Virus record (IMG/VR): IMGVR_UViG_3300032281_000474
Span: 1-34,692 of that record
DNA length: 34,692 nucleotides
Strand: one strand, 5' to 3'
DNA from: a virus
Lineage: Duplodnaviria; Caudoviricetes
In this document: in pieces, positions 1 through 34,692 of the stretch
How the letters are laid out: each line of letters starts with the position of its first letter
How positions within the stretch are numbered: the stretch's first letter is position 1
Notes under the pieces: model-generated
The model's database searches: none
What the model saw: the letters and a program-made list of their open reading frames with translations, nothing else
Told to the model about the DNA's origin: nothing
Made by a program: the position numbers and the translations under genes

Positions 1-149
1 GCTCGTCTTATGTTATCATTTTTCCAGGTACGGTTAATCCAACCTTCTTTATTAAATCGTGTCATACCTTCCTCTAAGAATTCTGTACAATTTAAATCTA
101 ATATGTCTATGATATTATTCTTGCACTGTATAAGATTTTCCCAAATCAT
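1..149 (-). CDS. pcyX: Ferredoxin-dependent bilin reductase, PcyX/PcyA-like; N-terminal part only, runs off the window; not in the ORF track
   Basis: My translation from ATG at 149 (ATGA overlap with the stop of 146..730): MIWENLIQCKNNIIDILDLNCTEFLEEGMTRFNKEGWINRTWKNDNIRR(A). The MIWE...GMxRFN..GWxNRTWKN..IRRA pattern matches my recollection of phage PcyX N-termini, and a heme oxygenase gene lies two genes upstream. Confidence 0.75.
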   Translation of the reverse strand, partial: MIWENLIQCKNNIIDILDLNCTEFLEEGMTRFNKEGWINRTWKNDNIRR

Positions 150-730
150 ATTACTGACTTTGTGTTAAAACTTAATGCGATTCTTTCTTCAGACAAGTTT
201 TCGTCATCATGGGAACCATGATTTAACCAACTAGGAAATAAAATTAAGTCTCCAATTTTAGGACAAAAAGACACGTGTTCAAAATTATTATGATTTAGTA
301 CTCTCTTTCTTATAAAAGAATTATAAGGATTTGGATTGTAAAAATATATTTTACTACTTTTTTCATCTGATTTTAAATATAAGACACCAGAAATTTGAGC
401 ACCTGGATGTTGATGTTTTTTTACTCCACTATCTTTGTACTGAAAATTAACCCATGAATTATCTATTTTTGAGTTAAATAATCCTAATTCATTTTCGTAA
501 CAAACTACTTTTTCAAAAATTATTTCTTGTAAATGTGGAAAGTTATTTAATACGTTAGCGCCTGGATTTTTATAACTAGATACAGCATTATTTTTTAACA
601 CTTGATGTTTTTGAAGATCAAGAGTTTTACACTTTTCTATAATACGTAAACATTCATCTTCTGTAATGAAATTATTGATATGCTGAATTACAACTGGAAA
701 AATACTTAAATTAGGAGATTTTGTATTCAT
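146..730 (-). CDS. Putative 2OG-Fe(II) oxygenase (TIGR02466-like)
   Basis: SWVN...HQHPGAQISGVLYL...GDLILFPSWLNHGS...ERIALSFN: HxH...H iron ligands and terminal RxxxSFN. Confidence 0.85.
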   Translation of the reverse strand: MNTKSPNLSIFPVVIQHINNFITEDECLRIIEKCKTLDLQKHQVLKNNAVSSYKNPGANVLNNFPHLQEIIFEKVVCYENELGLFNSKIDNSWVNFQYKDSGVKKHQHPGAQISGVLYLKSDEKSSKIYFYNPNPYNSFIRKRVLNHNNFEHVSFCPKIGDLILFPSWLNHGSHDDENLSEERIALSFNTKSVI

Positions 731-1274
731 TCATTTCCTTAAACAATTCTGTAGCATATTCAAAACATAATTTAGCTTCAGCGACCACGTTTACTTGATA
801 CGTGTTCATGTAGTTATTTATTATTTCCCTTACAACTCTTTTTAATTCTTCTGGTTTTAGAAATACAAGATATGTATTAGGACCAGGTGTTTTTCTACGT
901 ATCATTTGACCACCATATAAATCTCCCATATGTCTTACATAGATATGTGCATATAATTTTTCTGCATCATTCTTAATACTGTCTAAGTGATACACGTATC
1001 TCATTGTGCTGTCTGTGATATAAGGTTTTTCTGGTTTATTCCAAAGTGAACGGTAGTCGTGGTCTATTTTTTGTGCTCTATCTAAACCTGGCGTTTGTCG
1101 AAACAGGCCATTGGCAAAAGCATACTTTTCAAGTGTAGCATAACACTGTAATAGATTAAACAAATATGTGGAATATAAATCTGGATTTATTTGGCCAGAC
1201 ATAAGAGTTTGTACAAAAGGTTCTGATTCAGCTTTTCTGTGTTCTTCTAAAGTTAAATCTTTTATGTCGGTCAT
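711..1274 (-). CDS. hemO: Heme oxygenase (biliverdin-producing, HemO/Ho1 type)
   Basis: KDLTLEEHRKAE (proximal His helix) and YAHIYVRHMGDLYGGQMI (AHxYxRxxGDLxGGQ distal helix signature). Confidence 0.92.
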   Translation of the reverse strand: MTDIKDLTLEEHRKAESEPFVQTLMSGQINPDLYSTYLFNLLQCYATLEKYAFANGLFRQTPGLDRAQKIDHDYRSLWNKPEKPYITDSTMRYVYHLDSIKNDAEKLYAHIYVRHMGDLYGGQMIRRKTPGPNTYLVFLKPEELKRVVREIINNYMNTYQVNVVAEAKLCFEYATELFKEMNEYKIS

Positions 1275-1275
1275 A

Positions 1276-2082
1276 TTACCAACCGTATTTTTTCCAAAAT
1301 TCTTTTATTTGATTATAATTTACATTAAAACTTTGGCTTAAAAGTTTTCTCGTAATCGTTTGTTCTTTTTGAAATTTTTTATCGTTTTCTTCTTCAATAA
1401 TTTTAAAATCAGGTTCTTCTTTTGGTATTAATATAAATTGAGCTACTGGTGTGCCTGCAGTAATTGTGTAATTACCTTCTAAACTATGCCAAAAGATAGG
1501 AACAGTTCCTATATCAGCAATACCTAATTGTGGTTCATAGATGCCTGTACAAACAGTAAATCTATTATCGTCCAAATACATAGGGTGTAATAATAAAAGT
1601 TTATAACCTTGCGGTATTCTTGCTGCCCAAGGTAAATGTAATTTAACAATTTTTTTCATTGTATTTTTAGGCCAATTTTCAAAAAATGGATAGAAAGAAT
1701 GTTTAAGATGAAAAGTAACTGGTCTTTTTTGAGTTGTTCCGTCAGCAGTTACAAAGTCCCAATATTCACCTTGTGTAACAACTTCAAATCTAATGTCTTT
1801 GTGTAATCTCATAATCCAACCTGTATTATGCCACAGTTGCATACCAGGACATTTTACGGTGTGTCTGTTATCTTCTTTTTTAAAATTATTAGTTGATACC
1901 GCTCTAAATTCGGCGTCATCATCAGGTAAGTCTTTAGATAACGACCCATTACCTTTAAAATCAATTGCGGCTTTTTTTAACCAAGAAGGTTTATGTTCGG
2001 ATGATCTTATAATAGGCATTGTTGATTCAACGCCTGGTTCTGTGCAAATAAAATCTATGTTAGGATTGTTTTTTGTTTTCAT
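1276..2082 (-). CDS. Conserved phage hypothetical protein (TVKCPG...PWxxxxPxGY...HP...GTPxAQ type; possible dUTPase-like beta fold)
   Basis: Long ORF. Start moved from GTG 2097 to ATG 2082 (MKTKNN) because 2097 lies inside a sigma70 promoter. The fold assignment is tentative. Confidence 0.6.
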   Translation of the reverse strand: MKTKNNPNIDFICTEPGVESTMPIIRSSEHKPSWLKKAAIDFKGNGSLSKDLPDDDAEFRAVSTNNFKKEDNRHTVKCPGMQLWHNTGWIMRLHKDIRFEVVTQGEYWDFVTADGTTQKRPVTFHLKHSFYPFFENWPKNTMKKIVKLHLPWAARIPQGYKLLLLHPMYLDDNRFTVCTGIYEPQLGIADIGTVPIFWHSLEGNYTITAGTPVAQFILIPKEEPDFKIIEEENDKKFQKEQTITRKLLSQSFNVNYNQIKEFWKKYGW

Positions 2083-2088
2083 TATATA

Positions 2089-2117
2089 ATCATACACTAT
2101 ATACTACTTATTGTCAA
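2089..2117 (-). promoter_or_regulatory. sigma70-type early promoter
   Basis: Minus strand TTGACA (2117-2112), 17-nt spacer, TATGAT (2094-2089); ATG at 2082 begins at the 7th nt after the -10 box. Confidence 0.8.
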
Positions 2118-2150
2118 TACATAATTGTTTTTAATAATATAAGAAATGAT

Positions 2151-2534
2151 TTATTGTGGACGTGTTCGTGCTAATAAATCAACTATATTTGGATTTTCTG
2201 CAAGTTTAGTAATTAATAGTTGTTTTCTTGCTTCTTTTGCAAGTGCTTCAGTTTTTTCATTATTTTTCATTAATAAATTGCCTGCGTCTTTTTCAACGAT
2301 TGCTCTTGCTGAAGCTTCAGCAGTTTGTTGTGCGGCAGCTTGTTCATTAGTTTTTTCTACACCACCATAAACATTAACTACTCTTGTTACTACATCATAA
2401 CTTAATCTCCAACTTTCTATATTATCAGGAGCTAAAGCTTTTAAAGCTCTTCCTCTACTTAAAGCTTCTTCGCCGGCTATTGAGTCTTCTGAAAAAACTA
2501 ATCCGTCGTGAACATTAAAATAAACTGTTTTCAT
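2151..2534 (-). CDS. Small hypothetical protein, paralog of 4035..4370 (possible fibre-tip partner or chaperone)
   Basis: Shares YFNxHDG...GRA...PxNIExWRL...TRxVxVxGG...NEQA with 4035..4370; charged helical C-terminus. Confidence 0.7.
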   Translation of the reverse strand: MKTVYFNVHDGLVFSEDSIAGEEALSRGRALKALAPDNIESWRLSYDVVTRVVNVYGGVEKTNEQAAAQQTAEASARAIVEKDAGNLLMKNNEKTEALAKEARKQLLITKLAENPNIVDLLARTRPQ

Positions 2535-2553
2535 AATTTTTTATCCTTATTCT

Positions 2554-4032
2554 TTAATTTCTAACTCCGCCGAAAGAAGTATCATTAGGTCCAAAATTTC
2601 CCCACCAATTAACTTGGAACATACCAGGATAGTTAGTAGAGTAATAACCTCCGTGTAAAGTTGTTCTGGAAGCAGGTATACCAAAAACTCCTGTGCCATT
2701 TGTAATTGCTGACTCTGAAACGTTTCCATTTGTTGTGCTTATTAAATCATTACCAGATGCGTGTCCAGAAAGTACTTTAGTTGTTGTCGTATGATCTGAA
2801 TCAGTTGGGTCAAAAGACCAAGCGTAAGTTCTAAAAACATCGCTATCACAGTTGTCGGACCATCCACCATGAAAACCTGTTCTACCCCATGCAAAGTAAG
2901 GGTTTGATCTTGATGTTTTTGTTTGACTTACGCTTATAAATTTTCTAGGATTTTCTAAACTCATACAAAAAGCATTTAATCCTGGACCATAATAGTAATA
3001 TGGCGTGTGTATCATTCCCCAAGTTCCGTCCCAAGTATGATTAAATTTTGTGTAATATTGATTACCTTGGTCACTCATATATCGAGTTGTAGTAGAACCT
3101 TGGAAATCTTGCCATGTACCAAATTGTCTAGCCGCACCTGTAATTCCTAAAGAAGCACCAACATTACAGTTGAATACACCATATCTCATACTGTTACCAT
3201 AAGCTGCGCCAAATCCTACATAACCATTATTACCTACAACAGTTACCCAATCTTTATTGTTACCTGTTGTCCAAGAATCTGTAAAGTATTCTGTATGAGT
3301 TAAATTGTCAAAATATTCTTTAATTTTTCTAACCGAATTTAAATCTTTTGTTGATTTGAATATGTGAATAGTTTTTGCTGTTTCAGAAGTTTCTCCTCCA
3401 GAATGTACCATAACCAACATTTTCATTTTTTCATTGTAACCTGTACTTACAGCATATGTGTTTGTAACGTTCAACATATGTGAAGTATAATTATAATAAT
3501 CTATTTGACCTGAAGCATTATTTCCTGGATTCAATTCTCTTAAAGTTTGTCTTCTGTTACAAAATAATCTTCTTGGTCGTATTCCTTCAGGAAGAACGTG
3601 ATTAAGTTTTGTCCATCCAACAGTAAATTCGAAACATGAAGTTATTTGATGGTAAGATTGCCATGTAATATCTCCAGCTCTTGAAAGAGTATAATATTGT
3701 GCCCAAGGATATTGGTCTGTTTGATAATTACTTCTATTCCAAATAGTATAAGAAGTATAAGATTGTGATGTTAAATCACCGTGTGTTACATCAGTACTAA
3801 AATCGTTAGTAGAGTAAGAGTGCATAGCATCACCGCAAATACCAAATCTATGGTGTGTTGTAGAATGTCCTGTTCCACCCCAAGGATTTCCTACAATTTT
3901 ATGGCCTGAATCATAAATTCTAAATACCCAATTTGTGTTTCCATCGCCACTGTCACCTAAAAATCCATAAAGAGGTAGACCTTCTTTACGGTGGTCGACT
4001 TTAGATTGAAGTAAATTGAGTAATCTTGGCAT
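2554..4032 (-). CDS. Putative virion/receptor-binding protein, copy 2 (paralog of 4379..5887)
   Basis: 492 aa, G/S/T/N/Y/W-rich beta-type composition, colinear with 4379..5887, at the distal end of the fibre operon. Confidence 0.6.
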   Translation of the reverse strand: MPRLLNLLQSKVDHRKEGLPLYGFLGDSGDGNTNWVFRIYDSGHKIVGNPWGGTGHSTTHHRFGICGDAMHSYSTNDFSTDVTHGDLTSQSYTSYTIWNRSNYQTDQYPWAQYYTLSRAGDITWQSYHQITSCFEFTVGWTKLNHVLPEGIRPRRLFCNRRQTLRELNPGNNASGQIDYYNYTSHMLNVTNTYAVSTGYNEKMKMLVMVHSGGETSETAKTIHIFKSTKDLNSVRKIKEYFDNLTHTEYFTDSWTTGNNKDWVTVVGNNGYVGFGAAYGNSMRYGVFNCNVGASLGITGAARQFGTWQDFQGSTTTRYMSDQGNQYYTKFNHTWDGTWGMIHTPYYYYGPGLNAFCMSLENPRKFISVSQTKTSRSNPYFAWGRTGFHGGWSDNCDSDVFRTYAWSFDPTDSDHTTTTKVLSGHASGNDLISTTNGNVSESAITNGTGVFGIPASRTTLHGGYYSTNYPGMFQVNWWGNFGPNDTSFGGVRN

Positions 4033-4034
4033 TT

Positions 4035-4370
4035 TTATTGTCCCCCTGAATTAAATTGTGCTTGAAGAGCTTTGCGTTCTTCTTCTTGTTTTTCTATTAA
4101 TGCCGTTCTTAAATCCGACATTTGTTTATTAGCAACTTTTTCAGCCTCTACTAAGGTATTTTTATATGTTACTGCTTGTTCTTCATTTCTTTGAAGGCCA
4201 CCAAAAACAACAACTTCTCTTGTTTCTAAATTTGCTTTTAATCTCCAATCTTCAATATTTTCAGGACAACTAATTGCTATAGCTCTTCCTTGATTTACTG
4301 CTTCTGTTCCGGCATCGACTTTACTTGTTAAAATTGACCCGTCATGTATATTAAAGTATTTTATTGCCAT
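4035..4370 (-). CDS. Small hypothetical protein, paralog of 2151..2534
   Basis: Same motifs as 2151..2534; directly follows the large paralog in both copies. Confidence 0.7.
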   Translation of the reverse strand: MAIKYFNIHDGSILTSKVDAGTEAVNQGRAIAISCPENIEDWRLKANLETREVVVFGGLQRNEEQAVTYKNTLVEAEKVANKQMSDLRTALIEKQEEERKALQAQFNSGGQ

Positions 4371-4378
4371 AATTTTTT

Positions 4379-5887
4379 CTATATACCGTATAGTCCTCCG
4401 TAAGAATGGTCAGCATTACCATAATTTCCCCACCAATTTACTTGCATCATTAATGGATAGTTAGTAGAGTAATAACCTCCGTGTAAAAAAGTCCTTGATT
4501 GTGGTACACCGAAAGCTCCCGTACCATTTGTAACTACTGCACCTGATTGAATAGATGATGCTGTGGCTAAATTTGTATCATTACTTGAAGGTATTAAAGA
4601 ACCACCATCATCATTTCCATGAAGCACTTTAGTTGTTGTCGTATGATCTGAATCATTTGGGTCAAAAGACCAAGCGTATGTTCTGTGAGATTGAGAATCA
4701 CAGTTTTCGCTTTGTCCACCGTGAAATCCTGTTCTACCCCAAGCAAAATATGGATTACCTCTACTTGATCTTGTTACACTTACGCTTATAAATTTTCTAG
4801 GATTTTCTAAATTCATACAAAAAGCATTTAGACCTACACCATAATAATAGTAAGGACTATAAATCATTCCCCAAGTTCCGTCCCAAGTATGATTAAATTT
4901 TGTGTAGTATAGATTATTTTGGTTAGTGCTATAAGATGTTGTTGTACTTCCTGTAAATGCTTGCCAACCACCATGTTGTCTAGCTGCACCTGTAATTCCT
5001 AAAGCTTGTCCAGTGTTACAGTTAAATACACCGTAAGTCATACTGTTACCTGTTTTTTGTCCAAATCCTACATAACCATTATTACCTACAACAGTTACCC
5101 AATCTTTATTATTGTCAGTTGCCCAAGTATCAGTAAAATATTCTGTAGCAGTTAAATTATCAAAAAATTCTTTTATGGTTTTAGATTTATTTAAACAACT
5201 AGATGATTTAAATATTGTAATAGTTTTTGCTGTTTCGCTGGTTTCTCCTGATGAGTGAACCATAACCAGCATTTTCATTTTTTCATTATATCCTGTACTT
5301 ACAGCATATGTGTTAGTTACGTTTGGCATATGTGAAGTGTAATTATAATATTGAATTTCTCCGTTTAAATTATTTCCGTTGTTTAATTCTCTTAAAGTTT
5401 GTCTTCTGTTACAAAATAATCTTCTTGGTCGTATTCCTTCAGGAAGAACGTGATTAAGTTTTGTCCAACCCACTTGAAATTCCATAGAGCTTGTATAAGC
5501 GTGATAAGATTGCCAAGAAACATATCCTGTTCTGGAACAAGAATAATATTGTCCCCAAGGATATTGGTCTGTTTGATATACGCTCTTATTATAATTAACC
5601 CAAGAGTCGTAACCTTGTGTCGTTAAATCAGCATGAGATATATCCGTACCGAAATCATTACCGTGAGAATAAGCGTGCATAGCATCACCAGTAATACCAA
5701 ATCTATAACTTGCTGTTGAATGTGTACCTTGTCCCCAAGGAGTGCTTACAATTTTATGGCCAGAATCAAAAACCCTAAATGTCATATGTTCATTCATATC
5801 ACTACTGTTACCCAAAAATCCGTATAAAGGTAAACCCTCTTTACGACTATCTGTACTTGATAAAACTAATTGAGAAATTGATGCCAT
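4379..5887 (-). CDS. Putative virion/receptor-binding protein, copy 1
   Basis: 502 aa; shares e.g. VGWTKLNHVLPEGIRPRRLFCNRRQTLRELN and YYTKFNHTWDGTWGMI with 2554..4032. Confidence 0.6.
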   Translation of the reverse strand: MASISQLVLSSTDSRKEGLPLYGFLGNSSDMNEHMTFRVFDSGHKIVSTPWGQGTHSTASYRFGITGDAMHAYSHGNDFGTDISHADLTTQGYDSWVNYNKSVYQTDQYPWGQYYSCSRTGYVSWQSYHAYTSSMEFQVGWTKLNHVLPEGIRPRRLFCNRRQTLRELNNGNNLNGEIQYYNYTSHMPNVTNTYAVSTGYNEKMKMLVMVHSSGETSETAKTITIFKSSSCLNKSKTIKEFFDNLTATEYFTDTWATDNNKDWVTVVGNNGYVGFGQKTGNSMTYGVFNCNTGQALGITGAARQHGGWQAFTGSTTTSYSTNQNNLYYTKFNHTWDGTWGMIYSPYYYYGVGLNAFCMNLENPRKFISVSVTRSSRGNPYFAWGRTGFHGGQSENCDSQSHRTYAWSFDPNDSDHTTTTKVLHGNDDGGSLIPSSNDTNLATASSIQSGAVVTNGTGAFGVPQSRTFLHGGYYSTNYPLMMQVNWWGNYGNADHSYGGLYGI

Positions 5888-5936
5888 TATTTTATTATCC
5901 TATTTTTTTTTAATTACAAAAATTTTCATATAAAAA

Positions 5937-6566
5937 TTACGTTAGTAACCAACCAATAAATGATGAAGTAACATCAGGTGTTGTTTTAAATGTCAGTCTA
6001 ATTGTAGCATAATTTTGATCGCAAGTTAAATTTTCATTTGCGTTTGCTATTTTATAACCGCCTGCTTGTACAACTGTTAAATTATTTGAATTCCATGTTC
6101 CAAACGAGTCAACAAATAAAACTTGATCGTTGTCTGAAGGATTGCTAGGTAAAGTCATATTAAATCCGGCATTTGTTGTGTTAATTATATATGCACCACC
6201 TGCGACTGCTGTAAAGTTGGCAGCTTTATATTCCCATAAAATAGAACTTGCAGAAACCCACGAAGGATTCGCTCCAGCTCCTCCTGTTCGTAAAACTTGT
6301 CCAGCTGTTCCTGCTGGTAATCTTGCTACACCTGAAGCATCTCTATATAACAAATCACCTTGTGTTGTAAGTGCTGTTACGTCTGCTCCTTTTTGTGCTA
6401 ATTTTGACCAATATGTAGCGTTAGCTGTATTATTTCCTGTTGAAGGAGAAATACAAATAAATGTTTCTCCGCCTGAAGTTACAATGTCGTCTATAACGTA
6501 AGCTGTGGCACCGTTGTAAGCGCCTTGAAATACCGGTTTAATTCTTCCTAAATTTAGTGTTGCCAT
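5937..6566 (-). CDS. Short tail-fibre-like adaptor protein
   Basis: One CBM5/12-like repeat (GAYNGATAYVIDDIV...FICI), fibre motif TTQGDLLYR...RLPAGTAGQVL, and a C-terminal domain YIINTT..FNMTLP..P..ND.V.FVD..GTW..NNLTV resembling T4 gp34-type repeats. Confidence 0.75.
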   Translation of the reverse strand: MATLNLGRIKPVFQGAYNGATAYVIDDIVTSGGETFICISPSTGNNTANATYWSKLAQKGADVTALTTQGDLLYRDASGVARLPAGTAGQVLRTGGAGANPSWVSASSILWEYKAANFTAVAGGAYIINTTNAGFNMTLPSNPSDNDQVLFVDSFGTWNSNNLTVVQAGGYKIANANENLTCDQNYATIRLTFKTTPDVTSSFIGWLLT

Positions 6567-6584
6567 TATTATTCCTTGTTATTA

Positions 6585-6592
6585 TATTTATA
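6585..6592 (-). promoter_or_regulatory. T4-type late promoter TATAAATA
   Basis: Exact TATAAATA on the minus strand, 18 nt upstream of the ATG at 6566; two ACTAAATA variants at ~6617-6624 and ~6644-6651. Confidence 0.75.
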
Positions 6593-6667
6593 CAAAATTA
6601 TTTCTCATATTTAAACTATTTAGTTGTCTTATATTAATCATACTATTTAGTATAAAAATCATAATTT

Positions 6668-8125
6668 TTATGTAATATTAATTACTAAATCTCCATTAAC
6701 TACTTGGAAATCTGTGCCTGAATTGAATATATAACTACGATAAAATATATCTTCTTGTAAAGCTGTACGTTTTCTTGTTTCTATATTATCTACAAAGTTA
6801 GTTTTATATACTGTTAACTGGCCTTTGATTTCAGGCGTTGATATACTTCCACCTAATTTACTATGTTTATTATCAAAATAAAATAAATCAGCCACAGCAC
6901 TACCAGCAGTTATACTATCAGAATTTTTAGGTACAACAATCGTAACGGTTGCAGCTGCGTTACCAATAGTACCTGACGTAGTTACGTTGGTAGTATAAGC
7001 GACACCTCCTCCAAAAGTACCATCATTTGTTGTTGAAAAACTAAAATTATGGTTTAATAAAGTAGGACTAGAAACGTTAAATATGTAAGTATATCCTTCA
7101 TAAAATATCATTGAATTTCTAGCTTTAACTAAATGCGTGTATGGCGTACCATCTTCTCCGGCATCAATCTGAAATCTGCCTGCATCTCCAGTGATAAACA
7201 TTTTTGAACCATCACTATTGAAAGTAATATTTTTTGGATTTATATTATTTGTTCTTATAGTAAAAGTAGCATTAGTAGGTTGTATGCTAACTAAATTGAA
7301 ACCTGTGTTTAGAGGATATTCTAAAATTGCATTTGTGCTATTATTAACACCGTATAATTTTGTTCCTGCACTATTAAATGCTATGCCTCTAAAATTTGTA
7401 ATTGAAGAAGAATGGTCGTATTCAGCTAAAAATACTACGCTACCAACATCAAAGGCTGATGATATAGTATAAGAAGTAGTTTTGTTTAGTTGGTCACCTG
7501 AAACATAAAAAACTGTACCAGCTGTATTTGATATTAAACCTTTCACCGCTGTGTCTGTGCCTACTGTTGCTCTTTTTACAAAAGATGCAGTTGAAATATC
7601 AAAACCAGTTGATAGTGTATATTGAATAAGTTGTGGGCCGGTTATACCTTGGTCATAATGTCCTTTTGAACCTAGAACAATCATTGTTGTACCAGCAGTA
7701 TTAAAAATTAAATCTCTTGGCTCATCTTCTTTTCCATACGTAGAAAATGTTGATGTATAAACAGCAGTAGATATATCATATGCTGTTGAACAGTTATATT
7801 GATTAATTCTACTATTTGCGGAATCACAAACATAAAAACGAGTGCCTGCAGCATTCCATTTTATTCCAGAAATACTTATATCTGCTGGCGTTTGTTTATT
7901 TGACGAATTATATGCTAACTCACCACTTTGATTTAAAGAAATTGCATCTGTAAAAGTTGCTGTTGTAGTAGAATATGGAGTAGCTAAAGCAAATTCAAAT
8001 ACACTATCATTACCAGAAACTCTTGTAACAGTTCTGTTAACTGTTTTTACTTCTGATGAAAATAAAAATCCAAAGAAATCATCTTTTTCTTTTTGACTTA
8101 GTATAAAGTTGTTATAATTACTCAT
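6668..8125 (-). CDS. Putative virion protein with beta-propeller-like repeats
   Basis: Recurrent F/WNxxGTxxYV and QYxLSTxFDISTA repeats (WNAAGTRFYV, FNTAGTTMIV, SNTAGTVFYV, FNSAGTKLYG, FNSDGSKMFI). Confidence 0.7.
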   Translation of the reverse strand: MSNYNNFILSQKEKDDFFGFLFSSEVKTVNRTVTRVSGNDSVFEFALATPYSTTTATFTDAISLNQSGELAYNSSNKQTPADISISGIKWNAAGTRFYVCDSANSRINQYNCSTAYDISTAVYTSTFSTYGKEDEPRDLIFNTAGTTMIVLGSKGHYDQGITGPQLIQYTLSTGFDISTASFVKRATVGTDTAVKGLISNTAGTVFYVSGDQLNKTTSYTISSAFDVGSVVFLAEYDHSSSITNFRGIAFNSAGTKLYGVNNSTNAILEYPLNTGFNLVSIQPTNATFTIRTNNINPKNITFNSDGSKMFITGDAGRFQIDAGEDGTPYTHLVKARNSMIFYEGYTYIFNVSSPTLLNHNFSFSTTNDGTFGGGVAYTTNVTTSGTIGNAAATVTIVVPKNSDSITAGSAVADLFYFDNKHSKLGGSISTPEIKGQLTVYKTNFVDNIETRKRTALQEDIFYRSYIFNSGTDFQVVNGDLVINIT

Positions 8126-8134
8126 TTTTCCTAC

Positions 8135-8142
8135 TATTTATT
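8135..8142 (-). promoter_or_regulatory. Possible late promoter variant AATAAATA
   Basis: One mismatch to TATAAATA, in the short gap before the ATG at 8125; the AT-rich background weakens this. Confidence 0.4.
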
Positions 8143-11100
8143 AATCGTTATTTGCTATTTTCCAACCAAAATTTGCACCACTGTAAACTAAACTAAATCC
8201 TGCATTTTTAGTTGTTACATCCATATCTTCTGTTAGATTCATGATTTTTAAACCATTTCTTTTTACTATTAATTTATTTGTGTCAAAAGTACCTTTTTGA
8301 TCTAAGAAATATATAGTATCACCTATTGCCGGAGCACCAGGTAAATTTATAAAACATTGTGCAGTTGTAGTGTCTATTAAAAATCTATCATTGTTTGCTG
8401 ATGAAAAATTAGTTGAACCATCTCCTACTCTTGTAACAAATGGATTACCACCACCTAAACCTGTCCATACTGTGCCATTATATCCTTCAAAAATTGTTGT
8501 ATCAGTGTTAAATCTAAGTCCACCTGTAAACAAATTACCACCAGTAGGTCTCTCAGCTGTATTACCTGTTGGAGGAACCCATATACCCGTTCCTGCTTGA
8601 TCTCTTGTTAAATATCCTAACATAGCATATTCTGTTGGAATAGCCGTGTTACTATTACCTGATAATGTTTCGTCTGTTGAAAATTCATTAATTGTGGCAC
8701 CTAATTGAGCACCAATAGAACCAAGTTGTAATTCAGATAATCCTGAAAGATCAAAAGCGTCAGCATTTAAAGTTGCAATTCCTGTTGCTTGTTGAATACG
8801 GAATAAATCTCCTACTCTAAAATCTCCATCTTGGTCTGTAGAAACGAAATAAACACGGCCTCCGTTTAATTCATCTACTTCATCTGTTTGATCGGCAGGT
8901 TGTGTTGGAATTCCTGGATAATTTGTTGTAATTATATCGCCTGTACCTACATTTAAAAAATCGTGACCTGTTAATCGGACGTTAGAGTAATTAGATGTAA
9001 CTAAAATTGTATCATTTTCATTTATTGGTCCGTTTATTTGTGTAACACTGTCTGTTAAACGTATTGTAGCTGTACCTTGAGCATTGTTTTCTTCTGTTAC
9101 AGCATTTACACGATAATATGTTGCGTTGCCGGCAAATTTAACGTTTGATCCTATTTTTATTATATTAGAAGAAGTTAAAGCAGTTGTTCCTGATTTTACC
9201 GTTATTAAAGGACCTATTTGACCTATTTGTGCAGTAAGTGAACCGGCAGTTAGATCACCAAAAGTGGCATTTAAGGTAACTTGAAATGTTGAACCATTTT
9301 CTTTTGTAATAGTAACAATTTCACCTTTTCTAAAGTTGCCGCTTCTATTTCTAATGTGTAAATTATTTAAAGAAAGGTTATATCTAAAAAGTATAGCAGT
9401 AGCACCTGATATAGTACCTGTAACTGTAGCTGTACCAGAACCATTTGTAGAAATTGAATTTGAAATATCTGTAGCTGTAGCAGGTGATATAAAAGCTCCT
9501 GCGCCATTGGCAAATCTTATCATATCGCCTCGGCCTTGTACATTAATAGGTGTTTCTGCAACTAATTGACCATCAGCAACAGCACCATATTCTCCGTAAC
9601 AAGATGAACCGTTTAGACTTCTTATGAAACCACCTTCAGTACCATAATAAGATTTATTACAGAAATAAGTAAAACAAGAAACCATTTCTGCTCTACCATT
9701 ACCGTGACACCAAATACCTATACCATCAGAATTAATTTGTGTAAAGTGTGTACCTAAAATTGATTTATTACTTGCAGCGTTTGTGTGTAATAGTCCATCA
9801 ATTTTAATACCAACAGCGTTACTATTTAAAGATGTCATATCTTGTAGATATGGAGATTGAGTTAAAATTGCGCCTTCGGGGTCTAATGAAGTAACAACAG
9901 CACCACCAAAACCGGTGTTAGCACTTAAATGTGTAGAAGTACCTGTCATACCTCTTAATGTCATTAATCGTAAATTTGTACCATCATTTAATAACCACAT
10001 ATAAGAAGCATTGTTTGCTTCTAATGAGGCAACTGTAATTGTTAAAGTACCTGCACCGCCGCAACCTATAGCGGCAGCATTTATTGCTGCCGTATTTCCT
10101 ACTTCATAATTATAACCACCATGATAAACGCCTACAGCAGAAACAATACCACTTGCGATTGTTATATTTACTACAAGACCGGCGCCTGCGCCTGTAGATG
10201 TTGTTGGATGTTTATATTTGTAAGTACCATTCGTAGCACTTGAAATTGTAGATGAAGTTGTAATTGTAGCAATTGTAGATGAATTTCCCGTAGCAGGCCT
10301 TACCTCAACTGCTCGTAACGCTTCACCTCTTACAGATACTCCAGCAGGAACAATTAATGGTAATTGTTCTCTATATGAACCACCTTTTACCCATAATACA
10401 TCTCCGAATCCTACATTACCTACTGTTAAAATTAAGTTTGTTGCGCCACTTAAATAAGATGAACCTGTTATTGTAATTGTGTCGCCGACTGCATAATTTT
10501 TACCGCCATTAACTATTACTATATTGTTAAGAGTAATAGCAGATGAACCATCTTTTGTAACTTGAATGATTATACCTGTTCCTGAACCTGATGTTGATGT
10601 AATACTAACAGTAAATACACCTGCTGCACCTCCTGTGCCTCCTGAAAATGCTGAAAAATCTAAAACATCCTGTCTATTTGCAGCTGCAAGAGCGGCTTTA
10701 ATTGTTTTGTAAGGTAAAGTTTTTGAACCTGGATTATTATCGTTTCCACTATTTGAAACATATAATACGTTTTTACCACCTTCATCATATCTCCATTCAG
10801 GAATTGTTCCATTTGAAGTTAAAATTGAACCTGCAGGTCCCAAATCTAATCGTGAAGGTGCACCTGAAGCGTTTGTGAAAATCATATCACCAGCTTCAGA
10901 CATTACGTTGCCTTCATCGCCGACAGCTACTGTTTCCCAAACTGTTGCGTCTGTGCCTGGTGTTATACCGGTCTGTCTATCTTTTTTCTGTACGTAAGAT
11001 GTTCCTACGTGTCTTACAACTTCACCGATTAAATATGTTGTACCTGAGGAATATGCACCTTTAAATATAAATCCTGTAGATACTAAATTCCAATAAGATG

Positions 11101-11908
11101 AATTTACGGCACCCGTGGCCTGTACAGCTGGATATTGATTTGAATGGTTTGCATTTACTACGTAAGAATTTCCTCCGTAATTAACTACTTCTCCTACTTT
11201 GTAAGCAGTACCATGTGAGTATGCACCTGTAGGTTTGTAACCTGTTGTTACAACGTCCCAATATGCGTTATCAGTAGGTGTGTTACCCGCTGGTGTTTCT
11301 TGTATTGCAACGTAAGTATAACCACCGTAAGTTACTACATCGCCTGTTTGATAATTTGTAGCAGGATTATAACTATCTTCCCATTGTAAACCATCAGAAT
11401 AAACACTAAATTTTGTTTCATCAAAAGCTGAAGCACTTGCTGATGATGTGTGAGCTGTTGTACAAATCCAATGACCTGCACCGTACTTAACTATATCATT
11501 AACTTTGTAATATGTGCTTACTGCGTATGCACCTTTGTAATCTGTACCATCAGTATATAGTTGAAAATTTGCTGTGTCTAATATTGCTACACCAGCTACA
11601 GCGGCAGCTGATGTGTGTTGAGTTGAACAACGATATTGTCTTGATCCGTATTTTACAACATCATTTAATTTGTAATGTGTAGCGGCAGCATAAACACCTT
11701 TAAAAAATAAACCTTCTGTGTGTAACGACCATTTGGCAGCAGTTAAATCAGTGTAAAAATTTGGACTTGTAGATTGTGAAGTATGATTGACTATACAAAC
11801 GTATGAATTACCACCATACTTTACTATGTCGTCAATAACATAAGCTGTTGAGGTAGACCAGTCGCCTCGCCATTTAAATTTAATTCTACCTAATTGAAAA
11901 TCTGCCAT
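8141..11908 (-). CDS. Large tail fibre / virion structural protein
   Basis: 1255 aa. Six N-terminal CBM5/12-like repeats; VLYVSNSGNDNNPGSKTLPYKTIKAAL (typical entry to a pectin-lyase-like beta-helix); PTGNTAERP...LRFNTDT..FEGYNG fibre motif; gp34-like C-terminal domain. Confidence 0.85.
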   Translation of the reverse strand: MADFQLGRIKFKWRGDWSTSTAYVIDDIVKYGGNSYVCIVNHTSQSTSPNFYTDLTAAKWSLHTEGLFFKGVYAAATHYKLNDVVKYGSRQYRCSTQHTSAAAVAGVAILDTANFQLYTDGTDYKGAYAVSTYYKVNDIVKYGAGHWICTTAHTSSASASAFDETKFSVYSDGLQWEDSYNPATNYQTGDVVTYGGYTYVAIQETPAGNTPTDNAYWDVVTTGYKPTGAYSHGTAYKVGEVVNYGGNSYVVNANHSNQYPAVQATGAVNSSYWNLVSTGFIFKGAYSSGTTYLIGEVVRHVGTSYVQKKDRQTGITPGTDATVWETVAVGDEGNVMSEAGDMIFTNASGAPSRLDLGPAGSILTSNGTIPEWRYDEGGKNVLYVSNSGNDNNPGSKTLPYKTIKAALAAANRQDVLDFSAFSGGTGGAAGVFTVSITSTSGSGTGIIIQVTKDGSSAITLNNIVIVNGGKNYAVGDTITITGSSYLSGATNLILTVGNVGFGDVLWVKGGSYREQLPLIVPAGVSVRGEALRAVEVRPATGNSSTIATITTSSTISSATNGTYKYKHPTTSTGAGAGLVVNITIASGIVSAVGVYHGGYNYEVGNTAAINAAAIGCGGAGTLTITVASLEANNASYMWLLNDGTNLRLMTLRGMTGTSTHLSANTGFGGAVVTSLDPEGAILTQSPYLQDMTSLNSNAVGIKIDGLLHTNAASNKSILGTHFTQINSDGIGIWCHGNGRAEMVSCFTYFCNKSYYGTEGGFIRSLNGSSCYGEYGAVADGQLVAETPINVQGRGDMIRFANGAGAFISPATATDISNSISTNGSGTATVTGTISGATAILFRYNLSLNNLHIRNRSGNFRKGEIVTITKENGSTFQVTLNATFGDLTAGSLTAQIGQIGPLITVKSGTTALTSSNIIKIGSNVKFAGNATYYRVNAVTEENNAQGTATIRLTDSVTQINGPINENDTILVTSNYSNVRLTGHDFLNVGTGDIITTNYPGIPTQPADQTDEVDELNGGRVYFVSTDQDGDFRVGDLFRIQQATGIATLNADAFDLSGLSELQLGSIGAQLGATINEFSTDETLSGNSNTAIPTEYAMLGYLTRDQAGTGIWVPPTGNTAERPTGGNLFTGGLRFNTDTTIFEGYNGTVWTGLGGGNPFVTRVGDGSTNFSSANNDRFLIDTTTAQCFINLPGAPAIGDTIYFLDQKGTFDTNKLIVKRNGLKIMNLTEDMDVTTKNAGFSLVYSGANFGWKIANND
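10930..11875 (-). repeat. Six ~50-aa carbohydrate-binding-like protein repeats
   Basis: Consensus [FYW]xGxYxxxTxYxxxD/EVVxYGxxxYxxxxxH seen six times in the translation; boundaries approximate. Confidence 0.8.
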
Positions 11909-11931
11909 AATTGAATTTTATTTTTATCCTA

Positions 11932-11939
11932 TATTTATA
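11932..11939 (-). promoter_or_regulatory. T4-type late promoter TATAAATA
   Basis: Exact match in the intergenic gap, followed by GGA and the ATG at 11908. Confidence 0.8.
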
Positions 11940-11952
11940 AACATTTTTTAGT

Positions 11953-12561
11953 TTAGATGCTCCAAGAAGTATTATTTACTGTAGCAGTCGATTCAAAGGT
12001 ATTAAAATTATCACTCGCTAATGGTGTTCTAGCTACAGGCTTATTTTCTCTCCTAACCAAATATCCATCACTATTTATAAGATAACTTGACTTCGAATCG
12101 TATGTAAACTGTTGAAATTTATCACTATCGTTATTAAAATATCTTTTTTTATTTTGATAAACCGTTATTAAACTACCATTAGCAGGAGCAAGAAACAGTG
12201 TAAGGGTTGTACCTGAAAAATTATAATCAGTAAACGCTGATTTTTCTATGCCTCCTACAAAGACGGATATCATAGAAAGAGTTAAACCTAATGTACTTAT
12301 TGTAAAAGTTGTTGTTGTACCATCACCTGTAAAATTTTGCCCATTAAAGTACTCTTTTCTATCAAATACGTAATTTGTTTCATCCGTAGGAACTAAATCA
12401 GATTTACCTTCTTCAAAAAATAATGAAACACTAATTACTTCTGAACTTTTTTGTCTATCGATAGAGGTTAAGTATAACATTCCATCAACCGTTCTTCTTA
12501 AACCGTTAAAATTTTTTAATTTAGGAACTGTTACTGAAGATTGAGGTATAATATAAGCCAT
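11953..12561 (-). CDS. Putative virion structural protein
   Basis: FTGDGTTTTFTI...VFVGG...DYNFSGTTLTLFLAPANGS module, common in baseplate/fibre proteins of aquatic T4-like phages. Confidence 0.65.
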   Translation of the reverse strand: MAYIIPQSSVTVPKLKNFNGLRRTVDGMLYLTSIDRQKSSEVISVSLFFEEGKSDLVPTDETNYVFDRKEYFNGQNFTGDGTTTTFTISTLGLTLSMISVFVGGIEKSAFTDYNFSGTTLTLFLAPANGSLITVYQNKKRYFNNDSDKFQQFTYDSKSSYLINSDGYLVRRENKPVARTPLASDNFNTFESTATVNNTSWSI

Positions 12562-12908
12562 TATGTAATCTCCAATACACTAGCAAAAGCTTCAACTGAT
12601 GGTGAAGTTGAGTCTTGATTTAATTGTGCAACAATTCTAACAATATCGTTTGCTTCTAAATTTACAGGTTTATCTAAAACTAAAGTGTTGTTTGTACTTA
12701 TTTCTAAAGATTTTCCTATATGATAAAAAGTTGTACCGCCATCTGTTGTAACTTTTACATCAACGAAAGCATCATTATTAGCACTATTATTTGATACGTA
12801 TAGGGCATGAATAACAGCAGTTGTAGCTGGTGGGCAAGTGTAAAAATTCGCACTTGAATTATCGTTAGTAACGATTGTCATACCTGCATTTTTAAAAGTA
12901 CTAGCCAT
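12561..12908 (-). CDS. Small beta-rich virion-associated protein
   Basis: MASTFKNA...YTCP..TTAVI..LYVSN...LEANDIV...SVLEIT pattern, typical of aquatic phage fibre regions; TAATG coupling to the next gene. Confidence 0.6.
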   Translation of the reverse strand: MASTFKNAGMTIVTNDNSSANFYTCPPATTAVIHALYVSNNSANNDAFVDVKVTTDGGTTFYHIGKSLEISTNNTLVLDKPVNLEANDIVRIVAQLNQDSTSPSVEAFASVLEIT

Positions 12909-12916
12909 TTTTTAAT

Positions 12917-13306
12917 TTATCCTCCGAAAACAATTGACAAAGCTAACGCATCATCAACTGTTGCTACGGTACCTGATTGGTCAGGTAAAGTTATTATTCT
13001 GTCTTGTGTTGGTTCAGCTGCTGTTATTGATGTTTCGTAAGCATTTGCTATATTTCCTTCAAATATTAAATTAGCGCCTTGATCAAGTATAATACTATTT
13101 GTTGTAACAGCACTAATATCCGTAACACCTTGAAGTGTAACGGCACCGGCACCTCCAACTTCTTTTACAGTATTAGTATTATCTTTAGTAAAAAACTTAC
13201 CATCAGCTATATTTAATACCAATTCACCGATTTCAATATCATTAGCTGCAGGAATGGAAGCTGGTACTAGCGACCGTCTAGGTTTAATTACTGTTTGTAC
13301 AGGCAT
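12917..13306 (-). CDS. Short fibre-like protein with Mtd N-terminal-like domain
   Basis: IKPRRS...P....IGELVLNIADGKFF (fibre N-terminal motif); FEG..ANAYET...PTQDRIITLPDQSGTV module shared with 25485..26873. Confidence 0.65.
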   Translation of the reverse strand: MPVQTVIKPRRSLVPASIPAANDIEIGELVLNIADGKFFTKDNTNTVKEVGGAGAVTLQGVTDISAVTTNSIILDQGANLIFEGNIANAYETSITAAEPTQDRIITLPDQSGTVATVDDALALSIVFGG

Positions 13307-13312
13307 GGTTAA

Positions 13313-13453
13313 TTACTTTCTTAAAATATTTTTTAATTTATCTATGAATTTGTAATTAACTTTTTCGTCTTTTTTGCCAAAACTATAACCGATTATAAAT
13401 GAACCGGCCATAACTGAAAGTATTGCTATAATATGCCAAGCTAAAAATGCCAT
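13313..13453 (-). CDS. 46-aa single-pass membrane protein (not in the ORF track)
   Basis: My translation: MAFLAWHIIAILSVMAGSFIIGYSFGKKDEKVNYKFIDKLKNILRK*. The ATG overlaps the upstream stop (TAATG) and the ORF fills the 13306-13453 gap. Confidence 0.75.
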   Translation of the reverse strand: MAFLAWHIIAILSVMAGSFIIGYSFGKKDEKVNYKFIDKLKNILRK

Positions 13454-15171
13454 TAATATGTTCCTCCGTCTATTGTTGTTATTGCTACTGAACCACTTGT
13501 TACTGTAAAATTTGCTACAGGAAAGAAAGCAACACCTGCATTTGATGAAGTTGCTAATTCTCCTATGATGTTAATTGTATTTCCTGAAATTGTTGTATCG
13601 ATACCTTCGCCAGCATTTATTCTTAAAGTTTGATTTAAGTTAATTTGTGCAACTGTAGAAGTTTCGTCTGATATAAAAAAGAAAGGTGATGCTAATTTAG
13701 ATGTAGCAATACTTCCTGCTAACATAGAATTTGTAATGCCTAAAGCTTTTACTTGTAATTTATCCGCTACAACTTCTATTGAAGTATTATCTACTTCAAC
13801 ATCTAATTGATTACCTATTTTTGATAATGCTGCACCTGCTATAACTTGACCAGCACCAGAAAATTGTGATACTGGTAATTTTGTTGTACCTATTGTTGGT
13901 AAACCATCGTGTGTAAATACATAACCATTATCGCCGTTTAATGTACCTTGTGCTACGAATACGAATGTACCGCCACTTAAATCGGTTGAGGTATCAGCAT
14001 CGTCTGCTCTTGTCCATACAGTTGATGAGGTTCTTACATAGATACCGTTATAAGCATCAAAATTACCTGCAGTTGGTTCATTCTTTACTAAAATTCTATC
14101 GCCGTTTGTTAAAGCTATATCGTCAACTGTTGTAACAGCAGTAGAAAAAGTTAATGTAGCACCTACACCCGCTGTACCATTATTATATGTGTAAACTCCT
14201 AAAGGACCAGTAGTTGCAACTTTTGCTCCATCTTTAACATCTAATCCTTGTGATGTTGCGTCAACATATTCTTTTGTTGCAAGTGATGTTGTTCCAAAAC
14301 CTGCACGGTCTTTATATCCAGCAGGAACTGTAACTGTTCCTGTTCCGTGTGGTGATAATGCAATATCCTTATTTGCTGTTGTAGTAGCAATTGATTGGCC
14401 ATTAATTGTAATGTCATCTACTACTAAAGATGTAATGCCTGAAAGGTCAGTAGTTGCCGCAGCACCTAATGTAATTGTTTGAGCACCAATTGCAACTGAA
14501 GGATTTGCTAATTTTACGTTTGTAACACCAGCATTTGTTAATTGTGTTGTGCCAATTGACTCATTAATAATACTAAAATCTACTCTATTGTTTACAACAC
14601 CAACAGCTGTTGCGATTTGATTACTACCATTGAAATCTAAAGTTTCGTTTGTATTAAATTGGTCTGTACCTGTATCGCCTGTAATTGTAAAATTAGAATA
14701 GACAGTTTCAAATGCTAAATTTCCTGAACCATCTGTTTTTAAAAACTGGCCTGGTGTGCCTGTTACTAGGGGTAAAGTTAAAGTGTAAGGACCTGCAAGT
14801 AAATTAGGCGCTTTAATTGTAATAGAATCGGTACCGTTACTTGTTGCTTCGTTAAATTTAATTCCACCACCAACTGATGAATTATTACCTACAATTAATT
14901 CGTCTATTGCTTTGTTTGCATCCACAAGTATAGCAGATGAAGCAGTTAAAGTTCCGTGAACGTGGTCTAATAAAGCAGTAAAATATTTACCGCCAATAAC
15001 CTCTTGTGCTGAAGCAAGACCGCCTACTAGAGGACCTACACCAATGTAAAGTCTATCACCACCATTTCCTTGTGTACCTGCTACGTATGTATAAGCTAAT
15101 TCTCCTATTAAACTTGTAGCGGGAGGAGAAGCATTTACCGAGGATGTTTTTATCTTAATTATAGTTGACAT
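13453..15171 (-). CDS. Tail fibre protein
   Basis: 572 aa, T/G/A/V-rich; IKIK...GELAY N-terminus, ATKEYVD..QGLDVK, GDRILVKN...NGIY..W.RA.DAD fibre motifs; ends IDGGTY. Confidence 0.8.
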   Translation of the reverse strand: MSTIIKIKTSSVNASPPATSLIGELAYTYVAGTQGNGGDRLYIGVGPLVGGLASAQEVIGGKYFTALLDHVHGTLTASSAILVDANKAIDELIVGNNSSVGGGIKFNEATSNGTDSITIKAPNLLAGPYTLTLPLVTGTPGQFLKTDGSGNLAFETVYSNFTITGDTGTDQFNTNETLDFNGSNQIATAVGVVNNRVDFSIINESIGTTQLTNAGVTNVKLANPSVAIGAQTITLGAAATTDLSGITSLVVDDITINGQSIATTTANKDIALSPHGTGTVTVPAGYKDRAGFGTTSLATKEYVDATSQGLDVKDGAKVATTGPLGVYTYNNGTAGVGATLTFSTAVTTVDDIALTNGDRILVKNEPTAGNFDAYNGIYVRTSSTVWTRADDADTSTDLSGGTFVFVAQGTLNGDNGYVFTHDGLPTIGTTKLPVSQFSGAGQVIAGAALSKIGNQLDVEVDNTSIEVVADKLQVKALGITNSMLAGSIATSKLASPFFFISDETSTVAQINLNQTLRINAGEGIDTTISGNTINIIGELATSSNAGVAFFPVANFTVTSGSVAITTIDGGTY

Positions 15172-15174
15172 CTA

Positions 15175-15429
15175 TTAATATTCTCCACCGTTCAGTGTTA
15201 AATTTCCTGTTGTTGTAATAATGTTTGTTCTTGTAACAAACTTTTGGTCACTTGCTCTATACTGTAAAAGAGAACCATCATTTAGGCCTTCGGTAGTTGT
15301 ATCTACATCGCCTAATAATTTTAGTTGTAATGAACTGTTTTGTATTGCACCAGTGGATGGTATCGTTACCGATACTTTTTGTGGTCCAGCTGATGTTGAT
15401 GAACTGATACGAGCAGTTATGTTAGCCAT
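15175..15429 (-). CDS. Small fibre-associated protein
   Basis: L.DVD.....DGSLLQY....KFV fibre repeat; ends LNGGEY. Confidence 0.65.
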   Translation of the reverse strand: MANITARISSSTSAGPQKVSVTIPSTGAIQNSSLQLKLLGDVDTTTEGLNDGSLLQYRASDQKFVTRTNIITTTGNLTLNGGEY

Positions 15430-15450
15430 TAAATCTCTCTCTTTTACCTA

Positions 15451-15458
15451 TATTTATA
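15451..15458 (-). promoter_or_regulatory. T4-type late promoter TATAAATA
   Basis: Exact match in the intergenic gap upstream of the ATG at 15429. Confidence 0.75.
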
Positions 15459-15485
15459 TTAAATCTAATTTATAATATAGAATAA

Positions 15486-15827
15486 TTATGCAGTGGTTAC
15501 TTCAGGTCTTACCGTTATAATACCTTCTAAAACTCTTGTTACCACACCGGCAGCAGAAGTTACTTCAACGTCATAAACGTATCTTTCTGGATCTAATGCG
15601 GCCGTTTGATTGGCCGTTAAGGAAATCGTTAAAACGCCAGTCGTTCTATCATTAGCAAATGTTACAGTTATTGCTGTTCTTGTTCTTGTAGATGAATAAC
15701 CTTTAGCTAATTTAGATGCAGCAGTATATCCCGTCAAATCAAACACGGCACCTGTTATATCTTTTACAGTTACGTCAGACGTAAATGTTGCGCCTTGATC
15801 TATTGATAGATTTGCTACAGCTGCCAT
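15486..15827 (-). CDS. Conserved virion protein (Ig-like/BppU-N-like adaptor)
   Basis: NLxIDQGATF...DLTGYT...G.LTISLTA.QT..L...RYVYDVE...RVLEG.I.V.P pattern, common in T4-like aquatic phages. Confidence 0.7.
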   Translation of the reverse strand: MAAVANLSIDQGATFTSDVTVKDITGAVFDLTGYTAASKLAKGYSSTRTRTAITVTFANDRTTGVLTISLTANQTAALDPERYVYDVEVTSAAGVVTRVLEGIITVRPEVTTA

Positions 15828-16046
15828 TTATTTTTTTTCTGTAATTTCTTTAGTTTCCGTAACTTCTATGTTTAATTCTTCTATTATTTTATTGTTATAA
15901 TATTCTGTTAAAACGTCTATTTTTTCAATCTCAATAAGTAATCTTGTCTTATTAGCTTGTATTTCCTGTCTTGCTATGATGTAATTCTTCAATTTATCAC
16001 TGAACTTTGTTTCATCATATTCCTTACCATTTATTGTAATCGCCAT
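15828..16046 (-). CDS. Small coiled-coil hypothetical protein
   Basis: MAITINGKEYDE... followed by an amphipathic helix; GGAG RBS just upstream of ATG 16046, preferred over GTG 16052. Confidence 0.7.
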   Translation of the reverse strand: MAITINGKEYDETKFSDKLKNYIIARQEIQANKTRLLIEIEKIDVLTEYYNNKIIEELNIEVTETKEITEKK

Positions 16047-16067
16047 ATTCACTCCTTTTTCTTGTTA

Positions 16068-16075
16068 TATTTATA
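16068..16075 (-). promoter_or_regulatory. T4-type late promoter TATAAATA
   Basis: Exact match overlapping the stop of 16071..16466, upstream of the RBS/ATG at 16046; marks the return to structural genes. Confidence 0.7.
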
Positions 16076-16466
16076 TAAAAAATTCAACCCTATAATAATT
16101 TCTTATATCTGGCACTATGCCTTTATTTTCATTGAAAGGCATAATTTTCTTTAGTATTTCGTCATAAGTATAAGTATCTTCGTCATACGTTTTAAAGTAT
16201 GGATCATTACCATATAACAAATTCTTATCGTTTAATAATTCTATAAAATCTTCTTTAAAGTCTTTAGATAACCAATGTGCATAACATATAGCTACTACGT
16301 AACTTTTAGAAGGATAAACAAATCCCATATCTTTATCATAAAAATACTTTACAGCATTTTCTATTATGTCTTTAGAAAATTCTACTTTAATCTTATTTAA
16401 ATCGTCAGTGTGTTCGTCATTCAATTTATGATATAACGCTTGCCTGACTTTCCATTCTTTTATCAT
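16071..16466 (-). CDS. Hypothetical protein, last gene of the rSAM operon
   Basis: 131-aa ORF overlapping the rSAM gene end by 41 nt; no recognised motif. Confidence 0.65.
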   Translation of the reverse strand: MIKEWKVRQALYHKLNDEHTDDLNKIKVEFSKDIIENAVKYFYDKDMGFVYPSKSYVVAICYAHWLSKDFKEDFIELLNDKNLLYGNDPYFKTYDEDTYTYDEILKKIMPFNENKGIVPDIRNYYRVEFFI

Positions 16467-17370
16467 AGTAATCTAATAGTCCTTTATATCCATTACAACT
16501 GTTATTCAAATCTTTTACATAACGATAGTGTTCTGTTAAACAATGTCCATAGTATTTACAACTCTTACAAATGTCAGATATATTTTTTAATGGTTCATTG
16601 TCTGCCCATTTTAAATAATCTTTAAACGATTGCAATTCTAAAAAGTATTCTTTATCGTTTTTATCAAACTCTAATACACCAAAGTTTCCATTCGGTGTTA
16701 TGTAAACATGATTATTTGAAAATGCGTTATACTCTTTTTTTAAACTCTTAATTATTTTACCTTCATTTATAAAATCAAATTTTTTCTTTACATCACTTTC
16801 AATCCACTTCTGTACAAATAATTCAAAATCTTTATGTGTTACAGGTTGATTGTTTGCCTGATTTATTGAGTAAGGTTTTATCTCTACACTTTCAATACTA
16901 GAGCAAAGATTTAACTTATGTATCATTTCATCTACATTCATATTTAATACTTTTTCACTTGCTAATATTAAAACGGCTATAGGCACTGTACTTTGAAACA
17001 TATTGTTATAAACTAAATCAGATTTTTCTCGTGCATCAAAGTCATAACTTACACTTAAATAATAATCATCTTTAAAAAATCCTTCGTGCAACATAGAATA
17101 GTTTGTTATAATGTTTATTTTATCTTTATAATATTTTCTTATAATATCTTTAAGGCCGTAAAAATAATCTTTTTTTAAAGCACCTATCTCTCCTCCATAT
17201 AAATCAATCCATTCTATAACTCTTACTTTACTAATTTCTTTTAATTTTTTATCTAATATAGCCAAGGGGATTTGTTTTTGGTCGCCTAATTGTTGAGAGG
17301 TTAGATAACAAAAGTTGCATCTAAAATTACAAAAGTAACTAGGATTTATAGAAACAGTTATTTTATTCAT
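16426..17370 (-). CDS. Radical SAM protein with partial SPASM-like C-terminus (rSAM-4)
   Basis: CNFRCNFC (CxxxCxxC), YGGE, ITN; C-terminal CKSCKYYGHCLTEH...CNG. Confidence 0.9.
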   Translation of the reverse strand: MNKITVSINPSYFCNFRCNFCYLTSQQLGDQKQIPLAILDKKLKEISKVRVIEWIDLYGGEIGALKKDYFYGLKDIIRKYYKDKINIITNYSMLHEGFFKDDYYLSVSYDFDAREKSDLVYNNMFQSTVPIAVLILASEKVLNMNVDEMIHKLNLCSSIESVEIKPYSINQANNQPVTHKDFELFVQKWIESDVKKKFDFINEGKIIKSLKKEYNAFSNNHVYITPNGNFGVLEFDKNDKEYFLELQSFKDYLKWADNEPLKNISDICKSCKYYGHCLTEHYRYVKDLNNSCNGYKGLLDYYDKRMESQASVIS

Positions 17371-17940
17371 TTAATATAATATTAAATCTACTGGCATAGC
17401 CAATCTTATTTTACCGTAAAAGGTTTTTACATTATGATATAAGAAACTAGGAAAAATTATAAATTGTCCAGTTTTAGGTGTTATGGTTTTATTATTAAAC
17501 CATTTATTATATTCCTCTTTATATCCTCTATTTGCATTAAATCTAGGGTCTTGTAATACTAATTCACCACCTTTATCGTTTTCTTCACAAAGTAAATAAA
17601 ATACAGCACTTAAATAAGAACCTGAATGATTGTGCAAAGGCATAGAATAAGAAAATCCCTTGCCTGTAATCCATGCTTTTAAATGATATTTTTTTTCTTT
17701 TAAACTTAACTCAAATTCTTTCTTGTAAAACTCATCAAAAGCAGGTATTATTACATTATCTTTAAACTCTAATAGATTTTTATTTTCTAAAATGTTTTCA
17801 TTTATTAAATTAGATTTTACTTTAATTTCATCACCATAATTAGATAATATGTAATTAGAAGTTTTTTCTAATAAAACCTTATTAGACACATTACCGTTAA
17901 AAACAGGTGTGGGCCAACAATAATTAAATCCTTCTTTCAC
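17371..17940 (-). CDS. Putative 2OG-Fe(II) oxygenase (TIGR02466-like)
   Basis: AWI...HNHSGSYLSAVFYL...GGEL.LQDPR...IIFPSFLYHNV...R; GTG start in a GTGA overlap. Confidence 0.85.
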   Translation of the reverse strand: MKEGFNYCWPTPVFNGNVSNKVLLEKTSNYILSNYGDEIKVKSNLINENILENKNLLEFKDNVIIPAFDEFYKKEFELSLKEKKYHLKAWITGKGFSYSMPLHNHSGSYLSAVFYLLCEENDKGGELVLQDPRFNANRGYKEEYNKWFNNKTITPKTGQFIIFPSFLYHNVKTFYGKIRLAMPVDLILY

Positions 17941-18470
17941 TTTGTTAATCTTTCATCTATATAATAATTAAAACTTGCAACACGTCTAGGCAATTTAAGT
18001 TTTAAAGATGTTACCATGTGTTCAAATTTCATACTTTGATTCATTACCAATAAGTCATATTGTTTTGGATAGTGTTCTATTAATTCTCTCTTACTTAATG
18101 TTTCTCTAAAACAAATGGCACCACCTATATCGTTGTCCATAGTGTCAAAATATGCAAGTATGCAAAGATTAGGTCCTTCAATCAAATCATTATGCCAAAC
18201 CAAGGTGGCCTTATCCATACCATTTACTAAGTCTATCTTATCTGACAACCTATAATTAACGTCTATTTGTTTTACGTATTTTTCACCTAGATATTTTTGT
18301 GTATCTTGTAATTGTTTTTTTATTGATTCATCTTTAATAACAACTTGTAAACCTACGTGACCAGCATCTGTCCATTTAATCTCATTCAAATCAATAAATT
18401 CAAAGGCGTCTTTATCGTTTGTTAAAACATAACCTTGTGTTAAAAAATTATCCAACATTTCTACTTTCAT
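17937..18470 (-). CDS. 2OG-Fe(II) oxygenase (prolyl-hydroxylase-like)
   Basis: WHND (HxD)...GGAICF...FEHMV...RRVASF; the start may be MLDNF, four codons downstream. Confidence 0.8.
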   Translation of the reverse strand: MKVEMLDNFLTQGYVLTNDKDAFEFIDLNEIKWTDAGHVGLQVVIKDESIKKQLQDTQKYLGEKYVKQIDVNYRLSDKIDLVNGMDKATLVWHNDLIEGPNLCILAYFDTMDNDIGGAICFRETLSKRELIEHYPKQYDLLVMNQSMKFEHMVTSLKLKLPRRVASFNYYIDERLTK

Positions 18471-19548
18471 CTATATAAGGTGTTAACTCAATATTATTTA
18501 GACCGTTTGCACTTAATACTTTTGGTGCAATACTTTTCATAATCTTACAATGTTCTTCTACAACATTATGTTTTTTAAAATCTTTAATCGTTTTTCTGCA
18601 ACCATTACATATACTAAACATAGGACATTCAAAACAAGCTCTTTTCATACTATATAATTTCATATCACTTTGTAAAGGTTTAAAAAACTCGCCATTCATT
18701 TCTCTATCAAAATCAATTGACTTGTCTTTATCGTCACCAAAAGCACCACAAGAATAGTAATCTCCACTAGGATTTAATGCACGTATTCCTTCATCACACT
18801 TTCTGTTTTGAGGACAAAGTGTGTGTTCACCTCTTACTCTTTTCATCATTTGTTTAGTATTAAATTCCCAATGGTACATATTTTGTTCCCATATCTCTAC
18901 ATACTTTTGATATATCTTACTTAACAAATAAGGTTTATCTTGTGCGCCACTTGACATAGCATAGTTTAATTTACACTCCACACCTACCTTATTAGCCTTT
19001 AATAAATTATGAGTTGTTCCATAAGGTATCTTGCCATCAGACATTTTATAAGCTAACTCTACATTTTTTAATGCTAGATGTTCATTTTCAGGAACAATGA
19101 CCGCAATAAAGTCAGGTCTATAACCACAGTATTCTAACATAGTATCTGAACATTTCCAAAAATCTTCTTCTGTAAATTCTGAGTAATCACCTTTTAAACG
19201 GCCACCACCATATTGAAAAGATGTATTAACTCCTACTCTATCGTTATTAAATAGACTAGCCCATTTTTTAGGTTTCTTATAAAACGGCCATAGATTGGTA
19301 GTAAGGGATATTGATGTATCATATTCGTGTTCATCTAACCAATCAATAATCTTCCAATAATAATCTGGTTCTACCATTAATGGGTCGCCACCATTTACTA
19401 TGATTGTTTTTGTATGTGGAAATCTTTTTAAAAAACGAAAGATATAATTATGATTTAATAAATCACTTTTGTGCATAGCAATTTTAGTGCTAGAACAAAA
19501 CGTACATTTAAAATTACAAGCTTCAGTAGGTTTAATAATTAAATCCAT
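18448..19548 (-). CDS. Radical SAM/SPASM domain protein (rSAM-3)
   Basis: IIKPTEACNFKCTFC, GGDPL, TTN; SPASM-like CPQNRKC...NPSGDYYSC...CFECPMFSICNGC...HC. Confidence 0.92.
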   Translation of the reverse strand: MDLIIKPTEACNFKCTFCSSTKIAMHKSDLLNHNYIFRFLKRFPHTKTIIVNGGDPLMVEPDYYWKIIDWLDEHEYDTSISLTTNLWPFYKKPKKWASLFNNDRVGVNTSFQYGGGRLKGDYSEFTEEDFWKCSDTMLEYCGYRPDFIAVIVPENEHLALKNVELAYKMSDGKIPYGTTHNLLKANKVGVECKLNYAMSSGAQDKPYLLSKIYQKYVEIWEQNMYHWEFNTKQMMKRVRGEHTLCPQNRKCDEGIRALNPSGDYYSCGAFGDDKDKSIDFDREMNGEFFKPLQSDMKLYSMKRACFECPMFSICNGCRKTIKDFKKHNVVEEHCKIMKSIAPKVLSANGLNNIELTPYIDESRNVG

Positions 19549-20126
19549 TATATTATATTAGGATTGTTTCGTGGTTGGTCTTTTACTTTCCATCCTAGAA
19601 CTAATGATGTACGAGGTTTTTCACCAAAATAAGGTTTAACTCTATGTGTTAAAAATCCTGGAAATATAATTAATCTGTTTTGTTTAGGCAGAATATTTAC
19701 TGCATTATTTGGATATTCGGCAAAAGTTAAATTTTTATAGACAGTTAACTCTCCACCTGTCCAAATTTCTTCATTATAATCACTATCTATATAATATATA
19801 GCTGTAATAAAAGAACCTTCAACCATATCATTATGTGGTTCATATAAATGATTCGATACTTTTGTTTGTTCGTATTTGTATAAATTGCCCTTTTGAAAGT
19901 TTGACATTTCCAAATTATTAAAATCAATATTATTTTGATAACAATAATTTACCACTGTTTTTTTTGCATAAAGTAGAAACAATTGTTGACTAGGAGTTAA
20001 ATTAAAATTATCTTGTCCTTGAATAGTATTTACTATATCACTTTCTTTTTTTAATTGATCTATTAAAATTTTATCTAATAAAAAATTATCTAATATTTGA
20101 ATAGTATCTGTAAATTTAAATTGCAT
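19548..20126 (-). CDS. 2OG-Fe(II) oxygenase (prolyl-hydroxylase-like)
   Basis: HND...ITAIYY...WTGGEL...NRLIIFPGFLTHRVKP...RTSLV; ATG 20126 (MQFKF) preferred over the non-ATG start at 20162. Confidence 0.85.
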   Translation of the reverse strand: MQFKFTDTIQILDNFLLDKILIDQLKKESDIVNTIQGQDNFNLTPSQQLFLLYAKKTVVNYCYQNNIDFNNLEMSNFQKGNLYKYEQTKVSNHLYEPHNDMVEGSFITAIYYIDSDYNEEIWTGGELTVYKNLTFAEYPNNAVNILPKQNRLIIFPGFLTHRVKPYFGEKPRTSLVLGWKVKDQPRNNPNII

Positions 20127-20649
20127 AACGTATATAATATTTATCTTGTTTTTTAAAACCAAATTGTTGCATTATCTCTCTATGATAAGGTTCTTTTTGT
20201 ACTCGTTTTTGATTCATAGTTAAATGTAATTGTTCAATATACGAACCAGTAGGAACTATTATTTTGTGATTAGGAAAAGTTTTAATTATATCTGAATACA
20301 TTTGTCTTATTAATTTTCTTACACTTATCTTTGTTCTTTTTCTTAAAACGCCTGAATATTTTACACTACCTAATACAATTTCATTATCGTAAATATGCAA
20401 CATAGCTATACCCTTTTCTAACTTCCAATTTTCTTTACAGGTAACCCATTGTTCTTCGTTTTTATTTTTTATTGTATCTTCGTAAATATCAGGATCAGTT
20501 TCTTTTGTTCCCCACCATATAAAGAAGTGTGCTTGCCTACCACATATTCTAGGAACATATGGGTGTTTTATTGGTAAAGTATCTAAAACTATATCAACAT
20601 TAGGTATACTTAATTTAATTGGCGATGTAGTTTCTTTGTACTCGTACAT
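20116..20649 (-). CDS. Hypothetical protein in the rSAM operon (weak GNAT-like pattern)
   Basis: ORF coupled on both sides; ATG 20649 (MYEYK) chosen to shorten the overlap, track start is 20688. Confidence 0.6.
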   Translation of the reverse strand: MYEYKETTSPIKLSIPNVDIVLDTLPIKHPYVPRICGRQAHFFIWWGTKETDPDIYEDTIKNKNEEQWVTCKENWKLEKGIAMLHIYDNEIVLGSVKYSGVLRKRTKISVRKLIRQMYSDIIKTFPNHKIIVPTGSYIEQLHLTMNQKRVQKEPYHREIMQQFGFKKQDKYYIRYAI

Positions 20650-21667
20650 CTTCGATATATCTGTGCGTAAGTTTATAGACACACTCATCTAACTCCTCTC
20701 TATATCTATAATCGTGGTTCATAAAGCATCCTAAAGTACATCTGTCTAAGAACTCACAAGAAGCACAATTATATTTTTCTAAAAATTTGTTTTCAATGAT
20801 ACTATTATCCATACGTTTAATAGGAGATTTATACATACTTAAAGACTTTTTATCTTGTACTAAATTACCACACATACATAAAGTACCATCAGCTAGAACC
20901 AACTTACTAACTCTACAAGAAGAATAGTTTTTCTTATTAAAAATCCAATCTTTTACAGGATGTACGTGAGGATAATTATCTACACAATGTTTAAAAAACT
21001 TTAATAGTAATTCATCACTTGGCATATTAAACTTAGCGTGTTCATCTGGCATATAATAATCAAAGTAAATGTATTTACCACTGTTATAGAGGTAATCAAA
21101 GTATTCATCGCCATTGTTTAAATAATATTCTATATTAGGTTTAGTTAGTAAACAAGAAAAACAAGTTACTCTATCGCCAAAGTAATCAACGTTACTTTTA
21201 AATATTTCAAACTGTATTTTATTGAAACGGCCTCGTGGGTCGTATGAAGTTGTAAGTCTTGCAGGTATGTCATTGTCTTTAGAATATTTTAATAAATCTT
21301 CTATTTGGTCAATACCTTTTTTATCAGTAACTAAATTAGATACCCAATTTAGTGAATAAGATTTATTATATTTTTTTGCTATTTGAGATATACCTAACGA
21401 TAATTGCTTATAGGCTTCATTTAATTCTTTTGTGTAAATGCTGGGTGCAAATACTTCACCTCCCATTATATTTAAAGTAACTTTGTTCTTAAACTCTCTA
21501 CTAATAAACTTTTCAATAGGTTCTAATTTATTTAAAACAGTATCTATACCTATTTTATCTTGGTGATTTTGCCAGCAGAAAGAACAACTTAGATTACAAA
21601 ACTCAAATAAATGTATTGTATATTCCTGTTCAGGATCTCGTTTAGGTTCAATGATAAATTCTCTCAT
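20615..21667 (-). CDS. Radical SAM/SPASM domain protein (rSAM-2)
   Basis: CNLSCSFC, MGGE, VSNL; C-terminal SSC...ADGTLCMC...CASCEFLDRCTLGC...C. Confidence 0.92.
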   Translation of the reverse strand: MREFIIEPKRDPEQEYTIHLFEFCNLSCSFCWQNHQDKIGIDTVLNKLEPIEKFISREFKNKVTLNIMGGEVFAPSIYTKELNEAYKQLSLGISQIAKKYNKSYSLNWVSNLVTDKKGIDQIEDLLKYSKDNDIPARLTTSYDPRGRFNKIQFEIFKSNVDYFGDRVTCFSCLLTKPNIEYYLNNGDEYFDYLYNSGKYIYFDYYMPDEHAKFNMPSDELLLKFFKHCVDNYPHVHPVKDWIFNKKNYSSCRVSKLVLADGTLCMCGNLVQDKKSLSMYKSPIKRMDNSIIENKFLEKYNCASCEFLDRCTLGCFMNHDYRYREELDECVYKLTHRYIEDVRVQRNYIAN

Positions 21668-21673
21668 TATAAC

Positions 21674-22777
21674 CTATAACAGTTGATATTTACTTAAAGC
21701 CTCGGTGTTGTTGTTTCTTTTTAAATTGAAAATATGTTGTATTAAAACATAATTAACATTTTGAAAATCAAATTTAGGAACTAAACAAGTATCAAAGGGA
21801 TTTGCAACAACGAAGTCAAGCACAGTATTCATTTCGGCATTAGTAATAGTATCTTTAGCTGCTAATTCTAAATAGTCAAAAGCACTAAACATTGTTCTAT
21901 TAATTTCCATTCCCTCTACATCAGCATAAATTTTCTTTATTAAATTTCTTAAACCAGTTATTTTTTCTTGTGATAAATTTTCTATTTTACAGATACCGTA
22001 AACACCAGAACCATAACTATCTTTTTGTTCCCATATAGTATTGTCAGCGTAATATTGTAATGAAGTTACATTTGCAATAGGATTGTTTGAATTTAAATCA
22101 ATGTCGTTTTCTGTAAAGTTTAATGATGTTTGAAAATTTTTATTTAATAAGTTCAACAATATCATTTCTCTATTATCCGTAAAACATTCTTTTAACCATC
22201 TTTTTAAAAACTTGTGTAATGTGGTATTTAATTTTGCCGTGTATTTAGATGAACCACTGAAATAGTCTGATAATAATAACTCATATGAATAATCTAAATT
22301 TAAATCTTTAACTTTTGTTCTCTCACTATCTGTAATAGAAATAGAATTGAAAACACTATCTAAATTACCTAATCCTATCCATAATTGGTCAGCTGTAGTT
22401 AAATGATTTGGTTGTAATTGCGTGTTACTAACAATTCTTTCTTTATAAACCGTTAATTGTAATATCTTATTAAAAGCGTTTAAATCTACATTAGGAAGAA
22501 TAGTTTTAATCCAAGTAACTAAGAATTTATTAAAGTTTTCTTTATCTGCATATACTACAAGTTTTTTACCTGATGTATCAACATGGGTTTTTATATCTAC
22601 TATTAAGTCTGAAAAATTTGTTGGAAAAGTAAGTGAGTAATTTAATAAAGTACCTTTTAATACTGTTTGTAATTCTTGGTACATTTGTACACCAGACTTA
22701 CCTATTACAACCCTATCTAAATCTGGTTGAACATAGTCGTCTAAACTTAAATATACTTTATTGAATAAATGTATCAT
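21674..22777 (-). CDS. Hypothetical protein (367 aa) in the rSAM operon
   Basis: Long ORF, TAATG-coupled to the upstream gene; mostly helical-looking; no recognised motif. Confidence 0.75.
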   Translation of the reverse strand: MIHLFNKVYLSLDDYVQPDLDRVVIGKSGVQMYQELQTVLKGTLLNYSLTFPTNFSDLIVDIKTHVDTSGKKLVVYADKENFNKFLVTWIKTILPNVDLNAFNKILQLTVYKERIVSNTQLQPNHLTTADQLWIGLGNLDSVFNSISITDSERTKVKDLNLDYSYELLLSDYFSGSSKYTAKLNTTLHKFLKRWLKECFTDNREMILLNLLNKNFQTSLNFTENDIDLNSNNPIANVTSLQYYADNTIWEQKDSYGSGVYGICKIENLSQEKITGLRNLIKKIYADVEGMEINRTMFSAFDYLELAAKDTITNAEMNTVLDFVVANPFDTCLVPKFDFQNVNYVLIQHIFNLKRNNNTEALSKYQLL

Positions 22778-23457
22778 TACTTATTTATACCTTTTAATGT
22801 TAATTCTCTTGCCTGCATATATTCTTTACCTCTACCATTAGCTATTGACCAAGTTAAAAGAAAAAGAGGATTCTTATCGTTTGCCCAATATTCAAACATA
22901 TTTTTTCCTCTAAAGATATAGTCATTAAAGTAATGTGTATAAAATTTTAACTTATCATTATTTATTTTTCCATAAAAACTAAAAAATCTATCATGTTTTA
23001 AAAGACTTACAAAGTTAACACCTTCCATATCTCTTGTTTCATCTTTAGGAAAAGATTGTGCATAATCTCTAAAGTGGTCAGAATTTAACATAAACATATT
23101 ATAAACAGATAAACTTTCCAATTTATTTTGCCATTTTTCTAATGTTTCAAAGTTTTCTGAAATAAATTTATTATAATTTTCATTTTTAGAAATGCCTTTC
23201 ATAGTAAAAAGAATATCTATAACAATATTTTCTAAAGACGATATACTAACTAATGAAACAGAACTTAAATAATCTTTTACCAAATCTAAGTCTATATTTT
23301 TTATGTCTGCTGGTATATCTAAATTACTTAAATACGTAATTAATTTTTTACCTTTTAATTCAGATGTTGAATAATCAATTAAATAATTTATATCTTTATC
23401 TGTAAAGTATTTTTTTAAATTTTCAATTGATATAGGAGCACTTGTTTCAATAACCAT
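22777..23457 (-). CDS. Hypothetical protein (226 aa) in the rSAM operon
   Basis: Long ORF, TAATG-coupled directly behind the CHxS-repeat protein; no Cys, no recognised motif. Confidence 0.75.
   Translation of the reverse strand: MVIETSAPISIENLKKYFTDKDINYLIDYSTSELKGKKLITYLSNLDIPADIKNIDLDLVKDYLSSVSLVSISSLENIVIDILFTMKGISKNENYNKFISENFETLEKWQNKLESLSVYNMFMLNSDHFRDYAQSFPKDETRDMEGVNFVSLLKHDRFFSFYGKINNDKLKFYTHYFNDYIFRGKNMFEYWANDKNPLFLLTWSIANGRGKEYMQARELTLKGINK
22782..22789 (-). promoter_or_regulatory. Possible internal T4-type late promoter TATAAATA
   Basis: Exact match in the last codons of 22777..23457, 4 nt before the ATG at 22777; could be chance in AT-rich coding DNA. Confidence 0.5.
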
Positions 23458-23990
23458 TATCTTCTTCCTCTACTACCATGACAAGAACCATGGCAGCTTG
23501 AATGACAAACATCAACGTTGTCTGTTATAGTTGTTGTTCTGATTGTGTTGTATGCCGTTGCAATATTACCAAAATATGTTTCTAATTTTGTATCATCAAT
23601 AGTAGAGTTGGCAGTTATATCAGTAGCAGTAATAGCACCTAACGCATCTCTATTACCAGTATCTAAATGTGCTATTGCTGTCTGGTCAAAATTAACTCCT
23701 GCACCTATTATAGTTCTTGTTGCTCTTTGTTGTCTTATGTTTGTATATAAAGCAGCTTCAGTTTCTAATACAGTTTTAATTGTTGTAGCAGTAATTAAAG
23801 TACCTGTGATGTCGGCGCCTGTAATGTTTATAGAGTCGCCTGCTATTGTGCCTGCGTAATTGCCGGCAGGCATTTCTGCGAAAGGTAAAGAATCTGTGCC
23901 CCAAACAATATTTGCGTTTGCAACGTCTGTTACTAAATCTTCAAATTTATCTACTATACCTTGTTTACTAATAGGATTAGATATGGTCAT
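23457..23990 (-). CDS. Virion-like protein with C-terminal (CHxS)3-RGRR motif; candidate rSAM substrate/precursor
   Basis: T/A/I/G/D-rich body lacking Cys; ends ...VDVCHSSCHGSCHGSRGRR*; directly follows and overlaps an rSAM/SPASM gene. Confidence 0.7.
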   Translation of the reverse strand: MTISNPISKQGIVDKFEDLVTDVANANIVWGTDSLPFAEMPAGNYAGTIAGDSINITGADITGTLITATTIKTVLETEAALYTNIRQQRATRTIIGAGVNFDQTAIAHLDTGNRDALGAITATDITANSTIDDTKLETYFGNIATAYNTIRTTTITDNVDVCHSSCHGSCHGSRGRR

Positions 23991-25011
23991 AACTTATATT
24001 TTGTTTTAACTCCTTCATCAAACTTTTTGGTGCACCACATATATCTCCTTGCCAAGCAAGTTGGTGGCAATCACCTCCACAAAACTCAAAAACTTCACAA
24101 GAAAAACAAATAGGGTTTCTTGCACGTTCACAAGCGATGTTTTCTATTCTAACTGGACTATTTATAACAGTTTTTATATCGTCAGTTATATGACCAAATT
24201 GAAATTCTGGTGCTGAATTAGGGCATCCTGATATGGTTCCATCTGCATTTAAAGTAAATATCTTTTGTTCACAATCTCTACAGAAAGTACCACCTTTCAG
24301 AAATCCCGTTTCAAATTTACTGTATATGATTTCTAAAGTATCATTATCAAACCAGCTTCTACAATCATTCTCTTTTGATTGATGGTGCATTTTTAAAAAC
24401 CATTTATCTTGTTCTATATTGTCAGGAAATATCTCTGGATGTAATTTAGCATTACCGTTACCTGTTAATCTTTCAAAAGATACCTCCTGTACGCCTAATT
24501 CTTTAATCCATTTTAATAGTTTTATAGGCTCTATATTAATAGTGTCTTTTGTTACACTTATAAACAATCTGATTGTAACACCTTTTGAAAGTAAATCTTT
24601 AACGTTTTTTTCCCATAAATTATATTGTTTATCATTTTCAAATCTTATTTTAGGGTCCCAACTTGTACCCATACGATTATTTAATGGCCCTTTTATAAAA
24701 TTATAATGTTCTTCTTTTAATTTAAAAACTAAATTAGATGTAATACCAAAGGTACTTCTTTTCCATAAATCTTTACATTCGTCATATACTTTAACCATGT
24801 GCGATACAGGAACTAAAAAAGGTTCACCACCGTGAAACTCAAAGTGTATGGAATCTTTGTCGTCATTAAAATGTTGTTTAAATCTTTTTATAAAATCTAT
24901 CGTTTTTGTAGGATTAAAATAGATTTTGGCACCATTAATACCACTTGTAAAACAATGTTTGCAATTTAATTGACAAGTTTCTGTTGTCTTTATATAAAAC
25001 ATCCAATTCAT
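23977..25011 (-). CDS. Radical SAM/SPASM domain protein (rSAM-1)
   Basis: YIKTTETCQLNCKHC, FHGGEPFL, TSNL; full SPASM-like CRDC...NADGTISGCP...CFSCEVFEFCGGDC...C. Confidence 0.93.
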   Translation of the reverse strand: MNWMFYIKTTETCQLNCKHCFTSGINGAKIYFNPTKTIDFIKRFKQHFNDDKDSIHFEFHGGEPFLVPVSHMVKVYDECKDLWKRSTFGITSNLVFKLKEEHYNFIKGPLNNRMGTSWDPKIRFENDKQYNLWEKNVKDLLSKGVTIRLFISVTKDTINIEPIKLLKWIKELGVQEVSFERLTGNGNAKLHPEIFPDNIEQDKWFLKMHHQSKENDCRSWFDNDTLEIIYSKFETGFLKGGTFCRDCEQKIFTLNADGTISGCPNSAPEFQFGHITDDIKTVINSPVRIENIACERARNPICFSCEVFEFCGGDCHQLAWQGDICGAPKSLMKELKQNISYDHI

Positions 25012-25460
25012 TAATTATATCCTATACTTAATGCCCAAGTGAAAGGTAAACTTTCAACTTTATGTTTTGCACCTTTGGGTATTGATATTGATTGGCCTTC
25101 GTTTACTATTATGGGATAATTTTCTACAAAAACTTTTTTACTACCTTTTATAACACATAACAGAACGTTTATATCATCTGTGTGTTCAGGAAAAGAAAAT
25201 CCGCCTAACTGATTATAAAATAGATGTACATTTTTCATTTTAAAATTCAAATCATAATCTTTCAATAGTTGTAAATGATAATTATTATCTTCTAATCCTT
25301 CAACTTTTATATGAGGAATGTTTTTATAATTTTTTACCCAATTACTAAAAGTTATTTCATTCTTAACTTTATAGTCTTTACCTTCTTTATCTATATAAAT
25401 TATTTGATTATTTTCGTATCTTGTGAAGGATATTAATTCATCATTTAAAGCATTAATCAT
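25011..25460 (-). CDS. Cupin/JmjC-like protein
   Basis: SFPEHTDDINVLLCVIKGSKKV...G.SISIPKGAKHKV (HxD...H, similar to cupin-4/JmjC hydroxylases). Confidence 0.75.
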   Translation of the reverse strand: MINALNDELISFTRYENNQIIYIDKEGKDYKVKNEITFSNWVKNYKNIPHIKVEGLEDNNYHLQLLKDYDLNFKMKNVHLFYNQLGGFSFPEHTDDINVLLCVIKGSKKVFVENYPIIVNEGQSISIPKGAKHKVESLPFTWALSIGYN

Positions 25461-25480
25461 ACTGTAATATTTATTACAGC
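25461..25480 (-). promoter_or_regulatory. Inverted repeat containing a late-promoter-like AATAAATA, abutting the first ATG of the rSAM operon
   Basis: Minus strand G-CTGTAATA-AA-TATTACAG-T-ATG: perfect 8-bp inverted repeat 25462-25469/25472-25479. Confidence 0.6.
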
Positions 25481-25484
25481 AAAA

Positions 25485-26873
25485 TTATAGTATAACTGCC
25501 TCGATAAGGCCTTTTTCATTGTCTTCCAATGCTATAGCAAAAACTTTATTAAATTCATCACTTACTTTTGCTGCATAACCACCGTTACCTGCAACTAACT
25601 CGTCGCCTTTTTTTATATCGCCAGTTACTTTGACTAAAACACGGCCTTTTAATGCAATTGGTTGACCTTCTGCTTTTGCATTCATTAAAAAAGCAGGTTT
25701 TTCAGATATAACACCTAAGGCTCTATGTCCTACAAAACATTCTGTTACTTCTTGTGAACCACCTATCATCACAACAGTACCTATATTATAATTTTTATCT
25801 GTTTTATAAATTTCGGCTAAATCGGCGTAATTTGCTTGTGCAGCAGTTGTTGTTAAAACATTTGTACTAGGATTGTATGTCAAATCTGTATCTGTTTTTA
25901 TTGTTTGAGCACCTGTTGCAGCTGCGGAAAAAGTTATGAAATTAACAGCATTAGCAGAATTATCTGCTGTTAAAGTAACTAAAGAGGCTGTGGCACCTGA
26001 ACCTGTTAGTGTTGTTGCATTTATAGTGTTAACAGTTAATGTATCTGCTGATAGATTTAATTTTGCAGCTCTAATTGTATTGTCGGCAATATCTTCATTT
26101 ATAATCGTACCATTAGCAATCATTGTACTTGTAACCGTACCTGTGTCGCCTGTTGTTACAACTGTACCTGAAATATTAGGTATTGTTATTGTTCTGTCGG
26201 CCGTAGGGTCAATAACTGTTAATGTTGTTTCAAAGTTATCTGCTGTTGCGCCTTCAAAAACTATATCACCTGAAGTTAAATTTAAACTTGTGCCTTGTAA
26301 TGTACTAGAAAATGTTCCTGTTGTACCTGATACTGCACCGGTAAATGCACCCGTTGTTCCTGATAAGGCACCAGTAAATGTACCAGTTGTTCCTGATATT
26401 GCGCCTGAAGAAATTAAAGAAGTTGCGTTTATTGCACCAGCAGATAATGTACCGGTTGTTGTTAAATTTTCATTACTAAAACTTATAGAACCTGTTGAAC
26501 TTGTAATTAATCCTGAAGATATTGATATAGTGCTGACATTTAATCCTGTTACAATAGAAACTGTGTTTGGAAGACTTAAAGTTAAAGTGTCAGGTGAACT
26601 TACAACGGCATTAATTTGATTATTTGCGCCTACAACATCTAAAGTTTGACCAGCACCAATAACTTGAATTGTTGAACTCGAATCTCTAATCGTCCAACCA
26701 GCAGCAGAAAAGGCAACAGCCGCTATTTCTACAACAGCACCACAAATAGAAGTTGCTGATAAACCAGCACCTGCAAGTATTGAAGGATTCCCAAAATCAT
26801 TTGTAGTTAAGTTGTTTAACTTAACTCGCATTTGTTCTAGTGTATCAGTGGTATTGATTATTGTAAATGCCAT
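25485..26873 (-). CDS. Tail fibre with C-terminal intramolecular chaperone/autoproteolytic-like domain
   Basis: MAFTIINTTDTLEQMRVK.N (T4-like fibre N-terminus); T/G/S-rich shaft; YADLAE.Y...GTVV...GVIS..PA.LMN...IALKGRV.VKV.G.I.KGD.LV (peptidase-G2-like C-terminus). Confidence 0.8.
   Translation of the reverse strand: MAFTIINTTDTLEQMRVKLNNLTTNDFGNPSILAGAGLSATSICGAVVEIAAVAFSAAGWTIRDSSSTIQVIGAGQTLDVVGANNQINAVVSSPDTLTLSLPNTVSIVTGLNVSTISISSGLITSSTGSISFSNENLTTTGTLSAGAINATSLISSGAISGTTGTFTGALSGTTGAFTGAVSGTTGTFSSTLQGTSLNLTSGDIVFEGATADNFETTLTVIDPTADRTITIPNISGTVVTTGDTGTVTSTMIANGTIINEDIADNTIRAAKLNLSADTLTVNTINATTLTGSGATASLVTLTADNSANAVNFITFSAAATGAQTIKTDTDLTYNPSTNVLTTTAAQANYADLAEIYKTDKNYNIGTVVMIGGSQEVTECFVGHRALGVISEKPAFLMNAKAEGQPIALKGRVLVKVTGDIKKGDELVAGNGGYAAKVSDEFNKVFAIALEDNEKGLIEAVIL
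26300..26410 (-). repeat. 11-aa (33-nt) degenerate tandem repeat in the fibre shaft
   Basis: SGAISGTTGTF-TGALSGTTGAF-TGAVSGTTGTF-SSTLQGTS; boundaries approximate. Confidence 0.8.
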
Positions 26874-26876
26874 TGT

Positions 26877-27101
26877 CTATTTTTTAATTACCTCTTTTAA
26901 TAAATTTTTAATTTCAAATAACTCTTGTTTCAACAGATTAATTTCTTTTATAGTATTACGTATCTGATCGCTTTGTTCTTCTCTATTCTTAATTCTATTC
27001 ATATACAATTGGTATTCAGTTTTATTTGTATTTACAATTGCATTTGACCTTACATCTCTTTCTAAAGAACTATGGCCTTCTACTTTAAGTTTAATACTCA
27101 T
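26877..27101 (-). CDS. Small conserved T4-like phage protein (coiled coil)
   Basis: KVEGHxxLxRDxxSxAIVNT..xEY motif; this type of gene typically follows the large virion gene in aquatic T4-like phages. Confidence 0.75.
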   Translation of the reverse strand: MSIKLKVEGHSSLERDVRSNAIVNTNKTEYQLYMNRIKNREEQSDQIRNTIKEINLLKQELFEIKNLLKEVIKK

Positions 27102-27102
27102 A

Positions 27103-30100
27103 TTACGCTGCTAATGCAATTCCTCTTAAATCTCTTATAAGTGGAGGATAAGATGAATTACTACCTTTCATAACTATTTTAATTTGAAATGCTGTAAATT
27201 GATTTAATCCTGATGCTGAATATTTGTATTCTTTAAACGTACTATCATTTTCAGCAGGAGTAACCGTTGTATCTTCGTTACCATCTGTGTTAAAAGGTAT
27301 CCAAGATAGATCATTAATATTTCTAACTTCTGTTCCATCTGTAATTTTATAGAAAACTTTTACAGAAGAACTTGCCATAACATTTTGTGTTAACCTTATA
27401 TCTAACGCTGTTGAAGTATTATCTAATACGATAGGTCTTGTGCAATAAATTGCAGCTGTAGATGAACCAGAAGAAACCGTGTCATCAACAAAATTTGGTG
27501 TATTAGCAGATGTAGGATTATTTAATCTGTTTTGAACAGCGACCATACTCATACGTTTTATATCTATTACAGGTGAAAGTTTTGAACTTAAACTTGATAA
27601 GGTTAAATTAACAAATAGTGATTTACTTCCACTCATTTCATTAGTTTCGTTTATTTGACTTGCAACTAATTGGGGTGAAGTAAAATATATATTATTTCCT
27701 ACATTAACTCCTATTGCATTAGAAATTGATGTTAAACCAAATTGAGCTTCATCGCCGTTTATTGATTTACCTGACGTTGTTCTCATTTCATAATTGATTG
27801 TTGTAGCAGGTACAGTCAATGATCCTATATTTAAACAAGAAACATCAAATAATCTATTTTGTGTGGCTGTTACTGTTGTACCACCTATATCACCTGTAGC
27901 ATTTGCCGTACCAGCAGTTGTAATATCATAACTGTCAAGTGTTACGTTTGAAATGCTTGTATATGTTCCGTTTATTGCCGTATGAACTATACCATTATAT
28001 GTGCCTGCAGTTATACCAGCAATTGTAACATTATTGGTTATGCCGTGCATACCGTGATTTTTGTGGAACACTCTTATTACGCCTGAACCATTTGTTGTTC
28101 TCAAAGAATTATTTGGTAAATTTTTTGTAGGTATAACATCATTTACAAGTGTAATTCTTCCAATCTGACTATTATTAAATTCAGCACGATTTAATTTAAA
28201 CTTAATATCGGTTGTTTGATCGGCAGTCCACGTAGAACCGTTTTGAGATTTAAAGAAAACACCTGCATATGGGTTTGAAGAAATTGTACGATTAGACCCT
28301 ACTTGTTTTTCTCCTAATGTGGCAACCCAAGCATTGTAACTATCACAATTACTTAATAAACAAAAACAATATTCTGTTTTTTCTTGTAAATAAACTGGTG
28401 AAGAAAAAGTAAACTTAGTGGCAATTGAAGAGTCAACAGAAACACTAACTGAACTTGGATTTAAAACTACTTCACCAAAAGGCACAATTGTGCGAGAAGG
28501 ATAACCATTTACAACTTCTCTTATTTGCATTGTAACAGGAATGTTGGCATCTTTTGATTGAAAATAAGTTTCAATAGATGTTACAAAAACACCACCAGTG
28601 TCATCAATTAAAAATGTTTGTGCAATAGGATCAATCCAACCTACAACTTCAGTTGTTGTTCTTGTAGATGTTCTTGTAATATTTCTTGCATCATTTGTAG
28701 TTTGTCTAACTAATTGTGGTTCTCTTGTAGATACAATAGTATTTTGTACAGTTTCTAAAGAACCTCTTGCCGTATAATCTGCTTCAGCTGATGTTTCTAC
28801 ATCTTGTGTAGAATTTGTAATTGAACTTGTTAATCTAAATATTCTTTGACCTGTTCTCCATCTAGGATTATTGTTATTTGTAGGATCAGGAATAGTAAAA
28901 GTACCTGAACACGCACCATTTGCATCTGTAACTATATTACCACCTAATGAACCGCCTGTTGGTATAACATAATTTGTAATATCTATATTATCAAAATAAG
29001 GATAAACTCTTGTGTTAGGTTTCATTCTAGTACCTGTAAAATTAATTGTTCTACTTCTTATAAAAGGTATAAATGCTATGTTTAAAACTCTATCACCTAA
29101 AGATGTTCTTACAACTTGTGGAATTAAAGTTGATCTTATACCTGTTCTTGTTTGACCTATATCTTGTGATATAGTAGTTGTAACATCTGCTATAATAGCA
29201 CGTCTACCGCCTCCGCCGGCATCTCTACCAGCTCCTCGTGTAACAGTTTCAGTAGGCGTTCCTTGCCAGAAATCTTGCCATTCATTCCACACCGTATCTA
29301 TTTCTACTTCTGCTAAATTTGGATTGCCTAAGGTTGCAACCATAGTGTCAAAACCACCTTGTTGATTAATTAATAAATCAGGAACTCTATTTGTTTCTTT
29401 CCATTCATCACCAGGAGGGTCTAATACAACTGAACCTGCCCACGTAAATATATTAAATGGGTTTACGTTTACATATCTACTAGCATATGACTGTTCAATT
29501 ATAGTTTGTTCTGTGTAAGGTAGAGTTAATAAATCTCCAGTTTTTTGATAGTGAGCTTCTGTTCTGTCAGCGGCAACGATAGCTGTGCCATCATTATCTG
29601 CTTCAATTAATTGTACTGATTCAGAATTAAACATAGGTCTTAACTGTCCTCTCGCCATGTCCATAGAAACTCTATAATCTAAATTACCTACATCGCCAAT
29701 ACCGTGGCCTGTAAAATTATCTACAATAAATCCATTTTTAAATCTATCAAATCCTTCAGAGTCTTGTATTTGTAAACCTTGTGCTTGTGTTTCTAGTAAA
29801 GATAATTGTGTATAGTATTCTACATTTTCAATTCTTTTTTCTAAACGACCAATATCTCTCATAGTGTATCGTTTATTATCTTGTTTATCTATAATTAAAT
29901 CTTTTTCATTTAAAGTATAAGCATTTAAAAATATAGTATAAAGGTGCATAGCATTTTCAAGACCTTTAGGAATTTGTGGACTTAAAGAACTAGAACCTTT
30001 TAAAACTTTAAAATTACCATCTTTATCTAAAAATATTTTATCTATTCTAGGTAAATAATATTCTAAATCGGTAGTTATATCATCATTAAATTGTATGACA

Positions 30101-33100
30101 TTAACAGTGGAAGCACCTGTTGCTATTGTAGCTGAAGATGATTGATAAAATCTATTTGATGTTGAACCTGTTATTGTTGAAGCATCAGCAACTCTAGGTC
30201 TAAAATCTAAACAATCTCTTAAATTATATGTTTTACCTGTTGTGTCAGAAATGTAAGAAGGAATAGATTCATAGTCTAAAACTCCAGTATATGAGTCAAC
30301 ATCAAAATAATCACCATTACCGTGTGAGAAAAAATCAAAATCTATTAACAATCTTCCTGTTGGTGCAATTGCACCTGTTTTTAATTTAATTCTACCAATG
30401 TCATAAAAATTATCTCTTTGTCCATTGTCTAGTGAAAATCTGTTTGTAACGTTTGTATTAGCAGATGTAGCATTTGTAGAGAAGTTTGCTGACATATAGA
30501 TATTATTAATACGAAAAATGTCTGCTTTTCCTAAACCAATAACACCAGATTGTATTTCAGTTTGTGATGTAACATTTAAGAGAGTGTTAGCATTATATGT
30601 TTTTGTTTTTGAATTTTGTGTATCAGCACTAACAGTTGCTAATATTTTAATTTTTGCGTTGGCATAATTTGTACCAAAATTAAGTGTTAAAGTTTTTCCT
30701 ACTGGAATACCGCCTCTTGTAAATATTTGATTACCTAAATGATTGTTTCCTGATAAACTTAAAACATCACCGACAGCACCAACCGTAGCAGATCCTATTG
30801 CCATAATAGAAACCGAAAAATCTTTTTCAGCTAAACTTGTAAATTCTTCGTTTGTGCCAGCAGTAATTGTAACAGATCCAGAAGATAATGTTGACACAAA
30901 TTGTTTTCTTATTTTAAAGTGTGTATCTGTAACACCACCGTTGGCTGTAGTTTTTAATGTTTTAATTACGTTAAATGGTAATTGAAATATTGAAATATTT
31001 TTATTAGAGCCTTGTAATTTACCACGATTTCTTAATGCAACTGTTTTAGTAGATACATCAGAAGCACCAACTGCTGTTGTTAATTGTAAACTTGTATTTG
31101 AAGAAATAGATTTTACTATTCTAGTAATTGAAGAACCAACATCAGTAGTAAATGTAATTGAATCACCAATACGTAATTCTGTATTAAATAAAGTACCAAA
31201 TCCTGCAACTGTTGTTCCATTGTTTGCAACTGAAATTGAACCAAATACTGGATAATTATCTCCGTATATTGAATCTAATGCAACGTCAGCTGTATATGTT
31301 GGCGACCCTGCCATACCAATTTGTTTTACTTGTGTAAAGTCAAAAGATTGTACACCTTTAAATCCGTATCTATCATACTGTATAACACCTGTAGCAGCTG
31401 ATATACTGCCTGTAACTGTTTCTCCAGAAATAAATGTTTTTGTTACATTATTTAAAACTGTAACTGCGTGTGTAACTGTTGGAGCTGATGTAAATGCCGT
31501 TACACCTATTGCTGTATCACCATTTGCATTAAATAATTCGAATGTGTTTGTTGTAGGATTTTTTACAGTATAGACGGCAGCAACAGCACCTGAAATAGAA
31601 CCTGTTAATGTCCAAGAACCACCTGTTAATGTAATTTGTTGACCTTCTTTAAAACCATGATTATTTAAAGTAACAACACCTGGACTTGCAACTGAAATAC
31701 TTGTAACTGCTGTATTTCTTGTTGTTGAAATAGATTGAACAATACCTGTTGCACCTGAAGTACCACCTGTTACTTTCTCTCCATTCGTAAATACTGGTGC
31801 TGTTTGTATATTTAAATGTGTAAATAATTCTATATCAAATAGATAATGTTTGTATACTGCACTTGTTAAAGATGTACTAGAAAATATGTTTGCACTGGCA
31901 GTTCCATTGTTTAATTCAAAGCCTCTCGACTTAGCACGACCAATTTGTGGAATTGTAACTCCAACAGTTGATTGTTCTGTACCTCTCGTTGCAGTTGCTG
32001 TGTCATATAGTTTAATTTCTTTAAATACTTCTACTTCACTTGAAACAAATCCTATGTCAGGCGTACCAAAAACGTTTTTAACATTTACATAATTTTCTAC
32101 ATCAAATCTCGTATCAAAAGAATTTTCAGATTCAAACTCTCTTGCTTTATCAATATCTAAGAATGTTGTACCCAAAGTTTCAATTTCGTAACCCTTAACA
32201 TATGCTTTTCCTGGTGATAATCCAGCAGCTAATTTTGTTTGTGAACCACCTGCTGTATCTAAATATATACCTCTATTATTTCCATCAACAATGTGTTCTC
32301 GCATATCTAAATCAAAATCTCTTACAGTGTAATCACCTGATTCATCATATGTTCGTCTTGCGAATGTATCTTCTAAGACAGCATATTCAGTTGAACGAAC
32401 TTGGTTTAATCTTATACCGTTTGATAATCTTAATAATTCTACAAAGTTAGCATCATCAGTAGAAGTTAAAGTTTTCTTTGCTAATGTTAAATTTATTTTA
32501 AATCTATGAGCACCTGGTGCATTTAAATTTGAAGAACCTTGAGCATTATCAACCAATGATGTGTCATCATTTGAAGTAATAAAAGATTCTGTGATTGTTA
32601 AACCTATTCTATAATTAGGTGTGTTTGTATATTTGTCTAATATTAAAGTTTGAGATGAAACTGATACGTGAAATCCATTAATATAATAAACACCTGATGC
32701 TATATTTGCCGCTGAACCAGTTGCTGTTGAACTTACAACAGCCGTTGCAAGAACTGTGGCACTGCCTACTGTTCTCGCCTGTATTGTTTCAGTATTTGTA
32801 AAAACTAAAGATGTATTGTTTGTTCCTGTTTTATTATACTTAACATATAAAGTGTCTGGATCTGTACCGTCTGTTGCAACAGCGTTAATACAAATACCTA
32901 CAACACCTGAAGTAACACCTGTTATTTGTTTACCAACATATTCTGCAACCGTAGCAAAGGTTTTAGATGTTAATTTAACAGCGTAATATTCTAAATCAAA
33001 ACCAATTTCGCCTGGTATAATCATAGCACCTTTTTCAAAAAGGTGATCTGATAATCTCTCTACTTGATTTTGTAGTATTGTTTGTGATTGTGTTAACTCT

Positions 33101-33207
33101 CTTGCCTGTACTGCGAAGGCCGGTCTAAAAAGTACTCTATGAAACTTTTTCGACTCAGCATAGTCATCAAAGTAAGGTGAGAGGTTAAAGTCTGTTGGAC
33201 TTGGCAT
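27103..33207 (-). CDS. Large virion structural protein (DUF4815/VrlC-like, baseplate-associated)
   Basis: 2034 aa; N..PYFDD......HRVLFRP..AVQARELTQ.Q, APGAHR, ARRTYDESGDY, RYTMRDIG.LEKRI, DRFKNGFIVDNF, DPIAQTF, FKSQNGSTW motifs; follows gp8. Confidence 0.88.
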   Translation of the reverse strand: MPSPTDFNLSPYFDDYAESKKFHRVLFRPAFAVQARELTQSQTILQNQVERLSDHLFEKGAMIIPGEIGFDLEYYAVKLTSKTFATVAEYVGKQITGVTSGVVGICINAVATDGTDPDTLYVKYNKTGTNNTSLVFTNTETIQARTVGSATVLATAVVSSTATGSAANIASGVYYINGFHVSVSSQTLILDKYTNTPNYRIGLTITESFITSNDDTSLVDNAQGSSNLNAPGAHRFKINLTLAKKTLTSTDDANFVELLRLSNGIRLNQVRSTEYAVLEDTFARRTYDESGDYTVRDFDLDMREHIVDGNNRGIYLDTAGGSQTKLAAGLSPGKAYVKGYEIETLGTTFLDIDKAREFESENSFDTRFDVENYVNVKNVFGTPDIGFVSSEVEVFKEIKLYDTATATRGTEQSTVGVTIPQIGRAKSRGFELNNGTASANIFSSTSLTSAVYKHYLFDIELFTHLNIQTAPVFTNGEKVTGGTSGATGIVQSISTTRNTAVTSISVASPGVVTLNNHGFKEGQQITLTGGSWTLTGSISGAVAAVYTVKNPTTNTFELFNANGDTAIGVTAFTSAPTVTHAVTVLNNVTKTFISGETVTGSISAATGVIQYDRYGFKGVQSFDFTQVKQIGMAGSPTYTADVALDSIYGDNYPVFGSISVANNGTTVAGFGTLFNTELRIGDSITFTTDVGSSITRIVKSISSNTSLQLTTAVGASDVSTKTVALRNRGKLQGSNKNISIFQLPFNVIKTLKTTANGGVTDTHFKIRKQFVSTLSSGSVTITAGTNEEFTSLAEKDFSVSIMAIGSATVGAVGDVLSLSGNNHLGNQIFTRGGIPVGKTLTLNFGTNYANAKIKILATVSADTQNSKTKTYNANTLLNVTSQTEIQSGVIGLGKADIFRINNIYMSANFSTNATSANTNVTNRFSLDNGQRDNFYDIGRIKLKTGAIAPTGRLLIDFDFFSHGNGDYFDVDSYTGVLDYESIPSYISDTTGKTYNLRDCLDFRPRVADASTITGSTSNRFYQSSSATIATGASTVNVIQFNDDITTDLEYYLPRIDKIFLDKDGNFKVLKGSSSLSPQIPKGLENAMHLYTIFLNAYTLNEKDLIIDKQDNKRYTMRDIGRLEKRIENVEYYTQLSLLETQAQGLQIQDSEGFDRFKNGFIVDNFTGHGIGDVGNLDYRVSMDMARGQLRPMFNSESVQLIEADNDGTAIVAADRTEAHYQKTGDLLTLPYTEQTIIEQSYASRYVNVNPFNIFTWAGSVVLDPPGDEWKETNRVPDLLINQQGGFDTMVATLGNPNLAEVEIDTVWNEWQDFWQGTPTETVTRGAGRDAGGGGRRAIIADVTTTISQDIGQTRTGIRSTLIPQVVRTSLGDRVLNIAFIPFIRSRTINFTGTRMKPNTRVYPYFDNIDITNYVIPTGGSLGGNIVTDANGACSGTFTIPDPTNNNNPRWRTGQRIFRLTSSITNSTQDVETSAEADYTARGSLETVQNTIVSTREPQLVRQTTNDARNITRTSTRTTTEVVGWIDPIAQTFLIDDTGGVFVTSIETYFQSKDANIPVTMQIREVVNGYPSRTIVPFGEVVLNPSSVSVSVDSSIATKFTFSSPVYLQEKTEYCFCLLSNCDSYNAWVATLGEKQVGSNRTISSNPYAGVFFKSQNGSTWTADQTTDIKFKLNRAEFNNSQIGRITLVNDVIPTKNLPNNSLRTTNGSGVIRVFHKNHGMHGITNNVTIAGITAGTYNGIVHTAINGTYTSISNVTLDSYDITTAGTANATGDIGGTTVTATQNRLFDVSCLNIGSLTVPATTINYEMRTTSGKSINGDEAQFGLTSISNAIGVNVGNNIYFTSPQLVASQINETNEMSGSKSLFVNLTLSSLSSKLSPVIDIKRMSMVAVQNRLNNPTSANTPNFVDDTVSSGSSTAAIYCTRPIVLDNTSTALDIRLTQNVMASSSVKVFYKITDGTEVRNINDLSWIPFNTDGNEDTTVTPAENDSTFKEYKYSASGLNQFTAFQIKIVMKGSNSSYPPLIRDLRGIALAA

Positions 33208-33215
33208 ATATCTCC

Positions 33216-34691
33216 CTAAAACTCAATTACTAATTTAATATTTTCGGTTTGGTCCGCCGCTCTTGTTATTGGTGCTCGGTTTTCAATGTATAAAACATCG
33301 CCTTTGTGTCTATCTAATTCTGTATCTTTATAACCACTTGTAAATGTAATTGAATCAGCAGTTTCACTTGCGACAGCACTTGGTGTGCCTGTAGCACCTG
33401 AAGTTTGACCTGTAATTACGTTTGCACCACTAAATGCTGTACGATTACCGTTACTGTCAACGCCTTCATCATTAAATCTTGTTTGTATGTAATGTAATAT
33501 TCTATTTGTAGAATCCCATTCAACAACTTTTCCTACAGCACCTGTTGTTGCTTGATTAATTTCTTCATCAACTGCAAAAGTTCCTGGTGTAGGAGAAACA
33601 GCAAATCTTATTGCTTTTGTTGCACGTAATGTTGTAGTAGAAGCAGCAACACCACTCGAAAGAGGATTTCTTATTAGTACAATTCTTCTAAAATCGTTTG
33701 CAGCTGTAAAGTCGCCTGTGTTTGTAGATTCTGTTCCTTCTAAACTTACGTTTAACATTACAAAAAATCCACCTAATTCCGTAACTGCATTAAACCCATG
33801 TCCACCTCTTGGTTCAATAATACAATCTATTTCGACACCTGTTAAACCTGTTGCACCTTGAGAAACTATATCGGCATTTCTTATATATGCAATTTTATAT
33901 CCTGTTCCTGCTGAAGTTACTGTTATAGATGACACAATACCACCTGATACACCGATTGTAACTAATCCTCCTGTACCATCTCCACGAATAGGTATATTTG
34001 TGTATGTTCCATTTAATCCACCAGAACCTGCTGATTTAATTTTTACAATGTTGATTGCTCCATCAACAGCAGCGGCCGATACGGTATTATTTGTTGCAAC
34101 TGCCATAAAATCTGTTGAAAGAAAATTTGATTGTTGTGATGCTGATAAAGTGTACATATATTTGTACTTGTATCCATCACTTGTTTGTATAATAGAATTA
34201 GATGTACCAGTTGGTTCACTTATTGAAGTAGTAACAGCGTTATTATTATTATCTAAAACTTTGTAAACGTTTCTTGCAGCCGTCAATACATAAAAAGTGG
34301 CATCAAATAAAGTTGTTGCGGAGCTTTGTGCTGTTTGAGTTGTTGTTGTGCCTGTAATACGATTACCATAATCATGTCTATAATAATCGTAAACAACTCC
34401 TGCATTCCAATTTCTTCTTGGTATAACAAACGAAATATCTGATGTTGTAATTTTTTTAACAGCAAGTAAATCGTCAAAGGTATTAAATTCTTCTATAATA
34501 CTGTCTGATGGTGTAACTGCGGTTGAATCTGTGCCTTGATTTTCTGTTCTTAAATCACCTCTTGTTTGTGTAGCAAATGCTTGAGGTCTACCGATACCTA
34601 GGTAATATACTTCTGGTGAGGCTTCTGAAAACGACTCACTAAATTGTTCAGCGTTGTTGATTCTAAACTTATTTGTTATAATTGCTGGCAT
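33216..34691 (-). CDS. gp8: Baseplate wedge subunit gp8 (T4-like)
   Basis: MPAIITNKFRINNAEQF...YLGIGRP...VIPRRNW..G..YD.YRHDY...VYK.LDN...DGYKYKYMY...GGHG.NA..ELG...NDFRRI...GDVLYIENR.PI.R..DQTE.IKLVIEF. Confidence 0.9.
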   Translation of the reverse strand: MPAIITNKFRINNAEQFSESFSEASPEVYYLGIGRPQAFATQTRGDLRTENQGTDSTAVTPSDSIIEEFNTFDDLLAVKKITTSDISFVIPRRNWNAGVVYDYYRHDYGNRITGTTTTQTAQSSATTLFDATFYVLTAARNVYKVLDNNNNAVTTSISEPTGTSNSIIQTSDGYKYKYMYTLSASQQSNFLSTDFMAVATNNTVSAAAVDGAINIVKIKSAGSGGLNGTYTNIPIRGDGTGGLVTIGVSGGIVSSITVTSAGTGYKIAYIRNADIVSQGATGLTGVEIDCIIEPRGGHGFNAVTELGGFFVMLNVSLEGTESTNTGDFTAANDFRRIVLIRNPLSSGVAASTTTLRATKAIRFAVSPTPGTFAVDEEINQATTGAVGKVVEWDSTNRILHYIQTRFNDEGVDSNGNRTAFSGANVITGQTSGATGTPSAVASETADSITFTSGYKDTELDRHKGDVLYIENRAPITRAADQTENIKLVIEF

Positions 34692-34692
34692 A

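What the first reader, a model, noticed from the sequence alone, without database searches (positions are those of the whole stretch)
16071..25460. Phage-encoded RiPP-like modification operon (4 rSAM/SPASM, 3 2OG-Fe(II) oxygenases, cupin/JmjC, candidate substrate) inside the tail gene block
Seen: 13 co-oriented genes, nearly all overlapping or abutting (TAATG at 25011, 23457, 22777, 19548; GTGA at 17937), flanked on both sides by fibre/virion genes. Four carry CxxxCxxC plus Cys-rich C-termini, and four carry HxD/HxH...H motifs. Established: rSAM-SPASM enzymes are chiefly peptide/protein-modifying (sactipeptide/ranthipeptide thioethers, cyclophanes, anSME, PqqE), and 2OG/JmjC enzymes hydroxylate peptide residues. 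Inference: this is a multi-step post-translational modification pathway. I recognise no exporter or protease, which together with the location favours maturation of a virion protein over a secreted peptide. I know no characterised pathway with this layout, but cannot exclude uncharacterised homologues in other phages.
Basis: partly seen in the sequence, partly recalled or inferred. Interest (0 to 1): 0.93.

Follow-up and report, generated by a model that had tools for sequence, protein, structure and literature searches.

The report
Radical-SAM kit maturing a virion protein
Behind a tail-fibre gene this phage carries a widespread set of four radical-SAM enzymes and helper genes around one small protein whose Cys-His repeat tail almost never changes; a relative of that protein is found in purified phage particles, and the enzymes likely cross-link its tail chemically, by a pathway I found described in no paper.

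Summary
Observation confirmed. The 13 genes form a conserved cassette. Its core (cupin, four rSAMs, two unknown proteins, and the 177-aa protein ending CHxSCHxSCHxSRxRR) recurs in IMG/VR phage contigs, in cultured jumbo phages (RSL2, Atu_ph07, Phosso, DT01) and, judged by one marker rSAM, in 19 of 401 Bdellovibrionota genomes. Both halves travel together: 49 of 52 rSAM loci with enough flank hold the tailed protein.

It behaves as a virion protein. The Atu_ph07 orthologue gp170 is in the particle proteome, the enzymes are not, and this 32-kDa protein peaks in the top gel band. A T4-type late-promoter motif sits upstream of it in 37 of 42 sequence clusters (controls 0-1). Self-cleaving-chaperone fibre genes are its usual neighbours in phages (58/71) and predatory bacteria (11/15).

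The residue two after each His is never Gly (0/952), which fits His-to-C-beta cross-linking. No modification is shown. The 2OG oxygenases are accessory, and one rSAM lacks a full SPASM domain. It works like the HXS system but fails its membership tests. This scan noted the same kit before on other DNA (39 findings, at least 29 genomes).

The parts
25485..26873 (-). Fibre protein, 462 aa, ending in a Peptidase_G2-type self-cleaving chaperone domain (about 25488-25823); usual upstream partner of the cassette
   Evidence: Pfam PF11962 27.8 bits, cut-off 25; G2-like fibre in 58 of 71 viral loci; Atu_ph07 homologue gp176 in particles
25011..25460 (-). Cupin, 149 aa, H93-x-D95...H133; core gene in phages
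   Evidence: Cupin_2 25.4 bits, under cut-off; 51 of 51 viral, 4 of 4 cultured, 6 of 16 bacterial loci
23977..25011 (-). rSAM R1, 344 aa, full SPASM (8 conserved auxiliary Cys); usually directly upstream of the substrate gene
   Evidence: nearest solved relatives by profile include anSME and ChlB
24159..24166 (-). T4-type late-promoter motif TATAAATA inside R1, 169 nt upstream of the substrate start
   Evidence: 37 of 42 clusters against 0-1 for other genes; 31 of 31 against 0.91 expected from codon use
23457..23990 (-). Candidate substrate SUB, 177 aa: folded three-helix plus beta-sheet body and a C-terminal tail
   Evidence: model pLDDT 88.6, tail low; Atu_ph07 gp170 orthologue in particles
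23460..23507 (-). Tail, residues 162-177: three Cys-His-x-Ser units and Arg-Gly-Arg-Arg
   Evidence: 109 of 114 homologues; 132 of 145 distant representatives
22777..23457 (-). Core unknown protein U226, likely substrate-binding or chaperone partner (inferred from position)
   Evidence: phrog_20767; 49 of 51 viral, 4 of 4 cultured, 13 of 16 bacterial loci
21674..22777 (-). Unknown protein U367, near-core
   Evidence: 45 of 51 viral, 2 of 4 cultured, 9 of 16 bacterial loci
20615..21667 (-). rSAM R2, 350 aa, 7 conserved auxiliary Cys
20116..20688 (-). Accessory unknown protein U190
   Evidence: 21 of 51 viral loci, none in cultured or bacterial loci
19548..20162 (-). 2OG-Fe(II) oxygenase, H110-x-D112...H173; accessory
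   Evidence: PF13640 37.5 bits
18448..19548 (-). rSAM R3, 366 aa, 8 conserved auxiliary Cys; most conserved enzyme (50-64% identity to cultured phages)
17937..18470 (-). 2OG-like oxygenase, H93-x-D95...H151; accessory
   Evidence: weak PF13640 17.1 bits; triad conserved
17371..17940 (-). 2OG-Fe(II) oxygenase, H103-x-H105...H169; accessory
   Evidence: PF13759 46.5 bits
16426..17370 (-). rSAM R4, 314 aa, only 4 conserved auxiliary Cys (one extra cluster at most)
16071..16466 (-). Core unknown protein U131
   Evidence: phrog_20737; 50 of 51 viral, 4 of 4 cultured, 15 of 16 bacterial loci
16068..16075 (-). Late-promoter motif at the downstream edge of the cassette, in front of the fibre-assembly genes

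Best explanation
The block is a conserved gene kit, shared by unrelated phages and predatory bacteria, whose four radical-SAM enzymes likely cross-link the (Cys-His-x-Ser)3-Arg-x-Arg-Arg tail of a small protein that is likely made late and built into the particle, probably on a fibre. SHOWN: gene set, co-occurrence, tail invariance, the orthologue in Atu_ph07 particles, the conserved late-promoter motif, linkage to chaperone-bearing fibre genes. INFERRED, in falling order of confidence: (1) the rSAMs, with U226/U131 as helpers, modify the tail covalently (about 0.7); (2) the protein works as a cap or adhesin on a chaperone-folded trimeric fibre, as gp38 does on gp37 in phage S16 (about 0.45); (3) the chemistry is H abstraction from the C-beta of the residue two after each His and coupling to the imidazole (triceptide-like), with Cys thioethers or metal ligation as further steps by the other enzymes (about 0.35); (4) the product is a rigid, probably metal-binding tip used in host or prey surface contact, or a cross-linked oligomer. 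The variable 2OG oxygenases and B12-rSAMs would be optional tailoring steps.
For: Co-occurrence: R1-R4 in 51 of 51 full-span viral loci (R1 and R3 by construction), SUB in 49; 49 of 52 R3 loci with 9 kb upstream hold SUB, and one of the 3 exceptions has two SUB genes further along its contig; 14 of 16 bacterial loci have a canonical SUB. Tail invariant while the body diverges to about 30%. Virion: gp170, 31.89 kDa matching my translation, 8 peptides, 35% coverage; gp164-169, 171, 172 not listed (PMC6102473 Table S5). It peaks in band 1, the only such case among 34 proteins of 25-40 kDa with 3 or more peptides. Late-promoter motif 37 of 42 against 0-1, synonymous codons fixed 31 of 31 against 0.91. 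Fibre linkage: 58 of 71 viral loci; fibre gene directly abuts the SUB pair when the enzyme block is moved away (L091, L092, L162, L175/L176); S74 fibre within 10 kb in 11 of 15 Bdellovibrionota genomes, 0.17 expected. Chemistry: His+2 is S 851, N 73, A 21, Q 3, D 3, P 1, G 0 of 952, while His+1 is G in 205; a few tails drop Cys but keep H-x-S/N (L209, L210); i to i+2 His-C-beta links by rSAMs are known (HaaB, YhhB, ScaB; PMC11002830); best NCBIfam hits are PapB for R1 and DynA for R3.
Against: No enzyme activity or modified residue is shown. The published gel buffer lists no reductant and the particles were PEG-purified, so disulfide polymers or co-purified aggregates explain band 1 equally well; the table does not say whether the tail was seen. 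Cys precedes His in 944 of 952 cases, so thioether or metal-ligand roles fit as well as His cyclophanes, and the no-Gly rule could be structural; the tails are related, so the 952 are not independent. All named-family scores are far under cut-off (PapB 52 vs 340, DynA 42 vs 450), and the R3 profile finds only MoaA and an unnamed rSAM, weakly. 13 of 71 viral loci lack the chaperone fibre nearby; RSL2 and DT01 have other fibre genes there. The promoter motif is absent in the 4 cultured jumbo phages. The RSF1 record labels the positional orthologue ORF071 hypothetical while calling ORF067 a virion protein. The R3 loci tested were the best 80 of 359, so distant forms are under-sampled.
Confidence: 0.68

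Rival explanations
1. Metal-cofactor loading: the Cys3His3 tail is an unmodified ligand set, and the rSAMs and helpers build a metal cluster or small cofactor and load it onto the tail, in the way hydrogenase and nitrogenase maturases do (recalled).
Against: R1's nearest solved relatives are protein- or peptide-modifying enzymes; some tails lose Cys; the His+2 position is restricted though it is not an obvious ligand.
Confidence: 0.13
2. Released or delivered peptide: the tail is modified, then cut off or injected to act on the cell, for example binding DNA at the envelope as matured HxsA is proposed to do, giving superinfection exclusion or prey manipulation.
For: HxsA has basic His-x-Ser repeats, is matured by two rSAMs and blocks DNA entry (PMC13128918); the invariant Arg-x-Arg-Arg end is unexplained by the adhesin model; ABC transporters lie near 2 bacterial loci.
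Against: No protease, exporter or HxsA match in the cassette; the body is a conserved folded domain; gp170 runs at or above full size in most of bands 1-9.
Confidence: 0.1
3. Passenger linkage: the enzymes act on something else (host surface polysaccharide, a metabolite, other fibre proteins), and SUB is only a structural neighbour in the hypervariable host-recognition island.
For: This island collects glycosyltransferases and gains and loses rSAM cassettes (PMC7029224); oxygenase number varies 0-6; phage RP31 has four non-orthologous rSAMs in the same slot without a CHxS protein.
Against: Enzymes and SUB stay together across T4-like phages, phiKZ-like phages and bacterial chromosomes despite rearranged gene order.
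Confidence: 0.09

Closest known systems
HXS antiphage system (HxsA, rSAMs HxsB/HxsC, HxsD; TIGR03976-03979; PMC13128918)
   Same: rSAM enzymes plus a small helper encoded with a folded protein that carries tandem His-x-Ser repeats and basic residues; a covalent change was mapped to such a repeat in HxsA.
   Different: Four or more rSAMs of another family (PHROG 1802); repeat period 4 with Cys, at the extreme C-terminus; no signal peptide or peptidoglycan-binding domain seen; phage-encoded and particle-associated rather than periplasmic defence.
Triceptides (3-residue cyclophane rSAMs XncB, OscB, MscB, HaaB, YhhB, ScaB; PMC11002830)
   Same: Aromatic residue at i and a C-beta-bearing residue at i+2; His-C2 to C-beta links are known.
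   Different: Substrate is a 177-aa folded protein, not a leader-core peptide; enzymes score far under the cyclophane models; multiple rSAMs; no protease or exporter.
Ranthipeptide and QhpD-type thioether systems (PapB, CteB, QhpD), and the predicted CXXX-repeat system TIGR04114/04115
   Same: SPASM rSAMs and Cys spaced every four residues; QhpD shows that a folded protein subunit can be the target.
   Different: No Asp/Glu acceptor pattern; His and Arg invariant; all scores under cut-off.
Fibre-tip adhesin gp38 on gp37 trimer (phage S16; PMC6851490) and Bdellovibrio MAT S74 fibres (PMC10769870)
   Same: A small protein encoded with a trimeric fibre; in Bdellovibrionota the neighbours carry the same S74 chaperone domain as MATs.
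   Different: No fold match to gp38 was found; the bacterial neighbours are short (330-440 aa) with prepilin-like N-termini, unlike the roughly 1000-aa MATs; neither paper's passages mention rSAM maturation.

Membership tests
HXS system | HxsB and HxsC above curated cut-off | tested here: not met
   R1 vs TIGR03978 34 bits (cut-off 370); R3 vs TIGR03977 32 bits (cut-off 268)
HXS system | HxsA-family substrate and HxsD | tested here: not met
   No HxsA model among the 25 of 26 families shown for 78 SUB members at E up to 1; no HxsD hit among the 13 proteins
HXS system | Tandem His-x-Ser triads with basic residues beside rSAM genes | tested here: met
HXS system | +8 Da modification, N-terminal processing, periplasmic export, antiphage activity | not testable with these tools
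   needs experiment
Triceptides | Aromatic residue at i, C-beta-bearing residue at i+2 | tested here: met
   His+2 never Gly in 952 positions
Triceptides | rSAM above cut-off of a cyclophane-forming family (YhhB, AmcB, FxsB, XyeB, GrrM) | tested here: not met
   best 31 bits against cut-offs of 310-450
Triceptides | Cyclophane cross-link formed | not testable with these tools
   needs MS and NMR
Ranthipeptide / CXXX-repeat systems | Maturase above cut-off (PapB, TIGR04115) and target matching the Cys-repeat models | tested here: not met
   PapB 52 vs 340, TIGR04115 33 vs 350; no CXXX target model among those shown
rSAM-SPASM superfamily | CxxxCxxC core plus 7-8 conserved C-terminal Cys | tested here: met
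   met for R1, R2, R3; only R1 passes TIGR04085
rSAM-SPASM superfamily | Same, for R4 | tested here: not met
   4 conserved C-terminal Cys
RiPP in the strict sense | Leader-core precursor with protease or exporter | tested here: inconclusive
   none matched, but four cassette genes have no named family
gp38-type adhesin | gp38 fold (three-helix attachment domain, beta-helix, polyglycine sandwich) | tested here: inconclusive
   not listed in fold searches

The most novel reading that the evidence does not exclude
Large phages and predatory bacteria share a dedicated radical-SAM pathway that builds a polycyclic, metal-binding His/Cys warhead on a fibre-tip protein and uses it to recognise or attack the Gram-negative envelope: RiPP chemistry installed on a virion, in an exchangeable slot behind the fibre genes where other tip-protein-plus-rSAM kits can take its place (as in RP31).
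Probability: 0.3. Interest if true: 0.95.

Novelty: categorically new. Interest (0 to 1): 0.82.

Why it matters
Virion proteins are assumed to be matured by proteolysis, chaperones and occasional glycosylation or disulfides (general knowledge, recalled). A phage-encoded multi-rSAM kit for a particle protein would be a new layer of virion assembly and possibly of host recognition. It would explain the rSAM and oxygenase clusters that several jumbo-phage papers list without a function, and it would tie phage adsorption to Bdellovibrionota surface fibres. It is directly testable: cultured carriers exist, and the Atu_ph07 protein is already known to be in the particle. The label 'categorically new' applies to the system; rSAM modification of His-x-Ser or Cys motifs in proteins is a known chemistry class, and if the chemistry proves HxsA-like the label should drop to 'new variant'.

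Tried and rejected
Complex prediction of three copies of the fibre end (residues 281-350) with SUB gave no answer: score 0.09, mark 0.32, no controls folded; it is no evidence either way. Fold searches of the SUB model found nothing clear in PDB (Foldseek none at E 0.001; VIA best Z 3.9, rmsd 5.0, 140 aligned); in BFVD it found family members and weak hits to three larger proteins of one uncultured myovirus, not followed. U226 model: no clear PDB match. U131, U190, U367: no informative match; my idea that U190 is a GNAT was not supported. The Atlas gave no answer for SUB. tblastn with SUB found no cultured phage, although orthologues are there. No R3 match in 72,556 plasmids at E 1e-20. TATAAATA is not enriched in the window as a whole (7 against 9.8 expected), and PMC7029224 reports failing to predict late promoters in pelagimyophages. 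RNA runs held only small shares of the stretch and are contigs: they cannot rank genes or show a start. As a weak hint only, contigs in 2 of 8 runs end at 24138 and 24144 in letters I recognise (recalled) as sequencing adapter, 15-21 nt downstream of the motif, and 2 of 8 do so at 16045 below the next motif; one run has a contig across 24139-24328. The short Bdellovibrionota protein beside the cassette matches the G2-like chaperone profile only weakly (hhalign E 5e-4, probability 33%, controls E 0.13-0.71) and no Pfam family. The R3 tree is the quick tree only; it separates phage from bacterial copies (support 96) but is unrooted, so no donor is claimed. The 'Marinovum', 'Rickettsiales' and 'Rhodobacteraceae' hits were rejected as bacterial carriers: they lie among phage structural genes. 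RP31 was checked as a second proteome test and rejected: its rSAMs are not orthologous, and its 32-protein list lacks ORF68-76 altogether.


Full report
SETTING. The window is a 34.7-kb virus record with baseplate-wedge, DUF4815 (VrlC-type, name recalled), fibre and fibre-assembly genes on the minus strand. This is the host-recognition island of T4-like aquatic phages, described as lying after VrlC and gaining or losing radical-SAM cassettes without further comment (PMC7029224, passages). Near-identical contig pieces occur in lake-water RNA runs. The host is unknown.

OBSERVATION. The 13 genes, their overlaps and motifs are as described. R1, R2 and R3 keep 8, 7 and 8 C-terminal Cys across 107-115 orthologues; R4 keeps 4 across 112. 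All four belong to PHROG 1802 and fall far under every named rSAM cut-off.

DISTRIBUTION. R1, U226 and R3 each hit the same number of records, 15 of 50,697 cultured phage records, from Ralstonia, Burkholderia, Pseudomonas, Agrobacterium and Sinorhizobium phages. I read 4 of them in detail; in each the gene after R1 ends in the same tail. SUB has 114 close homologues, 109 with CH..CH..CH, and 719 clusters at 50% identity; 132 of the 145 new representatives returned end in the canonical 16-mer with C, H, C, H, C, H, R, R, R invariant. In IMG/VR, 156 stretches encode a SUB relative, and the 80 returned show near-constant order. In the converse test, 359 stretches encode R3; of the best 80, 52 have 9 kb upstream and 49 of these hold SUB. 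The 3 exceptions have a rearranged order; one contig has two SUB genes further away, and two are fragments at 10% and 16% completeness. In 51 deduplicated full-span viral loci the counts are R1-R4 51, cupin 51, U131 50, U226 49, SUB 49, U367 45, U190 21, with 1-6 oxygenases and 4-6 CxxxCxxC genes. R3 also occurs in 19 of 401 sampled genomes of the phylum of a Bdellovibrio record, twice on contigs over 2 Mb. Of 16 such loci with R1 and R3, 12 have SUB inside the fetched stretch, 2 more have it 10-13 kb away, 1 has a short variant and 1 is cut by a contig end. Oxygenases are missing from 11 of 16 bacterial and 2 of 4 cultured loci, so they are accessory.

IS SUB A VIRION PROTEIN? Three independent lines say so. 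(1) Atu_ph07 gp170 is the orthologue by sequence, position and predicted fold; my translation gives the tabulated 31.89 kDa. Table S5 of PMC6102473 (supplement parts 2 and 3 read) lists it with 8 peptides and 35% coverage in bands 1-9, most abundant in band 1; no other cassette gene is listed. That band 1 is the gel top I infer from the 127-139 kDa proteins found there. The buffer lists no reductant and the particles were PEG-purified, which weakens the cross-link reading. (2) TATAAATA, the T4 late-promoter consensus (PMC2984593, passages), lies in the last 300 nt of R1 or just after in 37 of 42 SUB clusters, against 0-1 of 33-42 for seven other gene ends. At the main site the synonymous codons spell the motif in 31 of 31 genes, against 0.91 expected and 11 of 155 comparable sites elsewhere. 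The 4 cultured jumbo phages lack it. (3) Fibre linkage. The upstream gene ends in a Peptidase_G2 chaperone. Fibres of 299-2859 aa with this ending lie in 58 of 71 viral SUB loci, a median 1.5 kb upstream, and directly abut the SUB pair in rearranged loci. The Atu_ph07 counterpart gp176 (66 kDa) is in particles and peaks with 50-56 kDa proteins, as expected after chaperone release (52.5 kDa). In Bdellovibrionota the neighbours are prepilin-like proteins with S74 chaperones; one lies within 10 kb of R3 in 11 of 15 genomes tested (4 of 19 not tested), against 0.17 expected from 0-4 matches per genome (the genomes are related). S74 fibres are known prey adhesins in B. bacteriovorus (PMC10769870, passages), and a monomer capping a fibre trimer is known from S16 gp37-gp38 (PMC6851490, passages). 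That SUB caps the fibre is inference.

CHEMISTRY. Over 316 distinct tails (selected for at least one Cys-His and a basic end), His+2 is Ser, Asn, Ala, Gln, Asp or Pro and never Gly, while His+1 is Gly in 205 of 952; His-1 is Cys in 944. A few tails lose Cys but keep H-x-S/N at period 3. rSAMs are known to join His to the C-beta at i+2, and others to form Cys thioethers, also in folded proteins (PMC11002830, passages). The HXS system matures His-x-Ser repeats of a protein with two rSAMs (PMC13128918, parts 1-4 of 9 read). I therefore commit to covalent tail cross-linking (0.68), with His-C-beta links the most likely single chemistry (about 0.35). Nothing here shows a modification.

WHAT IS IN PRINT. 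Searches 'jumbo phage + radical SAM + RiPP' and 'phage + virion protein + radical SAM + post-translational modification + tail fiber' returned 0 papers. A looser search returned 7; in the 3 whose passages I read, the genes are only listed, and the other 4 I saw as listings. 'His-Xaa-Ser + radical SAM' returned 5 listings, of which I read the HXS paper. The library lacks most subscription journals, and bioRxiv supplements were closed, so absence is not proven. The RSL2/RSF1 virion tables could bear on the claim and were not seen. For RP31 I read passages and Table S3 of PMC5468394.

EARLIER SCAN NOTES. The same kit was noted in 39 findings on at least 29 genomes, with the same broad reading. 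I had the cultured-phage, proteome, HXS and Bdellovibrionota results before the first look-up. The listings I saw do not mention the late promoter, the gel shift, the His+2 rule or the quantified chaperone-fibre linkage; I saw only their first lines.

VERDICT. A real, widespread, undescribed system that works like an rSAM protein-maturation cassette (HXS-like) but is a member of no tested family. Interest 0.82.

Noticed in passing
L217:6163-16743 (Ralstonia phage RP31 ORF68-76): Behind fibre genes like those of RSL2, RP31 has four rSAMs not orthologous to R1-R4 and a 125-aa protein with a different His-containing end. Possibly a second, interchangeable tip-protein-plus-rSAM kit in the same slot.
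   Followed up: partly
L197:18801-19421, L198:17055-17684, L200:16159-16773, L202:6319-6963, L089:6567-7178 and 6 more: A strongly conserved family of about 200 aa in 11 Bdellovibrionota loci, beside the cassette; its C-terminal part weakly resembles the G2-like chaperone. No Pfam family.
   Followed up: partly
L197-L202, L205, L209, L089: Short proteins (330-440 aa) joining a prepilin-like N-terminus to an S74 chaperone, often with a small protein bearing a twin-arginine-like N-terminus next to them; unlike described MATs.
   Followed up: partly
L085:13313-15016, L200:4653-6380, L205:13568-15280: A B12-binding rSAM (probable methyltransferase) is inserted in some cassettes, in phages and bacteria.
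   Followed up: no
L091, L092, L162, L168, L172, L175 (pairs of 126-140 aa); L044-L046, L078, L167, L198, L202: Tandem pairs of tailed proteins, suggesting a hetero-oligomer; in the rearranged form further divergent rSAMs follow the pair.
   Followed up: partly
L209:8762-9370, L210:4310-4918, L208:15294-15608: Variant tails with fewer Cys and period-3 His-x-Ser repeats; these loci have long-branch R3 enzymes.
   Followed up: partly
window 146-2097: A 2OG oxygenase, a heme oxygenase (PF01126) and an unknown 273-aa protein (phrog_7084) at the far end of the fibre block.
   Followed up: no
window 8141-11908 and 5937-6566: Fibre proteins with CBM_5_12 carbohydrate-binding repeats; each has TATAAATA just upstream.
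   Followed up: no
window 25461-25484: The spacer before the cupin holds a TATAAT-like element and a short inverted repeat, a possible early promoter for the enzymes.
   Followed up: no
P0037: A 117-aa protein 99% identical to SUB that lacks the third helix and the Cys-His repeats but ends in the same basic residues: an internal deletion or an assembly artefact.
   Followed up: no
BFVD hits A0A8S5USJ7, A0A8S5USV2, A0A8S5USJ8: Three 500-660 aa proteins of one uncultured myovirus resemble the SUB fold weakly; possibly larger family members.
   Followed up: no

What the first reader, a model, noticed from the sequence alone, without database searches (positions are those of the whole stretch)
23457..23990. 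Candidate substrate: structural-type protein ending in CHSS-CHGS-CHGS-RGRR
Seen: all 3 Cys and 3 of the 4 His lie in the last 16 residues (nt 23460-23507) as a period-4 repeat followed by a basic tail. The ~160-aa body is T/A/I/G/D-rich like the neighbouring fibres, and by eye the gene is less AT-rich than the surrounding enzyme genes. Established: CxxxCxxxC spacing with Ser before Cys recalls SCIFF/ranthipeptide cores, and His-Xaa-Ser triplets are the hallmark of rSAM-associated HxsA precursors (period 3 there). Inference: a hybrid core peptide fused to a virion-like carrier in place of a short leader, possibly giving a crosslinked or metal-binding tip displayed on the particle.
Basis: partly seen in the sequence, partly recalled or inferred. 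Interest (0 to 1): 0.9.

Follow-up and report, generated by a model that had tools for sequence, protein, structure and literature searches.

The report
Radical-SAM-matured Cys-His tail on fibre-linked protein
This small phage protein ends in an almost unchanging Cys-His-x-Ser tail, its gene sits among radical-SAM enzyme genes and often beside adhesion-fibre genes in phages and predatory bacteria, and a relative was found in purified phage particles, so the enzymes likely cross-link the tail on a protein that would be carried on the virus particle.

Summary
Observation confirmed. The 177-aa ORF (23457-23990, minus strand) ends in CHSSCHGSCHGSRGRR. The tail is nearly invariant and strictly C-terminal in a large family with a variable body. 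Linkage holds both ways: 77 of 77 tail loci carry radical-SAM genes, and 75 of the 80 closest rSAM-A loci carry the full tail gene; the other 5 are cut by contig ends. Four distinct rSAM/SPASM subfamilies recur as a set in T4-like phages, jumbo phages and Bdellovibrionota chromosomes. The Atu_ph07 homologue gp170 is in the virion proteome and peaks in the highest-mass gel band; its neighbouring enzymes are not listed. A T4 late-promoter box lies upstream. The third residue of His-x-X is never Gly or beta-branched (0 of 1173), which fits His-to-Cbeta cross-linking. In predatory bacteria, 9 of 21 loci lie near pilin-like S74-chaperone fibre genes. No modification has been shown. The cassette fails the HXS membership tests and is not a classical SCIFF-type system. 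This scan reported the family before on other DNA; my paper searches found no study of it.

The parts
23457..23990 (-). Tail-bearing protein P0001, 177 aa: a folded three-helix plus beta-hairpin body (about 1-161) and a C-terminal tail
   Evidence: Translation; AF2 model pLDDT 87.5, tail low-confidence; weak PHROG phrog_35144 match, unknown function; 696 relatives at E<=0.001 among 50%-identity representatives
23460..23507 (-). (Cys-His-x-Ser)x3-Arg-Gly-Arg-Arg core, the likely modification target
   Evidence: 10 of the 12 invariant columns in a 56-sequence alignment fall here; residue statistics
24159..24166 (-). T4-type late-promoter box TATAAATA inside the rSAM-A coding sequence, 176 nt upstream of the start codon
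   Evidence: Within 300 nt upstream in 92 of 159 distinct family genes, about 5 expected; this spelling in 24 of 26 viral rSAM-A genes with x-I-N-S here, 3.6% expected from codon use; the T4 late consensus itself is recalled
23977..25011 (-). Radical SAM/SPASM enzyme A, 344 aa, no N-terminal extension
   Evidence: Pfam, PHROG and NCBIfam hits, NCBIfam all below family cut-offs; CxxxCxxC at 13/17/20 and conserved C-terminal Cys
20615..21667 (-). Radical SAM/SPASM enzyme B, 350 aa
18448..19548 (-). Radical SAM/SPASM enzyme C, 366 aa
16426..17370 (-). Radical SAM enzyme D, 314 aa, with four conserved C-terminal Cys
22777..23457 (-). Conserved partner of unknown family (c3, 226 aa); its start codon overlaps the stop codon of the tail gene
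   Evidence: In 71 of 77 tail loci; AF2 pLDDT 92, no Foldseek PDB match at E<=0.001
21674..22777 (-). Conserved partner of unknown family (c7, 367 aa)
   Evidence: c7 or a gene of like size and position in 66 of 77 tail loci; no family hit
25011..25460 (-). Cupin, JmjC-like oxygenase candidate, 149 aa
   Evidence: Cupin_2 hit; of three orthologues scanned, one passes and two fall below the JmjC_2 cut-off; in 52 of 77 loci
19548..20162 (-). 2OG-Fe(II) oxygenase
   Evidence: Pfam
17371..18470 (-). Two 2OG-Fe(II) oxygenase-type genes (17371-17940 and 17937-18470)
   Evidence: Pfam for the first; orthologues of the second hit 2OG-FeII_Oxy_3 weakly
20116..20688 (-). Accessory gene of unknown family (c12, 190 aa)
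   Evidence: 21 loci
16071..16466 (-). Conserved small gene (c11, 131 aa) beside rSAM D
   Evidence: 25 viral loci and many Bdellovibrionota loci
25485..26873 (-). Tail-fibre-like protein with an intramolecular-chaperone cleavage domain (c4, 462 aa), just upstream of the cassette
   Evidence: Peptidase_G2 and PHROG tail-fibre hits; a c4- or c17-type gene in 63 of 77 loci; the Atu_ph07 orthologue gp176 is a virion protein

Best explanation
The protein is a late-promoter-linked, folded phage protein whose invariant (Cys-His-x-Ser)x3-RGRR tail is likely the substrate of the four neighbouring radical-SAM enzymes, and the modified protein is likely built into the virus particle with or near the chaperone-assembled tail fibre. 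Shown: the tail, its conservation, the two-way gene linkage, the late-promoter box, and a homologue in purified virions. Inferred, step by step: (1) the folded body serves as carrier and recognition element in place of a leader, possibly with the partner c3 (about 0.5); (2) the rSAMs abstract hydrogen at the Cbeta of the Ser, Asn or Ala two residues after each His and close His-to-Cbeta rings, as triceptide synthases do on HAA, HNR and HTK motifs, while the Cys form thioethers or bind metal (about 0.4 for this chemistry, about 0.75 for some enzyme-made covalent change); (3) the oxygenases and the optional B12-rSAM add lineage-specific hydroxyl or methyl groups; (4) the rigid, cationic, His-rich end helps the fibre module hold together or engage the host or prey surface (about 0.35). 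Predatory Bdellovibrionota would use the same kit on pilin-like S74 fibres.
For: Tail: exact in 107 of 114 homologues; the other 7 are cut short or carry a deletion. Exact in 131 of 145 newly listed profile hits. A DNA scan that required no stop codon gave 77 real ORFs in 80 flanked loci, all ending exactly at the motif. Linkage: 77 of 77 of these loci have an rSAM gene. Of the 80 closest rSAM-A loci (of 384 found), 75 have the full tail gene, 3 a homologue cut by the contig end, and 2 end before it. Subfamilies A-D are only about 24-30% alike over short alignments yet recur as a set. Third position of His-x-X: Ser 1048, Asn 86, Ala 33, Asp 4, Gln 1, Pro 1, no Gly and no Thr/Val/Ile in 1173 positions, while the second position has Gly 246 and Thr 102. 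That pattern fits the triceptide definition in PMC11499958. Period-3 and expanded-repeat variants exist. Virion: Atu_ph07 gp170, 31.89 kDa, 8 peptides, 35.16% cover, most abundant in band 1; gp164-169, 171 and 172 are not in the table (PMC6102473 Table S5). Late box. S74 fibre genes lie within 10 kb in 9 of 21 Bdellovibrionota-type loci.
Against: No modification has been measured, and no enzyme reaches the cut-off of any characterised maturase family. The virion evidence is one phage, PEG-purified, with a 296-aa homologue that is 16% identical in the structural alignment. No reductant is listed in the loading buffer, so disulfides among the three Cys could explain band 1, and 2 other of 37 proteins of 25-40 kDa also peak there (hand count on rows gp57-707). 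The body matches no solved virion fold. 12 of 21 bacterial loci show no S74 gene, and the protein has no evident signal peptide, so export in bacteria is unexplained. A small non-Gly third residue could also reflect a turn or a metal-site geometry. The first X position was restricted by the DNA pattern for part of the set. Many loci are close relatives, so the counts are not independent.
Confidence: 0.62

Rival explanations
1. Plain metal or cofactor site: the tail stays unmodified and binds Zn, Fe, Cu or a small cofactor that the cassette makes, with three Cys and three His as ligands.
For: Three Cys and three His are invariant. His-based metal sites are known in phage fibre tips (recalled). 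A small third residue may suit a turn.
Against: It does not explain the near-invariant Ser/Asn and RxRR. Variants lose two of the three Cys but keep His-x-Ser and all four rSAMs (L285). The best weak matches of the rSAMs are peptide and protein maturases.
Confidence: 0.14
2. Intermolecular stapling: the rSAMs join tails of neighbouring subunits, or a tail to the fibre, giving a covalent polymer that stabilises the fibre module.
For: gp170 (31.9 kDa) smears over bands 1-9 and peaks in band 1, where proteins of 87-139 kDa peak.
Against: No reductant is listed. gp321 and gp616 also peak in band 1. Known SPASM maturases make intramolecular rings (PMC8326336 passages, PMC11499958). The fibre gp176 peaks at band 4, near its own mass.
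Confidence: 0.1
3. Released RiPP: the body is an oversized leader, and the modified core is cut off to act as a toxin, signal or counter-defence peptide in the infected or preyed-on cell.
For: The core is modular and can be repeated (L156; P0112, P0113 and P0115). The body varies from 124 to 434 aa. HxsA is cleaved during maturation.
Against: No protease or transporter family recurs in the neighbourhood clusters. The body folds with confidence and runs straight into the first Cys. The homologue is in virions, and a late promoter drives the gene.
Confidence: 0.09
4. The enzymes act on something else (DNA, sugars, the fibre itself), and the tail protein is only a scaffold or passenger.
For: Phage rSAMs take part in DNA hypermodification (search listing). 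The Thermus phage rSAM module was proposed to modify DNA (PMC11437467).
Against: Tight two-way linkage. No DNA-modification family was seen among the recurring clusters. The cassette persists in cellular chromosomes among housekeeping genes.
Confidence: 0.05

Closest known systems
HXS antiphage system (HxsA matured by rSAMs HxsB and HxsC with HxsD; PMC13128918, passages read)
   Same: A full-length protein with basic His-x-Ser repeats is encoded with several rSAMs and a small partner; there a +8 Da change maps to an SHRSS motif.
   Different: Here the repeats are period 4 with Cys, lie at the extreme C-terminus and end in RxRR. There are four rSAM subfamilies that do not pass HxsB or HxsC cut-offs, no HxsD hit, added oxygenases, and a phage or predator setting instead of periplasmic defence.
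Triceptide synthases (3-CyFEs: HaaB, YhhB, HtkB; PMC11499958, parts 1-2 of 3 read)
   Same: His-x-X motifs with a Cbeta-bearing third residue, repeated; short rSAM/SPASM enzymes; weak hits to YhhB, AmcB, FxsB and GrrM models in orthologues.
   Different: The substrate is a folded protein of 124-434 aa, not a short precursor; four enzymes; interleaved Cys; scores far below cut-offs; ring not shown.
Ranthipeptides (SCIFF/CteB, freyrasin/PapB, NxxcB; PMC8326336, passages read)
   Same: Regularly spaced Cys beside Ser or Asn; the best NCBIfam hit of rSAM A is PapB (52.5 bits, cut-off 340).
   Different: No short six-Cys precursor; the CxxxCxxC motif starts at residue 11-24, leaving no room for an N-terminal recognition domain; inner Cys can be lost; His is invariant.
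Protein-modifying rSAMs QhpD and anSME (PMC8326336, passages read)
   Same: SPASM enzymes acting on Cys, Ser or Asp side chains of whole proteins.
   Different: Those mature enzymes; here the target looks structural and carries a repeated terminal tag.
Bdellovibrio MAT fibres (S74 chaperone adhesins; PMC10769870, passages read)
   Same: S74-chaperone fibre proteins lie near 9 of 21 bacterial loci.
   Different: The neighbours here are about 320-440 aa with type IV pilin-like N-termini, not MATs of about 1000 aa. That paper's main text has no occurrence of 'radical' or 'pilin'.

Membership tests
HXS / His-Xaa-Ser system | rSAMs HxsB (TIGR03978) and HxsC (TIGR03977) above cut-off | tested here: not met
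   rSAM A 34.3 bits vs 370; rSAM C 31.6 vs 267.9
HXS / His-Xaa-Ser system | HxsD partner (TIGR03976) | tested here: not met
   No NCBIfam hit for c3, c7, c11 or c12 at E<=0.01
HXS / His-Xaa-Ser system | Period-3 His-x-Ser repeats | tested here: not met
   Period 4 in the window; a period-3 variant occurs in L285 only
HXS / His-Xaa-Ser system | rSAM-dependent covalent change in a His-x-Ser motif | not testable with these tools
   Needs MS
Triceptide (3-CyFE) | Aromatic-X2-X3 motif with a Cbeta-bearing X3 | tested here: met
   0 Gly in 1173 X3 positions; X2 variable
Triceptide (3-CyFE) | Maturase in a named cyclophane-synthase family | tested here: inconclusive
   Only weak hits, e.g. YhhB 51.3 vs 445 and FxsB 43.7 vs 370 for an rSAM A orthologue; the window's call listed only the best 5 families per protein
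Triceptide (3-CyFE) | Aromatic-to-Cbeta cross-link (-2 Da per ring) | not testable with these tools
   Needs MS and NMR
Ranthipeptide (SCIFF, freyrasin) | Short precursor with six Cys and a leader | tested here: not met
   177 aa, three Cys, folded body; no NCBIfam hit
Ranthipeptide (SCIFF, freyrasin) | Maturase above the PapB-type cut-off | tested here: not met
   52.5 vs 340 bits
Ranthipeptide (SCIFF, freyrasin) | Cys-to-Cbeta or Cgamma thioether | not testable with these tools
   Needs alkylation and MS/MS
Radical SAM/SPASM enzymes (A-D) | CxxxCxxC motif plus C-terminal Cys for auxiliary clusters | tested here: met
   Conserved in all four subfamilies; D keeps only four C-terminal Cys
Virion protein | Detected in purified particles | tested here: met
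   For the homologue Atu_ph07 gp170 only, PEG-purified; not for the window's phage
Known phage tail-fibre or baseplate fold | Structural match to a solved virion protein | tested here: inconclusive
   No Foldseek PDB hit at E<=0.001; best VIA Z 5.1, rmsd 5.2, 143 aligned, to a designed protein

The most novel reading that the evidence does not exclude
A shared 'fibre-maturation kit' of phages and predatory bacteria: four radical-SAM enzymes turn a terminal (CHxS)3-RGRR tag on a folded carrier into a polycyclic, possibly metal-binding or inter-subunit cross-linked knot, and the product caps chaperone-assembled adhesion fibres, on the tail of T4-like and jumbo phages and on pilin-S74 fusion fibres of Bdellovibrionota, where it helps grip or breach the Gram-negative envelope. 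This would be RiPP-type chemistry used to build a viral attachment organelle.
Probability: 0.3. Interest if true: 0.93.

Novelty: new variant of a known kind. Interest (0 to 1): 0.8.

Why it matters
If true, virus particles carry a protein rebuilt by RiPP-type radical chemistry, a class of virion modification I found in no paper searched. It would give a purpose to an unexplained 10-gene cassette in pelagiphage-like host-recognition regions and in jumbo phages considered for crop biocontrol. It would also supply four new rSAM subfamilies that share one portable 16-residue tag. The system can be tested now, because cultured phages carry it (Atu_ph07, Phosso, pPa_SNUABM_DT01, S13 and others; 15 records). 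The link to pilin-like S74 fibres in predatory bacteria ties it to the open question of prey recognition.

Tried and rejected
Direct tblastn of P0001 against isolate phages found nothing; isolates were reached through c3, rSAM A and L033. Fold and sequence searches of P0001 and c3 against solved structures gave no clear match; this does not show that the folds are new. The ESM Atlas gave only hits under 0.9 for P0001 and nothing usable for c7. c3 and c7 show no profile similarity. The idea that tandem 125-140 aa homologues lack rSAM neighbours was rejected: their neighbours are divergent rSAMs with CxxxCxGC-type motifs. A foreign origin of the gene was rejected on third-position GC. Coverage arithmetic for gp170: with fully cleaved peptides of 7-30 aa, the only 8-peptide set that gives 104 residues omits the tail peptide, but with other length limits or missed cleavages sets that include it fit as well or better, so it is inconclusive. 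RNA: contigs from two lake RNA libraries match the gene almost letter for letter and end at 24138 and 24144 with adapter sequence, just downstream of the late box; contigs cannot show starts or strand, so this is only a weak hint. Ralstonia phage RP31 has a different rSAM cassette at the like site, and none of ORF68-76 is among its 32 listed virion proteins; it does not bear on this family. Scans for variant tails in viral contigs gave 0 and 1 hits. 23 of 53 genome contigs pattern hits were chance matches, mostly in GC-rich genomes, and were dropped; so were 3 of 80 viral loci. A heme-c reading of CxxxCH was considered and set aside without a test: the repeats overlap and a variant has only one Cys. 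The five genomes used as S74 background were chosen because they had an S74 gene nearby, so they give the density only.

Full report
OBSERVATION. The ORF at 23457-23990 (minus strand) encodes 177 aa ending DVCHSSCHGSCHGSRGRR. All three Cys and three of four His are in the last 16 residues; a shuffle test gave this 1 time in 200,000. The body has the composition of the neighbouring fibres (T/A/I/G/D 55%, Lys+Glu 5%). Its higher GC comes from amino-acid choice.

SETTING. The window is a 34.7-kb fragment of a T4-like phage, 22% complete by the tool's estimate. Reading along the minus strand: baseplate gp8, VrlC-like DUF4815 protein, a small virion protein, a fibre with an intramolecular-chaperone domain (c4), then cupin, rSAM A, the tail gene, c3, c7, rSAM B, c12, a 2OG oxygenase, rSAM C, two 2OG-type genes, rSAM D and c11, then more fibre genes. 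[quoted passage not shown]

FAMILY. 114 homologues were found, and 107 end exactly in (CHxx)3RxRR; the other 7 are cut short or carry a deletion. In a 56-sequence alignment reaching down to 27% identity, 10 of 12 invariant columns lie in the tail. A profile search found 696 representatives at E<=0.001, and 131 of the 145 newly listed end in the exact motif. Of the 80 with flanks, 77 are real ORFs and every one ends at the motif; 3 are chance hits. Bodies run from 124 to 434 aa, and some phages carry two copies in tandem. AF2 folds the body with confidence (pLDDT 87.5) and leaves the tail uncertain. Clear structural matches were only to uncharacterised phage proteins, among them Atu_ph07 gp170; none were to solved structures.

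LINKAGE. All 77 loci hold at least one rSAM gene; 71 hold c3, 66 a c7-type gene, 63 a fibre gene, 52 the cupin, 41 a 2OG oxygenase and 17 a B12-binding rSAM. Short flanks make these lower bounds, and some loci are close relatives or overlap. In reverse, of the 80 closest rSAM-A loci (of 384), 75 have the full tail gene, 3 a cut-off homologue and 2 end too soon. The four window rSAMs are barely alignable to each other, but each has its own orthologues, and the A-B-C-D set recurs across lineages. Each keeps CxxxCxxC and C-terminal Cys. None reaches a named family's cut-off. Fifteen isolate records carry c3 and rSAM A; the four whose regions I fetched all have the tail gene.

OUTSIDE PHAGES. In the prokaryote collection 30 of 53 pattern hits are real, all with rSAM neighbours. 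Twenty are titled as Bdellovibrionota, and two more recur in a search of that phylum, where 16 of 401 genomes match. Several sit on long contigs among housekeeping genes. Scanning the unassigned ORFs of 21 such loci showed S74-chaperone proteins within 10 kb in 9. Five of those genomes hold only 1-4 S74 genes each, 14 in 17.9 Mb, and 7 of the 14 lie within 10 kb of the tail gene. These five were chosen for having one nearby, but their density predicts about 0.3 of 21 loci by chance. Nine of ten printed S74 proteins start with a type IV pilin-like motif by eye, and two pass Pfam N_methyl. In phages and in these bacteria the cassette therefore tends to sit by chaperone-assembled fibres.

VIRION AND TIMING. 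Atu_ph07 gp170 is listed among 131 virion proteins with 8 peptides and 35.16% cover. It is found in bands 1-9 and is most abundant in band 1, where proteins of 87-139 kDa peak. The flanking enzyme genes are not listed, and the fibre gp176 is (PMC6102473: passages, methods section 17, supplement part 3 of 3 and search hits; the gel figure was not seen). Three of 37 proteins of 25-40 kDa in the rows I read peak in band 1, and no reductant is listed, so the shift may come from disulfides or a stable oligomer. A TATAAATA box lies within 300 nt upstream in 92 of 159 distinct family genes, against about 5 expected, at several different offsets. In the window it lies inside rSAM A, and 24 of 26 viral rSAM-A genes with the same residues use that spelling, against 3.6% expected. 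I infer that the tail gene has its own late transcript, as a structural gene would.

CHEMISTRY. Across 391 distinct tails the residue two after each His is Ser, Asn, Ala or rarely Asp, never Gly or beta-branched (0 of 1173), while the middle residue varies freely. Triceptides are defined by an aromatic-to-Cbeta link on such three-residue motifs, with His C2 linked in HAA, HNR and HTK (PMC11499958, parts 1-2 of 3). One locus has CHSSHSSHSSHSSRGRR with all four rSAMs, another CHSNHCSHSNHGSRGRR, and one repeats the core about seven times. His-x-Ser/Asn and the RxRR end are thus the constant parts, and the inner Cys are not. In the HXS system rSAMs are needed for a +8 Da change on an SHRSS motif of a whole protein (PMC13128918, passages). 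I therefore favour His-centred ring formation, with Cys thioethers or metal binding as a second layer. All of this is inference.

VERDICT. The feature is real and far from chance. The best reading is an rSAM-matured terminal tag on a virion-associated, fibre-linked protein (0.62). It works like HXS and triceptide systems, but it fails the HXS and ranthipeptide membership tests, and triceptide membership is open. My searches found only annotation-level mentions of the enzymes (PMC11898562 and PMC8066314, passages), and a jumbo-phage survey has no occurrence of 'radical SAM' in its main text (PMC7824862). This scan has reported the family several times on other DNA. Those notes agree but are not independent support. 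The short notes I saw did not mention the late promoter, the third-residue rule, the period-3 variant or the pilin-S74 link.

Noticed in passing
L139, L143, L149, L158, L159, L164, L169, L175, L179 (e.g. L149:2169-3410 -, L158:8246-9469 +): Proteins of about 320-440 aa that join a type IV pilin-like N-terminus to an S74 chaperone domain, near the cassette in Bdellovibrionota-type genomes; possibly phage-fibre-tipped minor pilins.
   Followed up: partly
L185:19173-26743 (Ralstonia phage RP31 ORF70-76): A different cassette (ORF72, 73 and 75 annotated as rSAM-type, ORF74, and an MgoB-like protein) at the like genome position after YomR-like genes, with a 125-aa Cys-free ORF70 bearing two His-Thr-His motifs; it may be a parallel system with another substrate.
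   Followed up: partly
L285:4310-4918 (G330:C77): Family member with a period-3 His-Ser-Ser tail and one Cys, with rSAM A-D and a fibre gene; the contig looks phage-like.
   Followed up: partly
L008, L028, L035, L036, L040, L055, L075, L076, L078, L079, L086: Tandem pairs of short (125-140 aa) tail genes followed by up to five divergent rSAMs with CxxxCxGC-type motifs; A-D-type enzymes lie further on in the loci that reach far enough (L037, L046, L070, L147, L155).
   Followed up: partly
L156:3907-4266: Tail expanded to about seven repeats; the contig ends translate like sequencing-adapter sequence (recalled), so it is probably a contaminant in that assembly.
   Followed up: partly
L013:2879-4657 and 16 other viral loci: Optional B12-binding radical SAM (best weak hit: KedN5-type C-methyltransferase) inside the cassette; absent from the window.
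   Followed up: partly
L181:12602-13718 and L184:11931-13108: Two genes annotated as dihydrofolate reductase sit inside the cassette of RSF1 and S13; they could supply reductant or one-carbon units.
   Followed up: no
window 146-1274 (-): A further 2OG-Fe(II) oxygenase and a heme oxygenase gene at the left end of the window, outside the cassette.
   Followed up: no
window 8141-11908 and 5937-6566 (-): Tail-fibre-like proteins with CBM_5_12 carbohydrate-binding repeats.
   Followed up: no
P0128 (453 aa), BFVD A0A8S5USJ7/J8/V2 (504-660 aa), L224:about 10030-10960: The body domain also occurs in longer proteins and in tail-less paralogues next to the tail gene (L014/L224, L143 has two tailed copies).
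   Followed up: no
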